NCBI GenBank assembly: GCA_965228895.1
Contig: OZ245842.1
Coordinates: forward strand, 4,032,001-4,096,000
Reading direction: 5' to 3'
DNA: 64,000 nucleotides
Source: Alphaproteobacteria bacterium
Lineage (GTDB): Bacteria; Pseudomonadota; Alphaproteobacteria; SP197
The notes under the pieces are model-generated. The model ran no database searches. It was not told the origin of the DNA and was given only the letters and a program-made list of their open reading frames with translations. Both the position numbers and the translations under genes were made by a program. Positions within the stretch are counted from its first letter, which is position 1, and each line of letters begins with the position of its first letter. This document shows, piece by piece, positions 1 through 64,000 of the stretch.

Positions 1-9
1 GATCTGTAG

Positions 10-119
10 CGGCACCACCAGCCCACTCCCCCGCCCGGCCACCCCGAGGATGCTGCCATGGGTGGCCTCGGCGAAAACGCCTCTTGGCGTTTTGCCCCGG
101 AGGCGGGGGAGTGGGCTGG
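10..119. repeat. Palindromic REP/MITE-like element, family A, copy 1, with an extra internal hairpin
   Basis: Perfect 18-bp inverted repeat (18-35/102-119). Inner stems ggccaccc/gggtggcc and ggcgaaaacgcc-tctt-ggcgttttgcc. Near-identical inverted copy at 41176-41256. Confidence 0.85.
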
Positions 120-154
120 CCCCGGTACTGCGCCAGCGGGACGCGCACTAAACC

Positions 155-946
155 ATGGCGCGCCGTTCCCCGTTGATCACCGTCATGGCCGCGGCCGCCG
201 ACAAGGCGGCGCGCGCCCTTCTGCGCGACTTCAACGAGGTCGAGCACCTTCAGGTCAGCCGCAAGGGGCCGAACGACTTCGTCAGCGCCGCCGATATCCG
301 CGCCGAACAGACACTGAAGGAAGAACTGGCGCGCGCCAGGCCCAAGTTCGGCTTTCTGATGGAAGAAAGCGGCGCCAGCGGCAGCAGCGAAGAAGGCCGC
401 TGGATCGTCGATCCGCTCGACGGCACGCTCAACTTCCTGCATGCGCTACCCCATTTCTGTATCTCGATCGCGGCCGAACAGCATGGCGAGCTGGTCGCGG
501 GTGTCGTCTTCGACCCCCTGCGCGACGAGACGTTTTGGGCCGAGAAGGGCCAGGGCGCCTATGTCAATCACCGCCGCCTCAGGGTCACCAACCGGGACAA
601 GGTGGCGGAGTGCCTGATTGGCCACGGCCGCGCGGCAGCCGACGAAAAAGAGGCGGTCGACCGGTTCCTGACCCAGGTCAGCCGCGTCATGGCGCATACC
701 CGCGATGTCCGGCGTCTGGGCGTCGCAGCGCTCGATCTCGCCTATGTCGCCGCCGGTCGTCTGGACGGTTTCTGGGAAGAAAAGCTCTTTCCCTGGGATA
801 TCGCCGCCGGCGCCGTCCTGGTCCGCGAAGCCGGTGGCTACGTCAGCGGCGTCGACGGGCGTGATCTGGATCTCGAGCGCGGCGACGTTCTGGCCGCCAA
901 CCCCCGGCTTCACGGCGTCTTACACAAGGTTTTGGCCGGTCACTGA
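155..946 (+). CDS. suhB: Inositol monophosphatase family protein
   Basis: Motifs DFVSAAD, EES, WIVDPLDGTLNF, ALDLAYVAAGRLDGFWE, PWDIAAG. Confidence 0.93.
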   Translation: MARRSPLITVMAAAADKAARALLRDFNEVEHLQVSRKGPNDFVSAADIRAEQTLKEELARARPKFGFLMEESGASGSSEEGRWIVDPLDGTLNFLHALPHFCISIAAEQHGELVAGVVFDPLRDETFWAEKGQGAYVNHRRLRVTNRDKVAECLIGHGRAAADEKEAVDRFLTQVSRVMAHTRDVRRLGVAALDLAYVAAGRLDGFWEEKLFPWDIAAGAVLVREAGGYVSGVDGRDLDLERGDVLAANPRLHGVLHKVLAGH

Positions 947-1033
947 CGCATTGCCGCCCCAATCGGCTGTAACCGTGCCGTTGTTGTTCGCAGGCAAGAC
1001 GATGGTCTATGGTGCGGGCAACCCGACAGGCGG

Positions 1034-2092
1034 TTGAAACTGGCGATCAGGCACCCGAGCGACACCTTGAGCATGCTCCTTATTCCACACCGACTTCGAA
1101 CGCCGCTGAAAACCGCGGGCTTGGCGCTCGCCATGGCCGTACCGGCGGCCGCCCAGGCGCAGGAGACGGTGATCGTCGGCGAAACGACCAAACCGGCGGT
1201 CGAGATCAATCTGGGCGTCCTGGACAGCCTGGCGCCGGCGCCGGCCAACCCCTACCCGACACTCGATGAACCGGCTGTGTCGGCCGATCAAGGCAGCGTG
1301 CTGTTGATTGCGCCGTCGGATGGCTACGCGCCCAACCTGGTCGCCCCGTCAAGCGACACCTTCGCCATGCCCTCGGCCAGCGCCGAGATACCGCCATTGC
1401 CGGAAGCCTCGCCCGACAATGACGGCGCGCTGGCGCCGGAGGTCGTGCAAACAACCGTGACCGAAACCGCCGAGACGACAACCGCCGTCGTCGAGGAAAC
1501 AGTCGCCGAGGAGACCATGGTCGAAGAAACCATGGTTCAGGAACCCGTGGTTGAGGAGACGGTTACGGAGAGTGTCGAGCCAACCGAACTTGTCGCGGCA
1601 GCCGCGACGACCGATAGCGCGGCCGGCGACCTGGGCGGCGATGACAGCGATCCGTTCGCGGAAATCGAAGAAATGCTGAGCGAAGCCGAACAGGCCGACG
1701 AGGTCGTCGTGCCGGAGCCTGAAACAACGGTCGAAGAAACCGTTGTCGCCGCCGTGCCGGCCGAAAGCGAGGAGCCCGCCGGCGAAACCTTGCAGCTCCT
1801 GTTCCAACCCGGCGAAGAAGCGCTAAGCGACAGCGACAGGTCGGCACTGTCCGCGCTGGCGGACGACCTTGCGTCAGACGAGAACCAACGCATTCAATTG
1901 CGCGCCTATGCCTCGGCCCAGGACGGCACGTCCAGCATGGCGCGCCGGCTCGCCTTGTCACGCGCACTGGAGGTCAGGAAGTTCCTGATCGATAACGGGG
2001 TGCGCAGCACGCGCATCGACGTGCGCGCGCTCGGCGACAACGCGGAGTCCGGCCCGCTTGATCGCATCGACATCGTCCTGGTCGAACGTTGA
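1034..2092 (+). CDS. Exported protein with an acidic low-complexity linker and a C-terminal OmpA-like domain (start may be ATG 1073)
   Basis: Signal peptide ALAMAVPAAAQA, E/V/T-rich linker, C-terminal LFQPGEEAL...RRLALSRALEVRKFLIDNGV...RIDVRALG. Confidence 0.8.
   Translation: MKLAIRHPSDTLSMLLIPHRLRTPLKTAGLALAMAVPAAAQAQETVIVGETTKPAVEINLGVLDSLAPAPANPYPTLDEPAVSADQGSVLLIAPSDGYAPNLVAPSSDTFAMPSASAEIPPLPEASPDNDGALAPEVVQTTVTETAETTTAVVEETVAEETMVEETMVQEPVVEETVTESVEPTELVAAAATTDSAAGDLGGDDSDPFAEIEEMLSEAEQADEVVVPEPETTVEETVVAAVPAESEEPAGETLQLLFQPGEEALSDSDRSALSALADDLASDENQRIQLRAYASAQDGTSSMARRLALSRALEVRKFLIDNGVRSTRIDVRALGDNAESGPLDRIDIVLVER
1487..1561 (+). repeat. Degenerate 15-bp coding tandem repeat, 5 copies (VVEET-like)
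   Basis: gtcgtcgaggaaaca/gtcgccgaggagacc/atggtcgaagaaacc/atggttcaggaaccc/gtggttgaggagacg. Confidence 0.7.
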
Positions 2093-2156
2093 GGCGTTTG
2101 CGCGCACCATGCGGTTTCGCCTCTCAGCAACGTTTGCCTGACCGCCCCCGCCAGCG

Positions 2157-3299
2157 ATGACCCGTCCGACCCAATACCTTCTGCGCATGGCGATCTTCCT
2201 GGTCCTGGTCGCCGGTGTTGTCGTGCTGCTGCTTGGCTCATTCCTTGACGCGTTCCAGGCTAACTCGGCGCTTAACGGTCTGATCATTGGCGTCATGCTG
2301 CTCGGCATCATCTACATCTTCCGCCAGGTGCAGATGCTGTCGCCGGAGGTCGAGTGGATCGAGGGTTACCGCACCAACCGGCCAGGCCTCTCGACGCGCC
2401 AGCCGCCACGGCTTGTGTCGCCCATGGCGACCATGCTGGGCGAGAGCCAGAGCCGGGTCAGCCTGTCGACGCTCTCCATGCGTTCGATCCTGGACAGCAT
2501 CGGCTCACGTCTCGATGAATCGCGTGAGCTGTCGCGCTACCTCATCGCGCTGCTGATCTTTCTGGGTCTGCTCGGCACGTTCTGGGGCCTCCTGCAAACG
2601 ATTGGCGCGGTCGGCGATGTGGTTGGCGGCCTGTCGATTGCCGAAGGCGGTGATGTCGCCAACCTGTTCGGCGACCTGAAAGAAGGCCTCGCCGCGCCGC
2701 TATCGGGCATGGGCACAGCGTTCAGCTCCTCGCTGTTCGGTCTGGCCGGCTCGCTGGTGTTGGGTTTCCTGGACCTGCAGGCGAACCAGGCGCAGAACCG
2801 CTTCTATAACGAACTTGAGGAATGGCTGAGCTCGATCACGCGGCTGCAATCGGGCGCCGGCCTGATCGAGACCGATCAGTCAGTGCCGGCCTATGTCAGT
2901 GCGTTGCTGGAACAGACCGCCGACAGTCTGGACCGCCTGCAGCGTACCTTGACCCGGGGCGAGGAGAGCCGCCACGCCGCTGATCAGAATCTCGCCGCGC
3001 TATCGGATCAATTGGCGACGATGTCGGATCAGATGCGCAGCGAACAGGCGTTGATGGTGAAGCTGGTCGAAGGCCAGATCGACATGAAACCGGTGCTTGA
3101 GCGGCTGACCAATGTCAGCCAGCAGACCGGCGCGCTCGACGAAGCCAGCCGCGCCCATCTGCGCAACATGGATGTCCTGATGAGCCGCCTGCTCGAAGAG
3201 ACGGTCGCCAGCCGCAACCAGCTTGCCGACGAAATCCGCAGCGAGATCAAGCTGTTGGCCCGCACCATCGCGGCGGCCGGCAACCAGCAGAAAGGCTAG
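2157..3299 (+). CDS. MotA/TolQ/ExbB-family proton-channel protein with a long helical C-terminal tail
   Basis: Four hydrophobic segments, LGLLGTFWGL and GMGTAFSSSLFGL channel motifs, about 170-aa helical tail. Confidence 0.85.
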   Translation: MTRPTQYLLRMAIFLVLVAGVVVLLLGSFLDAFQANSALNGLIIGVMLLGIIYIFRQVQMLSPEVEWIEGYRTNRPGLSTRQPPRLVSPMATMLGESQSRVSLSTLSMRSILDSIGSRLDESRELSRYLIALLIFLGLLGTFWGLLQTIGAVGDVVGGLSIAEGGDVANLFGDLKEGLAAPLSGMGTAFSSSLFGLAGSLVLGFLDLQANQAQNRFYNELEEWLSSITRLQSGAGLIETDQSVPAYVSALLEQTADSLDRLQRTLTRGEESRHAADQNLAALSDQLATMSDQMRSEQALMVKLVEGQIDMKPVLERLTNVSQQTGALDEASRAHLRNMDVLMSRLLEETVASRNQLADEIRSEIKLLARTIAAAGNQQKG

Positions 3300-3374
3300 G
3301 CGGCGCCCATGACAGCGCTGTCACGGCTGTCCCGCGTCAACCACCACCCGCGCCCCTTGGGCGGCGGCTAAGCC

Positions 3375-4823
3375 ATGGCGATGCGCACACGGCGTGGCGG
3401 CACCACAACCGGCGACATCTGGCCCGGCTTCGTCGACGCGCTGTCGGCGCTTTTGATGGTGCTGATCTTCGTCCTCGTCGCCTTCATGCTCGCCCAGTTC
3501 TTCTTGAACGTCGCGATATCCGGGCGCGACGAGGCACTGGCCCGCCTGGAGTCCGAGATTTCCCAGCTTTCCGACATGCTGGCGCTGGAGCGGCAATCCA
3601 ATGCCGATCTCAGGCTCAGTGTCGCGCAACTTTCCGCCGAACTGCAGACGGCCAATAGTGCGCGCGACCAGTCGGACGCCGCACTGGCGGCGCTCTATCT
3701 GGAGCGTGATGGGCTGCTGGCAAGCTTGTCACAGGTGACCGAACAAGCCGAACTGGCCGAGGCCGATCTGGCTGACGCGATGGCCGAGATCACCATCGGC
3801 GAAGAAACTCTTGAACTCAAACTCGCCGAAATCGCCAGCCTGCAGCGCGATATCGTTGCCTTGACCGAAACCCGCGCGAGTCTGGAAGACGAGGTCGCGC
3901 GCATGGTGCTGTTGCTGGAGGAAGCGCGCGAGGATCAGGCGCGTACCGCCGAAGCGCTCGACGAAACCGAAGCCGAGGTCGCCGCCAGCCAAGAACGGAT
4001 TGACGCCCTGCTCGCCGACCTCACCGCCGAGCGCGACCGGACCATGGCGCTGGAGGCCGACATCGCATCCGCCGACGAGCGGACCGTGCTGGCCCAACGT
4101 GAACTGGAAGAGCGCGACATCCGACTCGCCGAACTGACCGCCGCCGTCACCATGACGGAGGAGGAGATCAAACAGGCAGAGGCCATCTCCGAGCGCCGTC
4201 TCAACCAGATCAGCCTGCTTAACCAGCAACTCCAGGCGCTCCGCCAGCAGATCGCCGCCCTGAACCAGGCCCTGGAAGCTTCCGAGGCCCAGGCCGAGGC
4301 TGACGCCGTGCAAATCGCCGATCTCGGCCAGCGGCTCAACGCCGCTCTGGCGGCCAAGGTTCAGGAACTCGCGCAGTACCGCAGCGAGTTCTTCGAAAAA
4401 CTGATCAACGCGCTGGGCAACCGGCCGGACATCCGCGTCGTCGGCGACCGTTTCGTTCTGCAATCCGAGCTTCTGTTCGACAGCGGCAGCGCGGAGATCG
4501 CGCCCGAAGGCCAGGCCGAGCTCGACAAGATCGCCAACCTGATCATTGAGCTGACGCAAGACATCCCGAGCGACGTCAAGTGGATCCTGCGCGTCGACGG
4601 CCATACCGACCGGGTGCCCATTGCAACCGCGCTCTATCCATCGAACTGGGAACTCAGCACGGCGCGCGCCACCGCGGTCGTGCGTTACCTGATCAGCCAC
4701 GGCGTGCCGTCCAACCGGCTGGCCGCCACCGGCTTCGGCGAGTACCAGCCGATCGATCCAGCCAATGACGAGATCGCGCTGCGGCGCAACCGCCGCATCG
4801 AGTTCAAGCTGACTGAACAGTAA
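3375..4823 (+). CDS. MotB-like peptidoglycan-binding protein (TM Asp, long coiled coil, OmpA domain)
   Basis: WPGFVDALSALLMV transmembrane helix, about 290-aa heptad-rich region, DGHTD...NWELSTARA...NRRIE. Confidence 0.88.
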   Translation: MAMRTRRGGTTTGDIWPGFVDALSALLMVLIFVLVAFMLAQFFLNVAISGRDEALARLESEISQLSDMLALERQSNADLRLSVAQLSAELQTANSARDQSDAALAALYLERDGLLASLSQVTEQAELAEADLADAMAEITIGEETLELKLAEIASLQRDIVALTETRASLEDEVARMVLLLEEAREDQARTAEALDETEAEVAASQERIDALLADLTAERDRTMALEADIASADERTVLAQRELEERDIRLAELTAAVTMTEEEIKQAEAISERRLNQISLLNQQLQALRQQIAALNQALEASEAQAEADAVQIADLGQRLNAALAAKVQELAQYRSEFFEKLINALGNRPDIRVVGDRFVLQSELLFDSGSAEIAPEGQAELDKIANLIIELTQDIPSDVKWILRVDGHTDRVPIATALYPSNWELSTARATAVVRYLISHGVPSNRLAATGFGEYQPIDPANDEIALRRNRRIEFKLTEQ

Positions 4824-4833
4824 GGAACTTGCT

Positions 4834-5694
4834 TTAGGCTCGCGCCGTCACAATCCAGGTAGCGGCGCTCAAACGCAACGCCTGGCCGTCGTGATGGGAA
4901 GCCAGGGCGTCGCGGATCTCGTCGATCGCCCGTTCCCGCACGTCGCCCTCAGCCTCGTCCAACAGCCGCGATACCGGCCCCATGGTGGCGACAAACTCGG
5001 TGACTTCATCCAGGCTGCCGATATTGCGCACCTTTGTGTCGTAACGTTCAAGGACGATGCCGTGAAAGCCGGCGTCACGCAGGATGTCGGTGACCTTGTC
5101 GGCGCTGGCAAAGGCAAACGGACCGGGCTCGTCAGGGTTGATCGGTTCGGGCGCCGGCAGATGTTTGAGTGCAGCTTCGCGCGGCAGGCTGACCCACATG
5201 TTCTGGTCAAGTCCCCGCCAACACACAAAACCAAGCCGGCCGACCGGGCCAAGGGCCGACCTCAGGTTGGCGAAGGCGTCGACGGGGTTGCGGAAGAACA
5301 TGACGCCGAAGCGCGAGAACACGACATCGGTTGCTTCAGGTTCGAAACCAAAGGCCGACGCATCCGCCATGGCGAACCGAAGGTTGCCGAGCGCGGCATC
5401 GCCGAGCCGCTCGCCGGCGCGCTGCAGCATGGGCGCGGAGACATCGACGCCCAGAACGCTGCCCATCGGCCCGACACGCGACGCCAGCTCGAACGACGTA
5501 TCGCCACAGCCGCAGCCGACATCGACAACGTGGTCGCCCGGCTTCAGGTCGACGGCCTCCATGGCCGCCTTGCCGAACGGCGCCAGCATGACGTCCAGTT
5601 TGTCCTGGCCCGCGGCCCATTTCTCACCGGTTTGACCACTCCAGTAGTCGACCTGGTCGGCATTGACATCCGCCACGGAAACCTGCTGATCCAT
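4834..5694 (-). CDS. Class I SAM-dependent methyltransferase
   Basis: VVDVGCGCG, GVDVS, FSRFGVMFF motifs. Start could be 5709. Confidence 0.88.
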   Translation of the reverse strand: MDQQVSVADVNADQVDYWSGQTGEKWAAGQDKLDVMLAPFGKAAMEAVDLKPGDHVVDVGCGCGDTSFELASRVGPMGSVLGVDVSAPMLQRAGERLGDAALGNLRFAMADASAFGFEPEATDVVFSRFGVMFFRNPVDAFANLRSALGPVGRLGFVCWRGLDQNMWVSLPREAALKHLPAPEPINPDEPGPFAFASADKVTDILRDAGFHGIVLERYDTKVRNIGSLDEVTEFVATMGPVSRLLDEAEGDVRERAIDEIRDALASHHDGQALRLSAATWIVTARA

Positions 5695-5816
5695 TGTCTT
5701 CCCCAACATGGTGTCGCGCCGATCGGCGCGCTCTATTCGGTGATGGTTCGAACGGAATCATGTCATTAGCATGGCTGATACCATTGACCCGTTCATTTTC
5801 GTGCGAGGACAAGATC

Positions 5817-7277
5817 GTGCGCCTATTCGCCGCCGGACTCGGCACCGAAACCAACACATTTGCACCCTTTCCCACGTCGCGTGCCGGCTTCGAGGCCGGC
5901 GAATTCTTTCCGCCCGGCACCCATCCCGACGAACCCAGTTTTTCCGGCGCGCCGCTATGGGCCGCGCGCCGCCGCGCCCGTGGGAACAATTGGGTCGTGG
6001 TCGAGGGGCTGTGCACCATGGCGGAGCCGTCGGGCATCACTGTGCGTTCGGCCTATGAATCCCTGCGCGACGAGATCCTCGATCAACTGAAGGCTGCCCT
6101 GCCGGTCGACGTCGTCGCCCTTGGCATGCATGGCGCGATGGTGGCGGAAGGATACGACGATTGCGAAGGCGACCTTCTGGCATGCGTGCGCGAGGTGGTC
6201 GGTCCGGACGTCGCGGTCGGCGCGGAGCTCGACCTGCACTGTCACATCACCGAGAAGATGATCGCCGCGGCCGATATCCTGATCACCTACAAAGAATATC
6301 CGCACACCGACAGCACCGCGCGTGCCGAGGAGCTGATCGAGCTTCTGGTTCGGACCGCCAGCGGCGACGTGCGACCGCATATGTCGCTCTATGACTGCGG
6401 CATGATCGGCATCATGCACACGCCGCGCGAGCCCATGCGGTCTTATGTCGACCGTGCCGCCGCCCTGGAAGGCAAGGATGGTGTCCTGTCCGTTTCGATC
6501 GGCCATGGTTTCCCTTGGGGCGATGTCGCGGACATGGGAAGCCGTGTGCTTGTGATTACCGATGATGCCGCTGACAAGGGTGACAACCTCGCCTGCACGC
6601 TGGGCGAGGAACTCGTCGCCATGCGCGACAACACCGCACCGCAGCCGCTTCCTATCGACGATGCCTTGGATGCCGCGCTCGCCAGCGCAGCCAAGCCCGT
6701 CGTGCTGGCCGATGTCTCCGACAACGCGGGCGGCGGCGCGCCCGGCGACTCGACCTTTCTGATCGACGCGCTGCGCAAGCGGAACATCGGCAACACAGCC
6801 GTCGGACCCCTATGGGATCCGATCGCCGTGGCGACCTGTTTCGATGCCGGCGAAGGCGCCAACCTGCCGCTTCGTTTCGGCGGCAAGATGTGTCCACTCT
6901 CGGGGCAGCCTGTCGATGCCGAGGTCACTGTCGGCGCGCTGACACGCCAGGCCGTCCAGCATTTGGGCGACACGCCATCGCCGCTGGGCGACTGCGCCGC
7001 CATCCATTTCGACGGCATCTCGGTCGTGTTGACCAGTATTCGGACCCAGGCCTATAGCCCCGATCTCTTCACCCAGGTCGGCATCGACCCCGCGGCGCTC
7101 GACATCGTCATCGTCAAGTCGACCCAGCACTTCTATACGGCCTTCGCACCGCTTGCCGCCGAGGTCATCTATGTCGCGGCGCCGGGTGTCGTCGCGCCCG
7201 ACTTCACCGCCCTCACCTACACGAAGATCGCCCGGCCCAAGTGGCCGTTCGACGAAATCGACACACCGCAAGGTTAG
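5817..7277 (+). CDS. M81 family metallopeptidase (MlrC-like)
   Basis: ETNTF, MHGAM, DLHCH, YPHTD, DNAGGG, VKSTQHF. GTG start with a GAGGA RBS. Confidence 0.88.
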   Translation: MRLFAAGLGTETNTFAPFPTSRAGFEAGEFFPPGTHPDEPSFSGAPLWAARRRARGNNWVVVEGLCTMAEPSGITVRSAYESLRDEILDQLKAALPVDVVALGMHGAMVAEGYDDCEGDLLACVREVVGPDVAVGAELDLHCHITEKMIAAADILITYKEYPHTDSTARAEELIELLVRTASGDVRPHMSLYDCGMIGIMHTPREPMRSYVDRAAALEGKDGVLSVSIGHGFPWGDVADMGSRVLVITDDAADKGDNLACTLGEELVAMRDNTAPQPLPIDDALDAALASAAKPVVLADVSDNAGGGAPGDSTFLIDALRKRNIGNTAVGPLWDPIAVATCFDAGEGANLPLRFGGKMCPLSGQPVDAEVTVGALTRQAVQHLGDTPSPLGDCAAIHFDGISVVLTSIRTQAYSPDLFTQVGIDPAALDIVIVKSTQHFYTAFAPLAAEVIYVAAPGVVAPDFTALTYTKIARPKWPFDEIDTPQG

Positions 7278-7284
7278 TTGCGCC

Positions 7285-8799
7285 CTACCAGTCGACGCTG
7301 GAGAAATCCGCAGCCTCGGTGAAGAGTCGGCAATCCGGCGTTTGAAGCGCAGCCGGATCGGGGTCGTCGAAGAACGCCGCCACGAGGTCACCGGCGCAGC
7401 GGTCGGCTGCGCTCGGCACGTGGCCCGCGCCCAAAAACTCGAAGTGGCGGCTGTTCGCGAGGTAACCGGCGGCGGCGTCGCCCCAATCGGGCGGGGTCAC
7501 CGGGTCGTAGGCGCCACTTAGAAGCAGCGCGGGCACGTCCGATACGACGGGCTCCCACTCTGCCGGATCCGACGGCGGCACCGGCCAGTTATCGCAGATA
7601 TCGTTGGTCATGATCGTGCCGCCGGCCATGGCGTAGACGCCGTATTTTTCGATTTCCTTGGCAACCACGTCGTCGCGAATGCGCGGCCTCTCCTCCCGGC
7701 ATGTCACCGACAGGAAGGCACCTTCGTCCAGCGACCAGTCGGCGAAGAAGGGATACCAGTAGAACCAGCCGAGACCGGAAAGGTCATAGTTCAGCGCGTC
7801 GTCAACCAGCGCCGGCACATAGGGGATGGCTTCGCCGTAATAGAGGGCGTCATACATGTGAAAGATCAAGAGGTCGCCGTCGACCACGGCCTTGGAACCG
7901 ATCGGCCAACGCACGTCGTCGACGGTGATAGGCTGCGGTTTCTCGTTGAGCGATACCAGCAGTTCGGCGAAACGCTCACCTATGTCACCGTAAGCTTTGC
8001 TGCACCAGGTATCGCGCGCGCAGTCGTCGAAGATGCGGGTGAACGCGCGATGAGTCGCCCATGGCGCCTGTTCGTCGGCGCGGACATGCGGCGGGTAGAC
8101 GCCGTCCAGAACCACCGAGCGAACGAGGTCGCCATGCCGGCGCAACATCACCAACGCCACCCGTGTACCATAGGACATGCCCCACAGGTTGGCTTGTTCG
8201 TAGCCGAGTGCGGTGATGATCAGCGCCAGGTCGTCGGCGTTCGCCGGTGTCGAGAAACTCGCGAGATCGATGCCGTCGGCAACCAGGCGATCATAGCAAA
8301 GACCGATCTCGACCCGCTCACGATCGAAAAACGGCACCTCAACACCCGGCGGCGACGTCGCCGACGCGGCCCGCTGGTCGGCTTCGAAACAGTTCAGCGC
8401 CGGCTCAGCCAGACCGACACCACGCTGGTCGTAGATCACGACGTCACGGGTCTCGCGCACGGGGGCGGTCATGTCCCATAGAAAATCGGTGTTCACCTGT
8501 TCGGGATAGGCGCTGTGAAAAAACGAGGCACCCGGCCCGCCCTGGATCACGATGACAGGGTCGTCGGCCGGGTTGGGACCCCTGGCCTTTAGAACAGCGA
8601 CCGGCAGACGGTAAAAGTGCGACGACGCATCATCGTCGCTGTAGACGGGGACGCGAACACGGTAACAGTCCGCCGCCTCGCCCGGCGGCACATCGAACCA
8701 GCAGGGTACCTTCACCGCCGCAGCGGTGGCCGTCCGCATTGCCGCACTCACCACGACCACGATCAGCGCGAACGCAAACACCGATAACCAACGCACCAT
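7285..8799 (-). CDS. Secreted alpha/beta hydrolase (TAP-like peptidase)
   Basis: Signal peptide, GGPG, DQRGVG, GMSYG nucleophile, YDPVTP, GHV. Confidence 0.85.
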   Translation of the reverse strand: MVRWLSVFAFALIVVVVSAAMRTATAAAVKVPCWFDVPPGEAADCYRVRVPVYSDDDASSHFYRLPVAVLKARGPNPADDPVIVIQGGPGASFFHSAYPEQVNTDFLWDMTAPVRETRDVVIYDQRGVGLAEPALNCFEADQRAASATSPPGVEVPFFDRERVEIGLCYDRLVADGIDLASFSTPANADDLALIITALGYEQANLWGMSYGTRVALVMLRRHGDLVRSVVLDGVYPPHVRADEQAPWATHRAFTRIFDDCARDTWCSKAYGDIGERFAELLVSLNEKPQPITVDDVRWPIGSKAVVDGDLLIFHMYDALYYGEAIPYVPALVDDALNYDLSGLGWFYWYPFFADWSLDEGAFLSVTCREERPRIRDDVVAKEIEKYGVYAMAGGTIMTNDICDNWPVPPSDPAEWEPVVSDVPALLLSGAYDPVTPPDWGDAAAGYLANSRHFEFLGAGHVPSAADRCAGDLVAAFFDDPDPAALQTPDCRLFTEAADFSSVDW

Positions 8800-8872
8800 A
8801 TTGCACCCTTCCGCGCTGCCACGTGCTATGACTGATCCAGATAGAGAGTAACATCGGTCGGGGTGCATCGAC

Positions 8873-9598
8873 ATGCAAAGGGTTGCTTTGGTTACCGGCG
8901 GATCACGCGGCATCGGGCGCGGGATCGCCATTGCGCTCGACAAGGCGGGCTACCGTGTCGCCGCCAACTACCGCAGCAACGAGGAAGCAGCGGCGTCACT
9001 CGCCGCCGAGACGGGCGTCAAGACCTATGCCTGGGACGTCGCCGACTACGATGCCTGCCAGAAGGGCGTCGCCCAGGTCACCGCCGATCTGGGACCGGTC
9101 GAAATCCTGGTCAACAACGCCGGCATTTCGCCGGACAAGTTCATGCACAAGATGGCGCCTGAGGTCTGGCGCCAGGTCATCGATACCAACCTGAACGCCG
9201 CCTTCAACATGTCACATCAGGTCATCAAGCCGATGCGCGACGCCGGCTTTGGTCGCATCATCAACGTTGCGTCGTTGTCGGCCTTTGCGCCCAACTATGG
9301 CGAGACCGCCTATGGCGCGGCCAAGGGTGCCATGGTCAGCTTCACCAAGGCGCTTGCCAAGGAAAGCGCGACCAAGGGCGTGACCGTCAACGCGATTGCG
9401 CCCGGTTACATCGACACCGACATGATCCGCGTGGCGCCCCAGGAGTTCCTCGACGACCTCGTCCAGAACCAGATCCTGGTCGGGCGCCTCGGCCGGGTCG
9501 AGGATGTCGCGCGCTGCGTGCTGTTTCTGGCCGCTGATGACGCCGACTTCATCACCGGGGCCACCATCGACGTCAACGGCGGTCAGGTGATGCGCTAA
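8873..9598 (+). CDS. SDR oxidoreductase, acetoacetyl-CoA reductase (PhbB)/FabG-like
   Basis: TGGSRGIG, NNAG, YGAAK, NAIAPG. Confidence 0.88.
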   Translation: MQRVALVTGGSRGIGRGIAIALDKAGYRVAANYRSNEEAAASLAAETGVKTYAWDVADYDACQKGVAQVTADLGPVEILVNNAGISPDKFMHKMAPEVWRQVIDTNLNAAFNMSHQVIKPMRDAGFGRIINVASLSAFAPNYGETAYGAAKGAMVSFTKALAKESATKGVTVNAIAPGYIDTDMIRVAPQEFLDDLVQNQILVGRLGRVEDVARCVLFLAADDADFITGATIDVNGGQVMR

Positions 9599-9623
9599 GG
9601 CGTGCGCTCAATGCTCACTGGGA

Positions 9624-10463
9624 TCATCCCTGGACGTTGTGAACTGTTGCCGGTTCTCTCGTCTTGGATAACGAGCTCAAGAAAATTGAAAAGAGCTCGG
9701 ACTGCGAAATGATGCCCAGCTTGGCGTAGATGTTCTTGCGATGCACTTTGACGGTGCCTGACGAAATTCCCAGGATCTTCGAGATTGAATCGGAGGAATG
9801 GCCGCGCAAGACCAGGCCCACGACTTCGCGCTCTCTGGGCGACAGCAGCGAGCGCCCGAAATTGCGAAACGTATAGTCGATATAGCGTTCCAGAATCTCG
9901 TGTTCGGGGTCCACGACGTCGTCGGAGAACCGGCCGCTCAGGTCGTGCCAGTGCGATTCGGCGGAGGCGCGGACAAACGGCTCGACCTTTCTGAGCCGCG
10001 CCATCTCCTTTTCGCTGAACACCGGCCTGTTGCTTGACCGCATCAACGACATCACCGCGCGAACGTCATCCGGCAGCGAGACGACAAAGCCAATCTCTTC
10101 GGCGAGCCCGGTCTTGATGTAGTACGACCGAAAGTACTCGCTTTGATAAAAGCGGTCGGGCGCCAGTTCACGGAGCCGATAGAGCCCGGATTCGACCTGG
10201 TCCTTTGCCGCCCGAAAGAAGGGATCCAGCATATAGGGACCCTCTTGGTAGAGCGTCACGAAGATGGCGCGACGTTTGGCGCCAAAGTTATCGAACAGGT
10301 CAAGCGGGCGGTCGTCGCCGCGATAGGCGAACATGACGGAGAAATCGAAGGCCACCAAACGCCCGAGCGCGTCGACCAGGCGATGCGGATAATCCGGTGT
10401 CCTGATCGACTTGATGACCTTGGCGATCTCTTCGTGCCAGGCATGATCGGTTACCTGCAACAC
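9624..10463 (-). CDS. LuxR-family transcriptional regulator (non-AHL ligand domain)
   Basis: C-terminal LSPREREVVGLVLRGHSS...TVKVHRKNIYAKLGI. Divergent from the ABC operon. Confidence 0.9.
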   Translation of the reverse strand: MLQVTDHAWHEEIAKVIKSIRTPDYPHRLVDALGRLVAFDFSVMFAYRGDDRPLDLFDNFGAKRRAIFVTLYQEGPYMLDPFFRAAKDQVESGLYRLRELAPDRFYQSEYFRSYYIKTGLAEEIGFVVSLPDDVRAVMSLMRSSNRPVFSEKEMARLRKVEPFVRASAESHWHDLSGRFSDDVVDPEHEILERYIDYTFRNFGRSLLSPREREVVGLVLRGHSSDSISKILGISSGTVKVHRKNIYAKLGIISQSELFSIFLSSLSKTREPATVHNVQG

Positions 10464-10525
10464 GCCCTCCGTGTGGCGTTGAACGACTCCACCCCTATCC
10501 CCTGAATCGACCTACTCATCGAGAC

Positions 10526-10543
10526 ATACCCCTCGGTAGGTAT
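10526..10543. promoter_or_regulatory. Candidate LuxR operator ATACC-N8-GGTAT
   Basis: atacccctcggtaggtat dyad in the divergent intergenic region. Confidence 0.5.
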
Positions 10544-10639
10544 ATCCTTCGCGAGCTAAATTTGCGAATTTCTTGGTTCGCGGGGATATAGCGCCGGAAT
10601 CCCATCCGAAAGCGCAACTGTGGGAGTTCAGGTAGTAGG

Positions 10640-11770
10640 TTGGAACGCGAACCCCAGGCCGAGATTGACGTCGAATTTCGCGGCGTCACCAAACGCTTCG
10701 ACGACGTCGTTGCGGTGGACTCGCTTGATTTGCAGATCCCCAGCGGCGGTTTCTTCAGCTTTCTTGGGCCATCCGGCTGTGGCAAGACGACATCGCTGCG
10801 CATGATCGCCGGCTTTGACCAGCCGACCGAAGGCGATGTCTTGATCAAGGGCGCCTCCATGGTCGGCGTTCCGGCCTATCGGCGGCCGGTCAACATGGTG
10901 TTCCAGCATTACGCGCTGTTTCCCCATCTCAACGTGTTCGACAACATCGCCTACGGATTGAGACAGGTGTCACCGCGTCCCGGCGATGCGGAGATCACCG
11001 TGCGCGTCGACGAGGCGCTCGAGCTGGTCCGGCTGGCGGGCTACGCAGGGCGCCGGATCTGGGAGTTGTCGGGCGGCCAGCAGCAACGCGTCGCCTTGGC
11101 GCGCGCTTTGATCAACCGGCCGACGGTCCTCCTGTTAGACGAGCCGCTCGGTGCGCTCGATCGAAAACTGCGCCGCGAGATGCAGATCGAACTCCAGACC
11201 CTGCAGCGCGACGTCGGCATCACCTTCATCCTGGTGACACACGACCAGGAAGAAGCGCTTTCGATGAGCGACACCATCTGCATCATGCTGGAAGGGCGCA
11301 TCGTGCAAACCGGCAGCCCGACGGAACTCTACGACGAGCCGATAAACCGCTACGTCGCCGACTTTGTCGGCCGCTCGAACTTCCTGCACGGCAAGGTCGT
11401 CACGGCGAACGCCGACCATGTCCGGCTCGAAACGACACACGGGCTGGTCCTGGGCGGACGCCGGCCGAAGGGCTCGGACGCCATGCAGACGGGCGCCAGC
11501 GCCGTGCTCGCGGTCCGTCCGGAACTGATCCACATGACCGCGTTGGCGGATGACGCGCGGCTTGACGGCGACGTCACGACATCGGCCACGGTTAAGAATC
11601 GTATCTATTTGGGCGAGCAGACCGAGTACCTGGTGGAAGCCGAAGGTCTGGGCGAAGTGTTGATTAGGTCACCTAAGCACGCTGAAACCCATACCGGCGG
11701 TTTTGCCCCAGGAAACGACGTGCTGATCGGTTGGCGGGAGGATTCCGCCCTGGCGTTGCACGACGCCTAA
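10640..11770 (+). CDS. potA: Polyamine ABC transporter ATP-binding subunit
   Basis: GPSGCGKT, LSGGQQQRVALARAL, LLDEPLGALD, C-terminal TOBE region. TTG start. Confidence 0.9.
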   Translation: MEREPQAEIDVEFRGVTKRFDDVVAVDSLDLQIPSGGFFSFLGPSGCGKTTSLRMIAGFDQPTEGDVLIKGASMVGVPAYRRPVNMVFQHYALFPHLNVFDNIAYGLRQVSPRPGDAEITVRVDEALELVRLAGYAGRRIWELSGGQQQRVALARALINRPTVLLLDEPLGALDRKLRREMQIELQTLQRDVGITFILVTHDQEEALSMSDTICIMLEGRIVQTGSPTELYDEPINRYVADFVGRSNFLHGKVVTANADHVRLETTHGLVLGGRRPKGSDAMQTGASAVLAVRPELIHMTALADDARLDGDVTTSATVKNRIYLGEQTEYLVEAEGLGEVLIRSPKHAETHTGGFAPGNDVLIGWREDSALALHDA

Positions 11771-11838
11771 GGGATCCTACCGCATGCACCCAAAGACAAT
11801 GGCACGTCAAAGAAACCCTTAACGACTGGGAGAAGAAA

Positions 11839-13008
11839 ATGACAAAGGACTATAGGGACAACCTGCCGATCAGCCGGCAGAAGTTCATGGAAGAGCTACG
11901 CCGCTATCAGAAAGGATCGGTGTCACGCCGCCATTTTCTCGGCGTCACCGGCCTCGGCATGGCCAGCGCGGTCATGGCGGGCGCCGTGCCGGGCCTCAGG
12001 CCACGCAAGTCATGGGCGGCCGAAGACATTGGCGACCGCGTCGTTTTGGCGACCTGGCCCAACTATCACGATCCCTCAAACTTCGAGCAGTTCACCGAGG
12101 AGACCGGCGCCCACGTGCAGGTGAACGTATTCGGGTCGAACGAAGAGATGCTGGCCAAGCTCCAGGCCGGTGGTAGCGGCTGGGACGTCTTTGTCCCCAC
12201 CAACTACACGATCACGACCTATGTTGGCGAAGACCTCATCGAGCCTCTCGACTTAACGATGATCCCGAACTTCCAGGCCGATGCGTTTGACGCGCGCTTC
12301 TCCGATGCCGGCACCGTCAACGGCACCGTCTTTGCGGTGCCGAAGAACTGGGGCACAACCGGTTATGTCATCAACACCAGCCACAACGGCGGCAAGGCGC
12401 CGGATACCTGGAAGCAGTTCTGGGATATGACGATGGCGGACTACTCCGGCCGCACAATGGTCCATGACTACCAACTGACGACCATCGGTAACGCGTTGAA
12501 GTACTTCGGTTATTCGTTCAACTCCGTGGATCCCGCCGAGTTGGCGGACGCCGAGAAGCTGCTGCTGGAAGCCAAGCCGCACCTCTATGCCATCTCCAGC
12601 GACTACCAGCCGCCGCTGCGCAACGGCGACGCCTGGATGTCCATGTGCTGGACCGGCGACGGCAAACAGCTCAACACCGACATGCCGGAGATGATCTATG
12701 TCCTGGGCGCCGAGGGCGGCGAAATCTGGAGCGACTACTACGCCGTTCCCCGAGGTGCGGAGCATCGCGCGGCCGGTTACGCGTTGATCAACTACCTGCT
12801 CGACCCGGCGGTCAACGCGAAGGAGGTCCTGGCCCACGGCTATCCCGTTGCCGACAGCCGGGCCAACGCGCTGCTGCCGCCGGAACTGCTGGAGGACCCG
12901 ATCCTCTATCCGGCCCAAGAGCTGCTCGACGCGCTAGAGTTCGGCGCGGCGGCAACGTTGACCGATCCGAACCGCGCTGAGCTGCTGGCGCGCTTCAAGT
13001 CGGCCTAG
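11839..13008 (+). CDS. potD: Polyamine ABC transporter substrate-binding protein (PotD/PotF-like), Tat signal
   Basis: SRRHFLG twin-arginine, TWPNY, SNEEMLAKL, WGTTG, WTGD. Confidence 0.85.
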   Translation: MTKDYRDNLPISRQKFMEELRRYQKGSVSRRHFLGVTGLGMASAVMAGAVPGLRPRKSWAAEDIGDRVVLATWPNYHDPSNFEQFTEETGAHVQVNVFGSNEEMLAKLQAGGSGWDVFVPTNYTITTYVGEDLIEPLDLTMIPNFQADAFDARFSDAGTVNGTVFAVPKNWGTTGYVINTSHNGGKAPDTWKQFWDMTMADYSGRTMVHDYQLTTIGNALKYFGYSFNSVDPAELADAEKLLLEAKPHLYAISSDYQPPLRNGDAWMSMCWTGDGKQLNTDMPEMIYVLGAEGGEIWSDYYAVPRGAEHRAAGYALINYLLDPAVNAKEVLAHGYPVADSRANALLPPELLEDPILYPAQELLDALEFGAAATLTDPNRAELLARFKSA

Positions 13009-13045
13009 ACAGACAGGCGGCAAGGCGGGCAAGAACGGTTCTGCG

Positions 13046-13897
13046 ATGTCCAGTCGTTGGATCAACAGGCTTCTTTTGTTGCCGGCCACGGTGTGGTTCG
13101 TGGTCATGCTCGCCTTGCCGCTGGTTGTCGTCGTTGTTTTCAGTTTCGGGGAACGGGCCGCAGCCGGCGGCTACGTGCCCGCGTTCACCTTTGATCAGTA
13201 CGCCAACCTGCCGGCACGATTTGCGGCCTTCAAGAACACCTTGGTTTTGGCGCCGCTGGGCACACTCGCGGCGCTCCTTGTCGCGTTTCCGCTTGCCTAC
13301 TATCTGGCGGTGAAGGCGAACCCGAAATACAAGACCTTGCTGCTGATCCTGGTCATCATTCCGTTCTGGACCAGCATTTTGATCAGGACCTATGCCTGGA
13401 TTTTCATCCTGGGCGGACGCGGCCTCCCGCAGGTCCTCGCCTTCTTCGGCTTGGGCGACATTCAGTTGATCAACACGCCCTTCGCGGTTCTGGTCGGCAT
13501 CGTCTACGGCTACCTGCCGCTGATGGTGTTTCCGATCTATGTCAGCCTGGAGAAGCTGGACAAACGCCTGTTGGAAGCGTCCAGTGACCTCGGCGCGCCA
13601 CCTCATCGCACGTTCCGGCAGGTCACCTTGCCGCTTTCCATCCCCGGCGTCGCGACAGGCTGCATGCTGGTGTTCATTCTTTTGATGGGCGAGTTCTTGA
13701 TTCCGGCCTTGCTGGGCGGCGGCAAGGTCTTCTTCATCGGCAACGCGCTGGTCGACCTCTTCCTGCAATCGCGGAATTGGGCCTTCGGCTCGGCAGTCGC
13801 CACCTCTCTTGTGCTGATCATGCTGGTGACGGTCAGTATCTACATGCGCGTGATGATGCGCCGCGGCGGACAACAAAAAGATGTCAACCTGTTCTAG
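13046..13897 (+). CDS. potB: Polyamine ABC transporter permease
   Basis: PFWTSILIRTYAW, EAS.DLGA loop. Confidence 0.88.
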   Translation: MSSRWINRLLLLPATVWFVVMLALPLVVVVVFSFGERAAAGGYVPAFTFDQYANLPARFAAFKNTLVLAPLGTLAALLVAFPLAYYLAVKANPKYKTLLLILVIIPFWTSILIRTYAWIFILGGRGLPQVLAFFGLGDIQLINTPFAVLVGIVYGYLPLMVFPIYVSLEKLDKRLLEASSDLGAPPHRTFRQVTLPLSIPGVATGCMLVFILLMGEFLIPALLGGGKVFFIGNALVDLFLQSRNWAFGSAVATSLVLIMLVTVSIYMRVMMRRGGQQKDVNLF

Positions 13898-13909
13898 CGG
13901 CCGCCCATC

Positions 13910-14734
13910 ATGAGGCTCTACGCCACCGCCGTTTACCTGTTCTTGTATGCGCCGATCGCGATCATCGTGATCTTCAGCTTCAACGCCGGGCGTCACGCCA
14001 GCGACTTCCAGGGTTTCTCGGCGCAGTGGTACGGCAAGGCCCTCAACAACCCATTCGCCATGGACTCGTTGATGACCAGCCTGATCGTCGCGTCGACGTC
14101 GGCGTTCTTCGCCAGCCTGTTCGGCACCATGGCGGCGCTCGCCTTGCAACGGGTGAAAGGGCGCCTGCGGGTTCTCTATGACGGCATGATCTATGTCGCC
14201 ATCATGATCCCCGGCATCGTCATCGGTATCGCGACGTTGATCGCGCTGGTCACCGTCTTCAATGCGCTCAACCCGTTCCTGGAAGCGATCTGGCCGTTCG
14301 AAGGATCAGCCGCGCCCCGGCTCAACATGGGTTATGTGTCGCTGATAGCCGCACACACGCTGTTCACCATGGCGCTGGTGATCGTCATCGTCAGGGCGCG
14401 TGTCGCCGGCATGGACCGCTCGCTGATCGAGGCCTCGGCCGACCTCTACGCCACGCCGTGGCGAACATTCCGTCAGGTCACGCTGCCCCAAATCTTTCCG
14501 GCCATACTCGCCGGCTTCCTGCTCAGCTTCACCTTCAGCTTCGACGATTTCATCATCGCCTTCTTTGTGGCGGGTTCGGAGACTACCCTGCCAATCTATG
14601 TGTTTTCATCGATACGCCGCGGCGTCACACCGGAAATCAACGCCATCGGCACCATGGTGCTTGTCGTATCGCTGACCTTGCTCGTGGCCGCTCAGCTTCT
14701 GTTGCGCAAACGAGGTCGCGGCAGTTCCAGTTAA
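13910..14734 (+). CDS. potC: Polyamine ABC transporter permease
   Basis: FLYAPI, EASADLYA, SFDDF, TPEINA. Confidence 0.88.
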   Translation: MRLYATAVYLFLYAPIAIIVIFSFNAGRHASDFQGFSAQWYGKALNNPFAMDSLMTSLIVASTSAFFASLFGTMAALALQRVKGRLRVLYDGMIYVAIMIPGIVIGIATLIALVTVFNALNPFLEAIWPFEGSAAPRLNMGYVSLIAAHTLFTMALVIVIVRARVAGMDRSLIEASADLYATPWRTFRQVTLPQIFPAILAGFLLSFTFSFDDFIIAFFVAGSETTLPIYVFSSIRRGVTPEINAIGTMVLVVSLTLLVAAQLLLRKRGRGSSS

Positions 14735-14755
14735 CGATCGATATGCGGCCCTTTG

Positions 14756-15769
14756 TCAGGCATCAGCCGTTATCACCGCATCAACGGGCCGCCGCATCGA
14801 CATGGGCAACGGCGGCGCGTAACCGAACCTGACGATCAGGTCGGGTCTCAATTCGCCGATGCCCAGCCAATTGGCCAACGAGGCACGCACGGACGGCACC
14901 TCGACCGGCTGGTTGACGTGGGCATGACGGATGCCGAGCGCCGTTGCCTGCAGCGCGAAACGTTGAAAGCCGCGACCGACCCGCACCCAGTGGTTCTTAT
15001 CCTGACAATCGCCGACAAAGATCGCGACACCAGCGGACGATCGCATCTGCTTTGCGTACTTCCTGTTCTCGGCGCCCTTCCTGAAGAACAAGCCGAACAT
15101 CGTCTTGCCGATCCAGGTCGGCACGGCGGGACCGCCGGCACAGACGCTGAACAGGCCGTCGCCGGTCCGCACGGCCTCAGACGGGTTGAAGCGAACCCAG
15201 TCGCGCAGCTCCTGTACGAAAGCGGGGTCTGCCATCTGGGTCGAATTGCCCTCGATAACATGGTCAAGCAGAGCATCGCATCGCGCCCGATCCGTGATCA
15301 AGATGACCGAAACCCCATCGACCGATACTGCGGTATCGAGCTTGTTCAGATCGCCGGGTGGAATATCGACGCCGTCGTAAAGAGAACGCGTTGACTGGCG
15401 TTGTGTGATCGCGTTGTAGAGATCGCTAACCGCCGCCGCGCCGGGAGCTAGATCGATATCAAGACGGCCGTCATCGGCGTTATCAAACGCGGTCGCACCC
15501 GATCGACCGTGGGCCCGCGCAGCGACAGAGAGCGTCTCCGCGGCGCAACCCAGGCTGACATAGAGATGATGATCGTCTGGATCGACAACCGGTGTCCGGC
15601 GCGTCAGGTCCGGCAAGAGACGAACGGCCGATTCACCGATTGAAAAACGCCACGGCTGGGTGTTGTGGCCATTGGGCGCCAACGTCGCCAACCGGATGAG
15701 TTCCTTAATCTCAGGCTTGTCTGCCAGGGATTCCCGCAAACGTCGCGAGGCCTCGTGATAGCGCTCCAT
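14756..15769 (-). CDS. Acg-family FMN-binding nitroreductase-like protein
   Basis: ATLAPNGHNTQPWRF and RQSTRSLY duplicated nitroreductase motifs. ATG with a GGGAGA RBS. Confidence 0.82.
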   Translation of the reverse strand: MERYHEASRRLRESLADKPEIKELIRLATLAPNGHNTQPWRFSIGESAVRLLPDLTRRTPVVDPDDHHLYVSLGCAAETLSVAARAHGRSGATAFDNADDGRLDIDLAPGAAAVSDLYNAITQRQSTRSLYDGVDIPPGDLNKLDTAVSVDGVSVILITDRARCDALLDHVIEGNSTQMADPAFVQELRDWVRFNPSEAVRTGDGLFSVCAGGPAVPTWIGKTMFGLFFRKGAENRKYAKQMRSSAGVAIFVGDCQDKNHWVRVGRGFQRFALQATALGIRHAHVNQPVEVPSVRASLANWLGIGELRPDLIVRFGYAPPLPMSMRRPVDAVITADA

Positions 15770-15867
15770 GCGATCTCCCGTTCCGTCCCCTTTCGAATGG
15801 GTGAGGCTGGCCGTGTCAATCGCCGCACGCATTGACCTTGCGCAACGATGGCGGCGACCTTCGAGGC

Positions 15868-16662
15868 CTAGCGATCGGCTTTGGAAAGCAAACGGTCACG
15901 CTGGTGCGCAAACCGCGCCAAGCCGCCGGGCGAGCCGATATCGACGAACGGCTCATCAGAAACTGCTGTGGCCCGCACGTCGAAGCCGGCGTCGATTGCC
16001 GCGTTGAACACATTGCCAAGCTGGAGATCATTGTCGGAAACGGCCGGGCCCGCCTGGTCGCTCAAGAACTCGTGCATGTACTCGGTGAACGCCGGCGTCC
16101 ACACCGCCAACGGCCAAGTGCGGGTCAGTGTTGTCGTCTGCGGCTTGATGATAAACCGCGCGACCTTGTCATGTTCCGCCATGTCCAGCATGTCGACGGC
16201 TTGCGGATCGTCGGCGGGGAAGCTGCCGACAACGACATCGGCACCCGTTTCCTCCTGCTTGGCAAGGCATCGTGCGAACGCGTGCGGACAACCAACGATG
16301 ATGTCGGGAAAGCCAAGCGCGATCAGGCTGCCGCGAACATGGGCGTGCGCTTGATCCAGACTGTAGGGGACGCCCCACGGCCGACCCATCATCAGATAGG
16401 CGATCGACAAACCTAAGCCTGAGCCGTCGCCCAAATGCCGCGGAATGTCCCACTTGCCGTCACGCACAACGATGTAGACCTGATGGATGCCGGTCTGACG
16501 CATGTCGTCGAGCAGGAATTCGATGACCGGGCGCGTGTGTTGCTTATCGGGTTCGTCCGACACGTCGACCGGGTAGAGCTCCTTGCTGAACGGCAACGTG
16601 CCCAGCCTTTTTGCTTGCCCAGCCGCCGGAATGAGCCCGACAACGGATCGCGACGTTGTCAC
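15868..16662 (-). CDS. Sugar-phosphate nucleotidyltransferase (RmlA-like)
   Basis: GLIPAAGQAKRL...SKELYPV, GFPD, DIGSP. Confidence 0.82.
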   Translation of the reverse strand: MTTSRSVVGLIPAAGQAKRLGTLPFSKELYPVDVSDEPDKQHTRPVIEFLLDDMRQTGIHQVYIVVRDGKWDIPRHLGDGSGLGLSIAYLMMGRPWGVPYSLDQAHAHVRGSLIALGFPDIIVGCPHAFARCLAKQEETGADVVVGSFPADDPQAVDMLDMAEHDKVARFIIKPQTTTLTRTWPLAVWTPAFTEYMHEFLSDQAGPAVSDNDLQLGNVFNAAIDAGFDVRATAVSDEPFVDIGSPGGLARFAHQRDRLLSKADR

Positions 16663-16727
16663 TGTCCTATCTCCGGGCCTCCCGTTTTCGACTGCGTTGA
16701 CGACGACTCGATCACAACTGTCGTTCC

Positions 16728-17153
16728 TTACGCTGAACCCGATAGCGGCCGGTCATACCCCTCGAATTGCGGCAGACCGTCGGTGATATCGTAATAGGTG
16801 CCTTTGTCCTCGACGAAAATGTGCTTTGTCATCCGCAGGCCGTCTGCATCATCGAGCGATGCAGCAAGAATGCCCATGAAGTCGTCCTTCAGCTGCTTCC
16901 AAAACAGGTGCGAGCCGCAAGTCTTGCAGAACCCCCGCGCGGCTTCAGGAGACGCCTGGTACCACGTGATGTTGTCGGCACCGTCGATTGCGATATTGCC
17001 CGCCTTGGTGCCGGTCGTCGCATAGCGGTGGCCGGCTTGGCGGCGGCACTGCGAGCAGTGGCACTCCGTGATCTCGGGACTGACGCCGCTGGCCTTGTAG
17101 CGCACGTTGCCGCAGTAACAGCCGCCGCTAACGTTAAGGAGTTTGTCGCTCAT
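16728..17153 (-). CDS. GFA family zinc-binding protein
   Basis: GGCYCG, CHCSQCRR, FCKTCGS. Confidence 0.9.
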   Translation of the reverse strand: MSDKLLNVSGGCYCGNVRYKASGVSPEITECHCSQCRRQAGHRYATTGTKAGNIAIDGADNITWYQASPEAARGFCKTCGSHLFWKQLKDDFMGILAASLDDADGLRMTKHIFVEDKGTYYDITDGLPQFEGYDRPLSGSA

Positions 17154-17244
17154 ATCGGACCCTCTTGTCGTCGCGCCAGGCTGAACAATCACGGCCCAGC
17201 CCGGACTGCGGTAGTGCGGCAGCGGATCCCCGGATCTTACGGCA

Positions 17245-18249
<1,005 letters not shown>

Positions 18250-20085
18250 TTAAACCGCCTTGGCGGCCGTCACGTCGTCGTCATACGCGCGATCAAACTG
18301 CAGTTCCGCCAACTTGGCATAAAGACCACCGCCGGCAACCAATTCCTGATGGCGGCCTCTCTCAACGATACGGCCATGGTCCATCACCAGAATCCGGTCG
18401 GCCTTCAAGACGGTGGCCAGGCGATGGGCAATGACCAGCGTCGTGCGTCCGGCCATTAGCCCATCCAGCGCCTGCTGCACTGCCTGTTCGCTTTCCGCAT
18501 CCAAGGCACTGGTCGCTTCGTCGAGCAGCAGGATCGGCGCGTCTTTCAAGATCGCCCGCGCGATAGCGATACGCTGGCGCTGACCACCTGACAGACGGAC
18601 ACCGCGCTCACCCAGGAAACTATCAAAGCCTTCGGGCAGGTCTTCGATGAAGTCGAGCGCGTGGGCGGCCCGGGCCGCGGCAACGATCTCGTCGTCGGTG
18701 GCACCCGGACGGCCATAGAGGATGTTATCGCGCACCGACGCGCCAAAGATGACGGGCTCCTGGGGCACCAACGCCATGCGCTCGCGCAGCGCCGACGGCT
18801 TGACGTCGCGCACGTCAAGGCCGTCGACCGTGACCGCTCCGGCGACCGGATCGTAGAACCGCAGCAGCAGTTGAAAGACGGTCGTCTTGCCCGCGCCTGA
18901 CGGGCCGACCAGGGCCACCGTTTCACCCGACGCGACGCTGAAGTCGACGCCTTCCAGCGACGGCTGATCGGGGCGCGAGGGATAGAAGAACCTGACGCCT
19001 TTCATGGCGACCAAACCGGGCGACGTCTCCGGCAAAGGCAAGGGACTGGCAGGCGGCTCGATGTCGCTGCCCGCATTGAGCAGTTCCAACAGCCGCTCTG
19101 CGGCGCCGGCGGCACGTTGCAGATCGCCATAGACCTCGCTGATCGCGCCGACCGAACCGGCGACGACGACGGCATAGAAGACGAAGGCCGACAACTCGCC
19201 GGCGCTGATGCGCCCGGCCAGCACGTCATGGCCACCCATCCACAAGACGATGCCGATGCCGCCGAAGACAAACAGGATGACGGTGCCGGTCAGAAGTGCG
19301 CGCGCACGGATGCGCCTGACGGCCGTCGTGAACGCGTCCTCGACGGTGACGGCAAAGCGCTGCCGCTCGAACGGTTCGCGCGCAAACGCCTGGACCGTAG
19401 GAATCGCGTTCAGCGTCTCGTCGACCCGCGCGCCGACATCGGCGATGCGATCCTGACTGGCGCGCGACAGCCGCCGCACCTTGCGTCCAAAGACGATGAT
19501 CGGCACCAGGACCAGCGGCACCATGAGAAAAACGATGCCGGTGAGTTTCGGACTGGTCACCGCCAGCATCACCGTGCCGCCGATGAAGAGCAGCATGTTC
19601 CTGAGCGCCATCGACAGGCTGGTGCCGATAACCTGCTGTAACAGCGTCGTATCCGTCGTCAGCCGCGACAGTACCTCGCCCGTGCGCGTGGTTTCGAAGA
19701 AGGTCGGCGACAGCGCGATAACCCGGTCGTAGACGTCGCGCCGGAGGTCCGCGACTGTCCGTTCGCCGATCCACGATACCAGGAAGAATCGGGCATAGCT
19801 TGCGCATGCCAGGATCACGACAATGCCCAGCATGGCGATCAGGGCGTTGTCGAGAAGCCCGGTGTCCTGGCTGGCAAACCCGTCATCGACCAGGCGCCTC
19901 AAGCCCACGCCCAGGCCCAAAACCGTCACCGCGGCCACCACCAGCGCCACCAATGCGCCGGCCACCTGGAGCCGATAGGGCCTCAGATAGCGCGCAAGGC
20001 GCCGTAACTGGCCAAAATCCCTGCTTTTGGCACGTTCATCGGTGCCTGACGGCAGCTTTCCCGGCTGGCTGGAGAATCTGGACAC
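18250..20085 (-). CDS. ABC exporter, fused permease/ATPase (MsbA/ABCB10-like)
   Basis: Six-TM domain, GPSGAGKT, LSGGQRQRIAIARA, LDEATSALD. Confidence 0.92.
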   Translation of the reverse strand: MSRFSSQPGKLPSGTDERAKSRDFGQLRRLARYLRPYRLQVAGALVALVVAAVTVLGLGVGLRRLVDDGFASQDTGLLDNALIAMLGIVVILACASYARFFLVSWIGERTVADLRRDVYDRVIALSPTFFETTRTGEVLSRLTTDTTLLQQVIGTSLSMALRNMLLFIGGTVMLAVTSPKLTGIVFLMVPLVLVPIIVFGRKVRRLSRASQDRIADVGARVDETLNAIPTVQAFAREPFERQRFAVTVEDAFTTAVRRIRARALLTGTVILFVFGGIGIVLWMGGHDVLAGRISAGELSAFVFYAVVVAGSVGAISEVYGDLQRAAGAAERLLELLNAGSDIEPPASPLPLPETSPGLVAMKGVRFFYPSRPDQPSLEGVDFSVASGETVALVGPSGAGKTTVFQLLLRFYDPVAGAVTVDGLDVRDVKPSALRERMALVPQEPVIFGASVRDNILYGRPGATDDEIVAAARAAHALDFIEDLPEGFDSFLGERGVRLSGGQRQRIAIARAILKDAPILLLDEATSALDAESEQAVQQALDGLMAGRTTLVIAHRLATVLKADRILVMDHGRIVERGRHQELVAGGGLYAKLAELQFDRAYDDDVTAAKAV

Positions 20086-20149
20086 GCGCGACCTATAGCA
20101 ACGGCCAAGCCCGGCAACAAGCGGCCAGAAAACCGGGCGTCACGCAGGC

Positions 20150-20178
20150 TTGCGCCCAGCCGCCGGGTCGCTTATAAG
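20150..20178 (+). promoter_or_regulatory. Candidate sigma70 promoter of rpmE
   Basis: TTGCGC-N17-TATAAG upstream of the start codon. Confidence 0.55.
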
Positions 20179-20204
20179 GCGCGCCCTGACCCGGAGAAGG
20201 CACG

Positions 20205-20429
20205 ATGAAGAGCGATATTCACCCTGAGTACCACGAGATCAAGGTTGTCATGACCGACGGCACCGAGTTCACGACCCGGTCGACGTGGGGCAAGGAAGGC
20301 GACACGATGACGCTCGACATCGACCCGAAGTCCCATCCAGCCTGGACCGGCGGCGGACATCGCCTGGTCGACACCGGCGGTCAGGTCGCCCGCTTCAACA
20401 AGCGTTTCGGTAACCTGAAACTGGGCTGA
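20205..20429 (+). CDS. rpmE: 50S ribosomal protein L31 (Cys-less alphaproteobacterial type)
   Basis: MKSDIHPEY...HPAWTGG...RFNKRF. Confidence 0.97.
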
Positions 20430-20464
20430 AACTCGGCCGAGCCGGGACCTCAGTTTTCTTCGCG

Positions 20465-20488
20465 GACGGCAGCTCAGGCTGCCGTTTG
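20465..20488. terminator. Hairpin between convergent rpmE and deacetylase genes
   Basis: gacggcagc-tcag-gctgccgtt. Confidence 0.45.
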
Positions 20489-20493
20489 TCGTT

Positions 20494-21525
20494 TCAGCCC
20501 TCGAATCCCTTGAGGAAGGCGACGAGATTGGCGCCGAGTTCGTCGCACACATAGCCGCCCTCCTGGACCAGCAGGCTGGGCAGCTCGCGGGCATGAGCAA
20601 ACGCGCCGATCGTCTCGCCGACCCTGAGGAAACCGTCGGTCGTCACCTTGAAGACGCCAAGCGGGTCATTCTCCTGGGCGTCGAAACCGGCGGAAACAAG
20701 AAGCACGTTGGGATCGAACCGGCCGATTGCCTCCAGAAGACCCTCGATGCCGGCGACAAAGGCATCGTCACCGGTGCCGGGCTGCATGGGTAGATTGAGA
20801 TTGTAACCGACACCAGCGCCGGCGCCGCGCTCGTGGGCATAGCCGGCGAACCACGGGTAGTAGTTGATGGGATCGGCGTGGATCGAGGCGAAGAAGACGT
20901 CGTCGCGCTCATAGAAGATGCCCTGGGTGCCATTGCCGTGGTGGACATCGAAATCCAGGATCGCGGCGCGGCCGAAACGCGGCAACAGGTGTTCGGCGGC
21001 AATCGCCACGTTGTTGAGGAAACAGAAGCCACCGGCCATGTCGCGGAAGGCGTGATGGCCGGGCGGCCGGCACAAGGCGAACGCCGCCATCGCACCGTGC
21101 AGAAGCCGGTCGGCGGCGCTCAGCGCGACATCGGAAGCCGACTCGGCGGCGTTCCACGTGCCGGCACCCAGCGGGCATGCGCCATCGGCCATGTGGTAAC
21201 CGGCCTGGCCGACCACGCCGTCCGGACGCGCGCTCATGTGGCGTCCGGGATAGGCGTTGGCGATGATCTCCGGCCCGGCGCCGGGCAGCGCACACCACCG
21301 TTCGTGGCCGTGCATCAGAAAGTCCAGATATTCAGGCGTGTGCACCCGGGCAATCGGCGCCAGACCGTGAGCTTCGGGCTCGATTAACGGGAAACCCGCC
21401 GCCGCGACCGCGTCGCGCAGGATCCTGCCCCGCTCGGGCACCTCCTGCGCGGCCGCAATCTGGCCGCGCACGACAAAACTTTGGGGATCGTGTTCGCGGT
21501 GGCGATCGCTGAAAACAACATCCAT
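20494..21525 (-). CDS. Histone-deacetylase family protein (acetylpolyamine amidohydrolase-like)
   Basis: RPPGHHA, GFCFLNN, DFDVHHGNGTQ, GFDA, QEGGY. Confidence 0.9.
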   Translation of the reverse strand: MDVVFSDRHREHDPQSFVVRGQIAAAQEVPERGRILRDAVAAAGFPLIEPEAHGLAPIARVHTPEYLDFLMHGHERWCALPGAGPEIIANAYPGRHMSARPDGVVGQAGYHMADGACPLGAGTWNAAESASDVALSAADRLLHGAMAAFALCRPPGHHAFRDMAGGFCFLNNVAIAAEHLLPRFGRAAILDFDVHHGNGTQGIFYERDDVFFASIHADPINYYPWFAGYAHERGAGAGVGYNLNLPMQPGTGDDAFVAGIEGLLEAIGRFDPNVLLVSAGFDAQENDPLGVFKVTTDGFLRVGETIGAFAHARELPSLLVQEGGYVCDELGANLVAFLKGFEG

Positions 21526-21578
21526 GACCGATGTTCCCGGTTGGGTGGCGCAACCCTAACGATGCCAACGTGATACCG

Positions 21579-23051
21579 CTATATCTGTCTCAACATCAGG
21601 CCCAGAAGCGCGAGCAACATGAGCGCACAGGCGAACGGCAGGGCGTGCCAGAGGAGGCGCTGGCCAGGCTCCTGGCTGGTCGAGGGAATGAAGGAGACGA
21701 TCACCAGGGCCAGCCACGCCAGGGCTGTGCCGATCCAGACCGTTGGATCCCTGACGCCGCTGGCCAGAAACACGATCGCCATCGCGGCCATCAGGTCGGC
21801 CAGCCAGATCTGATCGCCCCAGCGGCGCACGCTCGTGTTCGAGGCCCGGCGGGTTCCGACGACCGCCACGCTTGCACCGGCCGCCGCCATGCCGCCCAAG
21901 ACAATGCCTCGCGACAAGAACTGGTCGTCGGCGATACCGGGGACCGCGGCCATGCCCGCACCATAGAGCGCCGGCCCCGCCAGTCCGCCGAGCAGGGGCA
22001 CGGCCCATCCCGGCAAACGCGGCGCGCCGAACGGCCAGGCCGCGATCAGCGCCAGCAAGGCGAGCGCGCCGGCGGCAACCAGAAAGCCGATGCCGATCGG
22101 AAAGGCGACAAGGCCGGCCAGAACGAGGAGCGCCAGACACTCCATGCTGCCAACGGCCTCCGCACGCCGCCGATGGCGTTGCGCGACCAGCGCGGCGGCG
22201 GTCGCCACAAGCCACAGCGCGATCAGCCCCAGGACCGGCGCATAGAGCACCGGGGGATGCAACGTTCCGAAGCCATAGCCCATGTCGACGGTGGTCACCA
22301 TGAAACCCCAGGCGACAGCCAGCATGGCAAAGGCACCGGCTGGCCACCCGAAGAACCGCGCGGCGGCATCGTGGGGGAACGTCGGATCCCGACGCCCCGC
22401 CACAATCAAGGCGACGAGAGCCAAGAGAAACAACGGCGCCACGCCGTAGCTCGCGCGTTGCGGCGGGTTCAGGCCGGGCAACAGCGCGCCACGCACAGCC
22501 AGCCCCAGACTGTCGGCAAGCCAGGCGTGGATCTCGGGCCATGCCGCATCGATGGCAATGATAGCGGCAGCAGCTAGACCATAGAGGACCATTCGCGCCG
22601 CCGAGACCCGCGCACACCACACCGCAGCGAAGCCGCCCGCCAGCGCCACAGCGGCACAAACGACCACGGTTAGTATGACCGGTGTCGTGACGGCGAAATC
22701 GTATGAAAGCGGTGCCAGCCAGATTCCGACGAGCGACAGGGCCGCGATCACCGCGGCATCGGTCATGCCCAAGCCAAGCAGGCGGGAAGCCGCGACGGTC
22801 AACGCGAGGCCGGCCGGCACCCATCGAAAGGCCGAACTCCAGACCGCGAGCGACTGCCGCCACAGATCCTTGTAGCCATCACCCAGATCGCCGGCGACGA
22901 GCCACAGATCCAGGACGATTCTGATGCCGATGACAGCGGCCATCATCATGACCGGCTCGGCAAAGCCCTGGGCATGCAACAGTTGCGGTCCGCGCCACGG
23001 ATTTGGCTGCGGCGGCTTCGTGCGTGTGTTTGCGATCAGCGCTTGGCTCAC
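21579..23051 (-). CDS. Uncharacterised polytopic membrane protein
   Basis: 490 aa with more than 12 hydrophobic segments, filling the gap between known genes. No recognisable catalytic motif. Confidence 0.6.
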   Translation of the reverse strand: MSQALIANTRTKPPQPNPWRGPQLLHAQGFAEPVMMMAAVIGIRIVLDLWLVAGDLGDGYKDLWRQSLAVWSSAFRWVPAGLALTVAASRLLGLGMTDAAVIAALSLVGIWLAPLSYDFAVTTPVILTVVVCAAVALAGGFAAVWCARVSAARMVLYGLAAAAIIAIDAAWPEIHAWLADSLGLAVRGALLPGLNPPQRASYGVAPLFLLALVALIVAGRRDPTFPHDAAARFFGWPAGAFAMLAVAWGFMVTTVDMGYGFGTLHPPVLYAPVLGLIALWLVATAAALVAQRHRRRAEAVGSMECLALLVLAGLVAFPIGIGFLVAAGALALLALIAAWPFGAPRLPGWAVPLLGGLAGPALYGAGMAAVPGIADDQFLSRGIVLGGMAAAGASVAVVGTRRASNTSVRRWGDQIWLADLMAAMAIVFLASGVRDPTVWIGTALAWLALVIVSFIPSTSQEPGQRLLWHALPFACALMLLALLGLMLRQI

Positions 23052-23198
23052 AAAGCCACCGTATCTGTTCGCCCATAACGCGTTGCTTGACCCACGAAGC
23101 CCCCCTTGCCGTTTCGAATCATTCGCCGGGAACCGCAGATTCTAGGTGAACCGTGCCCTGCAGCGGCTAGGATAGTTATAGCCAATCTGGGAGGAACT

Positions 23199-24083
23199 AT
23201 GTCACGTCCGGTTGTTATCACCTGTGCGGTTACCGGCGGCGGCGATACCGTCGGCAAGCACCCCGACATTCCCGTCACGCCCGAGCAAATCGCGACCGCG
23301 GTGATCGATTCGTGCAAGGCGGGCGCGGCGGTCTGCCACATTCACGTGCGCGATCCCGAAACCGGCAAGCCGTCCATGCGCAAGGACCTCTATGCCGAGG
23401 TCGTCCAGCGGGTGCGCGACAGCGGCAGCCCGGTCGTTATCAACCTGACCACCGGCCCCGGCGGCCGTTTTTTGCCCGATGCCGAGGAACCCGCCAAAAA
23501 CGTCGATCCGCGAGGTTTCCGCGCGCCGGAAGAACGGGTCGAGCACGTCGAGGAGCTGAAGCCGGAGGTGTGCAGCCTGGACGTCGCCACCATGAATTTC
23601 GGCGAGAGCGCTTTCGTTAACGTGCCCCAGCACCTGCGCATCATGGCCGAGCGCATCCGCGCAGCCGGCGCCAAGCCGGAGCTTGAGGTCTTCGACGCCG
23701 GTCACGTGCAGCTCGCCCGCCAACTGGTCGACGAAGGCCTGATTGAGGCCCCGCCCATGTTCCAGCTTTGCCTGGGCATTCCCTGGGGCGCACCGGCGAC
23801 ACCGGAAGCGATGCAAGTGATGCGCGCGGCATTGCCGGAGGGTGCCCATTGGGCCGCTTTCGGCATATCGCGCACCCAGATGCCGATGGTCGCCGAGGCG
23901 GTCAACCTGGGCGGCCATGTGCGGGTCGGGTTGGAGGACAACCTCTATCTGGAGCGCGGCGTCCTGGCCTCCAATCCACAGCTCGTCGAAAAGGCGGCGT
24001 CGATCGTCAGCGCGCTGGGCGCCAAGGTCGCGGAGCCCGACGAGGCGCGTCAGGTTCTGAAACTCAACGGCCACGCCGCATGA
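23199..24083 (+). CDS. Beta-keto acid cleavage enzyme (BKACE/Kce, DUF849)
   Basis: ITCAVTG, HIHVRD, TTGPG, RVGLEDN. GGAGG RBS. Confidence 0.92.
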   Translation: MSRPVVITCAVTGGGDTVGKHPDIPVTPEQIATAVIDSCKAGAAVCHIHVRDPETGKPSMRKDLYAEVVQRVRDSGSPVVINLTTGPGGRFLPDAEEPAKNVDPRGFRAPEERVEHVEELKPEVCSLDVATMNFGESAFVNVPQHLRIMAERIRAAGAKPELEVFDAGHVQLARQLVDEGLIEAPPMFQLCLGIPWGAPATPEAMQVMRAALPEGAHWAAFGISRTQMPMVAEAVNLGGHVRVGLEDNLYLERGVLASNPQLVEKAASIVSALGAKVAEPDEARQVLKLNGHAA

Positions 24084-24841
24084 TCAAGGCGGATCTGGCG
24101 GGCAAACGTACGCTCGTCACCGGCGCGGCATCGGGTATCGGCCTTGCCACGGCCGAACGCTTCGCCCAATGCGGCGCCAAGGTCGCCTTGAACGATTTGC
24201 CCGGCAACCCGGTGCTTGACCGCGAGGTCGAGCGGCTGAGGAGCGCCGGCTACGACGTGCTGACGGCGCCGGGATTTGTTGGAGAAACCGCCGCCAGCGA
24301 GACCATGGTGCGCGAGGCGATCGCCGCTCTGGGCGGTCTCGACCACCTGATCAACAACGCGGGTACGCCGGCGACCAAACAGCCGATCCCGCCGGACGAT
24401 CTCGATGCGCTGGACGATCCGCTGTGGGAAAAGCTCCTGACCGTCAATCTGTTGGGACCGTTCCGCTGCGCCCGCGCGGCCGCGCCGGCGCTGAAGGAAA
24501 GCCGCGGCGCCATCGTCAACACGGCGTCGGTCGCCGGCATCATCGGGGCCGGCAGCAGCACGGCCTATGCGGCGACCAAGGCCGGCCTGATCAACCTGAC
24601 CAAGGCGCTGGCGCGTGGCCTGGCGCCGGAGGTCAGGGTCAACGCCGTGGCGCCGGGCATGTTGGATTCGAACTGGGAATGCGAATGGGACCCCGGCGAA
24701 AGGGCCGAGAAGCAGGCCCAGATCCCGCTGCAGCGAATCGGCGAACCCGCCGACTTCGCCGGCGCCATGCTCTACCTGGCCGCCGACGCTGCCTACGTCA
24801 CCGGCCACACCCTGGTCGTCGACGGCGGCTACACGATCTAG
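24080..24841 (+). CDS. SDR family oxidoreductase
   Basis: TGAASGIG, NNAG, YAATK. ATGA overlap with the BKACE gene. Confidence 0.9.
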   Translation: MIKADLAGKRTLVTGAASGIGLATAERFAQCGAKVALNDLPGNPVLDREVERLRSAGYDVLTAPGFVGETAASETMVREAIAALGGLDHLINNAGTPATKQPIPPDDLDALDDPLWEKLLTVNLLGPFRCARAAAPALKESRGAIVNTASVAGIIGAGSSTAYAATKAGLINLTKALARGLAPEVRVNAVAPGMLDSNWECEWDPGERAEKQAQIPLQRIGEPADFAGAMLYLAADAAYVTGHTLVVDGGYTI

Positions 24842-24857
24842 CGCCGGCCCTTAAGGA

Positions 24858-25015
24858 CCCTCACCCTCCCCGCGCTGCCCCGCCGGGCCCCTCCCTCTCC
24901 CGCAAACGGGAGAGGGGTTCCATCTTCAGAAAATCTATCCCTCGCCCCATGATAATGGGGGAGAGGGTTGTGCAGGCTTAGGCGCGTGAGCGCCTTAACC
25001 GGAGCTGGGTGAGGG
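24858..25015. repeat. Multi-hairpin intergenic mosaic repeat, family B
   Basis: Termini ccctcaccc/gggtgaggg. Inner stems ccctctcccg-caaa-cgggagaggg, ccctcgccccat/atgggggagaggg and taggcgc-gtga-gcgcctta. Confidence 0.8.
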
Positions 25016-25035
25016 GGAAGGCGAGCGGTGAACCG

Positions 25036-25998
25036 TCAGAGGTCCAGCTTCAGGGTCGGGCTCTTGGCGCGGCTGCAGCAGACCATGATGAACTCGCCGC
25101 GGGCCTTTTCTTCGTCATCGAGCACGAAGTCGCGGTGGTCGGGATCACCTTCCAAAAGGACCGTGGCACAGGTACCGCAGATACCTTCTTCGCACATGGT
25201 TTCGACCTCGATGCCGTTCGCGCGCAGCACGTCGACGATCGATTTGTCCGCCGGCACGTCCAGTTCCTCACCGGTCGAGGCGATGATGACCTTGAACGCG
25301 GTGTCGTCACCGAACTCGACGTCGGGATCGACGTTGAAGAACTCACGGTGGACGGTACCGGTCGGCCAATGCTCGGTCGCCTGTTCGCAGGCATGCATGA
25401 AGCCTGTGGGCCCGCAGTAATAGACGTTGGCGCCCTGGCGCACGTCTTTCAGCAGGCCGGCGATATCGAGACCGTCCGCCGGGTTGCCGCCGTCGTGGTG
25501 AACCGTGACCGACGCCTTCAGTTCGTCACTGGCGATGGCGTCCTTGAACGCCGTCTTCTCCGGCGATCGCGTGCAGTAGTGGAGCTCGAAGGACAGGCCG
25601 CGCCCGGCAAGGTCGCGCGCCATGGCCAGAAGCGGCGTCACGCCGATGCCGCCGGCCAGCAGAATGTGGTGGGTGGCGTTCTCGTGGATCGGGAAGTTGT
25701 TGCGCGGTGCGGTGATGGTCAGCGTGTCGCCTTCCTTGACATCATCATGCATGCTGGCGGAGCCGCCACGGCCCTCGACCTCACGCAGCACGGCAACGAC
25801 ATAACGGTCGACATCGCGCGGATCGTTCGAGATGGAGTACTGGCGCATCAGCCCGTTGGGCAGCTCGACATCGACATGCGAGCCCGCCGTGAACATGGGC
25901 AACAGACGGCCGTCCGGATCGACCAGCTCAAACGAGCGGATGTCCTCGGCCTCCTGGTTAATCTTGTCGACCTTGACGGTCAGGGTGGTGCCACTCAT
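25036..25998 (-). CDS. PDR/VanB family ferredoxin-NAD(P) reductase
   Basis: RQYSI, GRGGS, AGGIGVTP, YCGP, CEEGICGTC 2Fe-2S motif. Confidence 0.92.
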   Translation of the reverse strand: MSGTTLTVKVDKINQEAEDIRSFELVDPDGRLLPMFTAGSHVDVELPNGLMRQYSISNDPRDVDRYVVAVLREVEGRGGSASMHDDVKEGDTLTITAPRNNFPIHENATHHILLAGGIGVTPLLAMARDLAGRGLSFELHYCTRSPEKTAFKDAIASDELKASVTVHHDGGNPADGLDIAGLLKDVRQGANVYYCGPTGFMHACEQATEHWPTGTVHREFFNVDPDVEFGDDTAFKVIIASTGEELDVPADKSIVDVLRANGIEVETMCEEGICGTCATVLLEGDPDHRDFVLDDEEKARGEFIMVCCSRAKSPTLKLDL

Positions 25999-26144
25999 CG
26001 AAAACTCCTGGTTTCGGGCCTGCTCTAGCACAAGGTCCGGTGACCGCGCCATGGGCGAATTGAGGGCTAGGCGCCGTGTCCGTGATATAGGTCGGGCAGC
26101 CAAGCGGTACGACCCCCAACCAACACGGCACACGCCCTAACCCC

Positions 26145-27404
26145 ATGACGACTAAGGATATTGCCACGTTGCGCATCGACAACCTCGGGACCCGTGGCGA
26201 CGGGCTGGCGCCGTGGCGCGGCACGACAGCCTATGTCGATGGCGCCCTGCCCGGCGAGACGGTCGAGGCGCGCATCACCGGCCGCCGCGGCGATGGCTAT
26301 GCCGCCGTAACCAGCAAAATCCTGGAGCCATCGCCCGAGCGCCGTCAGCCGCCCTGTCGCCATGCTGCGACCTGCGGCGGTTGCGCGTTGCAGCATGCCG
26401 ACGACGGCCTCTACCGACGCTGGAAAGGCAGCCTGCTGACCGAAGCGCTGAGGCGGCGTGGCCTGGATGTCGAGGCGGTTGAAGACCTGGCGGTCGCGCC
26501 GCCGGCGTCCCGGCGCCGTGCGCGTCTGGGGATCAAACAGACCGCCGAGCGAACCATCGTCGGCTTTCGCGCGCGGCAAAGTCACCGCCTTGTTCCGATC
26601 GACGGATGCCTGGTTCTGACCCCGGCGCTGATGCAAGCGATTTCAGGCCTGACGCCGTTGCTTGGGGATCTGGATGCCCGGGAAATCGAGCTGACCGAAA
26701 GCATCACCGGCATTGACGTGGTCATGCATGGCGGCGCCCTGCCCGGACTTGCCGGCTTGGAAAGAATCAGCGCCGCTGCCCATGATGGCGACCTCGCCCG
26801 GATCGTGTGGCGCGACCGCAGTACGCTGACGTCGATCGTCAGCCGGCGCGATCCGGTTCTGGTGTTTGGCAAAACCCAGGTCGCCCTGCCGCCGGGCGCT
26901 TTCGTGCAGCCCACCGCATGGGGTGAGGACCGGTTGGCGGGCCACGTCGCAGCCTGTCTGGCAGGCGCCGGCCACGTCGCCGATCTCTATGCCGGCCTCG
27001 GCACCTTTGGCCTGAGGCTGGCTACCGATCACCGTGTCACGGCGTTTGAGAGTGTGGCCGCCATGGTGGATGCCATGAGCCGGTCGTCTGATCGGTCGGG
27101 CCTTGCCGGCCGTTTTGCGGCAGAGCACCGTGATCTCGCCCGTGCGCCGCTATCGGCCGGCGAGCTCGACCCGTTCGATGCCGTCGTCTTCGATCCACCG
27201 CGCCAGGGCGCCCGTGAGCAATCCGAACAACTTGCCGCCAGCCGGGTGCCTTGCGTCATCGCCGTGTCCTGCCATCCCGGCAGCTTCAGCCGCGACGCGC
27301 GTATTCTCGTTGACGGCGGGTACCGGCTCGACACAATCTGGCCAGTGGACCAGTTCCTCTGGTCCCATCATTTAGAATTGGTTGCCGTGTTCCGGCGCGA
27401 CTGA
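26145..27404 (+). CDS. rlmD: 23S rRNA m5U methyltransferase (TrmA/RlmD family)
   Basis: TRAM domain, CRHAATCGGC, AFVQP, DLYAGLG, DPPRQG, VSCHP, HLE. Confidence 0.85.
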   Translation: MTTKDIATLRIDNLGTRGDGLAPWRGTTAYVDGALPGETVEARITGRRGDGYAAVTSKILEPSPERRQPPCRHAATCGGCALQHADDGLYRRWKGSLLTEALRRRGLDVEAVEDLAVAPPASRRRARLGIKQTAERTIVGFRARQSHRLVPIDGCLVLTPALMQAISGLTPLLGDLDAREIELTESITGIDVVMHGGALPGLAGLERISAAAHDGDLARIVWRDRSTLTSIVSRRDPVLVFGKTQVALPPGAFVQPTAWGEDRLAGHVAACLAGAGHVADLYAGLGTFGLRLATDHRVTAFESVAAMVDAMSRSSDRSGLAGRFAAEHRDLARAPLSAGELDPFDAVVFDPPRQGAREQSEQLAASRVPCVIAVSCHPGSFSRDARILVDGGYRLDTIWPVDQFLWSHHLELVAVFRRD

Positions 27405-27478
27405 TCGGGGGCGCCGGCCACGCATCAAGTCGATGGTCGGGGCTAGCGGAGTCGGATTCTGGAGGGAGAAGAACGAAC

Positions 27479-27946
27479 GTGGCTGCGCCGATTACAAAAG
27501 AGGGTTTTGAGCGTCTTCAGGTCGAGCTGAAGCGGCTGAAGCATGACGAGCGGCCTGCGATCGCGCGCGCCCTTGAGGAAGCGATCGGTCATGGCGACCT
27601 GAAGGAGAACGCGGAGTATCATGCCGCCAAGGACAAGCAGGGCATGATCGAGGCCCGCATTCGCCAGGTCGAGGCCATCCTGGGTGACAGTCAGGTGGTC
27701 GATCCCAAAGCACAAGCGGGTGACACAATTGCGTTTGGTGCCCGTGTTACAGTGATCGACCTGGAGACCGATAAGGAGTCGACCTACCAGATTGTTGGCG
27801 AACACGAGTCCGATCTGGATCAAGGCCGAATCTCGATCAAGAGCCCGCTGGCGCGGGCGCTGATGGGCAAGGCAGTCGGGGATGACGTGGAATTCGAAAC
27901 ACCGAAGGGCGCGAGGGAGCTGGAAATCGCCGGCATCTCTTATTAG
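27479..27946 (+). CDS. greA: Transcription elongation factor GreA
   Basis: HGDLKENAEYHAAK, SPLARAL. Confidence 0.95.
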   Translation: MAAPITKEGFERLQVELKRLKHDERPAIARALEEAIGHGDLKENAEYHAAKDKQGMIEARIRQVEAILGDSQVVDPKAQAGDTIAFGARVTVIDLETDKESTYQIVGEHESDLDQGRISIKSPLARALMGKAVGDDVEFETPKGARELEIAGISY

Positions 27947-27973
27947 CCCCGCCGCCAACCAGGGAACGGCGCA

Positions 27974-29701
27974 ATGAACGACGTTCCCTATATCGACGAT
28001 ATCATCTTCTTCCTGGGCACCGCGGTGCTGGTCGCGCCGTTGTGCTCGCGGCTGAAGGTATCGCCGATTCTGGGTTATCTGGGCGCCGGCGTTCTGATCG
28101 GCCCTTCCGTGTTCGGGATCGTCCGGGTCGACGACACGACCCATTGGCTCGCCGAACTGGGCATTGTCTTTCTGCTGTTCATGATCGGGCTGGAGCTGTC
28201 GATCGAGCGGCTCCGGGTCATGCGCCGCTATGTGCTGGGACTGGGCTTGGCCCAGGTGGTGGTCTCGACCGCCGTCTTTGCCGCTCTATTCACGCTGGTC
28301 GGCTTTGGGCCCGACGCCGCCATTATCATCGGCTGGGCGCTGGCATTGTCGTCGACCGCTTTCGTTCTGCAAATCCTGAGCGAACGCAACGAGGTGGCGA
28401 CGCATACGGGCCGCGCAAGCGTGGCTGTCCTTTTGCTGCAGGATCTCGCCGTTGTTCCCATTCTCGTCCTGATCCCGTTGCTTGCGTCCGGCGAAAGAGA
28501 CATCTTGGGCAGTCTCGCCGAGGCGGCCGCGGAAGCCGCCATCGCCTTGGTCGCCATTTTCATCGTCGGCCGGTTCGTGCTGCGGCGCCTGTTTCGCCTC
28601 GTCGCGGCGACCGGGATCCCGGAGGTGTTTGTCGCGGCGACCCTGCTCGCCATTCTGGTCACCGGTGTGGTCACCGATCTGGTCGGTCTTTCCTATGCGC
28701 TTGGTGCGTTCTTGGCCGGTCTTCTGATGTCAGGCACCGAATTCCGCCACCAGATCGCCGCCGACATCCAGCCGTTCCGCGGACTGTTGCTCGGCCTTTT
28801 CTTCATCACCGTCGGCATGGGCGTGGACGTGCGGACCATGGCCGCCGACATCACCCTGATCGTGCCGCTGACCGTGGCGCTCATCATCATCAAGGCGATC
28901 ATCATCTTCTTCTTGGGCCTGGTCTTCGGTATGTCGAAGGACATCGCGTTCCGGACCGGCATGTACCTCGCCCAAGGCGGTGAATTTGCTTTTGTTATCC
29001 TTGGGTTGGCTCTTTCGAAGGGTTTGGTTGGATCGGATGTTACGAACGTTCTGATCGGCACTGTCGTGCTGTCTATGGCGGTGACGCCGCTGCTTGTCAG
29101 CCTGTCGCACCGCGGCGTGCGTTTGGTGATGGAACGGTCCGATGACGGCATTGGCGCCCTGCGCAAGGAGGCAGCGGTGCTGGATGACCACGTGATCGTC
29201 GGCGGCTACGGCCGTGTCGGTCAGACCGTGGCAGCGGCGCTCAAACAGCGCGGCATCCCGTTCATCGCGGTCGACATGGACGGCAACAACGTGGCGCTGG
29301 GCAACCGGCGCGGCGACCCCGTCTATTTCGGCGATTTGACCCGGGCCAGTGTCATGGGCGCGGCAGGCGCGCAGCGTGCCCGCGCGCTGGTCATTGCGTT
29401 GGACGGCGTCAGCACGGCCGAACGACTCATGCAGACCGTTAGAGAGCACTACGCGCACCTGCACGTCATCGCGCGAACCCGCGACAGAGAGCAGGCGCGC
29501 AAGCTGGAAGACGCCGGCGCGCGCGCGGCCGTGCCCGATACGCTGGAGGCAAGCCTTCATATCGCCGCGCACCTGCTGCGCGACCTCGGCGACGATGCCG
29601 AAGAAATCGAACGCCTGATGGCCGCCCTCAGGCGCGACAACTACGACCTTCTCGACCGGCTTATCAGCCACCCGCCGCCGCGCAGGGAAGCGGCCGAGTA
29701 G
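27974..29701 (+). CDS. CPA2 cation:proton antiporter (KefB/KefC-like) with TrkA-N domain
   Basis: LFMIGLELS, LLLQDLA, FFITVGM, QGGEFAF, GYGRVG. Confidence 0.92.
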   Translation: MNDVPYIDDIIFFLGTAVLVAPLCSRLKVSPILGYLGAGVLIGPSVFGIVRVDDTTHWLAELGIVFLLFMIGLELSIERLRVMRRYVLGLGLAQVVVSTAVFAALFTLVGFGPDAAIIIGWALALSSTAFVLQILSERNEVATHTGRASVAVLLLQDLAVVPILVLIPLLASGERDILGSLAEAAAEAAIALVAIFIVGRFVLRRLFRLVAATGIPEVFVAATLLAILVTGVVTDLVGLSYALGAFLAGLLMSGTEFRHQIAADIQPFRGLLLGLFFITVGMGVDVRTMAADITLIVPLTVALIIIKAIIIFFLGLVFGMSKDIAFRTGMYLAQGGEFAFVILGLALSKGLVGSDVTNVLIGTVVLSMAVTPLLVSLSHRGVRLVMERSDDGIGALRKEAAVLDDHVIVGGYGRVGQTVAAALKQRGIPFIAVDMDGNNVALGNRRGDPVYFGDLTRASVMGAAGAQRARALVIALDGVSTAERLMQTVREHYAHLHVIARTRDREQARKLEDAGARAAVPDTLEASLHIAAHLLRDLGDDAEEIERLMAALRRDNYDLLDRLISHPPPRREAAE

Positions 29702-29716
29702 CGCACGCGCGCCGTC

Positions 29717-30595
29717 CTAGGGCGTTTCGCCCATTCTCCGCCGCAGGTGCTCGCGATGCAGCACGTAAAGCCCGGCACCCACGATCAGCAGCACGCCGAC
29801 CATCGCGATTTCATCCGGCAGCGTGCCGAACACCACGAATGCCGCGAGCGTCGTGAACAGGATGTGCGTATAGGAGAGCGGCGCCAGGAGCGACGATTCG
29901 CCAAGCGAAAACGCCTTGATATGAAAGAAGTGGGCGGCGATGCCGATGGCGCTGATGCCCAATAAGAGGAGCCATTGATCGAGGCTCGGCCACTGCCAGA
30001 CCCAGGGCAGCGCGAACGTGCCAAGAAGCGCCATTGCGGCGACCGAATAGAACAGGCTGGTCGCCCAGCTATCATCGCGTCCGACCAAACGGGTCAAGAT
30101 GACATAGATGGCTGACATCACAGCGTCGATCAGCGGCAGGAAATACATCCAGTGACGGCCTTCCATGCCGGGCTGAATGATCAGGAGCGCCCCGATGAAA
30201 CCCACCGCGCACGCCAACCAGCGCCTGACGCCGACGGCCTCGCGAAGCAGAACCGCGGCGATCGCGGTGGCGAACATCGGCCAGACAAAAACGATCGTCA
30301 CCGCGTCGGCCAGCGGCACGCGGTAGAGCGAGAAGAAGAACGCCAGCCCGGCGATGACCAGGCACAGCGAGCGCGCCGCCTGTTTGCCGAAGTGACGGGT
30401 CCGCGCCAACGCCAGCGGCGAGGTCCTGAAGATGATCGGCAGAATCGTCACGGTGATCACCGCACGCACCCAGAGCACCTGGATCGGGCTCATGTTCTCG
30501 TACGCGATGAGTTGCTTGGCGAACAGCTCCATCACCGTGAAGAACCCGCTGGCGATCAGCATAAAGCCGACTGCCCGCGCGTTATCGGTCAGCAC
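29717..30595 (-). CDS. DMT/EamA family transporter
   Basis: About 10 TM, LLREAVGVRRW, LAPLSY. Confidence 0.88.
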   Translation of the reverse strand: MLTDNARAVGFMLIASGFFTVMELFAKQLIAYENMSPIQVLWVRAVITVTILPIIFRTSPLALARTRHFGKQAARSLCLVIAGLAFFFSLYRVPLADAVTIVFVWPMFATAIAAVLLREAVGVRRWLACAVGFIGALLIIQPGMEGRHWMYFLPLIDAVMSAIYVILTRLVGRDDSWATSLFYSVAAMALLGTFALPWVWQWPSLDQWLLLLGISAIGIAAHFFHIKAFSLGESSLLAPLSYTHILFTTLAAFVVFGTLPDEIAMVGVLLIVGAGLYVLHREHLRRRMGETP

Positions 30596-30642
30596 GATAC
30601 CGACCGGACACGCGCTACCGGACTTAGATCAGATTTGGGGTA

Positions 30643-31065
30643 TCAGGAAGGACGGTTGGCGAAACTGCTCGACGACGAACGATCGCGCGAGCTCGTCTTG
30701 CTGACATAGGCTACCGAGCAATGCTCCGCGCAATAGGGTTTGCCCGGCGTGCTCGTCTTGCCGCAGAAGTGGAAGTCGGCGTCGCCGGGATCGCCGAACG
30801 GCCAGCGGCACATGTTGGGGCCCAAGTCGACGACGTCGTTGACACGCTGAGGTTCCTGTTTGGGCGCCGGCGCTTTTTTCTTCGGCGCCGCGGCCTCGTC
30901 TTTCTTGCCGGCGATCGGCGACGGACGGGGCTTCAAGCCCAGGCGGTGCGACTTGCCGACAACCGCGTTCTTCGAGACGTTCAGCGCCCGGCCAATCTCG
31001 GCCGTGCTGAGGCCCTCGTTCCAAAGGCGTTTGAGTTCTTCGATCTGTTCGTCGGTCCAGGCCAT
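30643..31065 (-). CDS. gcrA: GcrA cell-cycle regulator
   Basis: WTDEQIEELKRLW...SKNAVVGKSHRLGL and CRWPFGDP...FCG...PYCAEH. Confidence 0.92.
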   Translation of the reverse strand: MAWTDEQIEELKRLWNEGLSTAEIGRALNVSKNAVVGKSHRLGLKPRPSPIAGKKDEAAAPKKKAPAPKQEPQRVNDVVDLGPNMCRWPFGDPGDADFHFCGKTSTPGKPYCAEHCSVAYVSKTSSRDRSSSSSFANRPS

Positions 31066-31327
31066 GACGGGTCTCCGGGTGCAGGCTGGTCAGCGCCATC
31101 GCGCCCTAAGGGGCCGCGCGTGTCGCTGCCGCGGGGGATGTTGGTTGGCCGCGCACCATGAGCGCGCGCCATCGCCAGGTCAATATGGTTGTGAGGCCGG
31201 AAACATCAAACCCCTTGGGCACGTCAATGTCGCCCCCAGCCCGCATGCTGGCAAGGTTGAACCTGACCGACAAACGAAAAAACAACAATTCCAAGGCGTT
31301 AGGCGCGAAAACCTTGGCTGCAACGGT

Positions 31328-34300
31328 CTAGGCGATGGTCGCCGACAGGCGGTCGCGCAGGGGTTCGGTGGTCGATGCGCGCCACGCCGGCAGCACCACC
31401 GTGATGGCCGTACCTTCGCCGCGCTGGCTGACAATCTTGAGTTCGCCGCCATGCAGTTCGACCAAGGACCGGCTCAACGGCAAGCCGAGGCCGGTACCCT
31501 CGTGGCGTCGCGACAGTGACCCGTCGACCTGACGGAACGGTTCCAGTGCCAGCGTGATCTCGTCCTCGGTCATGCCGATGCCGTCATCGATAACCGACAG
31601 CAGGATCTCTCCATCGCTACCCAACTCGGCGCGCAGAACGATGGTGCCCATCTTCGAGGTAAACTTGACGGCGTTGGAAAGCAGGTTCAGCAGCACCTGT
31701 TTGATCTTGCGGCCATCGACCAGCAGCGGCGGGTAGTTGTCCGGCACGTCGACATCCAGCGTCACACCGTTTTCGTCGACACGGGCCTGCATCAAACGCG
31801 CGACGCCATAGGTCAGCTCCTCGATACCGACGATGTCTTCGGACAGTTCCATCTGACCGGCTTCGACCTTGGACAGATCAAGAATGTCGTTGATGACGGC
31901 CAGCAGATGTTCACCACTGTCGTGAATGTCGACCATGTAGTCGGCATAACGGGCATCACCGAGCTTGCCGAACAACTCGTTCATCATCAGATCCGAGAAA
32001 CCGATAATGGCGTTGAGCGGCGTTCTGAGTTCGTGGCTCATGTTGGCGACAAACTCGCTCTTCGCGCGGTTGGCCGACTCGGCTTCGTCACGCGCGGTGC
32101 GCATTTCGTCTTCGTGGCGCAAACGCTCGGTGATATCGCGCAGCACGACGACCCAGCGCGCGATGTGGTTTTCCGGCATGCGTGAGGCGGCGACCTCAAC
32201 GTCGATCGCCTCGCCTTCCAGGCGCAGCAATCGGGCCTGGGCCAACGACGCGGCGCGCGCGGCGTCATCCAGGAACGTACGAATGGCCGAGCTGGAATCA
32301 ATGCCGATCGGGCGCACGACCTCCAAGACATCGGTGATCGGACGGCCAATGACCTCAGTCGGCTCGCCGACGCCAATCAGGTCGACAAAAGCCTTGTTGA
32401 CATAGGTGACGCGCTCTTGCTCGGTCAGCATGACCGGGTCAGGCAGCATACGCACCAGTTGCTCAAAGCGCTGCTCACTCTGGCGGCGACCCTCTTCGGC
32501 ATCACGCAGCCGGCTGATGTCCTCGATCGCGCAGATCACGCGCGACCACGTGCCAGCGTGGGATTCCGGCAGAACACTGACAGCTCTGACGGCAAAGTCG
32601 CGCCCGTCGAGGGTCTGGTCAATCGCCTCGATTTCCGCGCGCGAGCCGCCACGCGCCATGACAGACACCATGTTGGCGTGAATCGGCGCCCATCTGATGC
32701 GCCAGTCGCTTTGGCGCGCGGCGTCGACGACGCTTGATGCGTTGATGCCACCATAGAGGTCGACGGTCACCTGGTTGACGTCGATCACCCTGATCAACTC
32801 GCTCAGTTCTTCGACCACCTCCGGGTGCTCGTCGAGATAGCTGCCGATGTCGGTGATGCCGAACTCGCGCAGCTCATCGATGCGCGATTTGACCAGCGAG
32901 AAATCCTCTTCCCAAATGCTGATCGGTGTCTGGTCGAACAGATCGCGGTAGCGCGCCTGGCTCGACTGGAGCGCCGCTTCGGTGCGCTTGCGCACGGTGA
33001 CGTCTTCGAACGTGGTGATCACACGCGACCATGTGCTGGCGTGGGCATCGGGCAACAGCGTCACCGACTTGATGTCAAACGTGGTGTCGTCGAAGGCCGT
33101 CTCTTGCAGTTCGGTCAAATAGCGGTGATGGCCGTTCAACAAGTGGCCGAGTTCGCGGGCGTATCGCGTCGCCCACTCGTAGCTCGCCTTTTGCCGATCC
33201 AGATAGGCCACCAGGCTTTCCTGGTCCGGCGCGCCGAACATGTCCAACAGGGCCTGGTTGACCGCGACGACACGCGCCATGCCGCTGATGCGCTTTGCCT
33301 CGTCGGGCCGTTCAAGCAGATAGGTCTCGATGTTGTGGATACCGGAATCCACGAGCGCGTCGACCGCGAGCTTCACCAGCGAATAGTCTTCTTCAAGAAT
33401 GCCGACCGGCGTTTCGTCAAACAGCGAGCGATACCTGTCCTCGCTGGCCTTGCGTTCGACCATGGCCTGATGGTTCTCCGTCACATCGAGAACACAAGAC
33501 GTGACGCACTCCCAGGTCGACTTGAACTCATCGGCCACGAACGAAACGGATCGAATACGCAGCGACAAGCCATCAAAGGCAAGGTCCTCGTAGTCGACGA
33601 CCGGACGACTTTCGCCAGCGGCCAGCAGCGCCAATTCCTGCTTGTGAAACCGGCGCCAAAACTTGCGCCGTTCCGGGCGTTCGACCTCGTCGATGAACGC
33701 CTGTCGACCCATCGATCCGGCCTTGTAGATATCCAGCACCGCCTGATTGACGTCGACGACCTGGATCAGATCGATGGCCTTGTCCAGATCTTCGGGGTGT
33801 TTGTCGAAATGCTCATCGAAATCCGTCACGCCGTCGTCGCGCAATTGGTCAAGGAAGACCTTGGTTGCCGAATAGTTCTCCTGCCAAATGCCGGCAGGCG
33901 CGGATGTGAAGAGATTGCGGAAGCGTTGTTCGCTTGCCCTCAGGGCCTGCTCGGCATCCTTGCGCCGTGTGATATCGAAACTCGAGCCGACCAACCCCTT
34001 GAACTTGCCGGACTCATCAAAGCGTTGCCGCATGTCTTCGTAAAGCCAGCGATAGACGCCATCGCTGCGCCGTACGCGGTACTCGAGCCTGATCGGCTCG
34101 TGCTCCTTTATGGCGCGGCGCCATGCCTTGCCATAGTTGGCCCTATCGTCGGGATGCAGGGCTCCGCTCCAGGCCTGCTCGATATCGTCGTCAGCTGAGA
34201 TTGCCAGATAGGTACGCCAAGCGTTGTTGCCGTAAATTGTCGTGCCTTCGGCGTCAGTCATCCAAAGCATGGTGGAGACATTGCGGGTAACGTCGGAGAT

Positions 34301-34417
34301 CAGACTTTCCCGAACGGGTCGCTTTGGCAGCAACAACCGCGCACCGACACCGGCCGCTAAACCTAACAGCAGCCCGGCCAGACTCGGTATCAGCCAGTTC
34401 GACCACAGATCGACCAT
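31328..34417 (-). CDS. Membrane-anchored multi-PAS sensor histidine kinase, PleC/DivJ (PdhS)-like
   Basis: One N-terminal TM, five PAS-like units, MSHELRTPLNAIIGFS, NLLSNAVKF, DDGIG, GTGLGL. Confidence 0.92.
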   Translation of the reverse strand: MVDLWSNWLIPSLAGLLLGLAAGVGARLLLPKRPVRESLISDVTRNVSTMLWMTDAEGTTIYGNNAWRTYLAISADDDIEQAWSGALHPDDRANYGKAWRRAIKEHEPIRLEYRVRRSDGVYRWLYEDMRQRFDESGKFKGLVGSSFDITRRKDAEQALRASEQRFRNLFTSAPAGIWQENYSATKVFLDQLRDDGVTDFDEHFDKHPEDLDKAIDLIQVVDVNQAVLDIYKAGSMGRQAFIDEVERPERRKFWRRFHKQELALLAAGESRPVVDYEDLAFDGLSLRIRSVSFVADEFKSTWECVTSCVLDVTENHQAMVERKASEDRYRSLFDETPVGILEEDYSLVKLAVDALVDSGIHNIETYLLERPDEAKRISGMARVVAVNQALLDMFGAPDQESLVAYLDRQKASYEWATRYARELGHLLNGHHRYLTELQETAFDDTTFDIKSVTLLPDAHASTWSRVITTFEDVTVRKRTEAALQSSQARYRDLFDQTPISIWEEDFSLVKSRIDELREFGITDIGSYLDEHPEVVEELSELIRVIDVNQVTVDLYGGINASSVVDAARQSDWRIRWAPIHANMVSVMARGGSRAEIEAIDQTLDGRDFAVRAVSVLPESHAGTWSRVICAIEDISRLRDAEEGRRQSEQRFEQLVRMLPDPVMLTEQERVTYVNKAFVDLIGVGEPTEVIGRPITDVLEVVRPIGIDSSSAIRTFLDDAARAASLAQARLLRLEGEAIDVEVAASRMPENHIARWVVVLRDITERLRHEDEMRTARDEAESANRAKSEFVANMSHELRTPLNAIIGFSDLMMNELFGKLGDARYADYMVDIHDSGEHLLAVINDILDLSKVEAGQMELSEDIVGIEELTYGVARLMQARVDENGVTLDVDVPDNYPPLLVDGRKIKQVLLNLLSNAVKFTSKMGTIVLRAELGSDGEILLSVIDDGIGMTEDEITLALEPFRQVDGSLSRRHEGTGLGLPLSRSLVELHGGELKIVSQRGEGTAITVVLPAWRASTTEPLRDRLSATIA

Positions 34418-34534
34418 CGGTTATCCGCTGCTGCTCCTCTGCCGTCCGCAGGCTCGGTCAGATCACGCAATCAAGGCCCCGTTTGCCGTTGCCCAATCGC
34501 GATCAAGTATACATCCTTACGCACGAACAAAATG

Positions 34535-34553
34535 TCATAAGATCTACTTATGA
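34535..34553. promoter_or_regulatory. Palindromic LysR-type operator candidate
   Basis: TCATAAG-ATCTA-CTTATGA, containing T-N11-A, in an AT-richer divergent intergenic region. Confidence 0.55.
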
Positions 34554-34632
34554 TTGCGCGAAAGAATGTCGACGATATCGACCAATAAGCAAGGTTTGCA
34601 ATGACGGGCGTCACGCCATAGTACGAAGGCCC

Positions 34633-36174
34633 ATGGACGCAAACTCAGACACAATGCTGACAAACACGCTGATTCGCTTGATTTCGGCCGGTGACAACGA
34701 TGCCTCGGCTATCGGCGCGCCGGATCGCGATTGGCTGACCTATGGGGTCCTTCGTGAACAGACGGTGGGCACCGTTTCGACGCTCAATCGCCTCGGAGTC
34801 GGCCGAAACGACAGGGTTGCCATTGTCCTGCCCAATGGACCGGAGATGGCCGCGGCCTTTGTCGCCATCGCCGCCGGCGCCACGACGGCACCGCTCAATC
34901 CGGCCTATCGCAGCGACGAGTTCCGCTTTTACCTGGATGACCTGGACGCCAAGGCCCTGGTTGTCGAGCGCGGCAGCACGTCCGAAGCCGTCCCAGTCGC
35001 CCGGGACCTCTCGATCCCCGTGTTCGAGCTGGATGCCGCCGCTGACGGCCCCGCCGGCTCATTCACGCTGGAAGGTGAGCCGATCGGCGCAACGTCCGGC
35101 AAGACCGGCTTTGCCGAAGCCGATGACACGGCACTGGTGCTGCACACATCAGGGACGACGTCGCGGCCAAAGATCGTGCCGCTCAGTCACACCAACGTCT
35201 GCAGCTCGGCCAGACATATCGCGGCGACGCTGGCGCTGACGCCTTCTGACCGCTGCCTCAACGTGATGCCGCTGTTCCACATTCACGGCCTTATCGCTGC
35301 GGTCCTGTCGACCCTTAGCGCCGGCGCCGCGATCTCCTGTTCGCCGGGGTTCAATGCGCTGAAGTTCTTTCCCTGGCTCGAAGCGGTCGCGCCGACCTGG
35401 TACACCGCCGTCCCGACCATGCATCAGGCAATCCTGTCGCGTGCCGGTCGCAACCAGGACATCGTCAAGGCGAACCGCCTGCGCTTTATCCGCTCGTCAT
35501 CATCGTCGCTGCCGCCGCAGGTAATGGCCGCGCTGGAGGAGACGTTCGACGCACCGGTCATCGAGGCCTACGGCATGACCGAAGCCGCCCATCAGATGGC
35601 GAGCAACCCGCTGCCGCCGGCTGAGCGCAAGCCGGGTACGGTCGGGCTCGCGGCGGGCCCGGAAGTCGCGGTCATGGACGATGCGGGAACGCTTCTGGAC
35701 CAAGGCGCCGTCGGCGAGATCGTCATCCGCGGGCCCAACGTCACCAGCGGTTACGAAAACAATCCCAAGGCCAACGCCGAAGCGTTCTCTCATGGCTGGT
35801 TTCATACCGGCGACCAGGGCCAGATCGACGAGGACGGATACCTGCGTCTAACCGGGCGCTTGAAGGAGATCATCAACCGAGGTGGCGAAAAGATCTCACC
35901 GCGCGAGGTTGATGAGGTGTTGATGGATCATCCCGCGGTCGAGCAGGTCGTCACCTTCGCGCGACCGCACGACAAGCTGGGTGAAGACGTCGCCGCCGCC
36001 GTGGTGCTGCGCGACGGCGAAGAAGCGGACGCCCAAGCGATACGGGACTTTGCACGCGAGCGGCTGGCCGACTTCAAGGTACCGCGCACGGTAATCTTCC
36101 TGGACGAGATCCCCAAGGGCGCCACCGGCAAGCTGCAACGTATCGGCTTGGCGGAAAAGCTGGGCTTGGCATGA
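34633..36174 (+). CDS. Acyl-CoA ligase, oxalate-CoA ligase-like
   Basis: HTSGTTSRPK, MPLFHIHG, RSSSSSL, AYGMTEAAHQM, TGK. Start may be 34654. Confidence 0.85.
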   Translation: MDANSDTMLTNTLIRLISAGDNDASAIGAPDRDWLTYGVLREQTVGTVSTLNRLGVGRNDRVAIVLPNGPEMAAAFVAIAAGATTAPLNPAYRSDEFRFYLDDLDAKALVVERGSTSEAVPVARDLSIPVFELDAAADGPAGSFTLEGEPIGATSGKTGFAEADDTALVLHTSGTTSRPKIVPLSHTNVCSSARHIAATLALTPSDRCLNVMPLFHIHGLIAAVLSTLSAGAAISCSPGFNALKFFPWLEAVAPTWYTAVPTMHQAILSRAGRNQDIVKANRLRFIRSSSSSLPPQVMAALEETFDAPVIEAYGMTEAAHQMASNPLPPAERKPGTVGLAAGPEVAVMDDAGTLLDQGAVGEIVIRGPNVTSGYENNPKANAEAFSHGWFHTGDQGQIDEDGYLRLTGRLKEIINRGGEKISPREVDEVLMDHPAVEQVVTFARPHDKLGEDVAAAVVLRDGEEADAQAIRDFARERLADFKVPRTVIFLDEIPKGATGKLQRIGLAEKLGLA

Positions 36175-37154
36175 CCCGGATCGCGATTTACGGCGCCGGC
36201 GCCATCGGCGGGCTGATGGGCGCGCGCCTGACCAAGACCGATGTCGACCTCTCGTTGATCGCCCGGGGCCCGCATTTGGCGGCCATTCGCGACAACGGCC
36301 TGACGATGATCGAAGAAGACGGCACGCGCGAGACCGCCACCGTCAACGCGACCGACAACCCCGCCGACCTGGGCATCCAGGACTATGTCATCGTGACGCT
36401 GAAGGCCCACTCGGTGCCGGCTGTGGTCGATGCCATGCAGCCACTTCTGGGGGCCCAGACCGCCGTCGTGATGGCCGTCAACGGCTTCCCGTGGTGGTAC
36501 TTTCATGACCTGGAGGGGCCCTGGCGCGACCGACGTGTCGAAAGCGTCGATCCGGGCGGGTCTTTATGGGACGGCATCGGACCGGAGCGCGCGATCGGCT
36601 GTGTCGTCTATCCGGCCAGCGACGTGCCGGAACCCGGCGTCATCCGCCATATCAGTGGCGATCGTTTCTCTCTCGGTGAACCGTCGGGCGAACGCACGGA
36701 GCGGCTCGATTCGCTGTCACAGATTCTGCGCGACGCGGGTTTCAAGGCGCCGATCAAACCGCGCCTGCGCGACGAGATCTGGATCAAGCTGTGGGGCAAT
36801 CTGTGTTTCAATCCGATCAGCGCCCTCACCCATGCGACGTTGGATATCATCTGTACCGACCCTGGCACGCGGGCGATCAGCCGCGCGATGATGCTCGAAG
36901 CCCAGGCGATCGGTGAAGCGCTCGGCGCGCGATTTGCGATCGATGTGGAAAAACGTATCGATGGCGGTGCTGCCGTCGGCGCGCACCGAACCAGCATGCT
37001 GCAGGATCTTGAGATGGGGAGGCCAATGGAAATCGACGCCCTGGTTACGGTCGTGCAGGAATTGGGCATCATGACCGGGATCGAAACACCGACCATCGAC
37101 ATGATTTTGTCGTTGATCCAACAGCGCGGCCGCATGGCCGGCGTTTACGGCTAA
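36171..37154 (+). CDS. Ketopantoate-reductase family protein (PanE2/oxalyl-CoA reductase-like)
   Basis: GAGAIG, NGFPWWYF, WIKLWGN, TSMLQD. ATGA overlap with the ligase. Confidence 0.85.
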   Translation: MTRIAIYGAGAIGGLMGARLTKTDVDLSLIARGPHLAAIRDNGLTMIEEDGTRETATVNATDNPADLGIQDYVIVTLKAHSVPAVVDAMQPLLGAQTAVVMAVNGFPWWYFHDLEGPWRDRRVESVDPGGSLWDGIGPERAIGCVVYPASDVPEPGVIRHISGDRFSLGEPSGERTERLDSLSQILRDAGFKAPIKPRLRDEIWIKLWGNLCFNPISALTHATLDIICTDPGTRAISRAMMLEAQAIGEALGARFAIDVEKRIDGGAAVGAHRTSMLQDLEMGRPMEIDALVTVVQELGIMTGIETPTIDMILSLIQQRGRMAGVYG

Positions 37155-37216
37155 AATGAAACGTCAAAAGGCGGTCGTTGAAATGTGATGCCACCGATCG
37201 GCGGTAACGCATAACA

Positions 37217-37290
37217 TGGAGCGGGTGAGGGGAATCGAACCCCTGTCTCGAGCTTGGGAAGCTTGCGTTCTACCATTGAACTACACCCGC
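37217..37290 (-). tRNA. tRNA-Gly(CCC)
   Basis: GCGGGTG acceptor stem, TTCCCAA anticodon loop, TTCGATT T-loop, encoded CCA, 74 nt. Confidence 0.96.
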
Positions 37291-37357
37291 CTCCGTATGA
37301 TCTAATTACGATGGTCGTCGAAGGCGATCAAGGCATCCAAGGACCTATTGAACTGCC

Positions 37358-37750
37358 ATGTACCAAGAAACCACGCGCGATATCACCATCACGGTCGAAC
37401 CGATCTACTTGGAAGATCAGTCCGACCCCACGCAGAACCACTTCGTCTGGGCCTATCAGGTCTCGATCACCAACGAGGGTCCGGAGACGGTTCAGCTGTT
37501 GACCCGCCATTGGAAGATCACCGACAGTGCCGGCCGGACCCAGGAGGTGCGTGGCCCCGGCGTGGTTGGCGAACAGCCCGTGCTGAAGCCCGGCGAAAGC
37601 TATGAATACGCCAGCGGCACGCCGCTCAGCACCCCGTCGGGCATCATGGTCGGCACCTATCAGATGCAATGCACGGGCGGCGAAACCTTCGATGTCGCCA
37701 TTCCGGCGTTTTCGCTCGACAGCCCCCACCAGCCGGCGGCGCTTAACTGA
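37358..37750 (+). CDS. apaG: ApaG protein
   Basis: RHWKITD, GPGVVGEQPVL, TPSGIMVG. Confidence 0.95.
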   Translation: MYQETTRDITITVEPIYLEDQSDPTQNHFVWAYQVSITNEGPETVQLLTRHWKITDSAGRTQEVRGPGVVGEQPVLKPGESYEYASGTPLSTPSGIMVGTYQMQCTGGETFDVAIPAFSLDSPHQPAALN

Positions 37751-37841
37751 TCCGCTTGCCGCCCACCGGCGTGTGGGCTAGAACGCCGCGCCCGACAGCG
37801 CCTGGCTTTGGCAGGCGCGGTGTCGGCGAAAGGACGGTACC

Positions 37842-38453
37842 GTGACAGGCGACAAGGCAAAACCCGCCCGCCCAAGCCGCGAAGAGGCTGAGGCGGCGGT
37901 ACGAACGTTGATAGCGTGGGCCGGCGACGACCCAACACGCGAGGGTCTGGCCGACACGCCCCGGCGGGTCACGACAGCCTATGATGAGTGGTTTTCCGGC
38001 TACGGCAAGAACCCGTCCGACGTGCTGGGCACCACCTTCAGCGAGACCGACGGCTATGACGAGATGGTCACGTTGCGTAATGTTCGCTTCGAGTCCCATT
38101 GCGAACATCACCTGGCGCCGATTATCGGGCGCATCCACGTCGGCTACATGCCGCGCAATCGCGTGATCGGCATTTCCAAGATCGCGCGGCTGATCGAGGT
38201 CTACGCCAAGCGCATGCAGATCCAGGAGCGGCTGACGGCGCAGATTGCCGATACGCTCAACAACACGTTGGAGCCCAAAGGAGTCGCCGTGGTGGTCGAA
38301 GCGACCCACCACTGTATGACGACACGCGGCGTCCACAAGTCCGGCGTCGTCATGGTAACCAGCCGCATGTTGGGCGATTTCCGGACAAAAGCGGCGACCA
38401 GGCGCGAGTTCCTGGCCCATATCGGCAACCCCGTGACGTCCGAGCTGTCCTGA
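37842..38453 (+). CDS. folE: GTP cyclohydrolase I
   Basis: [26 protein letters not shown]. Confidence 0.95.
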
Positions 38454-38549
38454 GCCAGCATTGAGGCTGACCGATAGCGGCCTTGCCAGTCCCGGTCGCG
38501 ACAGCCACGATGACGGCGCCTTGATCATGAACGCAGGAACACCCTTCAG

Positions 38550-39995
38550 GTGATCGACTTCCGGCCCATTCTCCAGGTCGTCGGCATCCTTCTGACGACC
38601 CTGGCGCTGGCCATGTTTGTGCCGGCGCTGGCCGACTTGGTGGCGTCCAATCCCGATTGGCAGGTGTTCCTGGGCGCCGGTTTCCTGACCTTGTTCATCG
38701 GCATGGGCCTGTTCCTGACCAACCGGTCGGGCGCAACGGGTCTGACCGTGCGCCAGGCGTTCCTGCTGACAACCTTAAGTTGGGTCGTCCTGGCCGCGTT
38801 TGCCGCGCTTCCCTTCACCTTCGCCGGGCTGGGCCTTGACTACGGCGATGCGTATTTCGAGGCCGTTGCGGGACTGACGACGACCGGCGCGACGGTGGTG
38901 ACGAACCTGCAAAACGCGCCGCCAGGTATTCTTGTATGGCGCGCACTGCTTCAGTGGCTGGGCGGCATCGGTATCATCGTGATGGCCGTCGCACTGTTGC
39001 CGATGCTGCGCATCGCCGGCATGCAGCTCTTTCAGACGGAATCGTCGGACCAGGAGAAGATCCTGCCGCGCACCGCGCGCATTTCGTTCTCGATCTCCGT
39101 TATCTACCTGGTTTTTACAATCTCATGCTTCGTCGCCTACTGGGCGACCGGCATGCGGCCTTTCGATGCCTTGATGCATGCCATGACAACGGTGTCGACC
39201 GCCGGATTCTCGACCCATGATTCGTCGATCGGTGTCTTCGACAGCACCGGCATCGAGATCGTCGCCATCATTTTCATGCTGCTCGGCACGATGCCGTTCG
39301 TCATCTATATCCAGATGGTGCGCGGCCGCTTCGTACCTTTGTGGCGCGACTTTCAGGTCAGGTGGTTTTTTGCCGTCGCGCTTTCAGCGATGGCGCTGTT
39401 GATTGTGTGGCGTCTGGTAACCAGCGACGATGCGTTCTGGATCGTCGTTCGCGAAGTCGCCTTCAACGTCACCGCCATTGCGACGACGACCGGCTACGCC
39501 TCCGACGATTTCAGCGCCTGGGGCGGTTTCGCCATTGCTATCTTCTTCGTCCTCTTCTTCCTGGGCGGCTGCACCGGATCGACATCCGGCGGCATCAAGA
39601 TGTTTCGCGTCCATGTGCTTGCCGCCAACATCTATTCCCAGCTCAAACGGCTGACCCAGCCTCACGGCGTCTTTGTCGCGCATTTCAACAAGGTTCAGAT
39701 TTCCGACGTGGTCTCCCAGTCCGTCACCACCTTTTTCGTCATCTATATCGGCGCGTTCTTTGTGCTCACCGTCGGCCTTGCCGCCCACGACCTGGATTTC
39801 CTGACCAGCATCTCCGGCGCTGCCGCGGCGCTGGGCAATATCGGACCCGGACTGGGACCTGTTATCGGGCCCGCCGGCAACTACGCGAGTCTGCCCGACA
39901 GCGCGAAGTTCCTGCTGTGCGCCGGCATGCTGCTCGGCCGTCTTGAGCTCTTCACCATCCTTGTCCTGCTTACCCCCCGTTTCTGGCGCGAGTGA
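38550..39995 (+). CDS. trkH: TrkH family K+ uptake protein
   Basis: TTTGAT, STAGFS, TTTGY, GNIGPG pore loops; GRLE. Confidence 0.93.
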   Translation: MIDFRPILQVVGILLTTLALAMFVPALADLVASNPDWQVFLGAGFLTLFIGMGLFLTNRSGATGLTVRQAFLLTTLSWVVLAAFAALPFTFAGLGLDYGDAYFEAVAGLTTTGATVVTNLQNAPPGILVWRALLQWLGGIGIIVMAVALLPMLRIAGMQLFQTESSDQEKILPRTARISFSISVIYLVFTISCFVAYWATGMRPFDALMHAMTTVSTAGFSTHDSSIGVFDSTGIEIVAIIFMLLGTMPFVIYIQMVRGRFVPLWRDFQVRWFFAVALSAMALLIVWRLVTSDDAFWIVVREVAFNVTAIATTTGYASDDFSAWGGFAIAIFFVLFFLGGCTGSTSGGIKMFRVHVLAANIYSQLKRLTQPHGVFVAHFNKVQISDVVSQSVTTFFVIYIGAFFVLTVGLAAHDLDFLTSISGAAAALGNIGPGLGPVIGPAGNYASLPDSAKFLLCAGMLLGRLELFTILVLLTPRFWRE

Positions 39996-39999
39996 CACC

Positions 40000-41157
40000 A
40001 TGGCCCCGACCTATTCCCCACGTGAGATGATCGAACGTCTGATTGCGTTCGATACGACCAGCCGCCACTCCAATCTCGAGCTGATCGATTTTGTCGCGGA
40101 CTACCTGAAGCGTTACGACATCAGCTCGTCGCTCAGTCACGATCGTGACGGCGGCAAGGCCAACCTGTTCGCTACCATCGGTCCGGCCGGCGACGGCGGT
40201 ATCGTGCTGTCAGGCCATACCGACGTCGTGCCCGTCGACGGCCAGGACTGGACCAGCAATCCGTTTAAGGTGGTCGAGCGCGACGGCAAGCTCTACGGAC
40301 GCGGCACGTCGGACATGAAGAGCTTCATCGCCATTGTTCTGGCGCTGGTACCCGACTTTCTGGCTCAGCCGCTATCGCAGCCCATCCACTTCGCGTTTTC
40401 CTATGACGAAGAGATCGGCTGTCTGGGCGTTCATGGCCTCATCAAAGACATTCGCGCCCAAGGACTGCGGCCCCAAGCGGCGATCATCGGCGAACCCACA
40501 AGTATGGAGGTGGTCGACGCGCATAAGGGGATCGCCGGCTATCGGACCCAGTTTCGCGGTGTCGCAGCCCACTCCAGCGCGACCCATATCGGCATCAGCG
40601 CGACCCATGCGGCCGGCCGCTTCGTCACCTTTCTGGACGATCTGTTCGAGGAAATGCAAGGCCGTGCGCGGCCCGATCTCGGGTTCGTGCCGCCCTATAC
40701 GACGATCCAGGTCGGCATTGTCGACGGCGGCACCGCCAGCAACATCATTGCCCAGGACTGCCTGGTTGACTGGCACTTCCGCGCCATGCCGACGGACAGC
40801 CCGCAGGACATTACCGACCGCTCCCTGGAGTTCCTGGACCGTCAGCGTCAGCGCATGCAAGCGCACCACAGCGCCGCGGACATCACGACGGAGCAACGCG
40901 CCAGCGTACCGCCGCTGAAACCCGATGACGCCTCGCCGGCGACCAGCCTGGCGCTCGCGCTGACCGGCAGCAACGCGGTCGCCAAGGCAAGCTTCGCGAC
41001 CGAGGCCGGTATTTTTCAGGAGGACGGCATCGCCGCGGTCGTGTGCGGCCCCGGCGACATCGCCCAGGCCCATCAACCCGACGAGTTCATCAGCCTGGAC
41101 CAGGTCGAGGCCGGCACCGCCTTCGTCAAGCGTTTGATCGAAAGACTCAGGACCTAG
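40000..41157 (+). CDS. argE: Acetylornithine deacetylase
   Basis: SGHTDVVP, GRGTSDMK, DEEIGC, GEPT, AHQPDE. Confidence 0.92.
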   Translation: MAPTYSPREMIERLIAFDTTSRHSNLELIDFVADYLKRYDISSSLSHDRDGGKANLFATIGPAGDGGIVLSGHTDVVPVDGQDWTSNPFKVVERDGKLYGRGTSDMKSFIAIVLALVPDFLAQPLSQPIHFAFSYDEEIGCLGVHGLIKDIRAQGLRPQAAIIGEPTSMEVVDAHKGIAGYRTQFRGVAAHSSATHIGISATHAAGRFVTFLDDLFEEMQGRARPDLGFVPPYTTIQVGIVDGGTASNIIAQDCLVDWHFRAMPTDSPQDITDRSLEFLDRQRQRMQAHHSAADITTEQRASVPPLKPDDASPATSLALALTGSNAVAKASFATEAGIFQEDGIAAVVCGPGDIAQAHQPDEFISLDQVEAGTAFVKRLIERLRT

Positions 41158-41175
41158 TTGTAGGCGTTGCGATCT

Positions 41176-41256
41176 CGGCACCAGCCCACTCCCCCACCCG
41201 GCCACCCATGACAGCATCCTCGGGGTGGCCGGGTGGGGGAGCGGGCTGGTGATGCC
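41176..41256. repeat. Palindromic REP/MITE-like element, family A, copy 2
   Basis: 28-bp arms (41180-41207/41223-41250, one mismatch). The loop is the reverse complement of the copy-1 loop. Confidence 0.85.
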
Positions 41257-41275
41257 GGCCGGCGAGAAAGCTCCA

Positions 41276-41866
41276 TCAGACCAGAAAGACCGACATCTTG
41301 CTGCGCATCTCTTGCTCCAGGCGTTCGTCGAGTGCCCGGGTCATCGAGGCGACCATGTCGTAGAGCGTCTGTTCGCGCTGATTGAGCGTGTAGTCCTCGG
41401 GAACCGTGCGTTTGGACGCCGCACGCGCCTGGACGAAGCCTGATCGCATGGGATCGCCAACGATCTCGATCCTGACCGTCATCAGACCTTCGTAACGTTC
41501 CGACTGGTCTGTGGTGAACAACCCTTGGACACCCCTGGTCAGATCCAGCGGTGTCTCGACGAATTTGTTTTCGATGATCGAGACGCGCGCAACACCCGGA
41601 CCGCCAGCGGCGACCAGCCGATCGCTCGCCCAGTTCGACATGGCGGCCAACGGCGACACGGGGAGACTGGCGCGAATGTCGCGCTGCGGCGGCTCAACGG
41701 TGCCGGTCGCCGCACTCTCGATGACCTCGATCCGGCTGACATCCAAACGCAGGGGCGCTTTGTGCTGAAACGTGATGTCGGGATAGACCGGCAAAGACAC
41801 CGGTGTGTTACAGGCCGTCACAAGCAAACCGCCACCCAAACCGAGCAGGACCTCACGCCGTCTCAT
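41276..41866 (-). CDS. Uncharacterised lipoprotein (possible Tat signal)
   Basis: MRRREVLL...LVTAC lipobox. TGATG overlap with hslO. Confidence 0.78.
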   Translation of the reverse strand: MRRREVLLGLGGGLLVTACNTPVSLPVYPDITFQHKAPLRLDVSRIEVIESAATGTVEPPQRDIRASLPVSPLAAMSNWASDRLVAAGGPGVARVSIIENKFVETPLDLTRGVQGLFTTDQSERYEGLMTVRIEIVGDPMRSGFVQARAASKRTVPEDYTLNQREQTLYDMVASMTRALDERLEQEMRSKMSVFLV

Positions 41867-42819
41867 CAGCCACCTCGTTGTTGTTGTGCACGTTGTGTTG
41901 CGGCCGCTTCGACATCGGCCAGGGTGAACTTCTGACTGCGGTTGCAGAATTGGCAAGTGACGTCGATGACGCCGTCATCAACGAGTTCGTCGAGTTCGCT
42001 TGCGGGCATTGACTGCAGCACCGCCATGGCGCGGTCGTCCGAACAGGTGCAGCCAAATCGCACGGCGCGGCGGTCATAGACCCTGACGCCGTCCTCGTGG
42101 AACAGGCGATAGAGCAGCGTGTTGGTGTCCAAGCCGGGATCGGTCAGTTCGTCGCCGGTCGCCGTCGACAGCAGAATGACGGCCTTGCGCCAGTCATCCT
42201 CGCGGTCGGCCGAAGTGATTGCAACATCGCCGGGTCCCAGTTCCGCCAAGCGCTGCATGGTGAGGGCGCCAGCCCGCCAACCTTCATCATGGCGCGCCAC
42301 GGCGAGCTTGATCGCGGAATCGACCTGATCCGACTGCTGGAAATAGAGGTGGGCGCTGTCGGCTAGTGTGGCACCGTCCAGGCTAACAATGCCTTGATAA
42401 AGCTCCATGTCGGCGCCCTGGTCCACCGTCAGGACCAGCACGCCCGAACCCAACAGATGGGGCACCGAATTGCTCGACTCGAGCCCGGCCTTTTCCACCT
42501 CGGCGATCCTCTCGCGGTCGAAGCTGGCATAGCCGCGCATGCGCCCGTCGCTCATGAAATCCACCGCCAACAGGCGGATCGGACCGTCACCCCGGGTCTC
42601 CGCGGTCATCCGACCGTCGAACTTGAGCCCGCTTCCCAGGGCAGCAGCCAGCGCCATCAACTCGCCCAGCATGACAGAAACCGGCTCGGGATAGGCGTGC
42701 TGGGTCAGCACGCGGTTGACCGACTCGCCCAGACGCACCAGACGACCGCTCAGTCCAAGATTAACGATCTGAAACGGCTGGATCAGATCGTCGGCAGGTG
42801 TGTTCAGGTCAAGCACCAT
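41866..42819 (-). CDS. hslO: Hsp33 redox chaperone
   Basis: YQGIV, YFQQSDQ, CTCS...CQFC zinc switch. Confidence 0.94.
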   Translation of the reverse strand: MVLDLNTPADDLIQPFQIVNLGLSGRLVRLGESVNRVLTQHAYPEPVSVMLGELMALAAALGSGLKFDGRMTAETRGDGPIRLLAVDFMSDGRMRGYASFDRERIAEVEKAGLESSNSVPHLLGSGVLVLTVDQGADMELYQGIVSLDGATLADSAHLYFQQSDQVDSAIKLAVARHDEGWRAGALTMQRLAELGPGDVAITSADREDDWRKAVILLSTATGDELTDPGLDTNTLLYRLFHEDGVRVYDRRAVRFGCTCSDDRAMAVLQSMPASELDELVDDGVIDVTCQFCNRSQKFTLADVEAAATQRAQQQRGG

Positions 42820-43724
42820 TTCAGAATGGCCTTCTGCGCGTGCAGTCGGTTCTCGGCCTCATCAAAAATCACCGATTGCGGCCCGTCAGCCACCTCGCTG
42901 GTGACCTCGTTGCCTCGATAAACCGGCATGCAGTGCAGGAATATGGCATCCTTGTCGGCCATTGCCATGGTCTGCCCGTCGATACGAAACGGTTCGAGCA
43001 AATTGGTATCGATGGGGGCGGCCTCGGCGCGTTCGTCGCTCATGGATTTCCAGGTATCGGTGACCACGCAGTCCGCGCCGGTTACGGCCTCCTCGACCGT
43101 ATCGACGATGTGCACGTCGCCCTGGTGTTGTTCGGCCCACGCCAGGACGTCGCTCGCCGGACGGTACTTTTCCGGACAGGCGATGTTGAGCCGAAAGCTG
43201 AAACGCACGGCCGCATGGATCCATGACGACGCCATGTTGTTGCCGTCGCCGGCCCAGGCGATGGTCTTACCGGCGATCGGGCCGCGATGTTCCTCAACCG
43301 TTTGGATATCGGCCATGAGCTGGCAGGGATGGGTCCGGTCGGTCAGGCCGTTGATGATCGGCACCGTGCCGGCGTCGGCCAGATCCAACAGCCGCTGATG
43401 GCTTACGGTCCTGATCATGATCGCGTCGACATAGCGCGACAAGACGCCCGCCGTATCCGCAACGGTTTCGCCCCGGCCAAGCTGCATGTCGGCCGGCGAC
43501 AGGTTGATCACCTCGCCGCCCAACTGGCGCATGCCCAGGTCGAACGATACGCGGGTACGCGTCGACGGCTTCTCGAAGATGGTCGCCAGCACCCGGTGTT
43601 TCAGGATCGGCTCGCGGTCGCCGCGCTTCCATGCGGCCTTCAGCGCGTGCGCGTCATCCATGATGGCGCGCAAGGTCGCCGCATCCAGCGCGTCGAGATC
43701 CAGAAAGTGCTTGGGCGCGGTCAT
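42804..43724 (-). CDS. argF: Ornithine carbamoyltransferase
   Basis: STRTR, HPCQ, HCMP, ENRLH. Confidence 0.96.
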
Positions 43725-44893
43725 GGCTTAAGCGCGACGCACGCGTCCTCCAGCGCCGTGATCGCCTCGTCGATATGGCTGTCCTCGATCACCAGCGGCG
43801 GCAGAAACCGCATAACGTTGTCGCCCGCCGGTACGGCCAGCACATGGCGATCGCGCATGGCGGCCACCAGATCGCCCGCCGGCACCACGGCCTTGATGCC
43901 GAGCATCATGCCGAGGCCCCGGACCTCTTCCAGCACATCGGGATGCTTGGCGATGGTCTCTTCCAGGCGCTTGCGCAGGGTCTTGGCGCGTTGCTCGACG
44001 CCCGCCATGAAGCCGGGCGCTTCCATGACATCCAGCACCGCGTTGCCGACCGCGGTCGCCAGCGGATTGCCGCCGAATGTCGAACCATGGGTGCCCGGCA
44101 CCATGCCGGATGCGGCCTTCTCGGTCGCCAGGCAGGCACCGATCGGCATGCCGCCGCCAAGCGCCTTGGCGACCGCCATGATATCGGGCGCCACGCCCGA
44201 CCATTCGTAGGCGAAGAGCTTGCCCGTGCGTCCCATGCCACACTGGATCTCGTCATAGATGACCAGCAGGCCGAACTCGTCGGCCGCCGCGCGGATCGCC
44301 TTCAGGAACTCAGGATCGACCGGATAGATACCGCCCTCGCCCAGCACCGGCTCGATGATGATGGCCGCCGTCTCGCCCGTGATCGCCGCGCGCAGAGCGT
44401 TCGAGTCATGCAGCGGCACCTGATCGAAACCGTCGGCCGCCGGGCCGAAGCCTTCCAGGTGTTTGGCCTGACCGCCGGCCGCGATGGTGGCGAGCGTGCG
44501 GCCATGGAAGGCGCCGGTGAACGTGATGGTGCGGAAGCGCTCCGGCTGACCGTTGGCGAAGTGGTAACGGCGCGCGGTCTTCAGCGCGCACTCGATCGCC
44601 TCGGCGCCGGAATTGCCGAAGAAGACAGTGTCCGCGAAGCTGTCGGCGACCAGGCGCTCGGCCAGGCGTTCCTGGCCCTCAATTCGGTAGAGGTTCGACG
44701 TGTGCCACAGGCGCTCGGCCTGCCCCTTCAGCGCCTCGACCAGATGCGGATGGGCGTGACCCAGGCTGGTCACGGCAATGCCGCAGCCGAAATCGAGATA
44801 GCGCTCGCCATCGGCGGTATAGAGGTAGGGTCCTTCGCCCCGCTCGAAAACCAGGTCGGCGCGGGCGTATGTCGGCATCACGGATGCGGTCAC
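43721..44893 (-). CDS. argD: Acetylornithine aminotransferase
   Basis: [33 protein letters not shown]. Confidence 0.95.
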
Positions 44894-44933
44894 CGCAGCC
44901 TCTCCTTCATCGTTCAGCTATGGAAAAAGTGAC

Positions 44934-44960
44934 AAAACCCGGCGGATTTCCGCCGCCGGG
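44934..44960 (-). terminator. Terminator-like hairpin in the argD upstream region
   Basis: Minus strand cccggcgg-cggaaat-ccgccggg-tttt. Confidence 0.55.
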
Positions 44961-44967
44961 GCCTTGG

Positions 44968-44996
44968 CTAGTATCGCGCCCACAGGGGCCTGTCAA
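44968..44996 (-). promoter_or_regulatory. Candidate sigma70 promoter for argD-argF-hslO
   Basis: Minus strand TTGACA-N17-TACTAG. Confidence 0.6.
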
Positions 44997-45026
44997 TTGG
45001 CGGAGGCGGGCCTTTGGCGGCTTCCG

Positions 45027-45845
45027 TCACGACTTCAGGCGCCAGCCGGTGGCCAGCAGGCGATAACTGACCAGCGCCAAGACCAGATTGGTGCCGATCA
45101 GGACCAGGGCGCCGGTCAGAAGCGGGGCGTCGGCGCGGTCGATGAAACCGTAGCGAAAGCCGTCGATAGCATAAAAGAAGGGATTGGCGGCGGCGACCGC
45201 GCGCAACGCCTCCGGCAGGCGGTCGATGGAGTAGAACGTGCCCGACAGGAAGGTCAGCGGCGTTACGACGAAGTTTGTCAGGGCCGCGATCTGATCGAAC
45301 TTCTCGGCCCAGATACCGACCAAAAGGCCAATCAGCCCCATCATCATCGAGCCTGCGACGCCATAGAACAGCACCGCCCACAGATGGACCGGCATGACGT
45401 TGACGAAAAACTGCATGGCGACAAGCGTCACCAGGCCGACCACCAAGCCGCGCGTCACCGCGCCCAGGCCGAAGCCGACCAATAGCTCAAAGGCCGACAA
45501 GGGCGGCATCAGCGTATCGATGATGTTGCCCTGGACCTTGGCGATGATCAGCGACGACGACGCGTTGGCGAACGCGTTCTGCAGGATCGCCATCATGACG
45601 AGACCCGGCGCCAGGAAGAGCAGGAAGGGGATACCGTCCTTAGGCTCGACGGCGCGGTCCAGCGCCAGCGAGAAGATGGCCAGGAACAGCATACTGGTCA
45701 CCACAGGCGCCAGCAGCGTCTGGCCCGGCACTTTCATAAAGCGTCGGACCTCACGCAGGTAAAGCGTAAGTAGCCCTAGGGCAGATCGTGATTTGATGGA
45801 GTCGCTACGCGACTCCATCAAATCGGGTGAATCTGCCCTACTCAT
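45027..45845 (-). CDS. ABC-2 type transporter permease (YadH-like)
   Basis: TLYLREVRRF, PGLVMM, PLTFLSGTFYS, NPFFYAIDGFRYGF. Confidence 0.9.
   Translation of the reverse strand: MSRADSPDLMESRSDSIKSRSALGLLTLYLREVRRFMKVPGQTLLAPVVTSMLFLAIFSLALDRAVEPKDGIPFLLFLAPGLVMMAILQNAFANASSSLIIAKVQGNIIDTLMPPLSAFELLVGFGLGAVTRGLVVGLVTLVAMQFFVNVMPVHLWAVLFYGVAGSMMMGLIGLLVGIWAEKFDQIAALTNFVVTPLTFLSGTFYSIDRLPEALRAVAAANPFFYAIDGFRYGFIDRADAPLLTGALVLIGTNLVLALVSYRLLATGWRLKS
45777..45840. repeat. 64-bp palindromic element, family C, within the 5' end of the permease ORF
   Basis: tagggcagat...atctgcccta termini with a 16-bp perfect inner stem. Confidence 0.85.
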
Positions 45846-45850
45846 CGATC

Positions 45851-45914
45851 GAGAGCGGATTCACATGGTTAAGTGGAACCGTTGATCGGTTCCACTTAAC
45901 CATGATCCGCTCTA
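45851..45914. repeat. 64-bp palindromic element, family C, second copy (inverted)
   Basis: gagagcggat...atccgctcta termini with an 18-bp perfect inner stem. Confidence 0.85.
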
Positions 45915-46050
45915 GCCCTCTAACGGTCTGGGCAGCTTGGTGGTCTGCCTGATGCATCGTGGTTATCCCTGGGCCGCCTGCGCGCTTGCACAGGCCCGGC
46001 CGGCGGCCGCACCATAACGCCAACGGCCAAAGACCGGCAACCGGAGCACC

Positions 46051-47097
46051 ATGTCCCCTTTGCGTTTCGTTTTCGTGTGTGGCGCGCTGATGGTCGTCAT
46101 CGCCGGTTGCGCCCCCACCGTTGCCCCGCCGGGGCCGAAGATCGTCGAGCCGTCAATAGCCAGCGATACCCTGGTCATGGCAGACGGCAACGAACGCACC
46201 CTTCAAGCCTGGCTGCCGGACGGCGAGCCGCGCGCGGTGATTCTGGCGCTGCACGGCTTCAACGACTACGCCAACGCGTTCGCCGCGCCGGGCGCGGCAT
46301 GGGCGGCGCGCGGCATCGCAACGTTCGCCTATGACCAGCGCGGTTTTGGCCGCGACGCCGAACCGGGCATCTGGCACGGCGAAGCCATTATGATCGACGA
46401 TGCGCTTGCCGCGCTCTCGTTGCTGCGGCGCCGCTACCCCGGCACCCCCGTCTATCTTTTGGGCGAGAGCATGGGTGGCGCGGTGGCGACACTCACCGCC
46501 GCGCACAACCCGGCGCCACCCATCGACGGCCTGATCCTGGTCGCGCCCGCGGTTTGGGCGCGCAGCACCATGCCGGTCAGCTATCGTGTCGGCCTGTGGC
46601 TGGGCGCGCATCTGGCACCGTCGATGACATTGCGTGGCTCGAACCTGGAAATCTGGCCCTCCGACAACATCGAGATGCTGCGGGCGCTATCGGCCGATCC
46701 GCTGATCATCAAGGAAAGCCGGGTCGATGCGATCTACGGTCTGGTCAACCTGATGGACGCGGCGCTGCTCGGGCCGGGCGACATCGGTTTTCCGACGCTG
46801 GTGGTCTATGGCGCGAACGACCAGATCGTGCCGGCCGAGCCGGTCGGCCTGTTCGTCGCCGGCTTGCCGCCGGGCAACCGGGTCGCCGTCTACGAAGCCG
46901 GCTATCACATGCTGCTGCGTGACCTTGAGGCCCAGATCGTGCTCGACGATATCGCCGCCTGGGTCACGGCGCCCCACGCGCCCCTGCCGTCGGACGCGGA
47001 AGTCTTGGCGGCGACGTTTTTCATCGCACCGCCGGAACCACCGACCGCACCACGTTTCGTCATGGGGCCGCCCGACCCGCCACAACGCGGGTCTTAG
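46051..47097 (+). CDS. Alpha/beta hydrolase lipoprotein (lysophospholipase-like)
   Basis: IAGC lipobox, HGFND, DQRGFG, GESMGG, YHML. Confidence 0.88.
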   Translation: MSPLRFVFVCGALMVVIAGCAPTVAPPGPKIVEPSIASDTLVMADGNERTLQAWLPDGEPRAVILALHGFNDYANAFAAPGAAWAARGIATFAYDQRGFGRDAEPGIWHGEAIMIDDALAALSLLRRRYPGTPVYLLGESMGGAVATLTAAHNPAPPIDGLILVAPAVWARSTMPVSYRVGLWLGAHLAPSMTLRGSNLEIWPSDNIEMLRALSADPLIIKESRVDAIYGLVNLMDAALLGPGDIGFPTLVVYGANDQIVPAEPVGLFVAGLPPGNRVAVYEAGYHMLLRDLEAQIVLDDIAAWVTAPHAPLPSDAEVLAATFFIAPPEPPTAPRFVMGPPDPPQRGS

Positions 47098-47175
47098 AGA
47101 ACGGGCGTCGGGATTGTTTCAAACCGTGCGGAAACTCCTTTAGGATCGCGCCAACCACGCCGTAGCGGGAGCCCC

Positions 47176-50100
47176 ATGAGCGTTGCGCCTGAAGCCGGTC
47201 GCTGGCAATTCTGGATCGACCGGGGCGGCACGTTCACCGACGTTGTCGCCCAACGTCCGGACGGCGACCTGATCACCCACAAACTGCTGTCGGAGAACCC
47301 GGAGCGTTATGCCGACGCGGCCCTGCAGGGTATTCGCGACATCCTGGGTATCGACACCGGCGCTGTGATCCCGACAGACGCCATCGACGCGGTCAAGATG
47401 GGCACGACCGTCGCGACCAACGCGCTTCTGGAACGCAAGGGCGACCGGACCTTGCTTGCCATCAGCCGTGGCTTCCACGACGCCCTGCGCATCGCCTATC
47501 AAAACCGGCCCGACATCTTTGCGCGCCATATCATCCTCCCCGATTTGCTTTACGAGCGCGTGGTCGAGGTCGACGAACGGATCGACGCCCACGGCGACGT
47601 GGTCACGTCACTGGACCGTGATGCCGCGCGGTCCAGCCTGCAGCAGGCCTATGACGACGGCATTCGTGCCATCGCCATCGTCCTGATGCACGGCTATCGG
47701 CATGCCGCACACGAGAGAGAAGTGGCCGAGATCGCGCGCGACATCGGCTTCACGCAGATCTCGACATCGCACGCGACGACACCGCTGATGAAACTGGTGA
47801 GCCGCGGCGACACGACCGTGGTCGACGCCTATCTCTCGCCCATCCTGCGCCGCTATATCGACCGGGTGTCGTCGGAGCTGGGCGATACCCGCCTGCTCTT
47901 CATGCAGTCCAATGGCGGCCTGGTCGATGCCTTCCGCTTCCAGGGCAAGGACGCCATCCTGTCAGGGCCCGCGGGCGGTGTCGTTGGTGCGGTCAGAACC
48001 AGCGAAATGGCGGGGTTCGAGCGCATTATCGGCTTCGACATGGGCGGCACATCGACCGACGTCTCCCACTACAACGGCGTCTTCGAGCGCACCAGCGACA
48101 CCGAGATCGGCGGTGTTCGCATGCGCGCGCCGATGATGATGATCAAGACGGTCGCGGCCGGCGGCGGCTCGATCCTCTATTTCGACGGCCAGCGGCTGCG
48201 TGTCGGCCCCCAATCGGCCGGCGCCGATCCCGGCCCGGCGTGTTACCGGCGCGGCGGTCCGCTGGCAATCACCGACGCCAACGTGATGACCGGCAAGATC
48301 CTGCCCGACCTCTTCCCGAACGTTTTCGGGCCAGAAGGCGACCGGCCGCTCGATGCCGAGGCGGTCACAAATGCCTTCGAGACGCTGACCGCCGAGATCA
48401 ACGCCGCGTCGTCCGACACCAAGACACCGCAGGAGGTCGCCGACGGTTTTCTGATGATCGCGGTCGAGAACATGGCGCGCGCCATCAAGGAAATCTCGGT
48501 GCAGCGCGGTTACGCGATCTCTGACTACGCGCTCTGCTGTTTTGGCGGTGCCGCAGGGCAACACGCCTGCCTGGTCGCCGACGCGCTCGGCATGACGACG
48601 GTCTTCCTGCATCCTTTCGCAGGCGTTCTGTCGGCCTATGGCATGGGCCTGGCCGAACTGCGCGTCATCCATCAGGCGCCGGTCAACGACGGCCTGGACG
48701 ACGCCGTGATGCCCCATCTGGCCGAAACCATCGGCAAGCTGGAGCAGCAGGGCCGGGACGAACTGGAAAGCCAAGGCGTCGATCCCGCCGACATCACCGT
48801 CGCCGCGACGTTGCAAGTCCGTTATGACGGCACCGACAGCACGCTCGAGATCAACTATGGCGACCTAGCGACCATCAAGGAAGGCTTCGAAACGGCGCAT
48901 CGCCTGCGTTACGGTTTCGCAGCGCCCGACAAACCGCTCATCGTCGAGTCCCTTGCTGTCGAGACGATCGGCCAGGGCTCTGATGTGCGCGAGACGGTGG
49001 CGCCCAGCGCCGCGGGCGATCAGGCTGAAGCCGCGCAGCGTACGTCGATGTTCACGGCGGGCGCCGCCCACGACACCCCGGTCTTCCGGCGCGACGACCT
49101 GAAGCCCGGCCACCGCATCGCCGGTCCCGCCATCGTCGCGGAGGCCAACAGCACCACGGTGGTCGAGCCGGGCTGGACGCTTGAGGTGACAGACCACGAT
49201 CATCTTGTGATCAACCGAACGGAAGCGCGACCGGTCCAACATGCGATCGGCACCGAGGCCGACCCGATCATGTTGGAGGTTTTCAACAACCTCTTCATGT
49301 CGATCGCCGAACAGATGGGCCGGACGCTGGAGAACACCGCGTTCTCCGTCAACATGAAGGAACGGCTCGACTTTTCCTGCGCCATCTTCGACGGCGACGG
49401 CGAACTGATCGCCAACGCGCCGCACATGCCGGTGCATCTGGGTTCCATGGGCGAGACGGTGCGCGCGATCAACGCGTCACGGCGTGGCATCATGAAACCG
49501 GGCGACGTTTACGCCCACAACGCGCCCTATAACGGCGGCACCCACCTGCCCGATGTCACGATCGTGACGCCGGTGTTCGACGATGACGGGACGACCTTGC
49601 TGTTCTTCGTCGCCTCGCGCGGCCACCACGCGGACATCGGCGGCCTGACGCCAGGCTCCATGCCGCCCAACAGCCACACTGTCGAGGAAGAAGGCATTCT
49701 GTTCGACGATGTGGAGATCGTCGCCGAGGGACGCTTCCTGGAAGACGAGATCCGCCAGTTGCTGGGTTCCGGCCCCTACCCCTCCCGAAACGCCGATCAA
49801 AACATCGCCGACCTGAAAGCCCAGATCGCGTCGTGCGAAAAGGGCGTCCAGGAGCTCCATCGCATGGTCGCGCAGTTCTCATTGCCCGTGGTCCAGGCCT
49901 ATATGGGACACGTCCAGGACAACGCGGAGGAATCCGTCAGGCGCGTGATCGATGTCCTCAAGGACGGTCACTTCCGCTATCAGCTCGATAACGGCAGCGC
50001 GATCGAAGTGACGATCACGATCGACAGCCAGGCGCGCCGCGCACGTATCGACTTCGCGGGCACCTCGCCGCAACTGACCAGCAACTTCAATGCGCCCAGC

Positions 50101-50787
50101 GCGGTCGCCATGGCGGCCGTGCTCTATGTCTTCCGCAGCCTGGTCGATGACGACATACCGCTCAACGCCGGCTGTCTGAAGCCGATCGATATCGTGATCC
50201 CGCCGCATTCCATGCTGTCACCGGAGTATCCGGCGGCCGTCGTCGCCGGCAATGTCGAGACGTCGCAATGCATTGTCGACACGCTCTATGGCGCGCTCGG
50301 CGCCATGGCGGGGTCTCAGGGCACCATGAACAACCTGACCTTCGGCAACGCGCGCTACCAATACTACGAGACGATCTGCGGCGGGTCGGGCGCAGGCCCG
50401 GACTTCGACGGCACCGATGCCGTCCATACGCACATGACGAACTCCCGACTGACCGATCCGGAAGTGCTGGAATGGCGATTCCCCGTCCTGTTGGACGACT
50501 TCGCCATACGCCACGGCAGCGGCGGCGCCGGCGCGCACAAGGGCGGCGACGGCGTCAGACGGCGGCTGATCTTCCGCGAGGCCATGACGGCAGCGATCTT
50601 GTCGAACCACCGCCGCATCGCGCCGTTCGGCTTTGCCGGCGGGACCGACGCGTCAACCGGCCTCAATCGGGTCGAACGGGCCGACGGCAGTGTCGAACCG
50701 TTGGATGGCGCCGATCAGGCGGAGTTGGAACCTGGCGACGCGCTGGTGATCGAAACGCCCGGCGGCGGCGGTTACGGGGCGCCATGA
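47176..50787 (+). CDS. 5-oxoprolinase (fused hydantoinase A/B)
   Basis: [44 protein letters not shown]. Confidence 0.93.
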
Positions 50788-52055
50788 ACGACGCGCCATC
50801 GATCCGGAAAATCCTGATCGCGCTTGCGGCGCTGATCCTGGCAACCGCCATTTTGAACATCGCGAACGGCGCGATGTTCACGCTGATCGGCATCAGGCTC
50901 GCCAACGAGTTGTCGACCGGCTTGGTCGGTCTCATCACATCCGGCCACTTTATTGGCCTTTTGGCAGGCTCGATCACCGCCACCGGGATCATCGTACGGG
51001 TCGGCCACATCCGCGCCTTCACCGTGTTCGCTGCCGTCGCGGCGTGCGCCATCCTGTTGATGGGGCTTATCTTTTCGGTCCCCACCTGGTTCGTCTTCCG
51101 GTTCATCATCGGTTACTGCATGGCCGGACTCTTCATGGTGCTGGAGAGCTGGTTCAACGACCGGGCGACCAACGAGACCCGGGGACGCATTTTTGCGTCG
51201 TACCTGGTCGCGACATCCGGCGCCTTCGCCGTCGGACCGCTGTTGATCAACCTGGGCGACCCCATGAAGTACGCCCTGTTCGCCATGACGGCGATCTTGT
51301 TCAACATCTGCTTGCTGCCGATCGCCTTGACGCGTGAAGGCAATCCCACGATCGCCAAGGAAGGCCGGTTGTCGCTTAAGGAACTGATCGCGATATCGCC
51401 GCTTGGCGTGTTCGGCTGCTTCGCCGCGGGCCTGGCCAACAGCGCGGTCTACGGCCTGGGCGCGGTCTATGCCGACCTGATCGACCTTGAGCCTGCGGAA
51501 ATCTCGTTCATTTTCACTGCATTGATCGCCGGCGGCCTGGTCATGCAGTTGCCGATGGGCTGGCTGTCGGACCGTTTTGACCGGCGCACGGCGCTGATGA
51601 CGCTCACGGTGTCCGCCGTTGTTGCCGCCGGCCTTATCGTCGCATTTGGCGCTCATTCGTTCACGGCGCTGATCGTCCTGATCTTCATCTACGGCGGCGT
51701 GGCCGGTCCGATTTATGGCCTCTGCGTCGCCCAGACCAACGACTATGTCGATCGCGATCAGTTCGTCGCCGCCAGCAGCGGTTTGCTGATCGTCTATTCG
51801 ATCGGCGCCATTGCCGGTCCGAACATCGCGTCCTGGGTGATGGACTTGTTCGGCCCCTGGAGCCTGTGGCTCTATGTCGGCGTTGTCCTGCTTTGCCTCA
51901 GCGGTCTGGTCATGTATCGCAAGAAACGACGCGCGCCCCTGCCGGTCGAAGACCAGGGTGCCTATGTGCCGAGTGCGGTCGAATCACTGGCGACGGCCGA
52001 GATCGACCCGCGTGCCGCGCCGCCTCACCAACCGGCCAAAGACGGCGGAACGTGA
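50784..52055 (+). CDS. MFS transporter (YcaD-like)
   Basis: 12 [26 protein letters not shown] overlap. Confidence 0.88.
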
Positions 52056-52245
52056 AGGGAACGCCCCGCCAACTCCTTGATTCTTAACGACTTACGGTCC
52101 TGGTGTAAATTGGCAACACGGTGGCCGTTAGATCACGGTCACAGGTGGTTCAAGTGGACGTGAGGCGCCGGGCTATGCTATCCGACCATTCGTTCACCAA
52201 TGGATCTCCACTGGTGGCGTGGGATCGTGTGGCGCCTGAGGCGGC

Positions 52246-53118
52246 ATGAAGCGCGATCCTGAAAATCGAGCGTCCGTGGTTGTCAGGGCAGTTGTCTTGG
52301 GCTTTTCAGGTTTCGCGGCACGACTACTACGACTTGCGATCTCAACCGGCGGCGCTATCACGCTTGTTCTGGGGATGGCCGCTTGCGCGACGCCGCCGGA
52401 AGATCCGGTTGCGCGTCAGGCGTTTGAGGAAACCAACGATCCTCTGGAACCGCTGAACCGCTACATCTTCGACGTCAATCTTGCGATCGACGAGCTGGTC
52501 CTGACGCCGATTTCGACCATGTACGTCGAGGGTGTTCCGGAACCCTACCGCAACGGGGTCAGAAACTTTCTCCAGAACCTCAGCATGCCGATCACGATCC
52601 TGAACAGCGCGCTTCAAGGAGACGGAGAGAACACGGTCGATGCTTCGGTCTCGTTTTTCATCAACACGACTGCCGGTCTTGGTGGCATCTTCGATATACC
52701 CGGCAACTTCGATGAGGAACCGCGCCGCGAAGACTTTGGTCAGACACTTGCTGTCTGGGGCGCCGAACCCGGCCCCTATCTGGTTCTGCCTCTTATCGGC
52801 CCTTCGGATGTGCGCGATACGGTCGGCCTGGGCGTCGACATCGCCACCGACCCGACAACCTATGTCTTTTCGCCAGCCTTCAACTACGTGACGACCGGCG
52901 TGACCGCGGTTCAGTTCCGCGCCGATCAGCGGGTCGAATACGAGAATTTGAAGCGCACATCGGTTGACTTCTACGCGACGCTGCGTTCTCTCTACCGTCA
53001 GATTCGCCAGCAACAGATCAACAACGGCAATCTCGATACATCGACACTGGATTATGAACTGTCGGGCGTTGATGACTTCGATACCACTGACGATAGCGAC
53101 TCTGCGGAAGCACCGTGA
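52246..53118 (+). CDS. mlaA: VacJ/MlaA lipoprotein
   Basis: MAAC lipobox, DPLEPLNR, EDFGQTLAVWG, YLVLPLIGPS. Start uncertain. Confidence 0.92.
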   Translation: MKRDPENRASVVVRAVVLGFSGFAARLLRLAISTGGAITLVLGMAACATPPEDPVARQAFEETNDPLEPLNRYIFDVNLAIDELVLTPISTMYVEGVPEPYRNGVRNFLQNLSMPITILNSALQGDGENTVDASVSFFINTTAGLGGIFDIPGNFDEEPRREDFGQTLAVWGAEPGPYLVLPLIGPSDVRDTVGLGVDIATDPTTYVFSPAFNYVTTGVTAVQFRADQRVEYENLKRTSVDFYATLRSLYRQIRQQQINNGNLDTSTLDYELSGVDDFDTTDDSDSAEAP

Positions 53119-53732
53119 TTGAACGCCGCCACATCATCAGATCTGGAGTTGGCCTGGTCGCGTTGACCGCCGCGCCATCCGTGGCGCTGGCTGATCAAGT
53201 CGGTGACGCCGAGTCATTCATCGAAGATCGCGGCAACAAGCTGCTCGACATCCTCGGCATGGCGCCGGGCGATGCGCGGCGCAGCGCCTTTCGCGACTGG
53301 CTGAACGGTTCGTTCAACTTGACGCTGATCGGCAAGCTTGCGCTGGGCCCGTTTCTGCATCAGGCCACGCCGGACCAGCTCGAAGCCTACACCAAGGCGT
53401 TTAGCGACTATATCGTGGTGACCTACGAATCGCGTTTCGACACCTTCACCGGTTACAACCTGGAAGTCCTGAGGGGCCGGCCGGCAGGCAGCAAGGACAG
53501 CATTGTCCAAACGCTGATTTCTTATGGAAACGACACGTTCCACGTTGATTTCCGCGTCCGCCAGGACACAGGCGACGAATTGGATGTTATCGACGTCATG
53601 GTACAGAACGTGTCGATGCTGAAGACCCAGCAGGACGAGTTCCGCTCTGTCATTCAGCGTAGCGGTCTGGAGGGCCTGATCGACGGCCTGAAGAAACAGA
53701 CCGCCGACATTGAAGCGGACGCCCAAAGCTAG
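53115..53732 (+). CDS. mlaC: MlaC/Ttg2D phospholipid-binding protein
   Basis: Signal peptide, IDVMVQNVSML...QDEF. GTGA overlap with mlaA. Confidence 0.85.
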   Translation: MIERRHIIRSGVGLVALTAAPSVALADQVGDAESFIEDRGNKLLDILGMAPGDARRSAFRDWLNGSFNLTLIGKLALGPFLHQATPDQLEAYTKAFSDYIVVTYESRFDTFTGYNLEVLRGRPAGSKDSIVQTLISYGNDTFHVDFRVRQDTGDELDVIDVMVQNVSMLKTQQDEFRSVIQRSGLEGLIDGLKKQTADIEADAQS

Positions 53733-53755
53733 ATCTTTCCATCGTGATGTGGTCG

Positions 53756-55129
53756 CTAGGGCGTGAGCCAGCCGCGCGCCTGTTGCTCGCGCACCAAATC
53801 TGAACGCTTTGCACCGAACGCTATGGCCTCGCCAAGGGTCGTTACGCCCTGCGCCGCCAGCGCATCGACCAGGCGGATATAGAGCTCGGCGGTCACCAGC
53901 GCGTCGCCCAACGCGGTGTGTCGGCCTTCGATCGTGATGCCGAATTCTTCGGCCAGGCCATCAAGAGACAAGTCCTTACGGGCCGGATCAAGGGCTGCGG
54001 CCAACAACAACGTGTCGATGATCGACGGCGGATGCCATGACGACCCGATGCGTTCGACCTCATGGACAAGCACAGTCGCATCAAAGCCGATGTTGTGGCC
54101 GACCACCACCAGATCCTCCAGCGATGTTTCGATCGCCGGCCAGCGTTCGGCAAAGTCCGGCGCGCCGGACACCATCGCATCGGTAATGCCATGGACCGCC
54201 ACCGACCGCTTGGGAATAACGACGCCGGGATTGACCAGCAGATCCTGGGTCAGGGCCCGGTAAACCTGTGTGCCGTGCACGCGAACCGAACCGTATGACA
54301 AGACGCGATCGTGCTTTGCGTTAAGGCCCGTCGTTTCCGTGTCGATCACAGCGACCGAGAGATCGGCGAGCGGCGTGTCAGGACCGGCCGTCGCTGCAGG
54401 CGGTGGCAGGTCGTGCAGATCAAGCGCCAGTTCGACATGACGGCCGGCCGAGGGGCCTGTCTCCTGGAACCAGAGGACGGCGCCGCCGTGACGGACCAGG
54501 GGCACATAGCGGGCCCGGACCAAACGCCCGCCGATGATCTGAAGCTCGACATCTACACCGTTTTCGTTTGACGCTGCCTTGGCCCGCGCCTCGGCCATGG
54601 TGTGGCGGGTGAAAACGTCGTAGATGGTGGTGCCGGTGTTGGTGCCGTGTTCGCCCAGGGTGTCGCGGGCGGCGTCGTTGATGACGCTGACCAGCCCATT
54701 CTCGGTGATCACCAGAAGGCCACCGCCGACCGCTGCGACCACGTCGCGCAAACGCTCATCGGGTGCGGCGCGCTCGGTAGCCAGGCGGCCAATGTATTGA
54801 CCGAGCGTGTTGTGAAGTGCCGCCAGTTCCCCACCCGCCTGATCACCTTCGGCCGGCAGAACCCGGTGTGCGGGATCGCTCAACAAAACGGCGACCGCAC
54901 CGCGCAACCGCTCGACTTCGGTAAAGTGCCGTCGCACCCAGACAACGCCCGTGCCGCACAGGACGACAGCAAAGACAGCGACAAAAAAGAGGGCGGCCTG
55001 CGGCACGCCGATAAAGTCGAGCGCCAGGCTCAGGACGATCAGCAAGCCAGCCGCGGCAAAACAAGCGATCAGCCGGGCTGCCGTACTGTGCGGCCCTTGG
55101 TTCACGTCTGCCCCATCAAAAAACGTCAC
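53756..55129 (-). CDS. Membrane-anchored PAS-like plus DEDDh (DnaQ-like) 3'-5' exonuclease
   Basis: Two N-terminal TM, helical linker, PAS-like GLLVITENGLVSVINDAA, then IDTETTG, GHNIGFD, HTALGD. Confidence 0.88.
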   Translation of the reverse strand: MTFFDGADVNQGPHSTAARLIACFAAAGLLIVLSLALDFIGVPQAALFFVAVFAVVLCGTGVVWVRRHFTEVERLRGAVAVLLSDPAHRVLPAEGDQAGGELAALHNTLGQYIGRLATERAAPDERLRDVVAAVGGGLLVITENGLVSVINDAARDTLGEHGTNTGTTIYDVFTRHTMAEARAKAASNENGVDVELQIIGGRLVRARYVPLVRHGGAVLWFQETGPSAGRHVELALDLHDLPPPAATAGPDTPLADLSVAVIDTETTGLNAKHDRVLSYGSVRVHGTQVYRALTQDLLVNPGVVIPKRSVAVHGITDAMVSGAPDFAERWPAIETSLEDLVVVGHNIGFDATVLVHEVERIGSSWHPPSIIDTLLLAAALDPARKDLSLDGLAEEFGITIEGRHTALGDALVTAELYIRLVDALAAQGVTTLGEAIAFGAKRSDLVREQQARGWLTP

Positions 55130-56585
55130 CGGTCAGGTCAGCCTTGATCCGTCCGCGCAAACGGTCAACCGCCTTGAGCCGGTCGACCAGCATGTCGCGT
55201 TCGCGCTTGGTCAGCGTATGCGGGTCGACAAAATAGCTTACCTTGTTGCCGGCACGAAAATCCCTGATCTGCTGACGCAGGACGATATCGGTCAAGAGCC
55301 GATAGGCGGCGCTCAGGTAGTCTTGCTCGTCGGCGCCCAACACACCGATCTCGAGTAAGGCGTCCATGCGTTTGCGGGTCGATGTGTCGACGATGCCATG
55401 TTTCAGCGCCAACAGGCGCACGGGGGCGATCAACGGCAGCAGGCCCTGATGCTTCAGGTTCATTTTTCCCTTCAGGTCGCCGGAACGCACCGTCACGAAA
55501 CGGCCGAACCATCCAAGCGCCACATCGCCCTCCGCGTCATCGTGATACATGCTGCGCAGGAAGTGATGCTGGCGCGGCATCAAGGCTGCGATGAAACGGC
55601 GAAGCTCCTGAACGAAGTCCTGACGTCCGTAGACCGGACGAAAATCAAAGAAGATATCGGCCAAACGCGCCAGATTGAGGTTGTCGCGGCTCATCCACAG
55701 CTTCAGCTGCGCCTGCCACTGGCTACGTGTCTTGCGCCACAGCGGGTTGGTCGCCATGACGTTGCCGGGGCAATAGACAAACCCCAGTTCGTTCAGCATG
55801 TCGGTCATACGCGTCGCCAGTTCGATGAACCAGGCATCGATCGCGTTATGGTCATCGTCGGGATAGTCATCCAGGACGAAGCCGTTATCCTGATCGGGGA
55901 ACAGGAAACTCTCACCGCGCCCCGCCGAACCCATGACCAGAACCGCGAAGGCGACCGGCGGCTCGCCAAAACCGTCATCGCGCATCGTCTGTATGGAGAT
56001 GTCGACAGTACGGTGCATGACATCCAGGTTAATCTCGCTTAGCGCCTGTTGGATGTCGTCGGCATGCACGCCGTCAGCGAACAGCGTGTCGGCAATATCG
56101 ACCTGAGCCTGTTTGATCTTCTTCAGGCCCGCCACCGTGTCGTCGGCGGCGAGCATGTCGATCAGGGTCAGCGTCTGGCCGGCCGCGACTTCCAAGGCGT
56201 CTTCCAACCACAGCATGCCGACCGCGAACCCGGCATCGTCCAGCACCGGCATCTGATGCACGTTGGCGTGGCGCATCCGGACAATGGCCTGGTGCATGTT
56301 GTCGTGCGGATAGGTGCTCTTGATGGGCGCCGTCATCACCCGTTCAACGGGCCCGGTGCGGTCATCCATCAGCGCGATGCGGGTCACCACGTCCCGCTCG
56401 GTGAGCAGGCCGGTGGGCAGGCCGTGTTCATCGGCCACCAACAGGCAACTCGCGCCGTTTTTCGCCAACGACGCCACCGCGTCACCGATGCTGGTGGTTG
56501 CCGGCACGATCAGCGGATCGGTTTTCATACGATCGCTTACTTTGCGGCGAAAGATATCGATTTGTGATGGCGCTTGTCGGTTCAT
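55116..56585 (-). CDS. CBS-pair plus DUF294 (GlnD/GlnE-like) nucleotidyltransferase
   Basis: CBS motifs GLLTERD and HQMPV; NTase motif MGSAGRGE...DQDNG; GNVMATNP.W, IFFDFR, NLKHQG. Confidence 0.9.
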   Translation of the reverse strand: MNRQAPSQIDIFRRKVSDRMKTDPLIVPATTSIGDAVASLAKNGASCLLVADEHGLPTGLLTERDVVTRIALMDDRTGPVERVMTAPIKSTYPHDNMHQAIVRMRHANVHQMPVLDDAGFAVGMLWLEDALEVAAGQTLTLIDMLAADDTVAGLKKIKQAQVDIADTLFADGVHADDIQQALSEINLDVMHRTVDISIQTMRDDGFGEPPVAFAVLVMGSAGRGESFLFPDQDNGFVLDDYPDDDHNAIDAWFIELATRMTDMLNELGFVYCPGNVMATNPLWRKTRSQWQAQLKLWMSRDNLNLARLADIFFDFRPVYGRQDFVQELRRFIAALMPRQHHFLRSMYHDDAEGDVALGWFGRFVTVRSGDLKGKMNLKHQGLLPLIAPVRLLALKHGIVDTSTRKRMDALLEIGVLGADEQDYLSAAYRLLTDIVLRQQIRDFRAGNKVSYFVDPHTLTKRERDMLVDRLKAVDRLRGRIKADLTGDVF

Positions 56586-56888
56586 CGTCGATCAATGATA
56601 ACGCAGTGGCGGCAAGATGTTCTGATTTAGGACAGAATAAGTTCTCGTGATGAAAAAAGCTTTCACATGATAACGACTTATCGCCGGTGTGCAGATTGTG
56701 TGATTTGTCACGACCGCCCCACTTTGGTATAAACAATATGGGTTTGGGGGTGGCTTTTTCTCACTGACATTAAGATCAGGCTCAATCCGTCACCTCCTTA
56801 ACTGACGAATGTTGGGGCGCGAACGTTTGTCGCGCGCCGAACTTTCGTCGGTCTTTTTGCCTGGCGAGGCAGATAGGGGAGAAGTTCG

Positions 56889-58928
56889 GTGGAAGCAAAA
56901 GTCTATTGGCTCTTTGCGTTCGTGTTGCTGTACTGGTGCTACTGTATCTTCTGGGGCATCAAGAGTGCACGTACGGCCAAGACGGCAAGCGATTACTTTA
57001 TCGCAGGCCGCCGTCTGGGCATGTGGGTATTTGTTCTGGCGGCGACGGCGACGTCGTTCTCGGGCTGGACCTTCATGGGTCATCCCGGCCTGATTTATCG
57101 CGATGGCTTCCAGTACGCCTACGCGTCCTTCTACGCCATCACCATCCCGTTCACCGGCGTCATGTTCTTGAAGCGTCAGTGGATGCTCGGCAAACGCTTC
57201 GGCTATGTGACGCCGGGCGAAATGCTGTCGGACTATTTCCGCGGTGACGGCATACGCATTCTGACCGTTATTGTCGCCCTGCTCTTCTCGATTCCCTATC
57301 TGGGTGTCCAGCTTGGCGCCTCCGGGTTCTTGTTCTCGGTCCTGACCGACGGCGTCGTCGACAAGGACTTCGGCATGTGGATCCTGTCGCTGGTCGTCTT
57401 GATCTATGTTGCCTCCGGCGGCCTACGCGCTGTCGCCTATGTGGATACGCTGCAATGTATCCTGCTGGCGGTCGGCATCATGATCACGGGTGTCATCGCG
57501 CTCAATCTTGCCGGCGGCTGGGGCGCTCTCAACGAAGCTTACGGTGCGCTCGCCGCGACCGGCATCGGCAAATGGGGTGTGACGGAGGCTGGCCATAACG
57601 CCTACTTCGCCATACCCGGCGTCATCCAGTTCACCGCGGGCCTGGGTCAGGAGACGCCTGTCGGCGGCTTGTGGACCGGCGTCATGGTGCTGACCTACAT
57701 GTTTGCCCTGATGGGCATCCAGTCAGCGCCCGCCTTCACCATGTGGTCCTTCGGCAACACGAGCCCGAAGCCGTTCGCGCCGCAGCAGGTCTGGGCCTCG
57801 TCGTTCGCGATCGGCCTGATCCTGTTCTTCTTTACGGCGGTTCAGGGCATGGGCGCCAATGTGTTGGGCGCCAACGTTCCGGTAAACGACGAGAACCTGG
57901 CAATCTCGCAGGGTCTCAATCTGGAACTCGGCAACACCGACCCGGCGCTGATCCTGGGCCGGCCGTTGGCCGAGGATGAGATCATCACCACCACCGGTCA
58001 GATCATCATGGCCAAGCCGGACTCGCTGGTGCCGTTCTACTTCAACACCATCGGCGAATCGATGCCGTGGCTGGTCGGTATTCTGGCGGTCTGTGCTCTG
58101 GCGGCGATGCAGTCGACGGGTGCGGCTTACATGTCGACTGCCGGCGCGATGCTGACCCGTGACCTCTACAAGAAGTACCTGAACCCATCGGCATCCCATA
58201 CCCAGCAGAAGTTCCTGGGCCGTGTCGGTGTCGCGTTCATCGTGTTTGCCGCCCTGCTGGTGGCGACGTTCAGTTCCGATGCTCTTGTGCTCTTGGGCGG
58301 TCTGGCGGTCGCCTTCGGCTTCCAGATGTGGCCGTCGCTGGCGGCGGTGTGTTGGATTCCCTGGATCACCAAGGCTGGTGCGACGTGGGGCCTGGCCGTT
58401 GGCCTTCTGGCGGTCATCTTCACCGAGACCTTCGGTGCGACGATAGCCGGCTGGTTCGGTTTCGAACTGCCATGGGGCCGCTGGCCGTGGACCATCCACA
58501 GCGCCGGTTGGGGCATCTTGTTCAATGTCATTGTCGTGGTCCTGGTTTCCGCGGCGACGCAGAACAGCGAAGCCCGTGCCCACAGGGAGACCTATCACAG
58601 CTTCCTGCGTGAACATGCCGGCCTGTCGGAGAGCAAGCGCAAGCTGATCCCGACGGCATGGATCGTCACCATCGCGTGGCTGATCTTCGGCATCGGCCCG
58701 GGTGCCGTCATCGGCAACACCATCTTCGGTACGCCTAACGATGCCTCGACCTGGATCTTCGGCATTCCGTCGATCTGGGCCTGGCAGATCCTGTTCTGGA
58801 TCCTGGGCGTCGCGATGATGTGGTTCCTGGCCTACAAGATGGAAATGTCGACCGTGCCGGACAAGGAAGTCGAGTCGTTGACCGACGACATCGGCGACCT
58901 GGCTGCCGGCAAAGCCGCGGCCGACTAA
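56889..58928 (+). CDS. Sodium:solute symporter (SSS) with a C-terminal two-TM extension
   Basis: DYFIAGR, ATSFSGWTF, GGLRAVAYVD, AAMQST. GTG start with a GGGGA RBS. Confidence 0.92.
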   Translation: MEAKVYWLFAFVLLYWCYCIFWGIKSARTAKTASDYFIAGRRLGMWVFVLAATATSFSGWTFMGHPGLIYRDGFQYAYASFYAITIPFTGVMFLKRQWMLGKRFGYVTPGEMLSDYFRGDGIRILTVIVALLFSIPYLGVQLGASGFLFSVLTDGVVDKDFGMWILSLVVLIYVASGGLRAVAYVDTLQCILLAVGIMITGVIALNLAGGWGALNEAYGALAATGIGKWGVTEAGHNAYFAIPGVIQFTAGLGQETPVGGLWTGVMVLTYMFALMGIQSAPAFTMWSFGNTSPKPFAPQQVWASSFAIGLILFFFTAVQGMGANVLGANVPVNDENLAISQGLNLELGNTDPALILGRPLAEDEIITTTGQIIMAKPDSLVPFYFNTIGESMPWLVGILAVCALAAMQSTGAAYMSTAGAMLTRDLYKKYLNPSASHTQQKFLGRVGVAFIVFAALLVATFSSDALVLLGGLAVAFGFQMWPSLAAVCWIPWITKAGATWGLAVGLLAVIFTETFGATIAGWFGFELPWGRWPWTIHSAGWGILFNVIVVVLVSAATQNSEARAHRETYHSFLREHAGLSESKRKLIPTAWIVTIAWLIFGIGPGAVIGNTIFGTPNDASTWIFGIPSIWAWQILFWILGVAMMWFLAYKMEMSTVPDKEVESLTDDIGDLAAGKAAAD

Positions 58929-58956
58929 CCGTCACAGCCCAGGATGTGGCAACATG

Positions 58957-58990
58957 CGGGGGAGGGCCTAGCCCTCCCCCGTTTTTCTTT
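58957..58990 (+). terminator. Rho-independent terminator
   Basis: cgggggagggc-cta-gccctcccccg followed by tttttcttt. Confidence 0.8.
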
Positions 58991-59005
58991 GGTAGATAGT
59001 GTTTT

Positions 59006-59236
59006 ATGGCCGATCTAGCTTCGCCCGAGTTCGCGCCCTATTGGGCTATTCTTCTGGCCGTCGTGCTGTTCTTTCCGGTGCGGCAGCTGATCTGGGTGAT
59101 GTCCGTCAGACGCGCCGAACGCGACGGCAACGAAGATGAGGAACGCCGGCAATCGTTGCGCCGACGGGCAAGTTTCACCGCTGCCCTTCTGTGTTTCATC
59201 GTCGCCTTCCTCTACGCCAACACCTGGAATCCGTGA
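59006..59236 (+). CDS. Small two-TM membrane protein
   Basis: 76 aa, two hydrophobic helices flanking a charged loop. Confidence 0.7.
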   Translation: MADLASPEFAPYWAILLAVVLFFPVRQLIWVMSVRRAERDGNEDEERRQSLRRRASFTAALLCFIVAFLYANTWNP

Positions 59237-59249
59237 CACCTAGAACGGC

Positions 59250-59858
59250 ATGAACGAAGCAGTCCTCAGACGTTTCATTAAGATCACGATCGTGACGATC
59301 CTGGTCGGCGGTGTCGCCATCCTGGGCTATGACTGGTTCCAAAGTCAGGAACCCGGCGACTACTATGTGCGCGAGGGCGACATCCGCCTGAGTGACGGCA
59401 AGTTCGACGAAGCGCTGGTGAGTTTCGACAAGGCGCTTCAGGAAATGCCCGACCATCGCGGCGCCCTGATGGGCCGCGCCATCGTGTTCATTCAAACCGA
59501 ACGTTACGACGATGCCATCGTCGAACTCAACTACCTCATCGACTTTCTGAACCGGACCCTGGTCGAGGAGGACCTGACCGGCAAGGGAACATTGGCCGCC
59601 GCCCACGCCAACCTGGGCATCGTCTATGATCGGCTGGGCCGCTACGAGGAGGCGCTCGACGAATACGCCCGGGCGCTCAACACCGACGAAGAATCGGTGG
59701 AGGGGCCGGGTCTGGTGCAGAAGATTTTGCATGACGCCGACCCGTCGACGGTGCGCGACCGCGCCATCTATATCTACGAGCAGCTCCAGTTGCCCGAAGA
59801 CGAACGCCTGATGTCGGTCCCCGAGCTCGACGCCGAAGAACGCATGTACAAACCCTGA
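59250..59858 (+). CDS. Membrane-anchored TPR protein
   Basis: N-terminal TM; TPR patterns GKFDEAL..FDKAL and NLGIVYDRLGRYEEAL..YARAL. Confidence 0.85.
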   Translation: MNEAVLRRFIKITIVTILVGGVAILGYDWFQSQEPGDYYVREGDIRLSDGKFDEALVSFDKALQEMPDHRGALMGRAIVFIQTERYDDAIVELNYLIDFLNRTLVEEDLTGKGTLAAAHANLGIVYDRLGRYEEALDEYARALNTDEESVEGPGLVQKILHDADPSTVRDRAIYIYEQLQLPEDERLMSVPELDAEERMYKP

Positions 59859-59866
59859 CGTCGGGT

Positions 59867-60067
59867 TCAGAACTCGACGACGCCCAGGACATCCTGCAAC
59901 AGGACAAGACAGAAGAAGACGGCGGCAATACAGCCGAACAGCTGATGCACGAAGTCGCCGTTGCCGTCCTCGTCGCGGAACCGTATGCCGCGCCAGGCGA
60001 TAAATGCGGTCACGGCCAGAAACAGAACGTTGAGGGGCATCTCCCACTCGCCGGCGGACTCAAACAT
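59867..60067 (-). CDS. Small two-TM membrane protein
   Basis: 66 aa, two hydrophobic helices, GAGG RBS, directly after the upstream gene. Confidence 0.65.
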   Translation of the reverse strand: MFESAGEWEMPLNVLFLAVTAFIAWRGIRFRDEDGNGDFVHQLFGCIAAVFFCLVLLQDVLGVVEF

Positions 60068-60073
60068 GATGCC

Positions 60074-60550
60074 TCAATCGCTGGTTTGGCCTGACTGCAG
60101 GTCGTCGGATTCGAAGAACGGCGGCAAGACGGATGTCGCGCGTGTCTCCGGCGCCAGTTGCGCCAGGGCGAGGCTACCGGCCATGGCGAAGACAATCCAG
60201 AACACGGCCATACCGAAGCGGCGATAGCCCTGCGGCGGTGTGCGGTAGTAATCGCAGTCGTAGCGGTGAAAGCCCGGCTGGCTGTCATCCAGTTCGTCGC
60301 GCTCGTCGGCCTCGATGATGCTGCGTGCATAGTGGCGCGCCCAGATCGGCACCTCGCCTTTGAACATGTAACGCTCGAACAGCCCGTCGACCATGGATTC
60401 CGGCATCTCTTCGCCATGCCACGATGCATAGGCGAGCTGCAGCAATTGAAACTCGCCGATCTGCAGCAGGTTCGCCGCCTGCGCGACGTCACCACGATCG
60501 GACGGCTCCTCTTGGTCGGGACGCAGCAGCGTCTGGAAAAAACCAGCCAT
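60074..60550 (-). CDS. Hypothetical protein with a C-terminal TM helix
   Basis: 158 aa; globular EFQLLQLAY...VPIWARHYAR region followed by a hydrophobic helix. Confidence 0.72.
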   Translation of the reverse strand: MAGFFQTLLRPDQEEPSDRGDVAQAANLLQIGEFQLLQLAYASWHGEEMPESMVDGLFERYMFKGEVPIWARHYARSIIEADERDELDDSQPGFHRYDCDYYRTPPQGYRRFGMAVFWIVFAMAGSLALAQLAPETRATSVLPPFFESDDLQSGQTSD

Positions 60551-60615
60551 GGCCTATCATACCGCCGAATGGCCGGGCGGCGAATGCTACGATTTTGTGA
60601 TCGCGCACGTGTCGT

Positions 60616-61404
60616 TTAAGGGCGTCGTGCGTCGATATGGAGGTGCAAAGCGCCTCGCGCCTCCAGGGCTTCGGCGCGCAGGGCGCTCAGCTTCACCCGC
60701 ACGTTGAAATAGTCCTCACCCAGGGCCTCGCGCACATGACGGCCCTCGTCGCTGGTCGCGAAAGCGTGCTCGCGCCGCGCCACCTCGGCCGAATTGGCGG
60801 TGTGGTCCTTGATCGCCACGTCCACAAACCCGGCATCGGCCAGCGCTGCCTCATAGGCCGGCCGACCCTCATAGTGGAAACTCAGACCGAACGTCTTCAG
60901 CATACCCACCCAATCCGCGAACAGCGCGGCAGCTTTGCCATCGGCCTCGCCATCCAGAAAATCGGCGCACAGGAAGCGGCCACCGGGTTTTAGGACGCGG
61001 AAGACGTCGGCGAACAACGCCGGTTTGTCGGCGACATGGCAGATCACGTCCTTGGTAAAGACGATGTCGACAGAGCCGTCAGGCGCCGGCAGCGCACCGG
61101 GCACCATGTGCACGAAGTCTACGCGATCGCCCAGGCCGGCCTCCTGGGCCGCGACCGTGGCGCGTGCAATGGAGTCGGCCTCGATGTCGACGCCGATCAC
61201 GTGCTTGGCGCCGAAGGCATCGGCCAGCATCAAGGCCGCGCCGCCAATGCCGCAGCCAAGATCCAGGACGTCGAGCCCGGCGATGTCGACGCCTTCCAGA
61301 ATCTCCACCACCTCCGGTGCGGCGCCCGGTGACAGGAAACCCTTGCCATAGACCATCTGCATCCCGGCGATCACACGGTCACTGTACTGGCTCTGAAACG
61401 ACAT
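60616..61404 (-). CDS. SAM-dependent N-methyltransferase (phosphoethanolamine/sarcosine-dimethylglycine type)
   Basis: YGKGFLSPG, VLDLGCGIGG, KDVICH, RVLKPGG. Confidence 0.85.
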   Translation of the reverse strand: MSFQSQYSDRVIAGMQMVYGKGFLSPGAAPEVVEILEGVDIAGLDVLDLGCGIGGAALMLADAFGAKHVIGVDIEADSIARATVAAQEAGLGDRVDFVHMVPGALPAPDGSVDIVFTKDVICHVADKPALFADVFRVLKPGGRFLCADFLDGEADGKAAALFADWVGMLKTFGLSFHYEGRPAYEAALADAGFVDVAIKDHTANSAEVARREHAFATSDEGRHVREALGEDYFNVRVKLSALRAEALEARGALHLHIDARRP

Positions 61405-61484
61405 ACCCGCTGTTCTCCCGACGCCATGCATGACTCTGATCTGAGACGCGCTAATCTATCGCCCAATCCAGGGAGGCTCATACC

Positions 61485-63290
61485 ATGGTGATGTCACGTC
61501 CGGAAATCGTTGGCACCTTCGGTGTCGTCACCTCGACACACTGGCTGGCCAGCGCCGCCGGCATGGCGATGCTTGAGAAAGGCGGCAACGCGTTCGATGC
61601 CGCCGTCGCCGTGGGCTGCGTTCTGCACATTGTTGAACCCGAACAGAACGGTCCGGGCGGCGATTGCCCGCTCATCCTGTGGAGCGCGACGAAGGAGAAG
61701 GTCGAGGTGATCTGCGGTCAGGGCGTGGCACCCCGGGCGATCTCCAGCGGTGCGTTGCGCGATATGGGCCTCGACGTCATGCCCGGCGTCGGTCACCTGC
61801 CGGCGGTCGTTCCCGGCAGCTTCGGCGCCTGGATGCGCCTGCTGCACGACTATGGCTCGCTCACGGTACGTGACGTCCTGGAACCGGCGATAACGGCCGC
61901 GCGCGACGGTTTTCTGATGAAACCCGGTGTCGCCAACGTCATCGCACGGTCCGGCGGCTTCATGAAGCAGTACTGGCCGAGCTCGGCGGAGGTCTACCTG
62001 GTCAACGGCGAAGCGCCGGAGGCCGGCGGCCTCTACAGCCTGCCCGCCCAGGGCGACACCTATGCCCGTATCGTTGAAGAGGCGGAAGCCGCAGGCAGCG
62101 ACCGTGAAGCGCAGGTCGAAGCGGCGCGGCGCGCCTGGTACGAGGGGTTTGTCGCCGAAGCCATCGACCAGTTCATGCGCGAACCGGTGATGGACACCTC
62201 CGGCGAAAGCCACAGCGGCTACATGACCGGCGACGATTTGGCCGGGTGGCGCGCCGAGGTCGAGGAGCCCGTCACCTACGACTACGGCGACTACAAAGTC
62301 TGCAAGGCCGGGCCCTGGGCGCAGAGCCCGATCTTCCTGCAGCAATTGGCACTGCTCAAAGACTATGACCTTCAGGCCATGGATCCGGTGGGACCGGAGT
62401 TCATCCATACGGTCCAGGAATGCGCTAAACTCGCGATCGCCGACCGCGAGGCCTTCTATGGCGATCCGAAATTTGTCGACGTGCCGCTCGCCGAACTCCT
62501 GTCCGACGACTACAACGCCGAGCGGCGCAAGCTGGTCGGCGAGGACGCCCGTCTCGACCTGCCGCCGGGCCACATCGACGGTTATGGCGGCGAGGTGCGG
62601 CTGAGGGCGCACGGCTCGACCAACGTCGCCCATCACGAGATGACCATGGAAGGTGAAGGCGGTGAACAGAAGAACCCTGACTGGGCGCAGTTCATCGCCG
62701 AAAACCACGGCGATACCTGCCATTTCGACATCATCGACCGCTGGGGCAACATGATTTCGGGCACGCCGAGCGGCGGCTGGCTTTCCGGCTCGCCGGTGGT
62801 CCCCGGTCTGGGTTTCCCCGTGTCCGTGCGCGGCCAGATGTTCTGGCTCGACGACGATCATCCCAACGGCCTGGCGCCCGGCAAACGTCCGCGCACCACG
62901 CTGACACCGACGCTGGCGCTGCACAACGACGAGCCCTATCTGGTGTTTGGCACACCCGGCGGCGACCAGCAGGATCAGTGGGCGCTGCACGCCTTCCTGC
63001 GCCATGTGCACCATGGCATGAACCTGCAGGAAGCCTGCGACGCCCCCTCGTTCTACACCGACCACGTGCCCAGCTCGTTCTATCCGCGCGAATGGCTGCC
63101 GGGTCATCTGGCCGTCGAAAGCGACCTGCCACGCGGTACCATGGCCGAGCTCGACCGCCGTGGGCACAAGCTGGAGATCTTCGGCAAGTGGGGCCACTAC
63201 AACTCGATCACCATGGCGTCCAAACGCGGCAAGACGCTGCGCGCCGGCGCCAGCCCCCGCCGCGAGCAATGCTATGCGATAGGCCGGTGA
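61485..63290 (+). CDS. Gamma-glutamyltransferase family protein
   Basis: GGNAFDAAVA, VPGSFGAW, DTCHF Thr nucleophile, PGKRPRTTL, GTPGGDQQ. Confidence 0.93.
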   Translation: MVMSRPEIVGTFGVVTSTHWLASAAGMAMLEKGGNAFDAAVAVGCVLHIVEPEQNGPGGDCPLILWSATKEKVEVICGQGVAPRAISSGALRDMGLDVMPGVGHLPAVVPGSFGAWMRLLHDYGSLTVRDVLEPAITAARDGFLMKPGVANVIARSGGFMKQYWPSSAEVYLVNGEAPEAGGLYSLPAQGDTYARIVEEAEAAGSDREAQVEAARRAWYEGFVAEAIDQFMREPVMDTSGESHSGYMTGDDLAGWRAEVEEPVTYDYGDYKVCKAGPWAQSPIFLQQLALLKDYDLQAMDPVGPEFIHTVQECAKLAIADREAFYGDPKFVDVPLAELLSDDYNAERRKLVGEDARLDLPPGHIDGYGGEVRLRAHGSTNVAHHEMTMEGEGGEQKNPDWAQFIAENHGDTCHFDIIDRWGNMISGTPSGGWLSGSPVVPGLGFPVSVRGQMFWLDDDHPNGLAPGKRPRTTLTPTLALHNDEPYLVFGTPGGDQQDQWALHAFLRHVHHGMNLQEACDAPSFYTDHVPSSFYPREWLPGHLAVESDLPRGTMAELDRRGHKLEIFGKWGHYNSITMASKRGKTLRAGASPRREQCYAIGR

Positions 63291-63335
63291 AACGCGGCCG
63301 CGCGTAGGAAACGGCGCGCGCCGCCGTTGAAAGAC

Positions 63336-64000
63336 ATGGCCAAGCGTTTCTTCAACCTGCTGGCGGCGGCCTTGACGCTGGCTGCTGCACTCCTGCGGGC
63401 AGGGCTGGCCCAGGCCGACACTCTGGAGCATGGCGGCCTCGAACGTGCCTTTGAGGTCTATGTGCCCGACGGCATCGCCATGCCGGCACCGGCCGTCGTG
63501 TTGCTCCACGGCGGTGGTGGTTCGGGTAAGCAGTTGCGCCGGCACACCGACTTCAACGATCTGGCCGACGAGGCCGGCTTTATCGTCATCTATCCCGAAG
63601 GCATCGACGGCCACTGGAACGACGGACGCGACGATCCCTGGCTCGACAGTCAGGCGGCGGCGCAACACGACGACGTCGGTTTCATTACCGCCATGCTGGA
63701 CCGTCTTATCGCTGACGGCCTGATCGACCCACAGCGCGTCGGCGTTGCCGGCATATCGAACGGCGGCATGATGACGCAGCGCCTGGCCTGCGAAACACCC
63801 GAACGGTTCATCGGTTTCGCGGTCGTCGCCGCGAACATCGCGGTCGGCCAGGAATGCCCTGGCGGTAGACCAGCGCCGATGCTGTTCATCCATGGCAGCA
63901 ACGATCGGCTGGTTCCCTATGACGGCGGTCCCATCGGCCTTCCCGGCGGCAAGGCGCGCGGCACCGCCTGGTCGGTACGGGATACGCTGGATGCCTGGGC
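63336..64000 (+). CDS. Secreted PHB-depolymerase/LpqC-like esterase (partial, runs off the window; absent from the ORF track)
   Basis: Manual translation: MAKRFFNLL signal peptide, LLHGGGG, YPEG, DDVGFI, GISNGG, IHGSND. Confidence 0.88.
   Translation, partial: MAKRFFNLLAAALTLAAALLRAGLAQADTLEHGGLERAFEVYVPDGIAMPAPAVVLLHGGGGSGKQLRRHTDFNDLADEAGFIVIYPEGIDGHWNDGRDDPWLDSQAAAQHDDVGFITAMLDRLIADGLIDPQRVGVAGISNGGMMTQRLACETPERFIGFAVVAANIAVGQECPGGRPAPMLFIHGSNDRLVPYDGGPIGLPGGKARGTAWSVRDTLDAW

Follow-up and report, generated by a model that had tools for sequence, protein, structure and literature searches.

Genes and extent of the cassette

A 6.9-kb block of seven genes, encoded on both strands, was found at positions 53736..60616 of the analyzed stretch of DNA (the window, 64,000 nucleotides). 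Its presence or absence corresponds to one indel relative to two genomes of the same genus, in which the mlaC-side and methyltransferase-side flanks are only 31-32 bp apart. The left flank (48000-53735) aligns to G002:C31:6911-12648 and the right flank (60617-64000) to G002:C31:3496-6878, and the identical junction was found in G001:C146. No repeats flank the block, and its G+C content dips to 0.54-0.56 at 56000-57499, compared with 0.64-0.66 in the flanks. As an accessory cassette, the block is self-contained, and its seven genes are gained or lost together. Its layout is that of a symporter gene with genes for four small accessory proteins, and an enzyme pair in the facing operon. The two operons are separated by a divergent intergenic region of 303 bp (56586..56888), in which no recognized regulatory element was found.

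The symporter (P0003; 56889..58928, forward strand) belongs to the SSS family (PF00474, 105.8 bits) and represents a highly conserved, uncharacterized subfamily of 650-680 aa, here called SSS679. It falls below the cut-offs of PutP, VC_2705, MctP, and PanF in profile comparison, and scores 85.9 bits against TIGR03648 (cut-off 320.75). At least 120 homologues exist, those listed being 74-97% identical and named by their sources only as ‘sodium:solute symporter’ or ‘Na+/proline symporter’. The symporter gene is followed on the same strand by two conserved genes. As indicated by domain and segment prediction, one encodes a small membrane protein (P0004, 76 aa; 59006..59236) that contains two hydrophobic segments and matched no Pfam family above cut-off, and the other a TPR protein (P0005, 202 aa; 59250..59858) that has a single hydrophobic segment in its N-terminal part. 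Each of the two is present in 29 of 80 orthologous loci.

These identities, and the divergent arrangement of the three genes relative to a CBS-DUF294/DEDDh pair, agree with the original prediction for five genes at these positions. The unit had been thought to end at 59858, and this limit had to be revised, as two more conserved genes follow on the reverse strand. The first, o66 (66 aa; 59867..60067), is convergent with the TPR gene and contains hydrophobic stretches as judged by eye. Its tblastn matches, at 45-71% identity, come from 20/80 orthologous loci, and in each of these the TPR gene is its neighbor. The second, o158 (158 aa; 60074..60550), lies upstream of o66, has a hydrophobic stretch near the C-terminus, also judged by eye, and was matched in 17/80 loci (29-54% identity). 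No Pfam family was matched by either protein, and the closest Atlas clusters of o158 are unnamed hypothetical proteins. Both genes belong to the same unit as the symporter and the enzyme pair. The symporter operon thus encodes two of the four accessory proteins and the other strand the remaining two, and at least two of the four carry predicted membrane segments.

The nucleotidyltransferase and its partner exonuclease

The nucleotidyltransferase (NTase; P0001, 489 aa; 55116..56585, reverse strand) was characterized by Pfam domains, alignment, and an AlphaFold2 model. It consists of a CBS pair at residues 16-130 (59.9 bits in two stretches, cut-off 24), a DUF294 NTase domain at 163-301 (134.2 bits, cut-off 21), and a helical DUF294_C domain at 341-482 (126.7 bits, cut-off 22.5), and the Pfam profile search revealed no cNMP-binding domain. 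The catalytic residues G219-S220...D231-Q232-D233 (55887-55931, reverse strand) and D314 are invariant across the alignment of 51 sequences, and the pol-beta-type GS...DQD motif is intact, as expected from the original prediction. With the model (pLDDT 91.1), the top folds for the NTase were the N-terminal half of GlnE (Z 26.0), the C-terminal half of GlnE (Z 25.8), and DrrA bound to Rab8a (Z 25.3), followed by CBS proteins with Z of at most 17.6; Foldseek gave concordant results. Among the 50 structural matches listed, there was no nucleic-acid polymerase, cyclic-oligonucleotide synthase, poly(A) polymerase, CCA-adding enzyme, or CD-NTase. The protein itself is far from the GlnE equivalog (28 bits, cut-off 625). 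Of the two activities proposed for the NTase, transfer of NMP to a protein or synthesis of an oligonucleotide signal, the former gains support from the model, because GlnE and DrrA, which match it best (Z 25-26), AMPylate proteins.

The neighboring gene (53756..55129, reverse strand) encodes an exonuclease (P0002, 457 aa) with a predicted membrane anchor, described from Pfam, alignments, and an AlphaFold2 model. Its RNase_T domain scores 104.1 bits (cut-off 24), and the DEDDh set D263, E265, D350, H404, and D409 is conserved in 65 homologues. Among 117 partner exonucleases, H404 is found in all, D263, E265, and D409 in 116 each, and at the position of D350, 96 have D and the other 21 have E. 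Judging from the intact catalytic motifs, both enzymes of the pair look active. The model (pLDDT 88.7) shows N-terminal helices at 16-39 and 44-84, a long helix at 95-133, an alpha/beta domain at 137-221, and the exonuclease domain at 258-451, from which a transmembrane (TM) hairpin (~16-66) and a PAS-like domain (126-221) were delineated. The PAS score of the protein is sub-threshold in Pfam (17.9 bits vs 22.6), and PF00989 is matched by 47/65 family members at E ≤ 0.01. The two TM helices, the PAS-like domain, and the intact nuclease that had been read from this gene are accordingly retained. The proposed 14-bp overlap with the NTase gene applies to the longest ORF, starting at GTG 55129, and disappears with the next GTG (55105), the position at which an 87%-identical orthologue (P0007) begins. 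This second start is preceded by GGGG, lies 10 nt past the NTase stop, and would give a product of 449 aa. The two genes are tightly coupled either way.

Membrane tethering recurs among the partner exonucleases. Hydrophobic segments precede the exonuclease domain in 28/33 scanned partners from orthologous loci, two partners from these loci carry an EamA domain of 10 TM helices as a fusion, and anchored exonucleases make up 24/61 pairs in the phylum sample described below. The solved structures nearest to the exonuclease domain are the DinG exonuclease domain, PolC, Pol III epsilon, ExoX, and RNase T, all of them nucleic-acid enzymes. Known DEDDh-fold substrates are nucleic-acid 3′ ends, and this speaks for an RNA-level control, in which the NTase adds a 3′ tail or mark to a transcript or small RNA, the exonuclease trims it, and expression of the symporter operon, not the activity of the protein, is set in this way. 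The divergent promoter layout, which places the pair beside the symporter 5′ region, fits as well. We nevertheless consider such control rather unlikely, as the NTase module resembles protein AMPylators and not one RNA-tailing or CD-NTase enzyme was among its 50 listed matches, recurrent membrane anchoring would be odd for RNA processing, and no Rfam family or conserved RNA element was found within 53000-60500.

Co-inheritance of the pair and the symporters

A true DUF294 match (E ≤ 8e-34) was found in 15 of the 40 relatives searched, and in all 15 a DEDDh gene is adjacent or fused to it; the 25 relatives lacking DUF294 gave no match to the exonuclease better than 1e-18. For the phylum as a whole, a sample of 201 genomes was surveyed, of which 72 carry DUF294 and 71 loci were scored. 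In 61/71 loci, DUF294 has an exonuclease domain no more than 4 kb away, invariably on the same strand, and the figure is 58/63 when at least 2.5 kb of sequence is available on each side. SSS genes were found within 5 kb in 46/71 loci, leaving 25/71 without. The co-inheritance and synteny survey proposed in the original prediction thus gave clear linkage, and the enzyme pair is one version of a two-enzyme module that is widespread. It is hardly credible that an ordinary DNA-repair or proofreading exonuclease lies next to an unrelated NTase and symporter by chance. DnaQ-like domains are common, and further copies occur in every genome searched (e.g., G000:C1:5058246), but the linkage counts contradict such an explanation, as do the existence of fusion proteins, the location of the genes within a single indel, and the score of the exonuclease far under the cut-off of the dnaQ equivalog TIGR01406 (81.8 vs 222.7 bits).

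The pairing is strongly non-random, but not absolute. No exonuclease was found in the available sequence of 29/80 orthologous loci, 19 of which are flanked by 2.5 kb or more on both sides, and 4/5 genomes checked among these carry a partner-type exonuclease elsewhere. An SSS679 orthologue is present in 15 other genomes at class level, with DUF294 within 7 kb in 10 and absent from 4. Five fusions, three among the relatives and two in the phylum sample, have the order exonuclease-CBS-NTase. These fusions, the tight and often translationally coupled same-strand pairing, the conserved DEDDh residues, and the sensors on both partners (CBS and cNMP on NTases; PAS and TM anchor on exonucleases) would also suit a nuclease that is itself the output AMPylated by a sensor NTase, as MntA AMPylates HepT, or a pair that turns over a linear or cyclic oligonucleotide signal near the transporter. 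We give this a low probability, since the NTase fold is GlnE/DrrA-like and not cGAS/DncV-like, and no evident effector or receptor is encoded within the seven-gene block.

The symporter partners vary by lineage (ActP/DUF485, DUF4212/VC_2705-type, SSS679), and a common acceptor site is therefore not evident. Linkage to varied solute-symporter subfamilies, and not to one protein family, could indicate that the NTase acts on a small molecule, adenylylating either the transported solute or some metabolite, and that the resulting adduct is recycled by the hydrolase. Small molecules are adenylylated by aminoglycoside nucleotidyltransferases, whose helical C-domain is related, and Pfam calls DUF294_C a putative substrate-binding domain. 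This is very improbable in our view: the top structural matches are protein-modifying enzymes, the sensor-rich architecture resembles signaling, not catabolism, and no catabolic gene consistently adjoins the cassette in nine orthologous loci with annotated neighbors.

Proposed mechanism and relation to known systems

Our best reading, held tentatively and at somewhat less than even probability, is a reversible nucleotidylylation that acts as brake and release on uptake by the symporter. With respect to substrate class and target, we infer that the CBS-gated, GlnE/DrrA-like NTase would transfer a nucleotide to Tyr, Thr, or Ser on a protein required for uptake, which may be the symporter, one small partner, or a downstream enzyme. 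As to the direction of the effect, the mark would be the brake on symporter-dependent uptake. The DnaQ-like DEDDh hydrolase, anchored by its TM hairpin to the membrane's inner face and gated by the PAS-like domain, would cleave the protein-O-NMP phosphodiester and so release the brake. Hydrolysis of protein-O-NMP would be the same P-O cleavage as that by which 5′-NMP is released at the 3′ terminus of a nucleic acid. How far writing or erasing prevails would be set by the sensor domain on each enzyme, presumably through its ligand. To our knowledge, no protein de-nucleotidylylase has a DEDDh fold, and the nearest solved relatives of the exonuclease domain, all of which act on nucleic acids, count against a protein eraser.

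The enzyme pair had been put forward as a candidate system, but it is not a new one. A pair of the PP_0353/PP_0354 type has already been published as an uncharacterized target of MxtR/ErdR (CrbS/R) in Pseudomonas (PMC5715377; bioRxiv 10.64898/2026.09.07.749794), and protein nucleotidylylation has been proposed as its mode of regulation, as stated in the accessible parts of these sources (PMC5715377; bioRxiv 10.64898/2026.09.07.749794; PMC9765439). New in this locus are the subfamily of the symporter, the four genes that accompany it, and the behavior of the block as a cassette. According to the available portion of one report, loss of the exonuclease PP_0353 in P. alloputida impairs growth on pyruvate, like loss of actP-I or yjcH, whereas growth there is hardly affected when the NTase PP_0354 is lost; both deletions lower growth on propionate, and the phenotypes are mild (bioRxiv 10.64898/2026.09.07.749794). 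A need for the exonuclease and not the NTase on pyruvate is at odds with a signal that requires prior synthesis. In the part of Price et al. available, a nearby ‘COG2905 (RNAse T domain protein)’ was cofit with DUF4212 symporter subunits and genetic evidence indicated that it matters where growth on lactate and D-alanine depends on the symporter, and the authors guessed at a role in symporter expression, not activity (bioRxiv 10.1101/072470). As far as these excerpts go, both sets of genetic data fit the brake-and-release model.

Going by the published descriptions in the parts available, PP_0353/PP_0354 (P. alloputida KT2440), Pflu5625 (P. fluorescens SBW25), and PA3232-PA3235 (P. aeruginosa) share with the cassette the combination of a CBS-DUF294-DUF294_C NTase and an RNase_T-type exonuclease, and the pair is likewise tied to symporter genes, for monocarboxylates in Pseudomonas. 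The Pseudomonas NTase is described with an additional cNMP-binding domain that the cassette enzyme lacks, and its exonuclease with no membrane anchor, whereas ours has the TM hairpin and PAS-like domain. The Pseudomonas-type form (long DUF294, short TM-free exonuclease) accounts for 32/61 pairs in the phylum sample. The cassette symporter is not ActP. In DUF4212/VC_2705-type clusters, as described in the accessible text, genes for a small membrane subunit and an SSS symporter are neighbors of the NTase and exonuclease genes, as they are here, and family-level relatives show exactly this layout. The small protein of the cassette is, however, encoded downstream of the symporter, not upstream, and is not DUF4212, and the cassette adds three further accessory genes. 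The exonuclease shares fold and five catalytic residues with Pol III epsilon, the PolC exonuclease domain, the N-terminal exonuclease domain of DinG, and RNase T; it differs from DnaQ/epsilon types by the N-terminal TM hairpin, long helix, and PAS-like domain, is encoded with a DUF294 NTase, and is not the dnaQ of the genome. The NTase has the pol-beta core, helical domain, and G-S...D-x-D motif in common with GlnE and DrrA/SidM. In combining a writer with a candidate eraser under one sensor, the enzyme pair would follow the same scheme as GlnE, GlnD, and DrrA/SidM with SidD, and the fused family members place the CBS pair between two catalytic domains. The eraser is a second NTase domain in GlnE, an HD domain in GlnD, and a PP2C-like fold in SidD, whereas the candidate eraser of the cassette has a DEDDh exonuclease fold.

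Extent and content of the gene block

Two facing operons of five genes between positions 53756 and 59858, as described in the original prediction, were borne out, with intact nucleotidyltransferase (NTase) and DEDDh motifs. The minus-strand operon encodes the CBS-DUF294 NTase P0001 (55116-56585, 489 aa) and the DEDDh exonuclease P0002 (53756-55129, 457 aa). The plus strand encodes the SSS-family symporter P0003 (56889-58928, 679 aa), separated from the NTase operon by 303 bp, the small membrane protein P0004 (59006-59236, 76 aa) with two hydrophobic segments, and the TPR-repeat protein P0005 (59250-59858, 202 aa) with one. The unit had been thought to end there, which was not the case: two more minus-strand genes, o66 (59867-60067) and o158 (60074-60550), belong to it; of 80 orthologous loci, 20 have a conserved o66 and 17 a conserved o158 right beside the TPR gene. 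P0005 is the only one of the four small proteins with a Pfam family, and none was found for o66 or o158. Hydrophobic segments were predicted in P0004 and P0005 and read by eye in o66 and o158. These four proteins form a fixed set accompanying the symporter in orthologous loci, perhaps as subunits of the transporter or as factors for its assembly.

A DNA search demonstrated that the sequences on either side of the block (48000-53735 and 60617-64000) are contiguous in both same-genus genomes, with gaps of only 32 bp (G002:C31) and 31 bp (G001:C146). The segment 53736-60616 is therefore a single 6.9-kb indel. Both genomes lack a true DUF294 match, and neither contains a partner-type exonuclease or a symporter orthologue. 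The G+C content falls to 0.54-0.56 within the block, and its flanks contain no convincing repeats or mobility genes. Together, the seven genes make up one mobile-looking block. Some way from the junction lies a fused hydantoinase/oxoprolinase A+B gene (1203 aa, 47176-50787, plus strand) and, at a distance on the other flank, a gamma-glutamyltranspeptidase gene (61485-63290, plus strand); both encode enzymes of the gamma-glutamyl cycle. A 799-aa ORF at 61494-63893 on the minus strand is a shadow of the latter gene.

P0003 was matched at the superfamily level only (PF00474, TIGR00813 region). It scored well below the subfamily cut-offs of PutP (93 bits vs. 515.5), the VC_2705 type (85.9 vs. 320.75), MctP (76.7 vs. 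625) and PanF (67 vs. 328). We refer to its subfamily as SSS679; homologues among the matches listed (n = 120) are 74-97% identical and carry generic names only. More distant SSS679-like genes (42-48% identity) stand alone in five family-level relatives, with none of the four accessory genes, no NTase and no exonuclease beside them. Outside the cassette, the genes of nine orthologous loci vary by genome, and no recurrent catabolic gene was found when 29 of the 87 unlabelled ORFs were searched against Pfam. Because the external genes differ in this way, they give no pointer to the solute of SSS679. An ABC-F ATPase with two ABC domains and an ABC_tran_Xtn linker (559-611 aa) lies directly beside the exonuclease gene in four loci (L049:10913-12592(+), L059:10889-12568(+), L034:13793-15472(+) and L015:7923-9758(-)) and recurs in three of the nine annotated orthologous loci, which may be mere shared synteny.

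The 303-bp intergenic region was scanned by script and contains no site matching at least 9 of 11 positions of the sigma-54 consensus TGGCAC-N5-TTGCA and no CbrB-type TGTTAC/GTAACA motif. Among 25 orthologous divergent intergenic regions, one weak sigma-54-like site was detected (L059), and four regions had a TGTTAC-type hexamer, at most one each. A consensus sigma-70 scan of 56400-57000 returned no promoter-like site, and two terminator-like hairpins were found there vs. 1.0 expected. Ahead of the symporter gene, the leader stretch around 56810-56860 contains a G+C-rich hairpin (GGGGCGCGAACGTTTGTCGCGCGCC) without an Rfam match. It is followed at 56836-56862 by another short hairpin, which has a T-run; this terminator-like site is about 30 nt ahead of the start codon. 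A different arrangement is seen in some orthologous loci, for example at L018:2817-7943(+), where symporter and NTase are separated by genes for an ScfR-type regulator (with HTH, M78-like and ScfRs domains), for a receiver that stands alone and for a histidine kinase of 958 aa; no domain was assigned to the N-terminal ~700 aa of the kinase. A gap of the same size (~5.4 kb) occurs in about eleven orthologous loci, and the window's own genome has no PF09856 (ScfR-type) match.

Nucleotidyltransferase and exonuclease partner

P0001 combines a CBS pair with DUF294 and DUF294_C domains, all far over the Pfam cut-offs (134.2 bits vs. 21 for PF03445 and 126.7 vs. 22.5 for PF10335). The pol-beta motif G-S-x10-D-x-D reads G219-S220...D231-Q232-D233, followed by D314 as the third acidic residue, and G219, S220, D231, D233 and D314 are invariant in a 51-sequence alignment. 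The COG2905 archetype (Pflu5625, PP_0354) has an N-terminal cNMP-binding domain ahead of the CBS pair, whereas the CBS pair of P0001 begins at residue 16 and Pfam gave no PF00027 match. By sequence, solved structures matched the CBS domains only, and none covered the NTase part.

An AlphaFold2 model built from the same 51 sequences (pLDDT 91.1) was compared with 48,161 chains. The top match was the N-terminal half of GlnE (1v4a_A, Z 26.0, rmsd 4.5, 329 aligned), along with the C-terminal half of GlnE (3k7d_B, Z 25.8, rmsd 4.2, 326 aligned) and DrrA bound to Rab8a (6yx5_B, Z 25.3, rmsd 3.8, 296 aligned); after these, only CBS proteins followed among the 50 matches listed, with Z of 17.6 or less. 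Foldseek concurred on a GlnE/DrrA-type fold (E 3.7e-08 and 1.4e-07). The model thus has in common with the GlnE/GlnD/DrrA-type protein nucleotidylyltransferases an NTase core joined to a helical domain. By sequence, P0001 falls far short of the GlnE equivalog (NF010707, 28 bits vs. a cut-off of 625). Judged from the model, P0001 is built like the enzymes that place AMP or UMP on protein tyrosines. Nucleotidylylation of a small molecule is an alternative that, beside these protein-modifying structural relatives, we regard as very unlikely.

P0002 contains an RNase_T/DEDDh domain at residues 261-417 (PF00929, 104.1 bits vs. a cut-off of 24) with the D, E, D, H, D catalytic set. Among 117 partner exonucleases, D263 and E265 are each kept in 116, with one gap, H404 is found in all and D409 in 116; the position of D350 is occupied by D in 96 and by E in 21. 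P0002 keeps a complete two-metal hydrolytic site. In its AlphaFold2 model (pLDDT 88.7, 65 sequences), an N-terminal helical hairpin (16-39 and 44-84) and a long helix (95-133) are followed by a five-stranded alpha/beta domain with flanking helices (137-221) and the exonuclease domain (258-451). The PAS match of P0002 is sub-threshold (PF00989, 17.9 bits vs. a gathering cut-off of 22.6); of the 65 sequences in the family, 47 do match at E ≤ 0.01, the best of them with 1.4e-06. By Foldseek, the exonuclease domain resembles that of DinG, together with PolC, Pol III epsilon, ExoX and RNase T. P0002 as the replicative DnaQ (epsilon) was rejected (TIGR01406, 81.8 bits vs. 222.7; NF004316, 77.1 vs. 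196), and a separate DnaQ-like frame is present in the same genome (G000:C1:5058246-5058791). A model in which the pair acts through a nuclease output or an oligonucleotide signal would draw on the conserved DEDDh residues; next to the fold of P0001, we consider that model decidedly unlikely.

A 14-bp overlap between the two genes had also been predicted, and it depends on the start codon of P0002: the 87%-identical orthologue P0007 starts at the next GTG (55105 in the window, with GGGG upstream), 10 nt past the NTase stop. Co-folding of the NTase with the exonuclease domain (225-457) scored 0.00 in both runs, which were made without controls and speak neither for nor against binding.

Distribution and forms of the pair

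Co-inheritance of DUF294 and DEDDh genes, on which the proposal of a joint system depended, was confirmed in a survey of 40 relatives. A true DUF294 match (E ≤ 8e-34) was found in 15, and all 15 have a DEDDh gene adjoining it or fused to it; in three, a single protein (703, 715 and 1126 aa) has the order exonuclease-CBS-NTase. Weaker DUF294 matches sit in 900-2000-aa frames and are presumably GlnD/GlnE. In the 25 relatives without DUF294, there was no P0002 match better than 1e-18.

The survey was extended to 201 genomes drawn evenly from the phylum, 72 of which carry DUF294 (E ≤ 1e-20), and the best locus from each of the other 71 was scanned with purpose-built HMMs. An exonuclease domain was present within 4 kb of the NTase in 61 of the 71 loci, on the same strand every time, with two pairs fused. 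When only the loci extending 2.5 kb or more in both directions are counted, it was 58 of 63, and a contig end truncates five of the ten loci that lack the exonuclease. These pairing counts are descriptive, since the sampled genomes are kin to varying degrees. The expected synteny with SSS genes also held: 46 of the 71 loci have one no more than 5 kb away, 43 of them together with an exonuclease, and in the window it is divergent at 303 bp. In family-level relatives, a DUF4212 small subunit and a 605-aa SSS gene are divergent from the NTase-exonuclease pair. There, a 220-300-aa ORF without a Pfam family (L003:11890-12633(-), L002:11726-12481 and L006:8814-9482(+)) lies immediately upstream of the exonuclease gene, giving a three-gene operon; the window lacks it.

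For the NTase subfamily of the window, 596 relatives were found, and the best 80 loci (40-51% identity) were taken. Of these, 45 carry an SSS679 orthologue (at least 50% identity, mostly 65-77%), which in 25 loci is divergent and no further than 1.5 kb away; P0004 and P0005 occur in 29 each, and all three occur together in 27. Many of the loci are limited by contig ends. The exonuclease was found in 51 loci, and one more has a partial match where the contig stops. Ten of the 29 loci without it extend less than 2.5 kb in one direction. Five genomes were checked among the other 19: in four, a partner-type exonuclease is encoded elsewhere (E 8e-39 to 8e-34, frames of 512-812 aa), and the best match in the fifth was 1.3e-19. 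In a reverse search, SSS679 orthologues were found in 15 of 400 other class-level genomes: 11 of these have DUF294, in ten cases on the same contig within 7 kb, and DUF294 is absent from the other four, three of which belong to one genus. That the NTase and exonuclease genes are merely chance neighbours is hardly credible beside the same-strand pairing across the phylum.

Two forms of the pair were distinguished among the 61 phylum-sample exonucleases. In the short form (32), the exonuclease is under 280 aa, has no hydrophobic N-terminus and follows a long DUF294 frame of ~600-750 aa, as in the relative L016, where the cNMP-binding domain is present. In the anchored form (24), the exonuclease is 465-760 aa long, its catalytic domain is preceded by one to three hydrophobic segments, and the DUF294 frames are mostly short (~350-590 aa), a few reaching 610-680. 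The rest are two fusions and three of unclear form. The pair in the window is of the anchored form. Hydrophobic segments were called throughout by a crude Kyte-Doolittle window. Among orthologous loci, they precede the exonuclease domain in 28 of 33 scanned ORFs; these were taken from 52 exonuclease ORFs by an unprincipled choice that omitted look-alikes in length and layout. Pfam analysis of 14 exonuclease ORFs gave six with a PAS-family domain, six with the exonuclease domain only and two fused to a 10-TM EamA drug/metabolite transporter (L065:10248-11825(-) and L090:9808-11328(-)). An EamA gene (L011:11478-12578(+)) is also found immediately downstream of a fused exonuclease-NTase in one relative.

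Possible function and relation to known systems

The literature searches returned no published account of the chemistry of the NTase-exonuclease pair. The writer/eraser idea of the original prediction, an NTase adding an NMP mark and an exonuclease removing it, is reasonable and has already been suggested in print. Sepulveda and Lupas (PMC5715377) place Pflu5625, with cAMP-binding, CBS and NTase domains, in the CrbS/R regulon; they describe its mutant as having no phenotype and cite a prediction that it regulates proteins via nucleotidylation. According to a 2026 preprint on Pseudomonas alloputida (bioRxiv 10.64898/2026.09.07.749794), PP_0353-PP_0354 are among the genes most dependent on MxtR/ErdR, deletion of either reduces growth on propionate, and on pyruvate the PP_0353, yjcH and actP-I mutants are reported as impaired and others as not; its authors suggest protein modification. 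In P. aeruginosa, PA3232-PA3235, ActP included, are reported to be up ~16-fold on propionate (PMC9765439). Price et al. (bioRxiv 10.1101/072470) note cofitness of a nearby "COG2905 (RNAse T domain protein)" gene with DUF4212 symporter subunits, and guess that it is needed for symporter expression. A role in expression could be exerted by the pair at the RNA level; a Rfam search of 53000-60500 (E ≤ 1) gave only a chance snoRNA-like match, and we think such control unlikely.

Our preferred reading, held at a little short of even confidence, is that the NTase is a brake on symporter-dependent uptake and the exonuclease its release. The NTase would place an inhibitory mark; the exonuclease, positioned at the membrane, would cleave the protein-O-NMP phosphodiester and release 5'-NMP, breaking the bond just as DEDDh enzymes do at the 3' end of a nucleic acid. 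Each enzyme would have its own sensor. As we understand the text of the preprint, P. alloputida on pyruvate needs the exonuclease and the transporter and does not need the NTase, as expected if the mark is inhibitory. Brake and release are favoured because of this asymmetry, together with the GlnE/DrrA-like fold, the intact hydrolytic partner and the fusions. The small probability left over belongs to an explanation other than the five considered here.

The module is very common (DUF294 in 72 of 201 genomes), and in model bacteria genetic evidence links it to the uptake of carboxylates. If the exonuclease-fold partner strips NMP from protein, one of the best-known nuclease folds would gain a new activity, and transporters a new form of post-translational control. 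The window points to SSS679 as an abundant, very conserved symporter subfamily, and, being a compact and self-contained unit of seven genes with a single gain or loss, the block is a convenient cassette for heterologous study.

The window has adjacent same-strand NTase and exonuclease genes with a nearby SSS gene in common with the Pseudomonas PP_0353/PP_0354 type and with the clusters of Price et al. It is set apart as a variant by the NTase without a cNMP-binding domain, the exonuclease with a TM hairpin and PAS-like domain, the new symporter subfamily and the four accessory genes. A bolder proposal, which we put forward as somewhat unlikely, is that an "exonuclease" of the DnaQ fold has come to serve as a protein de-nucleotidylylase and forms, with its GlnE/DrrA-like writer, a third reversible NMPylation switch beside GlnE and GlnD. 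It would be present in about one third of the sampled Pseudomonadota, gate sodium-coupled solute uptake at the membrane and act here on the symporter or its four small partners. In the fused forms, the CBS sensor lies between exonuclease and NTase; GlnE and GlnD likewise join writer and eraser.
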